A DNA stretch of 26,084 nucleotides from Candidatus Pacearchaeota archaeon. Its GTDB lineage: Archaea; Nanobdellota; Nanobdellia; Pacearchaeales; GW2011-AR1. Below the pieces are notes generated by a model. The model did not search any database, was not told the origin of the DNA, and was given only the letters and a program-made list of their open reading frames with translations. The position numbers were made by a program, and so were the translations under genes. The stretch's first letter is position 1. Every line of letters starts with the position of its first letter. Shown in pieces: positions 1-26,084 of this stretch. The stretch is taken from NCBI GenBank assembly GCA_023144035.1, contig JAGLGM010000008.1, positions 1 through 26,084 of the forward strand. Reading direction: 5' to 3'.

Positions 1-240
1 ATAAAGATAAAGTATCAGAATATACTTTATTATATACAGCATATTGTTGTAATACATCTGATAAAGATAAAGTATCAGAATATACTTTATTATATATAGC
101 ATATTGTTGTAATGAATCTAATAAAGATAAAGTATCAGAATATATTCGATTAAAAATCGAAAATTTATTTATTACATCTAATAAAGAAAGTGTATCATTT
201 AATGATTCTTCATATCTTTGTAATTCTAGAAGTATTTTAC
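1..240. repeat. 60-bp tandem direct repeat, four units with decaying identity
   Basis: Units at 1-60 and 61-120 differ at 4 of 60 positions. Unit 121-180 shares the first ~24 nt (ataaagataaagtatcagaatata). Unit 181-240 keeps only ataaaga..gtatca. The repeat is coding: it gives the 20-aa repeat of the partial minus-strand CDS. Confidence 0.9.
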
Positions 241-295
241 TTTCATTTTCTTGAAGGATATGTGAACCATCCTCTAATAATAAATAAAATGTCAT
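1..295 (-). CDS. Partial CDS (98 N-terminal codons, continues past the left window edge): tandem-repeat virion/fibre-associated protein
   Basis: Absent from the supplied track because no stop lies in the window. ATG is the complement of 293-295. My translation: MTFYLLLEDGSHILQENESKILLELQRYEESLNDTLSLLDVINKFSIFNRIYSDTLSLLDSLQQYAIYNKVYSDTLSLSDVLQQYAVYNKVYSDTLSL... The 60-bp DNA repeat stays in frame as a 20-aa unit. The ORF lies directly downstream of the fibre gene on the same strand. No clear SD upstream. Confidence 0.55.
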   Translation of the reverse strand, partial: MTFYLLLEDGSHILQENESKILLELQRYEESLNDTLSLLDVINKFSIFNRIYSDTLSLLDSLQQYAIYNKVYSDTLSLSDVLQQYAVYNKVYSDTLSL

Positions 296-340
296 TTTAA
301 TATATAGTTTATTTTAATAGTTAATTTATTTATATTCATT

Positions 341-3300
341 TTATGTTGTATAAGTTATCCTTGCTCCATCAATTAAATCATTTTGTCCTATAGTTGTTAA
401 AAGACTATAAGAATATAAAGAATTATCTACCGTTCCAGAAGTAATTGTAGTATCTTCTGTATCATGAATTGCAGTCGCTAATGTTATTGCAGTAGCTCCA
501 TCTGAAAGACTTGACCTTCTTAAAAACCAAGTATTACCTGTATCTGAACCAAATACAACAGTACCTGTAATAACAGCACCATTAGGTAATTCTACTGGAC
601 AAGAAAAAGCTTGAGGTTCTGTAGAATCATTAATTCTAGCTGAATCATCTGAAGAAAATTCTATAGTATTATCTCGAGGATTAAAAGCTATTCCCGGAGT
701 AGACCAATAACTTGTTATTCCAGAACAAGCAGTTACTAAACCATCTTTAATTACTAAATCTTTATTATAATTACAAGTTCCTGTCATTCCTAAAGTTCCA
801 TCACCTGAACGATAATTTGTTCCTCTTATTGTTCCTGTAACATCTAATTCATAAGAAGGAGTATCATCTCCAATACCTACATTTCCATTATTAATATAAA
901 AAACTTCTCCAGTGCTATCCCTCATTCTAATTCCTGCTCTATCACTATTAAGAAATAAATCACTATGAGATTCAGAACCAAATCCAACATATCCTAATCT
1001 AGTGGGAGTTGCTCCATAATAAAATGAAAGAATTGGATTTGCTGTTGTTTCTGTGGTTTCTGTATCTGTAAGAGAAAGCATATTTCCTCCACCAGCAGAA
1101 GAAAGAGATAAAAGAGCATTAGGACTTGCAGTTCCAATACCTACATTTCCAGTATTTCTTTCCAAAGTCATTGTGCTATACCAATCATCACTATTATCTT
1201 GTCTATCAAAATGTAAATTTTTGTTAGTTGCATCTAATCTAATCATATGAGCTAAAGTCGTATCTGTTGACCTAGCTAGTTTTATTGCTCCTGATTGACC
1301 TGGAGTATCTGAACCTGCAAGACTAATATCCAATTTAGCATCTGGACTACTTGTTCCAATACCTACATTTCCTGAAGAATCAATTCTCATACCTTCAGCT
1401 GCTGCACCATATTTAAAAATTAATTCATTAGTTGCATCAGAATGTATACCTGCTCTTTCTCCACCACCTACTGTTTCTCTAAAAGTATATCCACCTGCTA
1501 CCCTTCCAATTCCAATATCTCCATCTACTTCTAATTCTGTTCCTGGGCTTGTTGTTCCAATACCTACATATCCAGAAGTATCTAAAAATAACTGAACACC
1601 AAAACCAGTTTTAGCTCTTATATCTAAATCATTATAACCACTTCCATCAAAACCAAGAATACTCATAGAACCTGCTGCTGAATTTTGTATTCTTATTCCA
1701 TCTGCTTTATTTGCACTAAAAAAGTTAGCTGTTGTTCCTCCTACAACTTCTAATTGAGCACCTGGTGTTACAGAATTTATTCCTATATATTTATTAGCAC
1801 CATCTATAAAAAAAGCTGTGTCTGTAGTTAAACCATCATTTCCTTCTGAGATATAAAAATCTCCTCCTGTATAATCAACTCCCATTTCAAAATGTCTTCT
1901 TGCATCAACATAAAACCTTTGAACTGCATCTCCTGTTCCTGCTTGATAAACTAATAATTGAGCATCAGTTGCAGTATCATCTCTTGCTATTTCTAATTCT
2001 GCACCAGGACTATCAGTTCCAATACCAACATCTCCTTCAACTATTAAATTATTTGCTCCGGGGTCTGTAGCATAGTAAGTTCCCCCTAATGCTAAACCTC
2101 CAGAACTATGTAATCTCATTTCATCAGAACTATTAACTCCAAATCTAATAGCTGTATTTTCTGAATTATAAATAACTGCATTTTCAGAAGCATCAATTCC
2201 GACAAGAAATCCATCATTTGTAGTGCTTCCTGTTGTAGTATTTGAAAACATAATACCAGAAGAATCAGAACTATCTTCATGAATATGTAAATTTAATTGA
2301 GGTGTTGTAATTCCAATTCCCCATTTATCTACTGAAGCATCATAATATAATCCTGTTCCACCAGAAGTTCTACCTAAATGTAAATCTGCTAATGCAGCAC
2401 CACTTTCATCATAATTATAAATATTAAAAACATCACTTCCATCTTGAAAAAATGTTGCTCTAAATGTTGAATCTCCAAATATTTTTAATCCTACAGAAGC
2501 AGAATTAGGGTCTATTATTTGAGTTCCAATTAAATGTAATCTTTCACTTGGACTATCAGTTCCAATACCTACATATCCACCTAAAGGATTTAGAACTAAA
2601 GGATATGAAGCTCCTGTTGCTGCTTCATTTCTTGATTGTATCCAAGCGTAAGTACCTGTGTTTTGACCAAAGTTTAAAATTGCTGATGTAGCACTATTAC
2701 CTAAACTAAGAGCTCCATTTGGTAATGCACTTAAAGAAGCAATTACTTCATTACCTGTTGATTCAATGCTTGTTTTAACTATTGGACTTGTTGTTCCAAT
2801 ACCTACAAAACCATCACTTGCTCTTGCAAAAATTGAAGTTAAAGAATTTCCTCTTATAAAAGTATCTACATCTGCTTGGGCTTGATTTAAAATAATATTT
2901 CCTCCAGTAACTACATTAAATCTTAAATCAGTTGAACTTGCACCTATTGTTGCAACATCTGTTCCTGCTCTATCTAAAGTCCAATGTGTTCCTGTATCAC
3001 TTCTTTTAGTTTCTAAAGGAGAAGCTGGACTATCAGTTCCAATACCTACATTTCCAGCAGAAGTTATTTGAAAAGGAGCATTTGTATGGTCTGCACTAAA
3101 ACCTAATGCTATATTATCTGCATCATTCATTCCAAAATAAACAATATCATTATTATTTTGAATTTGCAAACCTGAGTTTCCTGAGTTTCTATATATTCTT
3201 AATCCTGTTCCATCTGTTGTTTCAATATCTAAAGCTACATCAGGACTTGTAGTTCCAATACCTACATTTCCATCATGTTTAAAAGTTATTATATCCCTAA

Positions 3301-4579
3301 CAAAACTATCATCATCTTCTAAAGCCCTTAATCTAAAAGCATCTGTAACTCCAAGCATTAAATATCTTCTTTTGTCTGCTGTTCCATCTGTTTCCTCAAA
3401 TTCTAAAAAACTTGTTGCTGTTGCTAAATGTAATTTTGCACTTGGACTTGCAGTTCCAATACCAACTCTATCATTTGAAGCATCAATAACTAAAGTATTT
3501 GAATCAAAATTATAAGTTCCAGAAGCTGTGTCTCCTGTATTTAACATATAATCTGAATGTGCTTGTGAATTATCAGCTATATGAGCAGCAGAATTGGTAA
3601 TTGCTGTATCAATTTGAGCGTGAGTATTTGAACCAATACTTAAAAAATTAGTATGGTCTAATGCAGTTTGAATTACATCTGCAATTATTTCAGGAGTACC
3701 ATCAGTATAAGTAAAATCTACTGTAGAAGTATCATTAAAAATATTTCCAACAGCGTCTTGACTTGCTTCATCAAAATCATAAATTGTAGTACTTATTTGT
3801 GAACCTGTATGATTAGCTCTTGCTCTATCAGTAGAATGATAATGTAAAGATGAATCTCCACTATCTGTTAAATCAGTTCGTTGAGCTGAAGTTAAATGAT
3901 AATATTCATTACTTGTTCCTCCTTGTAAACTAGCTAAATTATTATGTGTAATTGTACTTCCAAATTTAACCCATGAACTTCCATTAAAAACATAAGCAGT
4001 ATCTTCCGAATCTATCCAAACTGCAAAACCTTCAGAAGTAATTGTTTCAGTCCAAGTAGAACCATTCCATTCATAAATATAATTAGCAGTAACACTTTGA
4101 CTTGTCCCACTACTTGTTCCAGTAGCAGTATTAATATATCTATCTCCTATACTTGGTCCTCCAGGTTCAGAAGTTACAAAATTAACAGAACTATTTACAC
4201 TATCTTGCCATTCAACTCCTTGAATTAATGAATCAACATAATCTTTAGTTGTTGCATCACTTCCATCACTTGGTGTACTTAAATTATAAATAAGATTAGA
4301 ATTCATATTTATACTTCCAGTTACTAAATTACTTTGAGTTCTTGCTTGTTCTAATGTAACTGAATGTGGATTACTTGAATTAGAAATATGTGAATCAATT
4401 TGAGTGTGAGAATTAGTTCCAATATTTTGAATAGCAATATGGTCAATTAATGAACCAATATTTCCCATAGTTACTTTTTTAGTTGTTGCTGTTCCTGCAA
4501 CATCGTCTACAATTGCTAATAAATCATCATCAGCTGGTGTTGTAAGTTCTGGTAATGCAGTTATCTTTTTGTCAGTCAT
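341..4579 (-). CDS. Giant tail fibre / receptor-binding fibre protein (1412 aa) with about 12 GIGT-type repeats
   Basis: The N-terminus KITALPELTTPADDDLLAIVD and the histidine-rich IGTNSHTQIDSHI / IGSNTHAQIDTAI motifs are typical of phage fibres. About 12 repeats of GNVGIGT(T/D/A)SPxxxL(H/E/D)(V/I/L) occur every 60-75 aa. The C-terminal ~180 aa are non-repetitive. SD aagaggaa lies upstream of the ATG at 4579. Confidence 0.8.
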   Translation of the reverse strand: MTDKKITALPELTTPADDDLLAIVDDVAGTATTKKVTMGNIGSLIDHIAIQNIGTNSHTQIDSHISNSSNPHSVTLEQARTQSNLVTGSINMNSNLIYNLSTPSDGSDATTKDYVDSLIQGVEWQDSVNSSVNFVTSEPGGPSIGDRYINTATGTSSGTSQSVTANYIYEWNGSTWTETITSEGFAVWIDSEDTAYVFNGSSWVKFGSTITHNNLASLQGGTSNEYYHLTSAQRTDLTDSGDSSLHYHSTDRARANHTGSQISTTIYDFDEASQDAVGNIFNDTSTVDFTYTDGTPEIIADVIQTALDHTNFLSIGSNTHAQIDTAITNSAAHIADNSQAHSDYMLNTGDTASGTYNFDSNTLVIDASNDRVGIGTASPSAKLHLATATSFLEFEETDGTADKRRYLMLGVTDAFRLRALEDDDSFVRDIITFKHDGNVGIGTTSPDVALDIETTDGTGLRIYRNSGNSGLQIQNNNDIVYFGMNDADNIALGFSADHTNAPFQITSAGNVGIGTDSPASPLETKRSDTGTHWTLDRAGTDVATIGASSTDLRFNVVTGGNIILNQAQADVDTFIRGNSLTSIFARASDGFVGIGTTSPIVKTSIESTGNEVIASLSALPNGALSLGNSATSAILNFGQNTGTYAWIQSRNEAATGASYPLVLNPLGGYVGIGTDSPSERLHLIGTQIIDPNSASVGLKIFGDSTFRATFFQDGSDVFNIYNYDESGAALADLHLGRTSGGTGLYYDASVDKWGIGITTPQLNLHIHEDSSDSSGIMFSNTTTGSTTNDGFLVGIDASENAVIYNSENTAIRFGVNSSDEMRLHSSGGLALGGTYYATDPGANNLIVEGDVGIGTDSPGAELEIARDDTATDAQLLVYQAGTGDAVQRFYVDARRHFEMGVDYTGGDFYISEGNDGLTTDTAFFIDGANKYIGINSVTPGAQLEVVGGTTANFFSANKADGIRIQNSAAGSMSILGFDGSGYNDLDIRAKTGFGVQLFLDTSGYVGIGTTSPGTELEVDGDIGIGRVAGGYTFRETVGGGERAGIHSDATNELIFKYGAAAEGMRIDSSGNVGIGTSSPDAKLDISLAGSDTPGQSGAIKLARSTDTTLAHMIRLDATNKNLHFDRQDNSDDWYSTMTLERNTGNVGIGTASPNALLSLSSAGGGNMLSLTDTETTETTANPILSFYYGATPTRLGYVGFGSESHSDLFLNSDRAGIRMRDSTGEVFYINNGNVGIGDDTPSYELDVTGTIRGTNYRSGDGTLGMTGTCNYNKDLVIKDGLVTACSGITSYWSTPGIAFNPRDNTIEFSSDDSARINDSTEPQAFSCPVELPNGAVITGTVVFGSDTGNTWFLRRSSLSDGATAITLATAIHDTEDTTITSGTVDNSLYSYSLLTTIGQNDLIDGARITYTT

Positions 4580-4617
4580 TTGCTATTCCTCTTTTTAATT
4601 AGTTTCATTATTTACTC

Positions 4618-5088
4618 CTAACTTGCTCCAAAGGTAACTGTCCAATCAATCTTTAAAGTATCATTTGCACCTTTTACTACATTCAAACTATCATTATATG
4701 TCATCATATCAGCTCTTGCTGTTGCTGACCCTAAAAATATTCCTGTTTCAGTAATTGATGCTGTTCCTATTCCTGCTCCCCAAAATCCAGAATAAATCAC
4801 ATCGTTATCATTAGCTCCAGTTCCTTGAACTACTCCTGTTCCTGATAATGCTAAAAATGTTCCAGCATTATAAGTTGCTAAATCACTACTTGATGAAGTT
4901 TGTCCTGTTCCTGTACCTAATGCAATCCATCCAATTTGTGAATCACCTTGGTCTGACATTTGGTCTGCTATATGGGCATCCATTAATTCTGTAATTGTAT
5001 TAGGAATTATTATATCTGATTTTATATTTCCATTTTCATCTTTTAGAACTATATGTAATTTCCCTTTTACATTTAAATTTTCATTCAT
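4618..5088 (-). CDS. Virion structural protein, function unknown (156 aa, Gly/Thr-rich)
   Basis: Sits in the structural operon immediately upstream of the fibre gene. Strong SD (ggaggtag) 8 nt before the ATG. Beta-rich composition. No family recognised with confidence. Confidence 0.6.
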   Translation of the reverse strand: MNENLNVKGKLHIVLKDENGNIKSDIIIPNTITELMDAHIADQMSDQGDSQIGWIALGTGTGQTSSSSDLATYNAGTFLALSGTGVVQGTGANDNDVIYSGFWGAGIGTASITETGIFLGSATARADMMTYNDSLNVVKGANDTLKIDWTVTFGAS

Positions 5089-5128
5089 TTTTTCTACCTC
5101 CGTTTTGATTATTTATAATCATTTTTCC

Positions 5129-5536
5129 TTAAAATAATGTACTTCCTCCTAAATTTTTTCTAATAAACATTTTAGAATAAACAGTGCTTCCATTTACATC
5201 CCATGTTTGAATTCCATCCGGTATTATAGTATAAAAATCATTTTGTAATTCAACTACAACTGCTCCACTAACATTACAACTTCCGATATAAAGTACTTTA
5301 TCATTTGTTAATAATTTTCCTTCTTGTAGTAAAAGAGCTTCTGAACTTCCTTGAGAAGATTTTATCGGAAATACAAGTCCACTGACTACATTAGAACCAG
5401 TTTGAGTTTGAATTCTTTCATCATCGTAATCTGATTCAATAAAATTATATTCAATTATATTTATACTTGTAGAAATTCCAGCATGACTAAATAAATTATT
5501 TAGTCCATTTATTAAAGTTGTATTTATATCTGACAT
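5129..5536 (-). CDS. Hypothetical virion (head-tail joining / tail) protein, 135 aa
   Basis: Long ORF in the structural operon. TAAATG junction with the upstream ORF. No recognisable motif. Confidence 0.55.
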   Translation of the reverse strand: MSDINTTLINGLNNLFSHAGISTSINIIEYNFIESDYDDERIQTQTGSNVVSGLVFPIKSSQGSSEALLLQEGKLLTNDKVLYIGSCNVSGAVVVELQNDFYTIIPDGIQTWDVNGSTVYSKMFIRKNLGGSTLF

Positions 5537-5935
5537 TTAACATCCTATTACTCGTTTAAATCTTGTAGTACGTGATAATTCTTTTAATCTTGTTATTGCA
5601 TCTACTCTAAGTTGTTTTGCTAATTCTGCATCACTACTACTATTATTACTTTTAACTGATAAATCACCTAATTTAATATTATCTATTCCACCAGTGTTTG
5701 AATCTATTGCTAATAAAATCTTAGATTGAGTTAAATCTATAATTGCAGGTTGATATTTTTCTGGAATTGCAGAACTAACAATTATATCAGAAGTAAATAA
5801 TTCTACAAAATTAATTTCTTGTTCAACTATACTATTCATATCAGTTCCACTTATAGTAGTTGGTACATTTGTTGGTCCAACTAATTTAGATACTTGTTCA
5901 ACTACTGAACCTACACTCCATATTCCTGATGTCAT
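5537..5935 (-). CDS. Hypothetical head-tail connector/adaptor candidate, 132 aa
   Basis: The call rests on position (third gene after the capsid gene) and size only. Confidence 0.5.
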   Translation of the reverse strand: MTSGIWSVGSVVEQVSKLVGPTNVPTTISGTDMNSIVEQEINFVELFTSDIIVSSAIPEKYQPAIIDLTQSKILLAIDSNTGGIDNIKLGDLSVKSNNSSSDAELAKQLRVDAITRLKELSRTTRFKRVIGC

Positions 5936-5936
5936 T

Positions 5937-6335
5937 TTAAATATATCCTATATTAAATCCTGTTCCTGATTTTGCATTACCTAAGCCACTACCAGTTAGT
6001 CTTAATATTGAATTTATTGGAATTTCTCCATACCATAGTCCAGATTGCGATGAACCATCTGTTCCTCTAGTAATTGCTCGTGGAAATACTACATCTCCAT
6101 CAGCTACATTATTACCAAAAGCTATTCCGCTTTTTAATAATGTTAATCTTTCACCTGTTCCAGAAACAGTTAATTCAAAACTTCCAGTTGCTGTATAATT
6201 ACCACCAGTATACTGAATTGCTTGTAATAAACCATTTAATGGATATGGAATATGAATATCTAAAGTACCAGAACTATTTGCTACTAGACTTCCAGTTGGA
6301 AATCTATATTGTTTTATTCGATTGCTTCTTACCAT
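5937..6335 (-). CDS. Hypothetical virion protein, 132 aa
   Basis: Strong SD (aaaggaggtaaaaa) before the ATG at 6335. Beta-rich. Lies in the structural operon. Confidence 0.6.
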   Translation of the reverse strand: MVRSNRIKQYRFPTGSLVANSSGTLDIHIPYPLNGLLQAIQYTGGNYTATGSFELTVSGTGERLTLLKSGIAFGNNVADGDVVFPRAITRGTDGSSQSGLWYGEIPINSILRLTGSGLGNAKSGTGFNIGYI

Positions 6336-6401
6336 TTTTTACCTCCTTTTCTTATCGTCTTATGACATGCTCTTCGGCGTGAATATAAAAATTAAATAAA
6401 A

Positions 6402-6776
6402 TTAAATTCCTACTGCAATCCAACTAAATTCATCACTTGCAGTTGGTCCTTCAATATATGCACTTCCTGCATTTATACTTCCAGCTTCTACTAATAATGC
6501 TTGTTCAGCTGTTGTCATATCTGTTACTACTACTATTGGTGCTGCTGAATATGCTACTGGAAATTCTAACCACAAATTAGAACCTGCACCCAATGCTGTT
6601 GAACCAGCTTGAATTTTTGCTCCATATGTTGCTGTTGCACTACCAATACTTACAGATTGTAATTCTCCTTCTGCATTAACGATATCTGCTCCACTAACTA
6701 CAGTAGCATTCACTACTGGAGTTGCTGTTGCTTGATTAACTTCTTCGAAGCCTAATCCATCTTTCATATTTGTCAT
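6402..6776 (-). CDS. Hypothetical virion protein, 124 aa (possible beta-sandwich decoration/lectin-like protein)
   Basis: Strong SD (aaaaggagga) before the ATG at 6776. It is the first gene after the capsid-gene terminator. The C-terminal pattern LEFPVAYSAAPIVVVT...FSWIAVGI weakly recalls H-type-lectin-like beta-sandwich domains, from memory only. Confidence 0.55.
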   Translation of the reverse strand: MTNMKDGLGFEEVNQATATPVVNATVVSGADIVNAEGELQSVSIGSATATYGAKIQAGSTALGAGSNLWLEFPVAYSAAPIVVVTDMTTAEQALLVEAGSINAGSAYIEGPTASDEFSWIAVGI

Positions 6777-6828
6777 AATAATAATCCTCCTTTTTGATTA
6801 TGTGTTGTTTTTGTTTATAATTAAATTT

Positions 6829-6868
6829 AAAAAAAATAATAAAGTGCACGTAAACTAAGTTTACATGC
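6829..6868 (-). terminator. Intrinsic (hairpin + U-run) terminator or attenuator downstream of the major capsid gene
   Basis: Minus-strand RNA reads GCAUGUAAAC-UUA-GUUUACGUGC, a 10-bp stem with one G-U pair and a 3-nt loop (plus-strand 6846-6868). It is followed by ACUUUAUUAUUUUUUUU (A-run 6829-6836 on the plus strand). It lies 27 nt after the capsid stop codon. Confidence 0.65.
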
Positions 6869-6894
6869 GGGGTATACTAGATTGATTCACCTAT

Positions 6895-7755
6895 CTAAGT
6901 AGTAGTTGTTTTAGAGACTGATGCAGTTCTAATAATTTTAACAGCTATTCTTTGAGTCACAGTAGCTGCTGACATATCATTAGAAGGTAACATAAATCTT
7001 TCCACTGTTACTGGTCTTTTTTCTACAATATAATAAGCTTCTCGTTTATCATAAACGTAAGCATATTTAGCATATGTAGTTGAAGGCGCAGCATTTGTTG
7101 AGAATCTCATTACGTTAAGTCCGTAAATAGTTCCTACAAATCCAGTTTCAAGCATTTCTCTACTTCCAAGTTTATCTGCTTCAGTAAAAGTATCAATATT
7201 TCTTAAATCATTTAATACTTCATTACCGATTAATAAAGTTGTTGGTGTGTAATCTTCATCTTCTACATCTTGCATTTGTGTAGTTAAATCAGAAATTGTA
7301 TATGCTGCACCACCAGTGTTAGTTGTTGCTGCTGAATCAAGTTGTGTTATAACTAATTCAGTTTCTTTTTCAGCTAATCTTTTTGCTGCTGCACTAATAT
7401 TCTTTTCTAATAGATTCCACTTTCCGTCTTCAAGCATTTCTCTTGTAATTCTGATACCAAGTCCGTATTTTAAAGGTTTAATATTTACAGTATTATAACT
7501 TTCGTTATCTAATACAATATCAGCACCTTCTGCGATTTGTCTTACCTTAAATGAATTAGGTATTACTCTATCAACATCTACGCTTGAACCAGGAATTCCA
7601 GATGGCCCTATAATTAGCGCCGCTTCGCTTCTTGGAATTAATCTCTTTTCAACTTCGTCTACTAATTTATCGTGAATTTTTTTAACTATTAAAAGTGACC
7701 CTTCAGTAGCTATTCCAGTTTGTAAAAGTTCTTGGATGTGTTGTAATTCTGCCAT
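6895..7755 (-). CDS. Major capsid protein, HK97 fold (286 aa)
   Basis: The order protease-scaffold, decoration-like, then this gene, then a terminator is canonical. Size and sequence character (N-terminal helix MAELQHIQELLQ, LKYGLGIRITREMLED, Gly/Ala/Thr-rich C-terminal part) match small HK97/encapsulin-like capsid proteins as I remember them. Confidence 0.75.
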   Translation of the reverse strand: MAELQHIQELLQTGIATEGSLLIVKKIHDKLVDEVEKRLIPRSEAALIIGPSGIPGSSVDVDRVIPNSFKVRQIAEGADIVLDNESYNTVNIKPLKYGLGIRITREMLEDGKWNLLEKNISAAAKRLAEKETELVITQLDSAATTNTGGAAYTISDLTTQMQDVEDEDYTPTTLLIGNEVLNDLRNIDTFTEADKLGSREMLETGFVGTIYGLNVMRFSTNAAPSTTYAKYAYVYDKREAYYIVEKRPVTVERFMLPSNDMSAATVTQRIAVKIIRTASVSKTTTT

Positions 7756-7757
7756 TT

Positions 7758-8216
7758 TTACGATTTAATATGTATTAATGCAAAACCTCCACTTGCTCCA
7801 GCTGTGAATGCTCTTCCTGCAATATTACCTGCAATTGATGCATCTTGCGCATCTGCTGGTACTACTTGCGAACCTAAATTCGCAACTGCATCTTCACTTG
7901 CTACCGCTTTAATAAGTCTTCCTGCAAATACTGAACCAGTACATGCTGCAAGAATTCCAGCGTCTATAGCAACAGGTAACATATTACCTGATGTTTTAGT
8001 TTGTATAGCAACTCCTACGAAGTTTTCTGAATCATCACATACATAAAATTCAACATCCGTATTTAAGAATGATGAAGTTCCTGATGTAACTACTCCAGTT
8101 GCTCCTGAAACACCGACAAATTGTCCACCACTAATAGTTTCTCTAGCTTTTCCTGTTATTACTTTTGGATTTCCAAAATCATAGACTTGTATAAATCCTT
8201 CTGGGTTTACTGTCAT
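7758..8216 (-). CDS. Head decoration / capsid cement-like protein (152 aa)
   Basis: Lies between the protease-scaffold and capsid genes. Gly/Ala/Val-rich beta protein with GKARETISGGQFVGVSG, resembling DUF2190-type decoration proteins (memory-based). Confidence 0.45.
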   Translation of the reverse strand: MTVNPEGFIQVYDFGNPKVITGKARETISGGQFVGVSGATGVVTSGTSSFLNTDVEFYVCDDSENFVGVAIQTKTSGNMLPVAIDAGILAACTGSVFAGRLIKAVASEDAVANLGSQVVPADAQDASIAGNIAGRAFTAGASGGFALIHIKS

Positions 8217-8218
8217 TT

Positions 8219-9265
8219 TTAATAATATTTAAAGAAAGCATATCCACCTTCAGCTCTTTCTAGATTGTATCCTTCGAATTTTTCTTCCGCAGGTTCTTCT
8301 TCAGCTTCTTCAGATTTAGGTTCAGCTTCAACTTTTGGTTCTTCTTTTGGCTCTTCAACAACAGGTTCTTCTTTAGGCTCTTCCACAGGTTCTTCTGCTT
8401 TAGGTTCTTCAGCTTCGTCTGCCATTTCAATAGCAAATTGAATCATTTCCATGCTTGAATTTGAAAGGTCTTTCACTTTTAATTCTTTAGCTTCTGCTTT
8501 TTCTTTGTATCTGTTTATAGCATCTTGTCTTCTAGCTTCTTCTACTGATGCTTTTTCTTTGTTAAGATTTTCAAGAGCTAATTTAGCTTCTGAAAGTTCT
8601 TTAGATAAAGCTTCAGCTTTTTCAATAGCTTCAGTGTTCACTTTTTCTACAGGGTTAGTAGATTGTGTGTTTGTTTCTTCCATAGTATCCTCCTTTCTAT
8701 TTTCTATGTTAAAATTGTCGTTTGACAATGATTGTGAGTTTTGATTTTCTTCTTCAGATTTAAATTGTATTTCTCTATATTTATTTTTTAATTCTTGTTC
8801 TTCATATTTAGTAATAATTTCTTTTAATTCTTTTTCTGATAATTTAGATTTTTCAAATCCTATTGATGTTCCTCTATTTCCAGGAGTAGGTGTTGTACTT
8901 AATTCTAATGCTTCCATATCTATTGGAATAATAAAATTATCACTTTTCTTTTCTTTTACAACTCTTCCAGCAATAGCTCCAATTGAAACTTCACTAATTC
9001 TTCCATCTTTAATTTTTTCAATAATTCCTGAACCATCTTCTTTAATCCATCCTCTATATTCTACTATTTTTCCACCATCTATTGATTTAGATTCTGTAAC
9101 TTTTCCTATTACATTATCAGTAAATCCTTCATGGTCTTTAAGAATTGGTCTTCCATTCATGGTTGGTGCAAATTTTTCTAATTCTTCTGGAATATATTTT
9201 CTGTTATTTCTAGAAATACCTTCTTTAACTGCTGTACCTTTTATAAATATTCTATCTTTGCTCAT
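8219..9265 (-). CDS. Prohead protease fused to an acidic coiled-coil scaffold-like C-terminal region (348 aa)
   Basis: The N-terminal ~150 aa (GISRNNRKYIPEELEKFAPTMNGRPILKDHE...VSIG) resemble XkdF/S78-type prohead proteases. The C-terminal half is Glu/Lys-rich coiled coil ending in EEPK/EEPV repeats. The gene sits immediately upstream of the decoration and capsid genes. Confidence 0.6.
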   Translation of the reverse strand: MSKDRIFIKGTAVKEGISRNNRKYIPEELEKFAPTMNGRPILKDHEGFTDNVIGKVTESKSIDGGKIVEYRGWIKEDGSGIIEKIKDGRISEVSIGAIAGRVVKEKKSDNFIIPIDMEALELSTTPTPGNRGTSIGFEKSKLSEKELKEIITKYEEQELKNKYREIQFKSEEENQNSQSLSNDNFNIENRKEDTMEETNTQSTNPVEKVNTEAIEKAEALSKELSEAKLALENLNKEKASVEEARRQDAINRYKEKAEAKELKVKDLSNSSMEMIQFAIEMADEAEEPKAEEPVEEPKEEPVVEEPKEEPKVEAEPKSEEAEEEPAEEKFEGYNLERAEGGYAFFKYY

Positions 9266-9531
9266 TCTTCTATACTGCTAATACCACCGTCTATATGAAA
9301 CTTAAAATTTTCAGCAACAATTATTCTTCCTTGTTCATCAAATTTTTCTTCAACATCTAATTTTTCAGAATTAATATTTTCACTTGGTCCTTTACCATTA
9401 TGAGTTTTTTTCCATTGTGCTGTAGCAATTGCAAAACTTCTACTTTCAAGTTCGTTATCATTTAATCCAGGATTATCCTTTTTTAATTGAGATTTAATTG
9501 CTAATCTTAGTTTATCGAATTCGGCTGGCAT
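9262..9531 (-). CDS. Hypothetical protein, 89 aa; first gene of the minus-strand structural operon
   Basis: ORF with an ATGA overlap onto the protease gene. Starts ATGCCAGC, like the HNH and portal genes. No family recognised. Confidence 0.55.
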   Translation of the reverse strand: MPAEFDKLRLAIKSQLKKDNPGLNDNELESRSFAIATAQWKKTHNGKGPSENINSEKLDVEEKFDEQGRIIVAENFKFHIDGGISSIEE

Positions 9532-9560
9532 TTTTATAATTTAATATATGTAATATAATA

Positions 9561-9607
9561 TATTAAATCATTTAAATACGTTTTATTAATGACTATATAG
9601 TTAATAA
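9561..9607. repeat. Left arm of a 47-bp inverted repeat (IR-L), upstream of the minus-strand structural operon
   Basis: tattaaatcatttaaatacgttttattaatgactatatagttaataa equals the reverse complement of 10609-10655 at 45 of 47 positions (mismatches at 9580 and 9589). Contains the ATTTAAAT core. Confidence 0.9.
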
Positions 9608-9619
9608 AAATATAATTTT

Positions 9620-10429
9620 CTATATTTTCTGCTTATAAAAATCAGGATGAACCAGTTTTTGCTGTTTTAAATTATGTAAATCTTTTGTTATCCAAATAAT
9701 ATTATCTGGTCCAAAACCATATTTCAATCTTTCAGGTTTCTTTGCACTAAATAATTTTAGAGGAATTATATGGTCTATTTGATAATTATTATAATCTTTT
9801 GGAAATGGTTTTAATTTATTAATTATGTTTTCATAACTTATACCATATTCTTTTGATATTTTTAATTCATGAAGTAATCTGTCTCTTTTAAATATTTGTC
9901 TTAATCTATTTCTTAAATTATTTTTTATTGAAATTTCTCTTCTTTCTTGTGTTTGTTTATGTTTACATATTTTTTTACTGTTTTCTTTTAACATTTTTTT
10001 ATAATTGTTATTTAAATTTATAATAATATATTTATCGAATTTTTTTCTACATAATTTTAATTTTCTAATTATACTCATTTTATTATTACTATCAATAATT
10101 AATTTTTTTATTTCATCTATTTTATTTTCATATTCTTTTTTATCTTGTTTTCTTTCATTTTTATAAAATTTTTTAAGTGCATCAACTGATTTTTTTATAC
10201 GAACTTTTTTTTCATTCAAGTTTAATTTTTGCCAACTTTCTTTTGAACCTTTACTTAATTTTTCAAAATGTTTTTTACTTTTAAAAAAAGATTTATCAGA
10301 AAACCAATCTGGATTATTTTTTCTTCTAACTTCTGTTCTTTTTATTTTCATTTCTTTTGCTTTTTTATCTCCATATTCTTCTTTCCAAGTTATACCTTTT
10401 CTATGAGATTTTTGTCCTTTTGCTGGCAT
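9620..10429 (-). CDS. HNH endonuclease, homing-endonuclease-like (269 aa, Lys-rich)
   Basis: C-terminal HNH motif YQIDHIIPLKLF...GPDNIIWITKDLHNLKQ. The N-terminal KGQKSHRKGITWKEEYG resembles NUMOD-type DNA-binding repeats. Sits between the portal and structural operons near the packaging genes, as HNH genes often do in HK97-like phages. Confidence 0.75.
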   Translation of the reverse strand: MPAKGQKSHRKGITWKEEYGDKKAKEMKIKRTEVRRKNNPDWFSDKSFFKSKKHFEKLSKGSKESWQKLNLNEKKVRIKKSVDALKKFYKNERKQDKKEYENKIDEIKKLIIDSNNKMSIIRKLKLCRKKFDKYIIINLNNNYKKMLKENSKKICKHKQTQERREISIKNNLRNRLRQIFKRDRLLHELKISKEYGISYENIINKLKPFPKDYNNYQIDHIIPLKLFSAKKPERLKYGFGPDNIIWITKDLHNLKQQKLVHPDFYKQKI

Positions 10430-10431
10430 TT

Positions 10432-10554
10432 TTATTTCACCTTTTCTATTCTAATATAGTCTCCTTCTTCAATATCACAATTTTTAGGTATAGTAACTAA
10501 CTTTTGATTAGCTCCTTTATTCTTCCAAACCTTTACAATTATTTGTTTATTCAT
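10432..10554 (-). CDS. Small AbrB/SpoVT-like (looped-hinge-helix) protein, 40 aa
   Basis: Not in the supplied track (too short). ATG is the complement of 10552-10554 and the stop TAA is the complement of 10432-10434. Translation: MNKQIIVKVWKNKGANQKLVTIPKNCDIEEGDYIRIEKVK. The KLVTIPK...GDYIRI pattern is typical of AbrB/MazE-type domains. It ends 2 nt before the HNH start. Confidence 0.45.
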   Translation of the reverse strand: MNKQIIVKVWKNKGANQKLVTIPKNCDIEEGDYIRIEKVK

Positions 10555-10570
10555 AATATTAATTAATATT

Positions 10571-10606
10571 TATAAGTTTATAAAGATTATTATAATAGAT
10601 TATATA
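10571..10606 (+). promoter_or_regulatory. Upstream module copy A (portal operon): TATAAGTTTATAAA...TTATAATAGATTATATA
   Basis: 33 of 36 identical to 19649-19684, upstream of the RNA-repair operon, in the same orientation relative to the downstream gene. Confidence 0.6.
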
Positions 10607-10608
10607 CA

Positions 10609-10655
10609 TTATTAACTATATAGTCAATAATAAAAAGTATTTAAATGATTTAATA
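10609..10655. repeat. Right arm of the 47-bp inverted repeat (IR-R), upstream of the portal gene
   Basis: Reverse complement of 9561-9607 (45/47). The ATTTAAAT core at 10639-10646 lies 55 nt before the portal ATG. Confidence 0.9.
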
Positions 10656-10700
10656 TTAATTATATTTATAGAATAATTTACTATTTAAAATTATCATGGT

Positions 10701-12719
10701 ATGCCAGCTAAAACTAAAAACAAGAATGAAGAAAGATTTTTAATTTATCAACCTAGTAATTTATTAAATAGTAATTTAAATATTTCTGAAAAAATTAAAA
10801 GCGTAGATGTAGCACAAGATTCAACACATCTTGATAAAGAACAAACAAAAAAACTTGGTGAACCTCATCCATTTAATTATCAATTAGTGGAAGGTGTTGC
10901 AAAAAAATTTGGACTTATTCCAGCAGTAATAGATAAAATAACCGATTTTACATTTGGACCTGGAATGTATATTTCAAGTGATAATTTAGAATTAGTAGAT
11001 GCATTAGAAGACTGGATATTATCTTCTAAAATAAATGCTCATTTAAAACCATGGATGAGAGAAGGATTATTAAAAGGAACTTCATATATGGAAATAAGTG
11101 GATTAGATAATCTTAGAAAAAAACCAGTGGTAGTAAATATTAGTTCAGATACAATATTTATAAAAAAAGATAAACATGGAATAATAACTGGATATAATCA
11201 ATTTTTAGGAAATAATTTAAATAAATTAACTAAAGAAAATATAAATTTTTTAAATAAAGATAGAATAATTCAATTTGATTCTAATAAAATAGGAAAATCT
11301 AAATATGGTATGGGATTAGTATTTCCAGCATTACCGGTTATAGATAATTATTTATCTGCTAGTACTTCAATACATAAATTAATGAAAAGAAAAGCTAATA
11401 GTCCTTTACATGTAAAAATAGGAGATATAGAAAAAGAACTTTATCCTGAACAATCTGATATAGATGATATAGGAAAGAAATTACAATTTATGAATGAATG
11501 TACTGAATTTGCAACTGGACCAGATGTTGAAATGAAAGTTATTGATTTTGGAGATATTGGGTCAAAATTTAAAGATATTTTTGATTTAGATATGAAAATG
11601 TTATCTTATGTATTTCAAGTACCAGAAGTTATTTTAGGTTCTGATAGAGGTTTTTCAGGTTCTGCAGAAGTTCAAGATGAAGGATTTGATATGAATATAA
11701 AATCATATCAAGAACAAATAGGATTTATACTTAAGAATAAAATATTTGATATTATTGCTGAACTTCTTGGTTTTAAAGATGTTGAATATGAAGTTATATG
11801 GGGACAACAATCAGAAAAAGAAAAAAATACTTTAAGAGAATCTTATCAAAAATTATTATCTTCTAATATATTATTAAGTCCTGGATTAAAAAAACAATAT
11901 GAAATAAAATTAGCTGAATTAGATGGAATTGATTATAATATAGTCCAAAGAGAAAATGAAATAGCTCAACAAGAAGCTGAAAAGAAAGAAAAAGAATTAC
12001 AAAAAAGTTTACAAAAAGAACAACCATTACAAAAAAATGGACCAGTAAAAAAAGAACCTAATAGAGAACATATAAAACATCATATAGAACATTTAATATT
12101 ATCAGGAAAAGCTCCACAAGAAATAGAAATTAATTTAATGAAAGAATTTGTATTAAGTGAAGAAGAAATAAATAAATTAGTAGAAGAACAAATTGATGAA
12201 TTTGAACAAGATTATTCATTAGAAGATTGGATTGGAGAATTTATACATATAAAGAAAAATATATTAGAAGTTATTGCAAGTGATTCTTTTGAAAATTTAG
12301 CAGCAACTAATAAAAAAGATTTAACACTTGGTAAATTAAATAAAAAAGAAATTGAAAAATTAAGAAATGTTATGGATAAAGGATTTAAAGAAGGAAAAGG
12401 ATTAAAAGCTATTTCTAATGATATTAAAAAAATTGGATTAAAAGATAGATTTATTGAAAAAGATGGAAAAAAGATATTACAAATATCTAAAGATAAAAGA
12501 GCATATGCTATTGCTAGAACTGAAACTGTAAGATTAAGAGCAGAAGGTTCATTACAAGCATTTGAAAGTAAAAATAAAAATAAAGTTATATTTACATTAG
12601 TTTCTCAAAAGCCATGTCCTCAATGTGAATCATTAGATGGAAATGAATATCTAATTAATGAAGCTCATGGAATAATTCCAGTTCACGGTCGTTGTCGATG
12701 TAAATGGGAGGCAAAATAA
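10701..12719 (+). CDS. Portal protein fused to a Mu F / SPP1 gp7-like head-morphogenesis domain (672 aa)
   Basis: The N-terminal ~400 aa have portal-like size and character. A Lys/Glu-rich linker follows. The C-terminal YAIARTETVRLRAEG ... CPQCESLDGNEY ... PVHGRCRCKW matches the conserved end of Phage_Mu_F minor head proteins. Confidence 0.7.
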   Translation: MPAKTKNKNEERFLIYQPSNLLNSNLNISEKIKSVDVAQDSTHLDKEQTKKLGEPHPFNYQLVEGVAKKFGLIPAVIDKITDFTFGPGMYISSDNLELVDALEDWILSSKINAHLKPWMREGLLKGTSYMEISGLDNLRKKPVVVNISSDTIFIKKDKHGIITGYNQFLGNNLNKLTKENINFLNKDRIIQFDSNKIGKSKYGMGLVFPALPVIDNYLSASTSIHKLMKRKANSPLHVKIGDIEKELYPEQSDIDDIGKKLQFMNECTEFATGPDVEMKVIDFGDIGSKFKDIFDLDMKMLSYVFQVPEVILGSDRGFSGSAEVQDEGFDMNIKSYQEQIGFILKNKIFDIIAELLGFKDVEYEVIWGQQSEKEKNTLRESYQKLLSSNILLSPGLKKQYEIKLAELDGIDYNIVQRENEIAQQEAEKKEKELQKSLQKEQPLQKNGPVKKEPNREHIKHHIEHLILSGKAPQEIEINLMKEFVLSEEEINKLVEEQIDEFEQDYSLEDWIGEFIHIKKNILEVIASDSFENLAATNKKDLTLGKLNKKEIEKLRNVMDKGFKEGKGLKAISNDIKKIGLKDRFIEKDGKKILQISKDKRAYAIARTETVRLRAEGSLQAFESKNKNKVIFTLVSQKPCPQCESLDGNEYLINEAHGIIPVHGRCRCKWEAK

Positions 12720-12720
12720 A

Positions 12721-12873
12721 TTGTCTAATAAAAGACCTGAATGTGCAGTAAAAAATTGTGACAATGAAGCAATAATTATTTTTGCAAATAAATTAATATG
12801 TGGAGATTGTTTAATGAAAGTTTATAATAAAAATCAAGAACAAATATGGAAAGAATTGGAGGAAGAAAAATAA
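12721..12873 (+). CDS. Possible small zinc-ribbon protein, 50 aa, TTG start
   Basis: Not in the track. Translation: LSNKRPECAVKNCDNEAIIIFANKLICGDCLMKVYNKNQEQIWKELEEEK. It has CxxxxC...CxxC spacing and exactly fills the gap between the portal stop and the next ATG. The start is non-ATG and no SD is visible, so the call is tentative. Confidence 0.3.
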   Translation: MSNKRPECAVKNCDNEAIIIFANKLICGDCLMKVYNKNQEQIWKELEEEK

Positions 12874-12874
12874 A

Positions 12875-13195
12875 ATGGTAATGGTGCGGGTTCCAGGTTC
12901 TGATAGATTTGTTTTTTTACCAGACCATACAGGAGATGTTATATTAGATTTATCAGACTATTCAGAATTAGACGATACATTACAAAATGAAGATGTAGTA
13001 GTAATTGGTGACTGGGAAGATTATACAGGAACTGGAGAAGCAAATAAAGGAGAAGTTCCTTTACAAGGTATAGAAGATATAGACCCATCATCTCCAAGAG
13101 GACAATTAGAAGGTGGAGAAATTGAAAGAACAGATAGAGGAAATAGAACATCTACTCATAGACAAAGAGCTAAATTAATAACAGTAGAAACATAA
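12875..13195 (+). CDS. Hypothetical acidic protein with a basic tail, 106 aa
   Basis: SD ggaggaag about 10 nt upstream. Asp/Glu-rich body and Arg-rich C-terminus. Visibly less AT-rich than its neighbours. No family recognised. Confidence 0.55.
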   Translation: MVMVRVPGSDRFVFLPDHTGDVILDLSDYSELDDTLQNEDVVVIGDWEDYTGTGEANKGEVPLQGIEDIDPSSPRGQLEGGEIERTDRGNRTSTHRQRAKLITVET

Positions 13196-13196
13196 A

Positions 13197-13607
13197 ATGG
13201 AAATTAAAGAATTAGAATATATAGATGAAAAAAATATTGAAGAAAGAATGATAGAAGTTGAAATCCTTGATGATAATATTAAAGAAAAAAGATTTATATT
13301 AAATACCGGTAATGAAGCACAAATAGAATATTTAACAAATATTATAAATGGAGAATTATCTGGAATAATAATAGAATGTCATGAATTAATAAATATAAAA
13401 ATATCAATAGAAAAATATGATATTACTTTGTATGAAAAACAAGGATTTTATGGTTCTAAATATTTATCTTTACAAAATGATTCTACGTATTCTAATAATG
13501 AAAAGGCACAAAATTATGGAAAAGTTTGGGCTTTAAATGATAGATTAAAAATTAATATTGATGGAGGATTTAATTCTATTATAAAATTTTCTGTGAGGTA
13601 TAAATAA
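13197..13607 (+). CDS. Hypothetical protein, 136 aa
   Basis: ORF tightly packed between its neighbours, with a TAAATG junction downstream. No motif recognised. Confidence 0.5.
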   Translation: MEIKELEYIDEKNIEERMIEVEILDDNIKEKRFILNTGNEAQIEYLTNIINGELSGIIIECHELINIKISIEKYDITLYEKQGFYGSKYLSLQNDSTYSNNEKAQNYGKVWALNDRLKINIDGGFNSIIKFSVRYK

Positions 13608-14222
13608 ATGCCAGAAGTAATTATAGATGGATTCAATAAAACAGCCACTCCGTTAGGAATTAATTCTGAAGGAAATATAAATGTAGTTTTAGATGGGGTA
13701 AGAGTAAGAGAAAGTGGATTAGTTATTGTTCCTAAAGAAGAAGATAGAATGATAACTGGAAACGTATATCAAACGGGTTCGTATTTTAAAAATATGGCAG
13801 ACGGAGCATCTGGATTAATATTTTTATGTACAGGTTCAAGTGATATACATTTTACACTTGAATCAAGAACAGATGGAAATGGAATATTTGAATTTTATGA
13901 AAATGTACAAGTAACAGATAGTGGAGTAATTTTACCAATATTTAATCGTAGTAGACATGCAGAAGTAATAGGAAGTATAATTGATGCAGCTATATGGATA
14001 AATCCTATAGTATCGTCAAGTGGTGGAATGATTCATAGTGCTATGTTTTTAGGTGGTAGTGGACCAGGAGAAAAATTTGCATCAGCTGCTGTATCTATAG
14101 CACCGGAAAATGCAGATTGGTTATTAGAAGCTGGAAGTTGTTATATGGTTAAGATAAAGAATGAAGCATATAGAACTATGAATGTTGATTTTAATATAGT
14201 TATGCATAAACATGGTCATTAA
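13608..14222 (+). CDS. Hypothetical beta-rich protein, 204 aa (possibly structural)
   Basis: Long ORF, translationally coupled to the upstream ORF. Beta-sandwich-like composition. No family recognised. Confidence 0.55.
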   Translation: MPEVIIDGFNKTATPLGINSEGNINVVLDGVRVRESGLVIVPKEEDRMITGNVYQTGSYFKNMADGASGLIFLCTGSSDIHFTLESRTDGNGIFEFYENVQVTDSGVILPIFNRSRHAEVIGSIIDAAIWINPIVSSSGGMIHSAMFLGGSGPGEKFASAAVSIAPENADWLLEAGSCYMVKIKNEAYRTMNVDFNIVMHKHGH

Positions 14223-14241
14223 TCAATAATTTTTAATTATA

Positions 14242-14862
14242 TTAATTTATTATTTTAACACCAGATTTAAATCCTTGAAATAAACTTGGTTTTGATTTTC
14301 CTTTAATAGAAAATGCTGTAGCTGCTAATGCAATAGCATTTACAATATCGTCATGAGTTCTAGCTTCATGAGAGATTTTTGGTAATCGTTCTGGATTATC
14401 TTTATGATATTCAGCTGTAATAGATAAGAATTGAAAATACATTTTTTTATCAATAGCTCGTTTTGTATCTTGATATCGTGGTATATGTAATCTCCCTTCA
14501 TCTCTTGTCATTAATATTTTTAAATTATTAAACATTTCTACTTTAATTTTTTGAGTATACCAAATTCCTTCTATTTTGGGTCCTATTTTTTTCTTTAATA
14601 CATCTGTAACTCCAGCCCCAAGTCCAGTAGTATCTACTATAATTTTTTTAAAGTTAAATATTTTATCTAAAAATTCTGCTCTGTCAATTACTTCTGTTAA
14701 ATCAGGAGTATGTTTAGCTTCCATATATACTACAAATATATCATCTTGAAATGGTAATTGTTCTAAAATTACAAATGCTGTTTCATCTTTTCCAGTTCTT
14801 GCAACGTCAATTCCTAAAATGTATATTGATTTTTGATTATATTCTGCTGTTGGAGTTATCAT
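14242..14862 (-). CDS. terL: Terminase large subunit, nuclease (RNase H-like) domain as a separate ORF (206 aa)
   Basis: IYILGIDVARTGKDETAFVIL, VDTTGLGAGVTD and RTHDDIVNAIALA match the acidic catalytic motifs of TerL nuclease domains. The SD-like GAGGT lies 7 nt before the ATG. The ORF starts at the codon right after the TAA of the ATPase ORF. Confidence 0.8.
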   Translation of the reverse strand: MITPTAEYNQKSIYILGIDVARTGKDETAFVILEQLPFQDDIFVVYMEAKHTPDLTEVIDRAEFLDKIFNFKKIIVDTTGLGAGVTDVLKKKIGPKIEGIWYTQKIKVEMFNNLKILMTRDEGRLHIPRYQDTKRAIDKKMYFQFLSITAEYHKDNPERLPKISHEARTHDDIVNAIALAATAFSIKGKSKPSLFQGFKSGVKIIN

Positions 14863-15639
14863 TTATAATACCTCAAATAAATTATAATTTAATTCAGATT
14901 TTTCTAATATATGTGGAGGAAAAAATCCCATAGCATCTGCAACAAATTCACTTTCATATTCACATCGAAATTGAACATCTGTTAATTCTGCCTTTTCATC
15001 ATCTATAAATTTTTGAGTATATTGTCCAACTTTTACTGCGTCTCTCCATGTTACATTTATTACTTCATAATTCGTATCTTCATAACAACTTCTATAAAAA
15101 TGATTTCTTCTTAGTGGAGTTCCAATTTTAATAACTTGTCCTTTATCGCCTTTACTAGCTAAATATGGTATAAGTACAGAACCCACAACTTCATCTTCCA
15201 TATCTCCTGCTTCTTCAATTATTAAAATATCACAAGTATGTCCTCTTTTAGTTCTTCCTCCATGTGCGCAAGTTATACTTAATATTACACTCCTATTATT
15301 AAATATTAATTCTGATTGTGTATCCTTTTTTAATAAAGCTTGAATGTCTGGATTTTCACTTATCAATTCTCTGATTTTACTATACATTAAATTACTTTGG
15401 TCTTGAATAGGTGCTGCTATTATTATAGTTGTTTTTTCTAAAATAGCCATTAGTAAAATATAAATCGCAACCGCTTGACTTTTTCCTGATTGTCTTGACC
15501 ATTTACCAACTATCTTTCGATAGTTTAAACATTTCATTAAGAATTTTGTTTGATAGAAATATAATTTATAATTAAATAGAAAATCAACAGTATCAAATAA
15601 TAAGTCTTCGTCGTTTTTAAGTTCTTCAATTGTGAACAT
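14863..15639 (-). CDS. terL: Terminase large subunit, ATPase domain as a separate ORF (258 aa)
   Basis: Walker A is GKWSRQSGKSQAV and Walker B is CDILIIEEAG. The size matches a TerL N-terminal domain. The ORF ends in TAA at 14863-14865, directly followed in frame by the ATG of the nuclease ORF. Confidence 0.8.
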   Translation of the reverse strand: MFTIEELKNDEDLLFDTVDFLFNYKLYFYQTKFLMKCLNYRKIVGKWSRQSGKSQAVAIYILLMAILEKTTIIIAAPIQDQSNLMYSKIRELISENPDIQALLKKDTQSELIFNNRSVILSITCAHGGRTKRGHTCDILIIEEAGDMEDEVVGSVLIPYLASKGDKGQVIKIGTPLRRNHFYRSCYEDTNYEVINVTWRDAVKVGQYTQKFIDDEKAELTDVQFRCEYESEFVADAMGFFPPHILEKSELNYNLFEVL

Positions 15640-15946
15640 TTTCTATATCAATTATTTTTACTCCTTCTTTTTCTGCTTTATTCATTTCTGCTCTTGTCTC
15701 CATCCATTTTTTCATTTTATCGTCAAAGTTTTGTACTTGTAGATTTAGATTTTTCACAGTTGCAGGCCAGAATGATTGTTTCATTTTCATTAACATATCT
15801 AACATTTTACTATTCATTCCAAAGTCATCATGAATATTTGCTTCTTTGGCACAAGCTTCTAAAAATTTGGATGCTAAATCTCTAATTCGTCTTTCAGTAA
15901 GAACTACTTCCGCACCATCTTTTATTAGTACAATTTCATCTGTCAT
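15626..15946 (-). CDS. Putative small terminase subunit (106 aa), by position only
   Basis: Overlaps the TerL ATPase ORF start by 14 nt and is the first gene after a terminator. Small helical protein. No motif-level support. Confidence 0.35.
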   Translation of the reverse strand: MTDEIVLIKDGAEVVLTERRIRDLASKFLEACAKEANIHDDFGMNSKMLDMLMKMKQSFWPATVKNLNLQVQNFDDKMKKWMETRAEMNKAEKEGVKIIDIENVHN

Positions 15947-15991
15947 TTTAAATAAAAAAATAAATAAAATAAGGAATTATTTATTCCTTAT
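15947..15991 (-). terminator. Intrinsic terminator between the early-type ORFs and the packaging genes
   Basis: 9-bp perfect stem ataaggaat (15969-15977) / attccttat (15983-15991) with a 5-nt loop. It overlaps the stop codon of the 171-aa ORF. On the minus strand it is followed by UUUUAUUUAUUUUUUUAUUU. Confidence 0.6.
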
Positions 15992-16496
15992 CGTCTTTTA
16001 TATCAGAACTTTCTACTACTGGATTTTCTTTTTTATCTGTAAAGTTTTTCTTTAACCATTTTTCAAAACTTTCTACTTTATTAATTGGAACAAATAAACT
16101 TATTTTATTTCCTCTTGGTTTACATATAAATCTGTATCTTACTCCAATATTAACTTCTTGCATTATTCCATCTTTTAACTTAATAGTTTTTGCATCCTTT
16201 TGTTCTAAAAATGTGAATCTACTTAATTCTCCATATTTTTCAAAATCAAAATCAAGTTTATAATTTTCTTCATTTACATTTAATGAAGAAGCAATACTAC
16301 TTGCTTTTGCTATAGAATATTCTTCGAAATCCATTCTTGCATTATATAAGTCATATGGTAAGTATTTACTTTGATATTTTGATTGAACTTTTGCAAGTTC
16401 TTTTAAAAATGCAGATAGAAATTCTACTGAATCAACTGAGATTATATCTGTTTTTTCAGTATCTGTTAATGGTCTGATTATATTAAAATTTGTCAT
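15981..16496 (-). CDS. Hypothetical protein, 171 aa
   Basis: ORF with an ATGA-type overlap to the upstream gene. No family recognised. Confidence 0.55.
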   Translation of the reverse strand: MTNFNIIRPLTDTEKTDIISVDSVEFLSAFLKELAKVQSKYQSKYLPYDLYNARMDFEEYSIAKASSIASSLNVNEENYKLDFDFEKYGELSRFTFLEQKDAKTIKLKDGIMQEVNIGVRYRFICKPRGNKISLFVPINKVESFEKWLKKNFTDKKENPVVESSDIKDDKE

Positions 16497-16777
16497 TATT
16501 TTTTACCTCCTTTTGATTCTTTTATATCTACTCCGTGTAAAATTTGATTTTCACCTACCTCTACTATAGATTTTAATTCACTTAATTTTTTATTAAACAT
16601 ACTAACTTCTGTTTTTAATTCTCTTATTTGTCTATTAACAACTATTTGAGCAGTATCAATAGCTAATTGTTTTTGAGGTAACAAAACTTCTTCCAAATAT
16701 TCTATATCTTCTTTATGAATAATTAAATTTTTTTCTGTCATTTGTTTTTCATAATTATTTAATTTTCTTTTTGTCAT
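16496..16777 (-). CDS. Hypothetical coiled-coil protein, 93 aa
   Basis: ORF in the operon with heptad-like Glu/Lys/Leu composition. Confidence 0.5.
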   Translation of the reverse strand: MTKRKLNNYEKQMTEKNLIIHKEDIEYLEEVLLPQKQLAIDTAQIVVNRQIRELKTEVSMFNKKLSELKSIVEVGENQILHGVDIKESKGGKK

Positions 16778-16952
16778 TATTTATTTTTACCTCCTTTTGA
16801 TTATAATCATATAAATCTATAAAAGATTGTAAATGAATTTGAACGAATTTAGATAAATCAAAAACTTTATTTGATTTTATAAATAAACATTGGTAATAAG
16901 GTAAACTTATTGAAATTACTTGATTTTTATTTTCTATTTTTTTACGTCCCAT
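16755..16952 (-). CDS. Small DNA-binding protein candidate (ribbon-helix-helix-like), 65 aa
   Basis: KNQVISISLPYYQCLFIK...DLSKFVQIHLQSFI fits the beta-strand / helix / helix pattern of RHH/CopG-type regulators. Motif-level only. Confidence 0.4.
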   Translation of the reverse strand: MGRKKIENKNQVISISLPYYQCLFIKSNKVFDLSKFVQIHLQSFIDLYDYNQKEVKINNDKKKIK

Positions 16953-17095
16953 TATTCATATATTAGTAATCCACTTTTAGTATTTTCATATTCATTTAAA
17001 ATATTTGGATAATGTACTCTCAACCATTCTTCAATATTTAAAAACATTCTTTCAGGACTTTGTAATTGATGTAAAATTTCTTTATTAGGTTTCAT
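16952..17095 (-). CDS. Small hypothetical protein, 47 aa
   Basis: Not in the track. Its ATG (complement of 17093-17095) overlaps the TGA of the upstream ORF (ATGA). Its TAA overlaps the ATG of the downstream ORF (TAATG). Translation: MKPNKEILHQLQSPERMFLNIEEWLRVHYPNILNEYENTKSGLLIYE. It exactly fills an otherwise empty gap. Confidence 0.5.
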   Translation of the reverse strand: MKPNKEILHQLQSPERMFLNIEEWLRVHYPNILNEYENTKSGLLIYE

Positions 17096-17358
17096 TGTAT
17101 ATATTTAGGATGTTTTTTATTTTTTTTAGATAAGATATCATTTTCTTCACATAAACGAAAATTAACTTCATTTTTTCTAAGTTGCTCTAATAATTCAAGT
17201 TCAATTTTAGCATATTCTAATATAGATAATTTATCACCTTCACTTTTAAAATTAGAAAATGTTCCATAATTTGGAATTCTAATTATTCCTGAAATATTAT
17301 GTTTATTAAAGAATTCATCTATTTCATCTAATATATTTTGTTTATCTTTCTTCTTCAC
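17092..17358 (-). CDS. Hypothetical protein, 88 aa
   Basis: ORF in the operon. No motif recognised. Confidence 0.5.
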   Translation of the reverse strand: MKKKDKQNILDEIDEFFNKHNISGIIRIPNYGTFSNFKSEGDKLSILEYAKIELELLEQLRKNEVNFRLCEENDILSKKNKKHPKYIQ

Positions 17359-17560
17359 TTATTTTATCCTGAGTTAATATATTTCCTTTTTCCTTGTCAC
17401 TCTTATTTGTTCCTTTTATTCTATTTACTTTTATACCTTTTTGTTCAAGTGCATCACAAATGCCAATTAAAATCCCTGAATCATCCATTGTAATTTCTAT
17501 TACATCCATTTCAACTAAATCATCTACTAAATCTGTAAATTTACATTTATATTTATTCAT
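17342..17560 (-). CDS. Hypothetical protein, 72 aa
   Basis: ORF overlapping both neighbours by a few codons. No motif recognised. Confidence 0.45.
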   Translation of the reverse strand: MNKYKCKFTDLVDDLVEMDVIEITMDDSGILIGICDALEQKGIKVNRIKGTNKSDKEKGNILTQDKISEEER

Positions 17561-19466
17561 TTTTCTTTATTAATAAATTTAATATGGTATCTTTTTCTAA
17601 ATCTTCCATTGATAAATTAATATCACATTCATCTGGATTATCAACTAATACTGCTCCAGCAGTTTCAAGTAAATCATTTAATGTTATTGCATTTTTATAA
17701 AAATTAAATAAATAATTTCTACTTTTTTCAGTAGTTTCTAAATTACCAGAAGTTATTGAATTACCTAAATATGATTCTGTAAAATAAAATCTACATTCAT
17801 TTGGTTCAGTTGTTACAAGTCCTAATACTTTTTGTCTTTGGTTTATTTTTGTTTTTGCGATTCCAATAACATTATTTGGATTAACCATATAATTTCTAGT
17901 AAATCTAGTTATTTGGTCTTCTGCTACTAACATTTTAAATGGGACTTCAATTTTTTCATTATAATTATAATAATTTAACATTACTATAAAAGATTCATTT
18001 TCTTGTTTCTTCATATAAAATAATTCTGAAGCACCTTTTGGTTTTGGAGCAGCAGTTAAATCTCCTGAAAATAAAACATTTCTTTCATCATCTCTATATC
18101 TTCCATCCCAACCTATTTTTCCTTGAGTTGCATTTATAATAGATAAATCTAAGTCAATAGTGTGGCTTCCTACGTCTTCCCAATGAATCCCAAATACCAT
18201 ATCTTTTGGAATTGTAATATAAGTTCCTGATGGTAAATTTCCTGTAAATTGTTTTTCTGTTGCTGGTAATGTATATTTAACATTTTCTGGAATGTATATT
18301 TTTTTACCATCTACATTTTGTTTCATATCTGAAATAATAGATTCGATAACTAATTTAAAAACATGTTTTGCTACTATTTTATTTTCAAAATTAAAATCTG
18401 TTGAATATGATTTACCATTTCTAATTTTATACATAATTGAATCTGCATCTTCTGTTCGAAATTTTAATGCATATGCTAATCTTATTTTTCTAAATATATT
18501 AACTTTTGAAAGTTCATTTGTTAATTTATGTATTGGTTCTTGTAATATACTTCCATCTTTAATTTTAGCAGTTATATTATTAAGATAATCTTCTGGCATT
18601 GGTTTATGAAATATATTTGCATATTTTCTAATTCTATTTATATAACTATTTAATTGAATATTAGTTTTAAATGCTAAAAATATTGGTTTAAATCTATAAA
18701 ATATTTTTGATAATTCTTCTAGTCCATATTTTCTTTTATATTTTGTAAATAATACATTGATATTTAAATTATTTTTTCCTTTAATATCTTCTATTAAATC
18801 TTTATTTTTTATTAAAAGAGTTTTACCTGTAGATTTATATACAATATACCTTAAAAATTCTATTGGAATTCTTGGTATAATATTTAGATAATCATATAAC
18901 ATTATTTTAACTTCTTTATTTTTAATATTTTCAATTTCTTCATTTGTAATTTCTAAAAAAGTTGCTAAATCTGTAACATCTATTATAGTTTCTTCTGCTA
19001 ATGCTATTCCTGAATTTAAAAGTTTTAATAATTTTTCTTTTAATTCTTCTTTTGTATATCCTTTAATAACTGTTAATTTTATTTTATCTAATTCTATTTC
19101 TGGAACATCTAATTGTTCGGTTGGAATATAAACAGAATCTTTATCATAAATTCCTAATCTTTGAAATCCATAAGTTGTAATATAATGAATTATTTGTTCA
19201 ACTACTAATTGTTCTATACTTGCATCTCTAACTTTTTGCCATGATTTGTGAAAAGAATTATTCATTTGCTCACCTGTTAATCCAACTTCTTTTTCTACTA
19301 AAGTTATTAAATTACTTAATTCAACTTGAGAATAATTATCAACAACTTCTTTAGAGAAAATAAATCCTTTTGGAATGGTTTCTTCCAATATTCTTCTAGG
19401 ATAATCTCTTGTAAGTTTTTGTAATTCTATTGGTACTGCTTTGAAAAGTTTGATTGTTGATTTCAT
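17553..19466 (-). CDS. Large hypothetical protein (637 aa): unknown ~420-aa N-terminal region plus a TerD-like C-terminal beta-sandwich domain
   Basis: First gene of the minus-strand operon. The C-terminal segment is VFGIHWEDVGSHTIDLDLSIINATQGKIGW...VLFSGDLTAAPKPKGASELF...FIVMLNYYN. By eye it aligns with the TerD pattern GLGWD...DLDASAFLL...H(T/S)GDNxTGEGxGDDE...IIFVVTIHD. Confidence 0.7.
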   Translation of the reverse strand: MKSTIKLFKAVPIELQKLTRDYPRRILEETIPKGFIFSKEVVDNYSQVELSNLITLVEKEVGLTGEQMNNSFHKSWQKVRDASIEQLVVEQIIHYITTYGFQRLGIYDKDSVYIPTEQLDVPEIELDKIKLTVIKGYTKEELKEKLLKLLNSGIALAEETIIDVTDLATFLEITNEEIENIKNKEVKIMLYDYLNIIPRIPIEFLRYIVYKSTGKTLLIKNKDLIEDIKGKNNLNINVLFTKYKRKYGLEELSKIFYRFKPIFLAFKTNIQLNSYINRIRKYANIFHKPMPEDYLNNITAKIKDGSILQEPIHKLTNELSKVNIFRKIRLAYALKFRTEDADSIMYKIRNGKSYSTDFNFENKIVAKHVFKLVIESIISDMKQNVDGKKIYIPENVKYTLPATEKQFTGNLPSGTYITIPKDMVFGIHWEDVGSHTIDLDLSIINATQGKIGWDGRYRDDERNVLFSGDLTAAPKPKGASELFYMKKQENESFIVMLNYYNYNEKIEVPFKMLVAEDQITRFTRNYMVNPNNVIGIAKTKINQRQKVLGLVTTEPNECRFYFTESYLGNSITSGNLETTEKSRNYLFNFYKNAITLNDLLETAGAVLVDNPDECDINLSMEDLEKDTILNLLIKKNE

Positions 19467-19499
19467 TTTTCTTTTTTTAATTAAGACGGGAGGTAAATA

Positions 19500-19525
19500 T
19501 AGAATGGGTATATATACCCATTCTA
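19500..19525. promoter_or_regulatory. Perfect 26-bp palindrome (candidate operator or RNA hairpin) in the divergent control region
   Basis: tagaatgggtata|tatacccattcta is perfectly self-complementary. It lies 34 nt upstream of the 637-aa gene start and contains the ATG of the SD-preceded small plus-strand ORF. Confidence 0.6.
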
Positions 19526-19635
19526 ACAGTTTTAATGTTAGTATTAGGAACCTCGTATGTCTTAAATATAATTGGCGAGGAGTAAATGGTTACATCAAAT
19601 TGTATTATATATTAGGAACTCCTTGTGCCTTATAA
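19504..19635 (+). CDS. Candidate small protein, 43 aa
   Basis: Internal start of the supplied 19441..19635 ORF. GGGAGGT at 19488-19494 lies 9 nt before the ATG at 19504. Translation: MGIYTHSNSFNVSIRNLVCLKYNWRGVNGYIKLYYILGTPCAL. The region is less AT-rich than other intergenic DNA. It could instead be non-coding regulatory sequence. Confidence 0.35.
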   Translation: MGIYTHSNSFNVSIRNLVCLKYNWRGVNGYIKLYYILGTPCAL

Positions 19636-19648
19636 TATAATTATTAAT

Positions 19649-19684
19649 TATAAGTTTATAAATATATTTATAATAGATTATATA
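19649..19684 (+). promoter_or_regulatory. Upstream module copy B (RNA-repair operon)
   Basis: 33 of 36 identical to 10571-10606. It is followed at 19736-19752 by AATAAAAAGATTTAAATA, matching AATAAAAAGTATTTAAAT at 10627-10646. That core ends 29 nt before the ATG at 19781, which has no SD. Confidence 0.6.
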
Positions 19685-19780
19685 TAATATAGTATATATG
19701 ATAGATTATAATAATATGTTTTCATTCTATAATGAATAAAAAGATTTAAATACTAATTTAAATTAAATATATTAAATAAG

Positions 19781-20878
19781 ATGGTAGAAGAAAAAATAGT
19801 AACTTTATTAAAAGAAGTGGAAAGAATTATGAGTCCTTATAATATATATGCTGTTGGTGGATGTGTAAGAGATTCACTTTTAGGAGTTGAACCAAAAGAT
19901 TATGATTTCTGTACAAATGCATCTCCAGATGAAATTGAAGAAAAAGTAAAAGCAGATGGTAAAAGAGCATATTTAACTGGTAAAAGATTTGGAACTATTG
20001 GATTTAAAATAGAATATGAAGGTAAATTTGAAATGATAGAAGTTACTACTTTTCGAACAGAAGAATATGAAAAAGGAAATCGAAAACCTGATGTTAAATT
20101 TGTAAAAAATATACAAATTGATTTAGGTAGACGTGATTTTACAATCAATGCAATGGCAATGAGATTAACAAATGATGGAAAATTAAGATTAATAGACCCC
20201 CATGATGGTGAAGAAGATTTATTAAAATGGAGATTAATTAGATGTGTTGGTAATCCTAAAATGAGATTTAAAGAAGACCCATTAAGAATGTTGAGAGCAA
20301 TTAGATTTAGTTGTAGATTTAATTATGAAATTGAACAAAAGACAATGGAAAAAATGATGAGTGGAGCAATACAAATTTTAAATATATCGAAGGAAAGATG
20401 GATGATGGAATTAGATAAAATATTACAATCAGAAAATGTAGAAAGAGGATTAATGGATTTATGGCAATCTAATTTATTTAAATTTATGATTCCTGAATTA
20501 GAACTAATGAGTGACTATGACCAAAATTCTCAATATCATCCTTGGAAATTAGATGTTCATACAATTAAAGTAGTTGAAGCTGTTAGAAAAGAAACAGATG
20601 ATTTGAATATGTTATGGGCTGGATTATTACACGATATTGCTAAACCGTTTATAAGAACAAATAAAACATTAAAAACTTCTGGAGAACAATTAAAACAAGG
20701 ACGAACATATAAATCAAACTACATTGGACATGAAATATTAGGAGCAGAAATGGTAAATAGAATTGCTACTCATTTAAATTGGTCTAAAGAAAGACATGAA
20801 AAAGTTGTTGAGTTAGTTAGAAATCACTTAGAAAATGATTGTCCTTTGAGAAAATTTGACCAGGAGGGTAAGAAATGA
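19781..20878 (+). CDS. cca: Class II tRNA nucleotidyltransferase (CCA-adding enzyme) with C-terminal HD phosphohydrolase domain (365 aa)
   Basis: Motifs GGCVRDSLLG...KDYDF, RRDFTINAMA and EDPLRMLRAIRF mark the PolyA_pol head and neck. WAGLLHDIAKP...GHE marks the HD domain. Confidence 0.85.
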   Translation: MVEEKIVTLLKEVERIMSPYNIYAVGGCVRDSLLGVEPKDYDFCTNASPDEIEEKVKADGKRAYLTGKRFGTIGFKIEYEGKFEMIEVTTFRTEEYEKGNRKPDVKFVKNIQIDLGRRDFTINAMAMRLTNDGKLRLIDPHDGEEDLLKWRLIRCVGNPKMRFKEDPLRMLRAIRFSCRFNYEIEQKTMEKMMSGAIQILNISKERWMMELDKILQSENVERGLMDLWQSNLFKFMIPELELMSDYDQNSQYHPWKLDVHTIKVVEAVRKETDDLNMLWAGLLHDIAKPFIRTNKTLKTSGEQLKQGRTYKSNYIGHEILGAEMVNRIATHLNWSKERHEKVVELVRNHLENDCPLRKFDQEGKK

Positions 20879-21264
20879 CAGACATAATAATTTACACAAC
20901 AAAAGAAGTTTTAGAACATAAAAAGAAAGATGGAATTGGAAAGAAAGGAGATTATTGTTACTGGACTTTTAAAAATAAACCTCAAAAATTAAAGAGGTTT
21001 GATAGAATTTATTTTGCTATTGATAAAAAAATTATTGGTTCTTTTAGAATACACGATATTTGTGGAAATAGACAAGGGTGTTCTCCACCACATTATTATA
21101 GTGAAGAAAAAAATAAGTCAATAAGTCAAGAAGAAAGTCTTGATAGTAGAAGTGATAATATTGAAATTCATTTCTTTAGTGAATCTTGGGAAAATATTAA
21201 ACCAATTCTGACAAAACCATTTCAAGGATTTAAATATGCTGATAAAGTTATAGAATTAAAATGA
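20875..21264 (+). CDS. Hypothetical protein, 129 aa (possible small PUA/ASCH-like beta-barrel)
   Basis: ATGA overlap with cca. The pattern RIYFAIDKKIIGSFRIHDI ... FQGFKYADK weakly recalls ASCH/PUA-like domains. This is a guess. Confidence 0.5.
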   Translation: MTDIIIYTTKEVLEHKKKDGIGKKGDYCYWTFKNKPQKLKRFDRIYFAIDKKIIGSFRIHDICGNRQGCSPPHYYSEEKNKSISQEESLDSRSDNIEIHFFSESWENIKPILTKPFQGFKYADKVIELK

Positions 21265-21268
21265 AAAA

Positions 21269-21664
21269 ATGACAGACGAAATAAAAATACCATACAAACA
21301 ATATGTAATAGTACCTAGAAAACCTAAAATGAGTAAAGGTAAAATCGCAAGTCAGGTGGCTCACGCTACATTCATGGCTTTGGAGAATCAAAAAAATATA
21401 CCTTTAAGAGCTGGCAATTTACCATCTGGATATTTAATTGAAGAATGGAAAAATAAAGGAATGTGTGTTATTGTTTTACAATGTAAAGATGAACAAGCAT
21501 TAAATAACATGGCCAAATATTTAGAACAATGGAATATTTCACATCACCTTTATATTGATGAAGGATTATATGGATGTAAACTATTTACAGCAACTGCTCT
21601 TGCTACAGGAGTATTAACAGAAGAACAATATTGGATGTTTGATAATATGAGGTTGTTTAAATGA
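21269..21664 (+). CDS. Peptidyl-tRNA hydrolase, PTH2 (archaeal/eukaryotic) type (131 aa)
   Basis: KMSKGKIASQVAHATFMAL matches the hallmark PTH2 motif (M)GKGK(L/I)AAQ(V/C)(A/S)HAA. It is followed by W...G..(V)IVL(Q)..DE..L and a C-terminal TA.A.G segment, as in PTH2. Size is typical. Confidence 0.75.
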   Translation: MTDEIKIPYKQYVIVPRKPKMSKGKIASQVAHATFMALENQKNIPLRAGNLPSGYLIEEWKNKGMCVIVLQCKDEQALNNMAKYLEQWNISHHLYIDEGLYGCKLFTATALATGVLTEEQYWMFDNMRLFK

Positions 21665-21939
21665 CATTTAATATATTTAAAAATAAAAAAGAAAAATATA
21701 ATCCAATTTTTAAAATTGGAGACCACGTGGTTTTAATAAAAAATGAAGAATATGCTTATAGTAATCCAATGTATATTTATGAAGTCACTAAGGTTAATAT
21801 TGAAACTATATATGTCCACGGAATTCTTGTTAATATTAATTATATTAATATAAAAAATTGTTGTGGTGGTGGAGAACATTGTGGATTAGATGCTGATAAA
21901 TTTAGATTAATAAGAAGAAAGAAGTGTTATAAAAAATAA
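21661..21939 (+). CDS. Hypothetical protein, 92 aa
   Basis: ATGA overlap with the PTH2 gene. Contains NCCGGGEHCG. No family recognised. Confidence 0.5.
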   Translation: MTFNIFKNKKEKYNPIFKIGDHVVLIKNEEYAYSNPMYIYEVTKVNIETIYVHGILVNINYINIKNCCGGGEHCGLDADKFRLIRRKKCYKK

Positions 21940-21940
21940 A

Positions 21941-23137
21941 ATGAAACAAATATATTACAATAAAGAACAACAGAAAATACCAATTAAGAGTTGGGTAACT
22001 GATATAGAAAGTGGAGCATTAGACCAAGCTAAAAATTTATCTAAAATACCATTCGCATTTAAGCATATAGCATTAATGCCAGATGCTCATCAAGGATTCG
22101 GAATGCCTATTGGAGGAGTAATGGCTACTAAGAATGTTGTAATCCCGAACGCGGTCGGGGTAGATATCGGTTGTGGAATGTGTTCTGTTAAAACATCTAT
22201 AAAAGTTGAAGATTTTGATATTGATACTCTTAAAAAAATAATGGGAGAAATAAGAAAAACTATTCCTGTTGGTTTTAGTCATAGGCAAACTTCATGTGAA
22301 GATAAAGAAATGCCATTAGGAGCTAAACCAATTTATATGAAAATAGTTTCTGAAGAATGGGCATCTGCAAGTAATCAATTAGGAACTCTTGGTGGAGGAA
22401 ATCATTTCATTGAAATGCAAAAAGGAGATGACGGATTTATTTGGATTATGATTCATAGTGGAAGTAGAAATTTAGGACATAAAGTAGCAAGTCATTATAA
22501 TAATATTGCTAAAGAATTAAATAAGAAATGGGCTTCAAGTATTCCTCCTTCTTATGATTTAGCATTCTTACCTTTAGATAGTAATGAAGGAAAAGCATAT
22601 TTAGAAGAAATGGATTATTGTGTTGAATTTGCTTTAGCTAATAGACAAAAAATGATGGACGATATTCAAAATATTATTTATAGTATTATGTTTGATGATA
22701 AAAAAATAGATGTAGAATATCAACCAATGATTAATATAGCTCATAATTATGCAGTAATGGAAAATCATTTTGGAGAAAATGTAATGGTTCATAGAAAAGG
22801 TGCAACAAAAGCTACTAAAGGATTAAAAGGAATTATTCCAGGTAGTCAAGGAACTTGTAGTTACATAGTTGAAGGATTAGGTAATAAAGAAAGTTTTCAA
22901 TCATGTAGTCATGGAGCTGGAAGAAAAATGGGAAGAAAAGATGCTCAAAGAAGATTAAATTTAGAAGAGGAAAAAACTAAATTAGAAGAAAAAGGAATTA
23001 TCCATTCAATTAGAAATGTAAAAGATTTAGATGAAGCATCTGGAGCATATAAAGATATTGACCAAGTCATGGTCAATCAAAATGACCTAGTTAAAATTTT
23101 AGTTAAATTAGAGCCGTTGGGGGTTATTAAGGGATGA
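21941..23137 (+). CDS. rtcB: RtcB RNA 3'-phosphate/2',3'-cyclic phosphate ligase (398 aa)
   Basis: Essentially all signature motifs are present: PDAHQGFGMPIGGV, GVDIGCGM, GGGNHFIE, HSGSRNLGH, AHNY, HRKGAT, PGSQG and SCSHGAGR (the guanylylated His region). Confidence 0.95.
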   Translation: MKQIYYNKEQQKIPIKSWVTDIESGALDQAKNLSKIPFAFKHIALMPDAHQGFGMPIGGVMATKNVVIPNAVGVDIGCGMCSVKTSIKVEDFDIDTLKKIMGEIRKTIPVGFSHRQTSCEDKEMPLGAKPIYMKIVSEEWASASNQLGTLGGGNHFIEMQKGDDGFIWIMIHSGSRNLGHKVASHYNNIAKELNKKWASSIPPSYDLAFLPLDSNEGKAYLEEMDYCVEFALANRQKMMDDIQNIIYSIMFDDKKIDVEYQPMINIAHNYAVMENHFGENVMVHRKGATKATKGLKGIIPGSQGTCSYIVEGLGNKESFQSCSHGAGRKMGRKDAQRRLNLEEEKTKLEEKGIIHSIRNVKDLDEASGAYKDIDQVMVNQNDLVKILVKLEPLGVIKG

Positions 23138-23559
23138 TGGAAAAAATAAATATATTAATAAAAAAAGGAATAGTCAAAAGAAAACCTGGTTATTTATATT
23201 ATATAAATAGAGAAGGAGATTTATATGCAGTAGAAGCAAAAAAAGGACGAGAAAAAGGAGATGAAAAAAATAAATCATGTATAAGAAAGAATAAAATAAT
23301 TAGAAATTTAGAAGAAGAAAAAGAAGATTTAAAATTAAAATATAAACTTAAAAAGAAAAAACAAATTAGAAATTTAAAAGAAGAAAAACAATTTTTTAAA
23401 TTAAAATGTAAACTTAAAAAGAAAAAACAACTTGAACAAATTAAAGAAGATATAGATAATAAACTTAATGGATTAGAATTCGATAGAAGTAAATTTATGA
23501 AAAATTGGTGGAAAGAAAATAAAAATAAAAATGAAATCAAAAATTCTAAAATTAATTAA
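23134..23559 (+). CDS. Lys-rich repeat protein, 141 aa
   Basis: ATGA overlap with rtcB. The N-terminal segment is GIVKRKPGYLYYINREGDLYAV. Two 22-aa repeats follow (IRNLEEEKEDLKLKYKLKKKKQ / IRNLKEEKQFFKLKCKLKKKKQ). Low-complexity sequence, so coding status is less certain than for its neighbours. Confidence 0.5.
   Translation: MMEKINILIKKGIVKRKPGYLYYINREGDLYAVEAKKGREKGDEKNKSCIRKNKIIRNLEEEKEDLKLKYKLKKKKQIRNLKEEKQFFKLKCKLKKKKQLEQIKEDIDNKLNGLEFDRSKFMKNWWKENKNKNEIKNSKIN
23298..23429 (+). repeat. 66-bp tandem duplication (2 units) inside the Lys-rich ORF
   Basis: Units 23298-23363 and 23364-23429 both start aattagaaattta and end taaacttaaaaagaaaaaaca. They are about 90 percent identical by eye and stay in frame (22 aa). 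Confidence 0.85.
23526..23558 (+). repeat. 33-bp direct repeat, copy 1 (spans the stop of the 141-aa ORF and the start of the 71-aa ORF)
   Basis: taaaaatgaaatcaaaaattctaaaattaattaaa versus 23704-23736 taaaaatgaaatcaaaaattctaaaactaataaaa, with 2 mismatches. Confidence 0.9.
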
Positions 23560-23746
23560 AGAAGTACCAGAATTAAAATCAAATCGATGGTATGAAATTC
23601 CATTACATATCATTCATGAATGTTGTGTTTGTGGTAATGAACATGAAGTAAAATTTAAAATAAAAAATAATACATTATACACAAAATGGAAAGGAATTAA
23701 TACTAAAAATGAAATCAAAAATTCTAAAACTAATAAAAAAGATTGA
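23531..23746 (+). CDS. Small Cys/His-containing protein, 71 aa
   Basis: Starts MKSKILKLIK, identical to the start of the next gene because of the 33-bp direct repeat. Contains HECCVCGNEHE. Overlaps both neighbours. Confidence 0.45.
   Translation: MKSKILKLIKEVPELKSNRWYEIPLHIIHECCVCGNEHEVKFKIKNNTLYTKWKGINTKNEIKNSKTNKKD
23704..23736 (+). repeat. 33-bp direct repeat, copy 2 (spans the end of the 71-aa ORF and the start of the nucleotidyltransferase ORF)
   Basis: See copy 1. The offset is 178 bp. Confidence 0.9.
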
Positions 23747-24467
23747 AGAAGAAAAAGATATAAAAGTAATTTTCGCAGTAGAATCTGGAAGTAGGAGTTG
23801 GAACTTTGCATCTAAAGATTCAGATTATGATGTTCGATGTGTTCATGTATCTAAAGTTAAGAAATATCTTAGTCTTGTTAATCCTCCAGAACAAATTGAA
23901 AGTTTAAATGATGTAGAAAATATAGATTTAGTATCATGGGATATAAGAAAGTTTCTAAAATTATTATTTAATTCGAATCCGACTTGTAGTGAATGGTTAA
24001 ATTCATCCATTATTTATATTGATAGTTTTTATAGAACTCAATTAAAAGAAATATTTGAAAAAGGATTTTCTAAATATGCTTTAAAGAAACATTATATTTC
24101 TATGGCAAGACAAAATTATGAAAAATATATTAGAAATAAAAATCCATGTTCACTTAAAAAATATGTTTATGTATTAAGAAGTCTTGCTTGTGTAGAATGG
24201 TTAATTTATAAAAAAGAAATTCCTCCAATAAAATATAATGATGTTATGAAAATTCTTCCAGAAAAATTAAGAAAGTTTTTTGAAGAGTCAGTTAAGTTGA
24301 AGAAATCTGGTGAGGATACTAAAGGTTCACAAAATGAGCCAGTAAATCGGTTAATTGAAAAATATTTTGATATTGAATTTGAAAAAGATGAAGATGATTT
24401 TAATATTGAGATTTTGCATCGAGTTCTTCGAACTGTAATTACATTGCAAGGAAGTGAAATAAAATGA
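23709..24467 (+). CDS. Pol-beta-superfamily nucleotidyltransferase, RlaP-like (PF10127-type) (252 aa)
   Basis: FAVESGSRSWNFASKDSDYDVRCVH matches the GS-x(9-10)-SDxDxR nucleotidyltransferase signature of the family I remember as RlaP (RNA repair pathway Pol-beta family), which is often linked to RtcB. Confidence 0.7.
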   Translation: MKSKILKLIKKIEEEKDIKVIFAVESGSRSWNFASKDSDYDVRCVHVSKVKKYLSLVNPPEQIESLNDVENIDLVSWDIRKFLKLLFNSNPTCSEWLNSSIIYIDSFYRTQLKEIFEKGFSKYALKKHYISMARQNYEKYIRNKNPCSLKKYVYVLRSLACVEWLIYKKEIPPIKYNDVMKILPEKLRKFFEESVKLKKSGEDTKGSQNEPVNRLIEKYFDIEFEKDEDDFNIEILHRVLRTVITLQGSEIK

Positions 24468-24871
24468 AAAAATTAATACGAATAAAATCTAAATCAAAAG
24501 GAAAAAAACTATCGAGAAAAAAATACAGAACAGATATAGAAGAAATAATGGAAAAAGGATTAATAAGTATTGGTTTAACTGGTTATATTTTTGATACTGG
24601 AATTAGAAGTAAATATGGATATCGTCCTGATTTTATGTGGCCAGATATTAAATTCGGAATTGAATGTGATGGTGAACATTGGCATAAACGAACTAAAAAA
24701 CAATTTGAACATGATAGGAAAAAAAATGGATATTTTAAAAGTAAAGAATGGATGATATTACATTTTTCAGGAACAGAAATTAAAACTGATATTCATACTT
24801 GTATAAACAAGATTAAAATAGAAATAAGAAGGAGGAAAAAGAAATATGGAAACAATAAAAGTAAAGATTGA
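24464..24871 (+). CDS. PD-(D/E)xK endonuclease-fold protein, DUF559/Vsr-like (135 aa)
   Basis: YRPDFMWPDIKFGIECDGEHWH fits the D...E.D/ExK core of DUF559-type endonuclease domains. Both termini are basic. ATGA overlap with the upstream gene. Confidence 0.6.
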   Translation: MKKLIRIKSKSKGKKLSRKKYRTDIEEIMEKGLISIGLTGYIFDTGIRSKYGYRPDFMWPDIKFGIECDGEHWHKRTKKQFEHDRKKNGYFKSKEWMILHFSGTEIKTDIHTCINKIKIEIRRRKKKYGNNKSKD

Positions 24872-25373
24872 AGGAACTGCACCATTACTTATGCATAGAT
24901 TTGCAGAAGAAGAAGCTTCTATGAAAAGTGCAAGAACTAAAAGAGTTTATATAGCAGAAGATGAAGCTGAAAAAGCTGCATATAGAAACACTGCTGGTAA
25001 ATTATGTTTACCAACAAGACATTTTAAAGCTTCTATGACTAAAGCTGGAGTAGAACTTATTTTTAAAGGAAGAAAAACATATAAAGATTATATCAAATCT
25101 GGTATTATTTTTAAAGAAGTAGAAACTGTTTTAGACCAACAAAAATATGTAATAGATTCTGTTCCAGCAGTTATTAATCGAGCAAGAATAATGAGACATA
25201 GACCAAGATTTGATAAATGGTCTTGTGAATTTGAATTTGATATAATTGATGAAGCATTAGATGTTACTAATGTTAAACAAATACTTGAGTCAGCTGGAAA
25301 GTATAAAGGTGTTGGAGATAATCGACCTGAATTCGGAAGATTTAAAGTAACAGAATTTAAGAAAATTAAATAA
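24846..25373 (+). CDS. Hypothetical protein with RAMP-like (Cas7/Csm3-like) motifs, 175 aa
   Basis: Strong SD AGGAGGA 9 nt upstream of the ATG. IKVKIEGTAPLLMHRF is a beta-strand plus xPLhhH motif. GKLCLPTRHFKASMTKAG resembles the RAMP motif P(Y/I)IPGSS(L/I)KGALR. The C-terminal GKYKGVGDNRPEFGRFKV resembles the RAMP glycine-rich loop. The CDS call is firm; the family call is tentative. Confidence 0.8.
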   Translation: METIKVKIEGTAPLLMHRFAEEEASMKSARTKRVYIAEDEAEKAAYRNTAGKLCLPTRHFKASMTKAGVELIFKGRKTYKDYIKSGIIFKEVETVLDQQKYVIDSVPAVINRARIMRHRPRFDKWSCEFEFDIIDEALDVTNVKQILESAGKYKGVGDNRPEFGRFKVTEFKKIK

Positions 25374-25382
25374 CTTAATTAT

Positions 25383-25786
25383 TATATTCAATATTGTTAT
25401 GTTGGGTTTTAGTGAGTTGAGTTAAGGTACGTTAAGTTAGGATAAGTTTTGTTGAGTTAAGGTAGGGATTTAATTATCCCTATCATTTTTTATATTCAAC
25501 TAAGTTGCGTTTAGTTAGGTTATGATGAGTTATGATGAGTTTTTGTTTGATTCGTTGAGTTAAGTTGAGTTTTGTTATGGTAAGGAATCATACTTATATT
25601 CACTTGAGTTATGGATTGTTCAGTTAGGTTATGAATTGATAGGTTACGGTATGATGTGTTACGTTTTGTTCAGTTGGGATAAGTTAAGGTAAGGAATTAT
25701 ATTCATATTCAACTTTGTTGTTATCAGGTTAGTTAAGTTACGTTAAGTTGTAGTTGGTTGTGTTAAGGTATGGTAAATTAAAAAAC
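25383..25786 (+). repeat. Non-coding, C-depleted, G+T-rich array of four ~105-bp degenerate tandem units
   Basis: TATATTCA anchors sit at 25383, 25491, 25595 and 25698 (spacing 108/104/103). GGTAAGGAAT occurs at 25579 and 25688, with the variant GGTAGGGATT at 25461. My hand count for 25381-25780 is about 96 G versus 23 C. Stops occur in every frame. Confidence 0.85.
25463..25491 (+). terminator. Weak hairpin + T-run terminator candidate downstream of the plus-strand operon
   Basis: tagggat (25463-25469) / atcccta (25476-25482) form a 7-bp stem with a 6-nt loop, followed by tcatttttt. The stem is short with only 3 G-C pairs. It lies inside unit 1 of the repeat array. Confidence 0.4.
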
Positions 25787-25796
25787 TAAAAAGAAA

Positions 25797-26084
25797 TCAA
25801 TCAAACACACCTTCTAATAGATTTTGATAATATTCAAAAACATGTTTTATTTCATCATTACAACTATAATTTTCTTTTTTTCTATTTTCTTCTTCAACTT
25901 TATCTTTATATATTCCATTCATTACTTTTATAAATTCATAGAATAATTTATTAATTCCATCAAAAGCTATTTCACATTTTTTAAGTCTCTTTTTTAGATT
26001 TATTATTTCTTCTTCAGTAGTAAATTTAACTTTTGGTTCTTCTTCACGATATTCAGGAGAATTTTCAAGCATTAATTTTTTCAT
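25797..26084 (-). CDS. Hypothetical protein (95 aa as seen; the ATG sits at the very window edge, so the true start may lie further upstream)
   Basis: ORF from the track, Glu/Lys-rich and helical. It converges on the repeat array. No family recognised. Confidence 0.5.
   Translation of the reverse strand: MKKLMLENSPEYREEEPKVKFTTEEEIINLKKRLKKCEIAFDGINKLFYEFIKVMNGIYKDKVEEENRKKENYSCNDEIKHVFEYYQNLLEGVFD

Follow-up and report, generated by a model that had tools for sequence, protein, structure and literature searches.

A viral operon for four tRNA-end enzymes close to a tRNA array: probable part of a virus-encoded tRNA supply and maintenance system

Genetic organization of the operon

The DNA analysed here (the window; 26,084 nucleotides, GCA_023144035.1 JAGLGM010000008.1:1-26084) belongs to a viral contig of 88.7 kb, which was deposited under a Candidatus Pacearchaeota MAG. 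Its source is an uncultured tailed virus with a genome of about 89 kb, whose hosts are possibly DPANN archaea. Between positions 19781 and 25373, the plus strand carries a run of tightly packed genes. A preliminary description had seen an island of nine genes here, and ORF1 to ORF9 are indeed present, all on the plus strand. However, ORF10 has to be added as the tenth gene of the same transcription unit, and the base composition of the region is like that of the rest of the virus, hence it is not an island in the compositional sense. The proposed coupling of genes by ATGA start/stop overlaps was found at all four positions (20875, 21661, 23134 and 24464); the remaining junctions measure +4, +1, -29, -38 and -26 nt, the largest intergenic gap inside the operon being 4 nt. 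ORF1, the first gene, has no Shine-Dalgarno sequence, while the later genes overlap their predecessors or follow at minimal distance, five showing a Shine-Dalgarno-like motif. ORF10 (175 aa, 24846-25373) has a strong Shine-Dalgarno sequence (AAGGAGG) and matches phrog_4652, a family of unknown function (2e-26); no close viral relatives of it were found.

The operon is probably transcribed from a divergent AT-rich control region (19467-19780), located between a gene for a 637-aa protein on the minus strand and ORF1. This region contains a palindrome with perfect 11-bp arms, AGAATGGGTATATATACCCATTCT (about 19500-19523), two copies of the repeat ATTAGGAACYYC (19543 and 19611) and two TATA-like boxes, TTTATAAATA at 19655 and TTTAAATA at 19745, the latter 28 nt ahead of the ATG of ORF1. 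Its predicted folding is pronounced on both strands (z about -4.3), one control-region motif occurs four times compared to 0.6 expected occurrences, and a search against Rfam gave no match. We infer that it serves as promoter or operator, or possibly as leader or small RNA. At the other end (25396-25493, plus strand), a G/T-rich tandem repeat with a 35-nt unit (25396-25464) leads to a terminator-like hairpin (25461-25484) with adjoining T-run, and the transcription unit most likely ends at this hairpin and T-run (25461-25493).

Enzymes acting on tRNA ends

Protein families were assigned by Pfam searches and cross-checked by PHROGs and NCBIfam, which both agree with Pfam. All five family calls made before (CCA-adding enzyme with HD domain, PTH2, RtcB, RlaP and a DUF559-like protein) were recovered by the profiles PF01743/PF01966, PF01981, PF01139, PF10127 and PF04480.

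ORF1 (365 aa, 19781-20878) encodes a class II tRNA nucleotidyltransferase, with head and neck of the CCA-adding type and an HD/HDIG phosphohydrolase domain (PF01743, 5e-32; PF12627, 2e-14; PF01966, HD, 8e-10). Its best PDB match is a CCA-adding enzyme (6ibp, 1e-40), and it also matches NCBIfam TIGR02692 at 6e-70, which is under the model cutoff, and PcnB poly(A) polymerase models at 2e-44. Generally, CCA-adding enzymes, A-adding enzymes and poly(A) polymerases are poorly separable from sequence alone. The CCA motifs G26-G27-x-x-R-D, D40xD42, R117-R118-D119 and E165-D166-x-x-R169 are kept, as are the HD residues H253 and H284-D285. ORF1 represents a short form, in which the C-terminal tRNA_NucTran2_2 tail of longer viral homologs is missing. 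ORF3 (131 aa, 21269-21664) is a PTH2-type peptidyl-tRNA hydrolase (PF01981, 1e-19; NCBIfam Pth2 NF003314, 2e-15, under cutoff) with conserved K25 and D97. It reads D97-E-G-L-Y101, in contrast to DAGLT in two aligned archaeal Pth2 enzymes, and this Thr-to-Tyr change in a conserved motif makes its activity uncertain. A tblastn search with ORF3 against cultured phages gave no match.

ORF5 (398 aa, 21941-23137) is an RtcB 3'-phosphate/5'-OH RNA ligase (PF01139, 8e-115) of a short form closest to bacterial-type models. Its metal-binding residues and the His nucleophile are all intact; D75, C78, N154/H155, H172, H268, the nucleophile H324 and R328 correspond to the residues of the Pyrococcus horikoshii enzyme. 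ORF8 (252 aa, 23709-24467) belongs to the RlaP family of Pol-beta nucleotidyltransferases (PF10127, 7e-56); the match is full length (profile positions 1-229 of 249) and includes the motif G27-S28 ... S38-D39-x-D41-x-R43. The claim of clear catalytic motifs holds for the CCA/HD enzyme, RtcB, RlaP and ORF9 (see below), and the catalytic residues of the cassette enzymes are intact, except for the change in the DEGLY motif of PTH2.

Accessory ORFs

The remaining ORFs had been regarded as candidate healing, specificity or anti-toxin components, and synteny with rtcB or cca had been set beforehand as the test. Such synteny is not conserved: no homologs of ORF2, ORF4, ORF6 or ORF7 were found in 80 viral RtcB loci. 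ORF2 (129 aa, 20875-21264) belongs to a family of 63 homologs without Pfam match, in which IIIYTT, HK, IYFA..G.I.G.F and FQGFKYADKV are invariant. Its predicted structure (pLDDT 82) points to an ASCH/PUA-like fold, with ZmASCH (5y6c) as best match (Foldseek probability 1.0, TM about 0.5). In five contexts of ORF2 homologs, including those with 83% and 59% identity, rtcB, cca and PTH2 genes are never adjacent; at one locus an RlaP gene lies about 3 kb off, with many unrelated small ORFs between. ORF2 is a mobile small gene, elsewhere not syntenic with RNA-repair genes. ORF4 (92 aa, 21661-21939, 22% GC) is an orphan, whose sole relative among 1.84 billion representative proteins is the distant P0195 (263 aa, E = 3e-8). 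The orphan ORF6 (141 aa, 23134-23559, 18% GC) is Lys/Glu-rich, contains an internal 66-nt tandem duplication (23250-23381) and has zero relatives among 5.8 billion proteins. The singleton ORF7 (71 aa, 23531-23746) is situated between copies of a direct repeat (23509-23578 and 23687-23756; 80% identical, 97% in a 29-nt core), which duplicates the junction of ORF6 end and RlaP start. Its first 10 residues equal the N-terminus of RlaP, and its C-terminus closely resembles that of ORF6, the core NEIKNSK being common to both. ORF7 therefore looks like a cassette inserted at the ORF6/RlaP junction.

ORF9 (135 aa, 24464-24871) had likewise been proposed as a repair component but turned out to be a DUF559/Vsr-like protein of the restriction-endonuclease-like type. 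Its match to PF04480 (DUF559, 3e-5) is above cutoff, those to MTES_1575 and Vsr are below theirs (NCBIfam Vsr, 2e-5, also under cutoff), and PHROGs assigns it to phrog_559 ('HNH endonuclease') and other endonuclease families. It carries the signature D56 ... E67-x-D69-x-x-H72-x-H74 and a Lys-rich N-terminal tail. For this nuclease, a selfish or DNA-directed action is more probable than a function in RNA repair. We regard ORF2, ORF4, ORF6, ORF7 and ORF9 as lineage-specific or mobile passengers outside the core, although ORF2, with its RNA-binding-type fold, or ORF10 may have a role here even in the absence of synteny.

tRNA genes, RNase P RNA and RNA ligase on the same contig

About 800 nt from the operon, and starting 72 nt beyond the end of the window, the same contig carries an array of about 26 tRNA genes, with each of the 20 amino acids represented (21 predicted by ARAGORN, two by Rfam and, by manual inspection, a Tyr-like, an Ala and one odd tRNA-like gene; the tRNA-Ala has G3:U70 and A73). 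None of the 22 tabulated genes encodes the 3'-CCA, and two of the manual finds, the Ala and the odd tRNA-like gene, are likewise without it. ARAGORN with intron search detected introns in none of the viral tRNAs; the one 153-nt 'gap' resolves into two tRNAs of normal length. Within the array lies an RNase P RNA of archaeal type (RF00373, 95.3 bits compared to a gathering score of 84, E about 1e-27), in which the conserved regions CR-I to CR-V could be aligned. Downstream of the array, an ATP-dependent RNA ligase is encoded (PF09414, 4e-22); no 5'-kinase that would complete its pathway was identified in the virus, and neither Pnkp nor Rnl1 was found. Of the 80 viral RtcB loci, 38 lie no more than 10 kb from tRNA genes, and the nearest viral homologs of ORF5 (55-66% identity) are often immediate neighbours of tRNA-Pro or of tRNA clusters. 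A CCA homolog within 10 kb occurs at only three of these loci and a weak RlaP-like match at only one or two.

Discussion

We propose, with a probability of roughly 0.6, that the region represents the protein-encoding half of a viral system for the supply and maintenance of tRNA. The viral tRNA genes lack an encoded 3'-CCA, therefore CCA addition is obligatory in their maturation. The CCA-adding/HD enzyme would build the missing ends on all of the about 26 viral tRNAs and could also rebuild trimmed ones, while its HD domain may strip 2',3'-cyclic or 3'-phosphates. PTH2 would release tRNA from dropped-off or stalled peptidyl-tRNA, and RtcB would rejoin cut tRNA halves with 2',3'-cyclic phosphate or 3'-phosphate and 5'-OH ends. 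RlaP is predicted to restore one or two nucleotides on over-trimmed 3'-OH ends, a product whose chemistry would suit the ATP-dependent ligase past the tRNA array and not RtcB. Together with the array and the RNase P RNA, the operon would allow the virus to produce, mature, recycle and repair tRNAs of its own, although substrates, division of labour and timing of the enzymes are inferred. The NCBIfam equivalog scores, all under cutoffs, and the missing tRNA-binding tail of ORF1 count against this explanation.

A narrower reading takes each enzyme as the counter to one host weapon against tRNA, namely anticodon nucleases, damage to the 3' end or blocking of the acceptor end, and the small ORFs as novel factors for healing, specificity or anti-toxin action; it is tentative at about one chance in four. 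RtcB and RlaP are repair enzymes that take no part in the normal biogenesis of bacterial tRNAs, and since the viral tRNAs are intronless, the presence of both enzymes is naturally explained by some nuclease threat. The ASCH fold of ORF2, with ZmASCH as best structural match, is of a nucleic-acid-binding kind. The view that RtcB, RlaP, CCA enzyme and PTH2 help a virus to withstand attacks on tRNA, already taken in the preliminary description, agrees with the published interpretation for jumbo phages (PMC7824862). RlaP as RNA-repair enzyme now has biochemical support, and it is proposed to act against wobble-excising nucleases such as RloC (PMC12776372). However, the conclusion from three lesions to several tRNA-targeting host systems exceeds the data: the adjacent CCA-less tRNA genes fully account for the CCA enzyme, so that no 3'-end-damaging host defence need be assumed, and their array also contains the RNase P RNA. 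Moreover, no cassette protein matches known defence or anti-defence families, and the small ORFs are orphans or without conserved synteny. It is simpler to read the operon as a module that matures and maintains the viral tRNA set.

It is improbable that we deal with a general RNA-metabolism module, in which ORF1 would be a poly(A)- or A-adding polymerase marking RNA for decay, RtcB and RlaP would act on mRNA, rRNA and other RNAs, PTH2 would be degenerate and the proximity of the tRNA array coincidental. The PcnB matches, the absent tail of ORF1, the Thr-to-Tyr change in PTH2 and the acceptance of various damaged RNAs by RlaP in vitro (PMC12776372) would fit, but the EDxxR and RRD motifs are retained in ORF1, whose best scores are those to CCA-adding enzymes, four tRNA-end enzymes share one operon close to a complete tRNA array with RNase P RNA, and tRNA-adjacent RtcB recurs in other viruses.

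In archaea, RtcB is the splicing ligase. A purely biogenetic operon, in which RtcB would splice intron-containing viral or host tRNAs, could be invoked from this housekeeping role, the archaeal MAG, the archaeal type of the RNase P RNA and the suggested intron removal by HGTV-1 ligases (PMC8651126), but it is very unlikely, because RtcB is not needed for splicing of intronless viral tRNAs, ORF5 is nearest to bacterial-type models and RlaP has no splicing role.

The cassette is real, but a viral tRNA maintenance kit of this kind is already known. In phage T4, Pnkp and Rnl1 repair anticodon loops cut by PrrC; the logic that a virus mends nuclease-cut tRNA is the same, whereas chemistry and proteins differ and RtcB would seal ends directly, without separate end-healing. 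HGTV-1, a tailed virus of archaea (Halomagnusvirus; Liu et al., 2021), likewise has tRNAs for the full set of 20 amino acids, together with a CCA enzyme to which tRNA maturation is assigned, an RtcB assigned to viral tRNA repair and ATP-dependent (Rnl2) ligases (PMC8651126). Compared by gene content only, PTH2, RlaP and RNase P RNA are not listed for HGTV-1, whereas its lysyl-tRNA synthetase was not seen in the present virus, where the four enzymes form one tightly packed operon beside the array; the hosts of HGTV-1 are haloarchaea in contrast to the putative low-GC DPANN archaeon here. In jumbo phages the same four families are found, as are phage-encoded tRNAs and ligases of the ATP-grasp type (Iyer et al., 2021, PMC7824862, section 3.4.9; building on Burroughs and Aravind, 2016), however as genome-level repertoire of phages above 200 kb and not as single operon in a genome of about 89 kb. 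In Pseudomonas, the Rtc operon rtcB-rlaP-rtcA is controlled by RtcR, and RlaP adds one or two NMPs to damaged 3'-OH ends, a product fitting 5'-P ligases and not RtcB, which needs a 3'-P (PMC12776372). The present operon also encodes RtcB and RlaP near each other, but is without RtcA cyclase and RtcR and has two orphan ORFs between the genes; the separate ATP-dependent ligase encoded elsewhere on this contig could circumvent the chemical mismatch.

The most unusual feature is the virus-encoded RNase P RNA, which is located outside the window. Since a CCA enzyme, RNase P and a ligase are presumably present in the host as well, the viral counterparts may be additional rather than necessary. If our reading is true, the system would protect viral translation when host tRNAs are unsuitable, in short supply or attacked by nucleases.

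Organisation of the operon and its control region

The sequence of the window is an exact match to an 88.7-kb contig (L086) of NCBI assembly GCA_030671505.1, and its genes for a tail fibre, an HK97-type capsid protein, portal and terminase are those of a tailed virus. The nine plus-strand ORFs at 19781-24871 are present exactly as in the preliminary description, and the ATGA start/stop overlaps at 20875, 21661, 23134 and 24464 are real. Moreover, a tenth plus-strand gene (ORF10, 24846-25373, phrog_4652) overlaps the ninth by 26 nt. Beyond it follow two copies (74% identical) of a 35-nt G/T-rich tandem repeat at 25396-25464, directly 5' of a terminator-like hairpin with T-run at 25461-25493 as the apparent operon end. 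Hence, the transcription unit comprises ten genes (ORF1 to ORF10), and the largest intergenic gap within it is at most 4 nt. A Shine-Dalgarno sequence is missing at ORF1, and strong ones precede several internal genes. The base composition of the operon region is not distinct from the remainder of the virus. Searching the island with blastn against cultured phages returned no close relative, only a 35-nt word match in RtcB, and IMG/VR contained no close relative of the present virus.

Within the divergent promoter region, the segment 19480-19640 is strongly structured, with a fold z of approximately -4.3 on both strands, and contains a perfect palindrome with 11-bp arms as well as two ATTAGGAACYYC repeats spaced 68 nt apart. 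An operator and a small RNA are both possible for this segment; with the palindrome at its centre, the fold signal agrees with a DNA operator no less well than with an RNA. A Y-like RNA was rejected here, because no Y RNA match was obtained and neither strand folds more strongly than the other. The TATA-box-like 10-mer TTTATAAATA is found at position 19655 within the operon control region. The same 10-mer occurs in each of two AT-rich units of about 62 nt on the minus strand of L086 (approximately 15830-15960), inside the tRNA array of this contig, where these units may be internal promoters of the archaeal type.

Enzymes encoded in the operon

Profile searches support the families assigned earlier from the sequence (CCA-adding/HD enzyme, PTH2, RtcB, RlaP and a DUF559-like nuclease), with concordant calls from Pfam, PHROGs and NCBIfam for the operon enzymes. 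The Pol-beta head of ORF1 (PF01743, 5e-32) contains G26-G27-C-V-R-D31 and the motif A residues D40-Y-D42. Motif B (RRDFTINAMA, 117-126) is identical in the solved CCA-adding enzyme 6ibp, to which ORF1 aligns with 1e-40, and motif D (EDxxR; EDPLRMLRAIRF at 165-176) differs from 6ibp in one residue. The EDxxR motif serves as the amino-acid template that selects CTP and ATP. The HD phosphohydrolase motif is formed by H253, H284-D285, H317 and H349/D353 (PF01966, 8e-10), and the HDIG model TIGR00277 scores exactly at its cutoff. By its motifs, ORF1 is thus a class II tRNA nucleotidyltransferase head and neck joined to a C-terminal HD/HDIG domain. The tRNA_NucTran2_2 body/tail, which binds the tRNA elbow, is present in the viral homologs of loci L082, L085 and L010 and absent from both the 365-aa ORF1 and the 331-aa homolog of locus L053; relative to the longer viral homologs ORF1 is, as judged from its domain composition, a short form. 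It stays below every NCBIfam equivalog cutoff, the best being TIGR02692 with 236 bits against a cutoff of 439, and PcnB also matches (152 bits).

The PTH2 of ORF3 is recognised by PF01981 (1e-19, 71 bits against a cutoff of 23) and by Pth2 entries of the PDB with up to 2e-6, whereas NCBIfam equivalogs remain below their cutoffs. The KGK lysine K25 and D97 are conserved. Its motif DEGLY (Y101) stands in place of the DAGLT of the archaeal Pth2 structures 24bt and 1wn2; mutagenesis of the S. solfataricus Pth2 reportedly indicated that the Thr of DAGLT contributes to catalysis. No match to ORF3 was found among cultured phages by tblastn.

RtcB (ORF5; PF01139, 8e-115) has all metal ligands and the GMP-accepting His nucleophile in place: D75, C78, N154/H155, H172, H268, H324 and R328 align with D95, C98, N202/H203, H234, H329, H404 and R408 of P. 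horikoshii RtcB. The RlaP encoded by ORF8 covers profile positions 1-229 of 249 of PF10127 (190 bits) and shows the Pol-beta catalytic motif G27-S28 and S38-D39-Y-D41-V-R43. Two RNA ligases are encoded near it, RtcB 570 nt upstream in the same operon and an ATP-dependent ligase (PF09414) approximately 6 kb downstream.

ORF9 matches PF04480 with 24.2 bits (cutoff 20.6), while Vsr and MTES_1575 matches are below their cutoffs and PDB sequences gave no match. Its D...ExD..H signature is represented by RPDFMW and IECDGEHWH (D...ExD..H.H). ORF9 resembles DNA endonucleases scattered through such viral genomes and is more plausibly a selfish or DNA-acting nuclease than a member of the repair set. According to a recent publication (PMC13096335), a homing endonuclease located in the T4-type tRNA region amplifies this locus and can thereby help to evade immunity; as a parallel for ORF9, this is a lead, not evidence. 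When all ten operon proteins were scanned with PADLOC for defence-system components or toxins, no meaningful match appeared, only two marginal ones (E approximately 0.004, 13-15 bits).

The small interleaved ORFs

ORF2 belongs to a well conserved family of 63 proteins. Its predicted structure (pLDDT 82, pTM 0.75) is an ASCH/PUA-like beta-barrel, for which the top nine structural matches are Zymomonas ASCH chains and the VcaM4I restriction endonuclease, followed by the ASCH domain of TRIP4, EVE and YTH domains; the top matches have probability 1.0 at TM scores of 0.47-0.54. A Pfam sequence match was not obtained, so membership is by fold only, and the model suggests that ORF2 is an ASCH/PUA-like protein, a fold that binds nucleic acids. 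In none of five contexts examined, including those of homologs with 83% and 59% identity, is an ORF2 homolog adjacent to rtcB, cca or PTH2. Instead, these homologs are neighboured by genes for HNH nucleases, integrases, a restriction-modification pair or lipid synthesis; in one context an RlaP gene is found approximately 3 kb off, with many unrelated small ORFs in between.

For ORF4, exhaustively searching 1.84 billion representative proteins yielded a single distant relative; ORF6 has no homolog among 5.8 billion proteins, and ORF7 is a singleton. The Lys/Glu-rich ORF6 (18% GC) contains an internal 66-nt tandem duplication at 23250-23381, which encodes the repeated IRNL(E/K)EEK...KLK.KLKKKKQ. 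ORF7 is bracketed by a direct repeat of 45-70 nt (23509-23578 and 23687-23756) that duplicates the ORF6/RlaP junction, and therefore it has the first ten residues of RlaP as well as a C-terminal stretch closely resembling that of ORF6. This arrangement suggests that ORF7 is a cassette inserted by recombination at the conserved ORF6/RlaP junction. The three orphans are the most AT-rich genes of the operon (18-22% GC compared to 25-31% for the enzyme genes).

The interleaved ORFs had been proposed as candidates for new healing, specificity or anti-toxin components. As conserved partners they do not hold up: there is no conserved synteny with rtcB or cca, since none of the 80 viral RtcB loci from IMG/VR contains a homolog of ORF2, 4, 6, 7, 9 or 10 and the ORF2 contexts are unrelated. 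A viral-contig scan with ORF10 likewise found nothing.

A tRNA array and an RNase P RNA beside the operon

On the minus strand of L086 (14216-16616, equivalent to window positions 26156-28556), a tRNA array with 2-4-nt spacers starts 72 nt beyond the window end. It contains approximately 26 tRNA genes and covers all 20 amino acids. ARAGORN reported 21 tRNAs, Rfam added Arg(UCG) and Cys(GCA), and analysis of the remaining gaps by hand yielded three more: a tRNA-Ala(UGC) that has the G3:U70 identity pair as well as A73, a Tyr(GUA)-like gene and, at 16318-16389, an odd tRNA-like gene whose anticodon loop (AACUAA) comprises 6 or 8 nt. A tRNA-Ile(UAU) is included, and the Tyr-like and Ala tRNAs have non-canonical T-loops (UGCAACU). 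A 3'-CCA is encoded in none of the 22 tRNA genes tabulated and is also absent from the hand-found Ala and odd tRNA-like genes. Introns were not detected in the tRNA genes of this array; a 153-nt gap was considered as an intron-containing tRNA needing RtcB and rejected, because the gap is made up of tRNA-Ala(UGC) plus another tRNA-like gene.

Between two of the tRNAs lies a 224-nt RNase P RNA (L086 14517-14740, minus strand), which matches the archaeal model RF00373 end to end with 95.3 bits (gathering score 84, E approximately 1e-27). Its alignment to the model retains the conserved core regions and lacks two peripheral elements. A literature search that reached part of the journals gave no report of an RNase P RNA encoded by a phage or an archaeal virus. 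Reduced bacterial type-A RNase P RNAs are present in two further large viral contigs of IMG/VR among the RtcB loci sampled, in L034 (204 kb; 19035-19322, 167 bits) flush between two tRNAs and in L042 (176 kb; 2351-2653, 177 bits) within a tRNA array. Hence, viral RNase P RNA appears to be recurrent, with at least three viral contigs including L086.

Other structured RNAs also adjoin tRNA arrays: tmRNA in loci L070, L073, L080 and L076 and GOLLD RNA in L070, L073 and L080, both at approximately 3500-6050 and at most 10 kb from the viral RtcB. They belong to a recurring cluster of tRNA arrays, structured RNAs and RtcB in large phages.

Further along L086, the ATP-dependent RNA ligase (PF09414, 4e-22) and a DUF7919 protein are encoded with an ATGA overlap on the plus strand (18166-19490), followed on the minus strand (20129-21109) by a metallophosphoesterase-like protein of 326 aa that weakly resembles the small subunit of archaeal PolD.

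Other genes of the window

A 637-aa protein without Pfam or PHROG family is encoded on the minus strand at 17553-19466. Its family has at least 1,890 members, all approximately 57-64% identical, on big environmental viral contigs, where the genes sit among those for nucleotide metabolism and replication. In the model (pLDDT 83), a helical domain forms the N-terminal part and a TerD-like beta-sandwich the C-terminal part, with no PDB neighbour and full-length matches to other phage proteins. Given this architecture and neighbourhood, the idea of a Ro/TROVE-like partner was rejected.

The terminase large subunit (14242-15639, minus strand) is divided between two ORFs, one for the ATPase (14863-15639) and one for the nuclease (14242-14862). 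Both halves share one reading frame, and between them stands a single TAA that is directly followed by ATG. Readthrough, a true two-gene terminase and a sequencing or assembly artefact are all possible. Readthrough by a CUA-anticodon suppressor tRNA was rejected, since the stop codon is TAA and the anticodon loop is irregular.

Comparison with known systems

The combination of RtcB, RlaP, CCA-adding enzyme and PTH2 is not new in kind. In jumbo phages, these four enzymes together with tRNAs and ATP-grasp ligases have been interpreted as a response to tRNA attacks (Iyer et al. 2021, PMC7824862). The archaeal tailed virus HGTV-1 encodes tRNAs for all 20 amino acids, Rnl2 ligases, a CCA enzyme assigned to maturing and RtcB assigned to repairing viral tRNAs (Liu et al. 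2021, PMC8651126). The cassette therefore adds one compact example to a category known from T4, jumbo phages and HGTV-1, and no new repair components. Particular to the present virus are the four-enzyme operon, the genome of only approximately 89 kb and a host that is possibly a DPANN archaeon. Single-sequence phmmer searches, within their sensitivity, showed the four enzymes in one operon in none of the 80 viral RtcB loci; a CCA homolog occurs in only three, a weak RlaP-like match in one or two, and the viral-contig scan with RlaP found nothing. tRNAs are located within 10 kb of RtcB in 38 of the 80 loci, and in the nearest RtcB relatives the gene directly abuts tRNA genes. In contrast to the bacterial Rtc operon (RtcB-RtcA-RtcR), the RtcA cyclase and RtcR were not found among the scanned ORFs of the window and the L086 genes. 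The T4-type Pnkp/Rnl pathway differs as well: a ligase (PF09414) is present here, but neither Pnkp nor any other 5'-kinase was detected in the window or L086.

The same proteins have been deposited under a MAG of Candidatus Pacearchaeota, a DPANN archaeon, together with a "phage major capsid protein". A DPANN host is considered possible on several indirect grounds: this binning, the archaeal-type RNase P RNA, the HVO_A0114-like and PolD-small-subunit-like neighbours, and the binning of relatives of the 637-aa protein with Methanophagales and Promethearchaeota. However, both the CCA enzyme and the short RtcB resemble bacterial types, which keeps this assignment at the level of a possibility. 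The search through cellular genomes gave a sole match, to a 4-kb contig of an Aminicenantes MAG, and this is not informative for the host.

Proposed function of the operon in viral tRNA metabolism

The preliminary description had interpreted the island as a counter-defence cassette against anticodon-loop breaks, 3'-end damage and blocked acceptor ends. This interpretation changes once the adjoining tRNA array is taken in. Because the approximately 26 viral tRNA genes need post-transcriptional CCA addition, the predicted CCA enzyme would have an obligatory maturation job, and a host weapon against tRNA 3' ends need not be invoked, since the CCA-less tRNA genes account for this enzyme. Together with the RNase P RNA, it would provide both end-processing activities for the viral tRNAs from the virus itself, and PTH2 would recycle tRNA from peptidyl-tRNA. 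For RtcB and RlaP, in contrast, the lack of introns leaves no part in biogenesis, and both are best read as putative repair enzymes. Counter-defence is hence retained as one use of the operon and given up as its sole rationale. The most economical explanation is an operon for maturation, recycling and repair of the virus-encoded tRNA pool.

RlaP leaves a 3'-OH that RtcB cannot use, which the authors of the RlaP study raise as an open problem (PMC12776372). The downstream PF09414 ligase is a predicted, chemically compatible partner for this product. With RlaP accompanied by RtcB as a 3'-P ligase and also by a 5'-P ligase, the present virus offers a natural system for the question of how the 3'-OH is ligated.

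Generally, we propose, with a probability of roughly one in three, that this approximately 89-kb virus encodes a nearly self-contained tRNA production line, which would free viral translation to a large extent from dependence on a host that is reduced or hostile. Such a line would consist of tRNA genes for the 20 amino acids, a miniaturised archaeal-type RNase P RNA for 5' processing, the tail-less CCA-adding/HD enzyme for 3' completion and PTH2 for recycling. Two complementary repair routes may be added, RtcB alone and RlaP with the ATP-dependent ligase. The operon would then represent the protein arm of a virus-encoded system of tRNA biogenesis. If this proposal is true, RNase P RNA encoded by a virus would constitute a new class among the auxiliary RNA genes of viruses and, if the RNase P RNAs in viral tRNA arrays are confirmed, viruses would carry a catalytic RNA of the core tRNA-processing machinery.

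Follow-up and report, generated by a model that had tools for sequence, protein, structure and literature searches.

Near the end of the 26,084-nucleotide stretch of DNA analysed here (the window), a small gene with RAMP-like motifs closes a same-strand run that encodes a CCA enzyme, PTH2, RtcB and RlaP, and a four-unit repeat array follows it. Does its product serve the RNA-repair operon, or does it work with the array? The best explanation as a whole, to which we give a probability of roughly 85%, is that the gene encodes a VIPR effector carried by a tailed archaeal virus of roughly 89 kb. VIPR, described in 2026, couples a virus-borne RAMP with guide RNAs of alternating GGY/NN motifs and recognises double-stranded DNA with each third base skipped (bioRxiv 10.64898/2026.04.26.720920). 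The two genes of the locus are:

24464..24871, plus strand, putative vap accessory gene, 135 aa with a DUF559/Vsr-like PD-(D/E)xK nuclease fold
24846..25373, plus strand, vipr gene, 175-aa RAMP with a single RRM plus thumb and G-loop

The open reading frame at 24846-25373 proved as well supported as the first-pass annotation had described it, with AGGAGGA at 24830-24836, spaced 9 nt from the vipr ATG, and with a 175-aa product that holds the three RAMP-like motifs in the order first noted. We have found 68 homologues of the protein at E≤1e-3, and the AlphaFold model built on them reached a pLDDT of 92. Comparison of this model with known structures, a check that the first-pass annotation had itself proposed, gave a RAMP core. 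The best matches were RAMPs throughout (Cmr, Csm3 and Cas7, with a top Z of 12.0, rmsd 3.5 and 150 aligned), and Foldseek matched Csm3 with an E of 1e-6. A Vipr structure was in neither match list, the Foldseek library being older than the Vipr structure.

The family profile matched SUSP1 Vipr (PDB 36pp chain D) over its full length, with an E of 1.4e-21 and profile positions 3-168 aligned; SUSP1 Vipr aside, the same search gave no significant entry. Along the alignment, H17, R119, D158 and R160 pair with SUSP1 H17, R138, D177 and R179, which are guide-binding residues (bioRxiv 10.64898/2026.04.26.720927). The SUSP1 residue W178, seen by cryo-EM to stack on the second repeat base, a G (same reference), is replaced by N159. 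Searches of Pfam, NCBIfam and PADLOC with the protein returned no meaningful family, and PHROGs returned only the unannotated phrog_4652. Identity to the Cas RAMPs was 5-20%, and the loop after strand 1 has no invariant Asp, judged from alignments alone. From profile and residue correspondence, the product is almost certainly a member of the Vipr family. It is Vipr, a minimal viral RAMP relative, rather than Cas7 or Csm3 proper: the RAMP fold first read in the motifs has held, its assignment to Cas7/Csm3 has not, and the idea of a minimal viral RAMP derivative agrees with both fold and family match. The absence of other cas genes was likewise confirmed, cas1 being missing from the 91%-complete assembly, and neither the neighbouring genes nor PADLOC revealed a CRISPR array or cas operon near vipr. 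The locus has the features by which a VIPR is recognised, namely a Vipr homologue with RRM, thumb and G-loop, a vipr plus vap locus, flanking pentamers and one-base-skip targets; Vipr membership, the four-unit GTT/NN array, the conserved nuclease-like partner and the skip-1 matches between guides and DNA were all computed here.

The place of vipr at the end of the CCA enzyme/PTH2/RtcB/RlaP run had suggested a link to tRNA and RNA repair, the product being a Csm3-like RNase or an RNA-binding helper of that operon. Csm3 and Cmr subunits being the top structural matches would fit this reading, as would the pairing of SUSP1 VIPR with single-stranded RNA in vitro. We have therefore looked at the neighbourhoods of 124 other Vipr loci, 62 of which have at least 2.5 kb of upstream sequence. 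RtcB, RlaP, CCA enzyme or PTH2 were found near 0 of the 124, and on this count the linkage was rejected. In a related rtcB-rlaP operon the module is absent, no vipr being called after rlaP. Since the repair genes are missing from those loci, Vap is conserved and the related operon lacks the module, we conclude that vap, vipr and the array form a cassette appended to the repair operon. The direct Vipr homology, set against the low identity to Cas RAMPs, and the lack of an invariant Asp after strand 1 speak against an RNA-repair helper as well, and we regard it as highly improbable. Transcripts of the array are most likely bound by Vipr, as had been proposed, but as guides and not as substrates, because the family targets double-stranded DNA and two of the guides match the DNA of an integrated element (see below).

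The array on which the VIPR reading depends consists of the following units:

25383..25484, plus strand, guide unit 1, TATATTCA leader, 14 pentamers (25396-25465) and a 3' hairpin at 25461-25484
25491..25588, plus strand, guide unit 2, leader and 16 pentamers (25504-25583)
25595..25697, plus strand, guide unit 3, leader and 18 pentamers (25603-25692)
25704..25781, plus strand, guide unit 4, leader and 12 pentamers (25717-25776)

All four units (25383-25781) keep one pentamer register, with 12-18 pentamers per unit. The TATATTCA leader, which may be a promoter or a processing signal, stands ahead of 4/4 units, yet this motif is common throughout the AT-rich window, and a clear 3' hairpin follows unit 1 only. 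The lag-5 autocorrelation of the array was 0.51, against 0.32±0.02 in 2000 shuffles (maximum 0.40), which reveals a 5-nt periodicity that Tandem Repeats Finder, run on the window, missed almost wholly. Over 60 pentamers, base 1 was G in 55 and base 3 was T in 58, base 2 was T39/G12/A9, and bases 4 and 5 were variable. The canonical GGY/NN form does not hold, with G at repeat base 2 in 12/60 units; the array is a GTT/NN variant of VIPR guides with a consensus related to the canonical one. The survey for arrays suggested in the first-pass annotation found five-base tracts adjoining 111 of the 124 other Vipr loci, a few of these calls being weak. No further G-N-Y guide array was found elsewhere in the assembly.

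Elsewhere in the family, two distant Vipr loci (L006:3568-4578 and L009:2026-6564) have very large canonical arrays, with about 200 GGT/NN units near the gene and tracts of about 50 unbroken units. Other loci (L021-L088, L103-L124) show TGT, AGT, AGC, ATT, GCT, GAC or GTC per NN. Non-canonical VIPR repeats are already known: Yoon et al., in the parts available, describe the fixed-trinucleotide variants NNNGG, YNNNG and NNNNG beside Vipr-like proteins, and the accessible text of another study gives GAC/NN, CAC/NN, WGT/NN and TGH/NN (bioRxiv 10.64898/2026.10.21.760802). The main text of these papers, figures and supplements apart, neither names GTT/NN nor links a repeat base to a protein residue. 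The system described here is a GTT/NN variant with predicted natural targets.

The archaeal-virus copy combines N159 with GTT repeats. We have compared 86 homologues of less than 90% identity. A G-rich base 2 accompanied an aromatic residue 159 in 64/67 cases and a non-aromatic one in 1/19, and column 159 ranked first of 168 by mutual information with base 2. Two of the three aromatic exceptions lack R119, which also contacts base 2, while L068 is a genuine departure from the rule, keeping GGT despite Asn159. The GTT repeats could instead reflect AT-rich drift, independent of residue 159, in an assembly of about 27% GC. However, the median gene GC is nearly equal at aromatic-159/R119 loci and at the rest (0.35 vs 0.37), whereas the median G2 fraction is 0.77 vs 0.05. 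G2 was lost in 9/10 non-aromatic sequence clusters, and the missing R119 in two of the three aromatic exceptions also argues against drift. What drift retains in its favour is the small number of well-supported independent contrasts, and we find it quite unlikely. On the tree, which left out L001, L014, L015, L087, L090, L097, L099, L118 and 13 loci with no array call, 2 independent pairs stood on well-supported branches, or 8 when every branch is counted, and such numbers do not suffice for significance. Co-evolution of residue 159 and repeat base 2 is thus strongly suggested by the covariation but unproven, because kin share their states and supported independent pairs are few; phylogenetic independence is weakly shown. 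A weaker trend was seen for base 1, with a median G1 of 0.81 with H17 and D158, 0.46 with N17 and D158, and 0.33 where D158 is missing; column 17 came fourth, and the majority of supported pairs were alike.

We have then asked what the guides match. Each guide was rewritten as a series of NN pairs separated by skips of 0-3 bases, and the assembly was scanned with these patterns, the guide ends being chosen by eye and the last, conserved unit dropped. Outlier matches appeared at skip 1 only, with nothing comparable at skips 0, 2 and 3. Guide 2 matched 29/30 bases (null maximum 24 in 1000 shuffles) and guide 1 matched 24/26, with two mismatches (null maximum 23 in 1000 shuffles). The sites, in the assembly G000, are:

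C9 from 17133, minus strand, guide 1 target, 45-aa DUF7557/RHH-like gene
C9 from 17002, minus strand, guide 2 target, start of the next, 79-aa gene
C9 about 16735-24940, target element of 8.2 kb with 15-nt direct repeats at both ends

The guide 1 and guide 2 sites lie 131 nt apart on the sense strand, in codon register, with the wobble position skipped. The 8.2-kb element encodes a tyrosine integrase, an AAA_25 helicase and a superinfection-exclusion protein, sits in the chromosome between scpA and ribosomal genes, and is absent from the corresponding site of a same-genus genome. No structural genes were recognised in it, nor a G-N-Y solo guide array. The virus and the element were found in the same samples. 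These data point to an integrated mobile element in the chromosome of the probable host and a rival of the virus; by analogy with known VIPR targets it may be a competitor or a satellite. Its integration site is the end of a non-coding stretch of ~240 nt upstream of scpA (L132:8510-8765, G000 C9 about 16510-16765), which is about 80% conserved across four genomes of the same genus, has no Rfam match and is possibly an unannotated archaeal RNA gene.

Guide 3 found an imperfect match closer to home:

24408..24457, plus strand, 3' end of the virus's own rlaP, just upstream of vap, imperfect guide 3 match (26/34)

The match to the virus's own rlaP end covers 26/34 bases (P 0.018). Scored as codons, guide 3 reached 71 against a null maximum of 57, and therefore clearly derives from an rlaP homologue. 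Its internal mismatches to the virus's own rlaP fall 6/6 at codon position 1, three being synonymous and three Ile/Val swaps. Neither an exact target in IMG/VR nor one with up to 3 mismatches in 301 related genomes was found, and a search of RlaP homologues did not find the source; four other homologues, of 66-73% identity, differ more in the tail. From the codon pattern, guide 3 appears to be directed at the rlaP end, immediately ahead of vap-vipr, in a close sibling virus. Since no match was found beyond the virus's own rlaP end, which directly precedes vap, and since the four other homologues differ more there, guide 3 might instead be self-regulatory, or a decayed self-targeting guide, and tune the expression of vap-vipr in the virus itself. 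This we consider unlikely: the own-site match (76%) falls short of the 80% cut-off applied to natural targets, guides against relatives' VIPR loci are already known, and IMG/VR and the 301 genomes gave no exact target. For guide 4, no target emerged from the assembly scan, the codon reading or an exact IMG/VR search. A strain variant (L146) differs from the window at a single base in 1462, at 24454, and this base falls within the guide 3 footprint, for which the chance is about 3-4%.

The first-pass annotation had called the vipr product a solo protein. This was mistaken, because an upstream nuclease-like ORF, vap, overlaps the start of vipr with its 3' end and pairs with it. Vap matched Pfam DUF559 with an E of 3e-5. 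A homologue is present at 77 of the 124 other Vipr loci, including 74/80 of the close metagenomic ones, and E26, D56, E67, D69, H74 and D84 are invariant across 49 homologues. Co-folding of Vap with Vipr gave a score of 0.32, the best control reaching 0.01, with at least 76% of contacts in agreement between runs and a partner pLDDT of at least 59. In calibration the mark was reached by 58/80 solved and 2/110 mismatched pairs; among scores of 0.60 or less it was reached by 7/80 solved pairs and by both mismatched ones. Thus, the models lend weak support to a direct contact between Vap and Vipr.

These features are compatible with a VIPR whose main effect is target destruction, the recruited Vsr-like partner cutting the DNA, beyond blocking transcription. 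Such a reading would be an add-on to the best explanation, as both can hold. The catalytic-type residues of Vap are invariant, its linkage to vipr is near-universal in the clade, and co-folding weakly supports the contact. Yoon et al., in the parts available, report nucleases only in the host-defence VIPR types III and V, and suggest target destruction by the nuclease-bearing types. On the other side, the co-binned chromosome still carries the targeted element in intact form, and a cut there would sever the host's own chromosome; we place target destruction somewhat short of even odds.

The closest relative (79%; L016:912-1562, P0002) is a Vipr that has lost its G-loop; in place of the last ~70 residues stands a segment which is nuclease-like to the eye and similar to G000 C11:33685-33906. 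There vap is kept and the array absent, and the system is probably broken.

Which replicon carries the cassette? The window is part of contig C14 and encodes head, portal, terminase and tail-fibre proteins. In another assembly C14 and C11 are joined via an array of 21 tRNA genes, and C14 and the other end of C11 have a 60-bp repeat in common; this junction and the shared repeat suggest a circular virus of about 89 kb. The vap-vipr-array carrier would be a tailed virus, roughly 89 kb in size, of a small-genome archaeon. The co-binned genome, of 776 kb and 91% complete, has archaeal ribosomal protein S24e, and its small size would fit a DPANN-type host. The link between virus and host is a probable one, drawn from co-binning, from DNA segments that the two have in common and from what the guides match.

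Several further observations concern these genomes. The 21 tRNA genes lie immediately outside the window, on the other strand and beside the tRNA-repair operon (G000 C14:26156-27760 and C11:60359-60970; L014 11311-13711). The terminase large subunit is in two adjoining minus-strand ORFs, window 14242-14862 and 14863-15639, with its nuclease and ATPase parts. Tail-fibre-like gene segments (window 856-2572) have 85-94% DNA identity to parts of G000 C1:76906-80842, where the matching part of the host contig belongs to a 4430-aa ORF, suggestive of recent exchange or shared repeat domains. Two related archaeal genomes have Vipr homologues, one with two adjacent copies (G060 C62:2924-4292, L130/L131) and the other with one near housekeeping genes (G094 C1:78816, L129).

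In the mechanism that we propose, filament assembly, silencing and cutting are carried over from SUSP1 or from motifs. Vipr subunits would polymerise along the guide, one per pentamer, as in SUSP1. The three fixed bases of each pentamer would be held by the protein and its NN pair offered to double-stranded DNA, with each third target base, the codon wobble position, skipped. Guides 1 and 2 would shut down the element's small regulator operon, and a competitor or satellite would thereby be held back while the virus infects its host; guide 3 would act on a sibling virus, immediately ahead of the vap and vipr genes there. That the second repeat base is relaxed and mostly T would follow from the loss of the G-loop aromatic (N159). 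The least certain step is a nick or cut that the Vsr-like partner may make in the bound DNA.

The VIPR reading brings a GTT-repeat system, and the virus of a small-genome archaeon, under the one-base-skip code, and it offers a concrete predicted target element within the same assembly. The covariation of residue 159 with base 2 agrees with the cryo-EM contact and predicts that single swaps would alter scaffold specificity. This would give a reason for the repeat variants, possibly the avoidance of guide hijacking by rivals, and could make orthogonal programmable tools possible. A conserved nuclease-fold partner on a viral VIPR also makes silencing versus cutting directly testable. A bolder reading, tentative and on balance unlikely, is that a readable residue-to-base code, repeatedly switched, yields mutually orthogonal VIPRs, and that the archaeal-virus clade recruits a Vsr-like nuclease and cuts rivals. 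Within it, an aromatic or non-aromatic residue 159 may set repeat base 2, and His17/Asp158 may favour G at base 1.

Among the closest known systems, the CRISPR Cas7-group RAMPs (Csm3, Cmr4, Cmr6) resemble this protein in RRM core, thumb and G-loop (Z up to 12), but at 5-20% identity, and the locus differs from theirs in having no cas1, CRISPR array or cas operon and in its non-contiguous guide code. The action of SUSP1 VIPR against F5 satellites (bioRxiv 10.64898/2026.10.15.759431, whose text, as far as accessible, makes no mention of archaea) is another parallel, with viral guides that target an element with an integrase, inserted in the chromosome of the host, and others against relatives' VIPR loci. 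There a recombinase is hit, whereas the archaeal-virus guides match the gene of a small RHH-like regulator and the gene next to it, in an element where structural genes and a G-N-Y solo guide array were not found. Also among these systems are the VIPRs of SUSP1 and of a Pseudomonas fulva prophage (type II; 10.64898/2026.04.26.720920, 10.64898/2026.04.26.720927). In common are a homologous Vipr with H17, the thumb Arg and the G-loop Asp/Arg, a viral two-gene vap-vipr locus, pentamer guide units of about 100 nt, and the one-base skip in wobble register. A conserved pseudoknot tail was not found here, and TATATTCA opens each unit. The archaeal-virus system further differs in its GTT/NN rather than GGY/NN repeats, in the Asn that replaces W178/Y176, in its 12-18 repeats per unit, in its archaeal host and in its nuclease-fold partner, which stands in place of the DNA-binding Vap1.

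Follow-up and report, generated by a model that had tools for sequence, protein, structure and literature searches.

[quoted passage not shown] As presented in these preprints, Vipr is a RAMP protein of about 20 kDa that forms a helical filament along RNAs of about 100 nt, termed vrRNAs, with one protomer per pentamer. Each vrRNA consists of 9-16 (up to 30) pentamers of the form G1 G2 Y3 N4 N5, and the units are encoded in arrays downstream of vipr. Vipr flips out the GGY bases and presents the NN dinucleotides, which pair with double-stranded DNA as NNx, one base being skipped, and the described outcome is the transcriptional silencing of competing phages and satellites. The preprints divide VIPR into seven types whose accessory (vap) genes include predicted nucleases and helicases, and mention the related repeat consensuses NNNGG, YNNNG and NNNNG; this minimal form of RNA-guided DNA recognition is a proposed ancestor of the CRISPR RAMPs. 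In the Vipr of Escherichia phage SUSP1 (PDB 36pp), H17 and D177 read G1, R138 holds G2 with W178 stacking, and the Y3 pocket includes R179; perturbing the GGY motifs of SUSP1 is reported to have abolished silencing, GGY>GAY being among the substitutions that the preprints report as tested.

The window, by which we mean the whole stretch of 26,084 nucleotides analysed here, belongs to an 88.7-kb phage contig that carries a terminase. The genome has a G+C content of 27%, and 21 tRNA genes are found on the minus strand just past the end of the window. Upstream of the region of interest, a plus-strand operon carries an RNA-repair set (a CCA-adding enzyme with an HD domain, PTH2, RtcB and RlaP), followed by the gene of a candidate DUF559 endonuclease and by vipr (Table 1). 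The endonuclease candidate matches the Pfam family DUF559 with 24.2 bits (cut-off 20.6) and, more weakly, the MTES_1575 REase, Vsr and PHROG endonuclease families. Four independent assemblies contain the locus in identical form, the phage being carried by the samples GCA_030671505.1, SRR13892602, SRR13892604 and ERZ23498528, and no relatives were found in the GTDB genomes searched. A blastn comparison of the region with cultured phages returned no match, all matches of the Rfam scan lay far under the gathering scores and no tRNA was detected inside the window.

Table 1. Coordinates of the predicted genes and putative vrRNA units at the locus (positions of the window; dinucleotides in 5' to 3' order)
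Feature	Coordinates	Strand	Description	Guide NN	Unit end
Accessory gene, candidate vap	24464..24871	+	135-aa DUF559/Vsr-like (PD-(D/E)xK-type) endonuclease; overlaps vipr start		
vipr	24846..25373	+	175-aa Cas7/Csm3-like RAMP; phrog_4652, no Pfam match		
vrRNA 1	25383..25491	+	5' element TATATTCA 25383-25390; tract 25396-25470, 15 pentamers, 14 with G	AT GG TT GA GA AA AC AA AG AA TT GA AA	constant end GGTAG GGATT
vrRNA 1, 3' part	25461-25491	+	hairpin and T-run		
vrRNA 2	25491..25588	+	5' element TATATTCA 25491-25498; short stem CAAC-TAA-GTTG; tract 25504-25588, 17 pentamers, 16 with G	GC TA AG AT GA AT GA TT TT TC GA AA GA TT AT	constant end GGTAA GGAAT
vrRNA 3	25595..25697	+	5' element TATATTCA 25595-25602; tract 25608-25697, 18 pentamers, 18 with G	AT TT CA AG AT TT AG AC AT GT AC TT CA GG AA AA	constant end GGTAA GGAAT
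vrRNA 4	25698..25776	+	duplicated 5' element TATATTCATATTCA 25698-25711; stem CAAC-TTT-GTTG; tract 25717-25776, 12 pentamers, 10 with G	GT CA TA AA AC AA GT TG GT AA	end GGTAT GGTAA

The region lies in a convergent gap of about 420 bp between vipr and an open reading frame on the opposite strand (25797..26084). A sequence-only reading of the window had placed there four head-to-tail units joined by GGTA(A/G)GGAAT junctions and had estimated about 96 G against 23 C, a skew of about +0.6, over 25381-25780. The gap, the junctions and the estimate were all borne out: an exact count gives 104 A, 23 C, 96 G and 177 T, with a GC skew of +0.61. The unit starts also agree, as TATATTCA occurs on the plus strand at each of the four positions, with two further plus-strand copies only in the 26 kb. 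Both the skew and the G+T fraction (0.68) of this region are the maxima among all 400-bp windows. The same reading had taken G and C to be balanced elsewhere, which was not the case: the skew follows the coding strand (-0.2 to -0.49 and +0.2 to +0.47), and near 23121 a coding stretch rich in Lys attains +0.59. Skew alone is therefore not unique to the array. What sets the array apart in the window is a property that had been overlooked, a period of five nucleotides.

The autocorrelation of G in the array amounts to 0.44, 0.38, 0.33 and 0.29 at lags of 5, 10, 15 and 20 nt. G recurs every 5 nt without a break up to 18 times in succession; the corresponding longest chain has a mean of 3.9 and a maximum of 8 members in shuffles of the region (n=2000), and 5 members in the window outside the array, on either strand. 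The strict 5-nt period is the unique and diagnostic feature of the array within the window. The register varies among the four tracts and never slips inside one, and G occupies the first position in 58 of their 62 pentamers. The pentamer consensus is G-T/G-T-N-N, with T at 0.66, G at 0.21 and A at 0.14 in position 2, T at 0.91 in position 3, and variable positions 4 and 5; a few pentamers are irregular (AGTGA, TGTTT, TATCA, AGTTG). The motif is not the strict GGY form but a related consensus (G-K-U). Units 2 and 3 end in a constant GGTAAGGAAT, units 1 and 4 in near variants of it, and the 3' end has no structure.

The first unit has a fold z-score of -3.7 because of the hairpin at 25461-25484, which together with its T-run forms the sole terminator-like site of the region (shuffles give 0.1). 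The scores of units 2, 3 and 4 relative to shuffles are 0.0, +0.63 and +1.19, and this lack of structure agrees with an RNA that would be kept single-stranded by protein. The conserved flank is ATAYTCA, found 5' of each tract; in most relatives it is followed by a hairpin with a stem of variable sequence, which is weak in the units of the window compared with those of other loci. When the TATATT boxes are read as sigma-70 -10 elements, two of the four have a weak -35 partner, and promoter-like sites in the region show no excess (7, against 5.7 in shuffles).

The product of the gene next to the array had been described as RAMP-like, and this label proved right. A profile built from 46 homologues matches PDB 36pp, 'SUSP1 Vipr protein', with an E-value of 8.8e-22 (9.4e-11 for the single sequence), and BLASTP aligns the protein with the SUSP2 Vipr at 27% identity and E 1e-16. 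An AF2 model of high confidence (pLDDT 92) resembles most closely, among PDB folds, the Csm3/Cas7 subunits of type III and type VII CRISPR effectors (E about 1e-6, TM about 0.6). Judged from these alignments and from the predicted structure, the 175-aa protein is a Vipr homologue with a Csm3/Cas7-like RAMP fold. Its open reading frame is intact and the key residues are kept: H17, R119 (equivalent to R138 of SUSP1), D158 (D177) and R160 (R179). The residue at the place of W178 is N159, which would agree with a repeat that no longer has G in its second position. The segment aligned to the alpha-bundle of the SUSP proteins is shorter in the window protein and is partly modelled with low confidence.

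Compared with VIPR type II, represented by SUSP1 and by a Pseudomonas fulva prophage, the locus shares a RAMP with H17, a thumb arginine and a D-x-R G-loop, units of about 100 nt built from pentamers of three fixed and two hypervariable bases, an array that flanks vipr on the same strand, an adjacent accessory gene and its phage-encoded nature. The differences are also several. Protein identity is only 27% (with SUSP2). Most pentamers carry G-U-U and not the G-G-Y of SUSP1, and the Trp178 that stacks on G2 is replaced by Asn. The 3' pseudoknot tail of the SUSP1 clade is absent, and the units are bounded here by a 5' ATAYTCA and a constant 3' GGUAAGGAAU. Gene order is vap-vipr-array with all four vrRNAs downstream, unlike in SUSP VIPR, and the DUF559 gene shows no similarity to the gene that SUSP2 has at the vap1 position, the two being unrelated. 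The 3' pseudoknot tail defines the type II clade and not VIPR overall. The points that speak against a VIPR assignment are the G-U-U motif, the irregular pentamers, the failure to find a target for the guides, the missing 3' pseudoknot and the shorter alpha-bundle segment.

With the class 1 CRISPR-Cas backbones (Cas7/Csm3) the predicted system has in common the RAMP fold, a constant count of guide nucleotides for each protomer and a thumb that breaks the pairing at regular intervals. It differs by its period of 5 with 2 pairing bases, where class 1 systems have a period of 6 with 5, and by guide information that is interleaved with the protein-binding motif and forms no contiguous spacer. The TRF output contained no CRISPR repeat-spacer array (identical direct repeats of 23-50 bp), no cas families were present among the neighbours, and the sole match to an Rfam CRISPR-DR family was below threshold and outside the region.

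We assembled 89 loci encoding homologues of the protein (36-100% identity) from metagenomes and IMG/VR, to which the window adds a 90th, for a total of 400 kb. The single 175-aa protein gave no match against IMG/VR; an alignment of 21 sequences served for pattern design, that of 46 sequences being too diverse. Period-5 G tracts recur across the 90 loci, with 289 on the vipr strand against 16 on the opposite one, and in about 70 loci a tract adjoins vipr, mostly downstream and in some cases upstream. Three bases in five are conserved in the tracts and the other two are hypervariable. As a positive control, the detector was applied to phage SUSP2, a relative of SUSP1, where it recovered the GGY vrRNAs to either side of vipr and gave nothing on the minus strand. 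A DUF559 homologue adjoins vipr in 81 of the 90 loci. One locus at 62% identity (L005) has a neighbourhood different from that of the window, apart from the DUF559-vipr pair and an array of 468 bp made of TATATTCA, a hairpin and NNGGT pentamers. The DUF559 gene, vipr and the array therefore move as a cassette.

The repeat motif varies among the 90 loci together with two residues of the protein. In a first clade, residue 17 is H and residue 159 is F or Y, and the repeats read GGUnn; in a second, residue 17 is N and residue 159 aromatic, and the repeats read (K/U/n)GUnn with a degenerate first position; in the third, to which the window belongs, residue 17 is H and residue 159 is N, Q or S, and the repeats read GUUnn or GYUnn, with one exception (L060). 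This association fits the structural contacts and is largely a clade-level one, with few independent events. Within the subclade of the window, GUU arrays occur in L012, L015, L027, L066 and L081. A scan of IMG/VR with (GTTNN)x6.6 revealed nine distant Vipr genes beside GUU arrays, some of these loci being far richer in G+C at the NN positions, and the equivalent of residue 159 in these nine is N in three, L in two, F in two, S in one and W in one. A strict rule by which a non-aromatic residue 159 means U at position 2 is clean within the 90 loci save for L060, but among the nine distant systems it is a tendency; as the association is also largely a clade-level one, the rule is not claimed as established. 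Because GUU arrays are widespread, the GUU motif is not claimed as new.

Evidence on pairing came from the comparison of 175 guides from all loci against all loci, a match being defined as at least 75% of the NN correct. A skip of one nucleotide (NNx) gave 152 matches, contiguous pairing 4 and a skip of two nucleotides 2. Most of the 152 matches derive from one vrRNA of L022/L024, whose NN read as the first two positions of the codons for the Vipr G-loop (AGKYKGVGDFRPE); it matches vipr genes in 69 loci, five of them perfectly. The perfect 13/13 matches lie in coding sequence, and the skipped base is the codon wobble position. Other guides match sister phages at 88-91%. The 1-nt-skip rule, which is also that of the SUSP1 and P. 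fulva systems, holds in the clade of the window.

The guides of the window itself have no self-targets in 35 kb (the window and a further 9 kb) of the 88.7-kb contig, their best self match being 8-10 of 15-18 NN, compared with 6-9 for control spacings; the preprints likewise describe VIPR systems without self-targets. Their target searches use nhmmer with ungapped NNx queries and a match of 80% or more of the NN. In the local all-against-all scans, the four guides of the window gave nothing above background. Five seed scans of IMG/VR (9 or 10 dinucleotides) returned 8, 2, 0, 1 and 0 matches, none of which extends past its seed (9-10 of 12-17 NN). These seed matches were rejected as targets since they stop at the seed, and are attributed to chance or to an unrelated conserved gene. 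No target was found for any GUU-type guide in these local scans and IMG/VR seed scans.

Several direct observations, namely the period with its constant register, a protein homologous to Vipr, the joint occurrence of tracts and vipr with its strand rule and the skip rule of the clade, argue for the region being the vrRNA array of a phage-encoded VIPR system, a reading to which we give a probability of about 90%. It belongs to a recently described kind and is not a categorically new element; its repeat motif is a variant one and its partner is a nuclease. Among the explanations offered by the sequence-only reading, the third, G/U-rich non-coding RNAs in an array that the RAMP-like protein might bind or process, was essentially correct, in light of the Vipr homology and by comparison with the published pentamer vrRNAs.

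By analogy with the experiments on SUSP1 and P. fulva, the locus would be transcribed and would work through filament formation, DNA targeting and silencing. Transcription of the plus strand, either reading through from the vap-vipr operon or starting at the repeated TATATT boxes, would give four RNAs of about 100 nt, each with a 5' ATAYTCA, 12-18 pentamers of the form G1-(U/G)2-U3-N4-N5 and a 3' GGUAAGGAAU. Vipr would then coat each RNA with one protomer per pentamer, burying the three conserved bases and presenting N4N5, and these dinucleotides would pair with double-stranded DNA read as NNx NNx, every third base being skipped. Binding would silence the target, probably a competing phage or another mobile element, and the DUF559 nuclease may also cut it.

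The role of this nuclease is the point on which a closely related alternative turns. The same VIPR ribonucleoprotein might be destructive, the filament marking the DNA and the DUF559/Vsr-like endonuclease cutting that of the rival, without transcriptional silencing. The overlap of the endonuclease gene with vipr and its adjacency in 81 of the 90 loci speak for such a system, as does the suggestion of target destruction that the preprints make for the types bearing nucleases or helicases. In the preprints, however, the types that carry nucleases are associated with defence islands of cells, while the present locus lies in an 88.7-kb phage contig, and DUF559 is a family assignment only, which makes the protein a candidate nuclease. 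We take this possibility seriously while leaning against it. The array might also be a decaying, non-functional remnant, its repeats having drifted from GGU to GUU in a genome rich in AT (27% G+C), so that Vipr no longer loads productively. The irregular pentamers, the A found at position 2 in 14% of the pentamers, the 5' hairpins that are weak relative to other loci and the lack of any target found speak for a remnant, but the register is unbroken across 12-18 pentamers, GUU arrays recur in the subclade and beside the nine distant Vipr homologues, the vipr frame is intact with its key residues and four independent assemblies agree exactly on the locus. Decay is accordingly very unlikely.

The two other proposals of the sequence-only reading, a replication origin of the iteron or R-loop type and a packaging or protein-loading array, would make the region an element acting at the DNA level, as strand-asymmetric G-rich repeats in an intergenic gap could suggest. 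Neither found support. No replication or packaging gene is adjacent, and the tracts keep the vipr strand across the 90 loci and move with vipr between unrelated neighbourhoods. Conservation of three bases in five with hypervariable dinucleotides is the signature of guides and not of iterons, and the guides of sister loci match coding DNA elsewhere by the skip rule. An iteron origin is expected to have identical direct repeats of about 17-22 bp, a rep gene alongside and an AT-rich unwinding element; the repeated unit is here of 5 nt with two free positions, and no rep gene is adjacent. We regard a DNA-level element as extremely improbable. A 5-nt period is also known from the trp leader RNA of Bacillus, where TRAP binds 11 (G/U)AG triplets spaced by 2-3 nt. 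The array resembles such sites in that triplets recur at intervals of about 5 nt in a predicted protein-bound RNA that is unstructured elsewhere, and many GAG, AAG and UAG triplets followed by UU can be found in it, so that a sponge or binding RNA for TRAP or another ring-shaped or helical RNA-binding protein could be imagined. Yet the conserved bases are G-U-U where the TRAP triplet has A-G, the array has no TRAP-like gene linked to it, and protein and function would both be others. This explanation, the probability of which is close to nil, was dropped because the linked protein is a Vipr homologue that fully accounts for the period.

Within the VIPR reading, the clade of the window may constitute a subtype with an altered recognition code (G1-U2-U3, with W178 replaced by N, Q or S) coupled to a DUF559 nuclease in a virulent-looking 89-kb phage; we put this forward tentatively and consider it rather doubtful. 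If true, repeat specificity would co-evolve with two residues, 17 and 159, to give orthogonal Vipr/vrRNA pairs, and the phage would carry a DNA-cutting version of VIPR. The natural variants GGU, nGU and GUU, with H or N at residue 17 and an aromatic or non-aromatic residue 159, are useful material for dissecting how the bases are read and for engineering orthogonal pairs of guide and protein.

VIPR can be recognised from raw sequence through the 5-nt period of G alone. Our findings extend VIPR to an uncultured 89-kb phage of 27% G+C equipped with an arsenal of tRNA and RNA-repair genes, and document a clade of more than 140 metagenomic relatives, of environmental origin, with a conserved DUF559 nuclease partner. 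The vrRNA that spells the conserved G-loop codons of vipr points to the targeting of rivals within this clade.

The G-loop of Vipr is conserved (AGKYKGVGDFRPE), and its codon positions 1-2 are spelled out by the variable dinucleotides (NN) of one vrRNA, encoded at 3557-3631 in L022/L024, a sister phage. When each NN is paired with DNA reading NNx (the 1-nt-skip rule), this vrRNA finds matching vipr genes in 69 loci, and in five of them the match is 13/13 NN. The vipr gene of the window is matched at 11/13 NN (site 25293-25331), and the sister phage's own vipr gene also scores 11/13. The G-loop vrRNA could act as a guide against rival phages or as an autoregulatory guide.

A search of cultured phages recovered 161 records carrying Vipr homologues of 27-29% identity, in Felixounavirus/Suspvirus, Mycobacterium, Gordonia and Pseudomonas phages. 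In the matches listed (25 of 161), the annotation is almost always 'hypothetical protein' and in one case HTH regulator. The contig of the window is similar to Ounavirinae phages in its size (~88 kb) and in its carriage of ~20 tRNAs. Scanning IMG/VR for at least 6.6 consecutive GTTNN pentamers yielded at least 120 loci (L101-L220), and several of these are MAG contigs of giant viruses on which the matches lie back to back. In most of these loci a Vipr homologue was undetected with the present profile; GTTNN loci of this kind may be plain microsatellites, or arrays belonging to Vipr types beyond the reach of the profile. Within the vrRNA array of the window, the 5' element of unit 4 (25698-25711) is tandemly duplicated (TATATTCATATTCA), a duplication shared by the vipr loci L016 and L035.

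Features around the VIPR cassette. L001 is the locus record extending beyond the right end of the window (window 26084 = L001 11239).
Feature	Coordinates	Strand	Position
Two abutting ORFs, 206 aa and 258 aa	window 14242-15639	minus	
RNA-repair operon	window 19781-24467	+	directly upstream of VIPR cassette
tRNA array, 21 genes	L001 11311-13711	minus	just past right end of window
RNA ligase (PF09414)	L001 15261		after tRNA array

Only the 258-aa member of the abutting ORF pair has a Terminase_6N match, as given by the record that accompanies the gene listing of L001; the two may represent a split or interrupted large terminase. Two further repeats occur in the window. At its left edge (1-187), downstream of a 1412-aa minus-strand ORF, a 60-bp unit is repeated in tandem (3.1 copies, 85% match). 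The other is a 66-bp tandem repeat of 2.2-2.7 copies at 23250-23450, an A-rich, C-poor stretch with the second-highest GC skew of the window, inside a lysine-rich 141-aa ORF (23134-23559) without family match.

The RNA-repair operon encodes a CCA-adding enzyme with an HD domain, a PTH2 peptidyl-tRNA hydrolase, an RtcB ligase and an RlaP nucleotidyltransferase, together with several small ORFs of unknown function; other loci do not preserve its position next to VIPR. The gaps of the tRNA array (L001 ~11534-11835, 12139-12210, 12380-12455 and 13410-13562) may contain unusual tRNAs uncalled by ARAGORN. Taken together, the operon and the tRNA array look like a counter-measure against tRNA-cleaving host defences.
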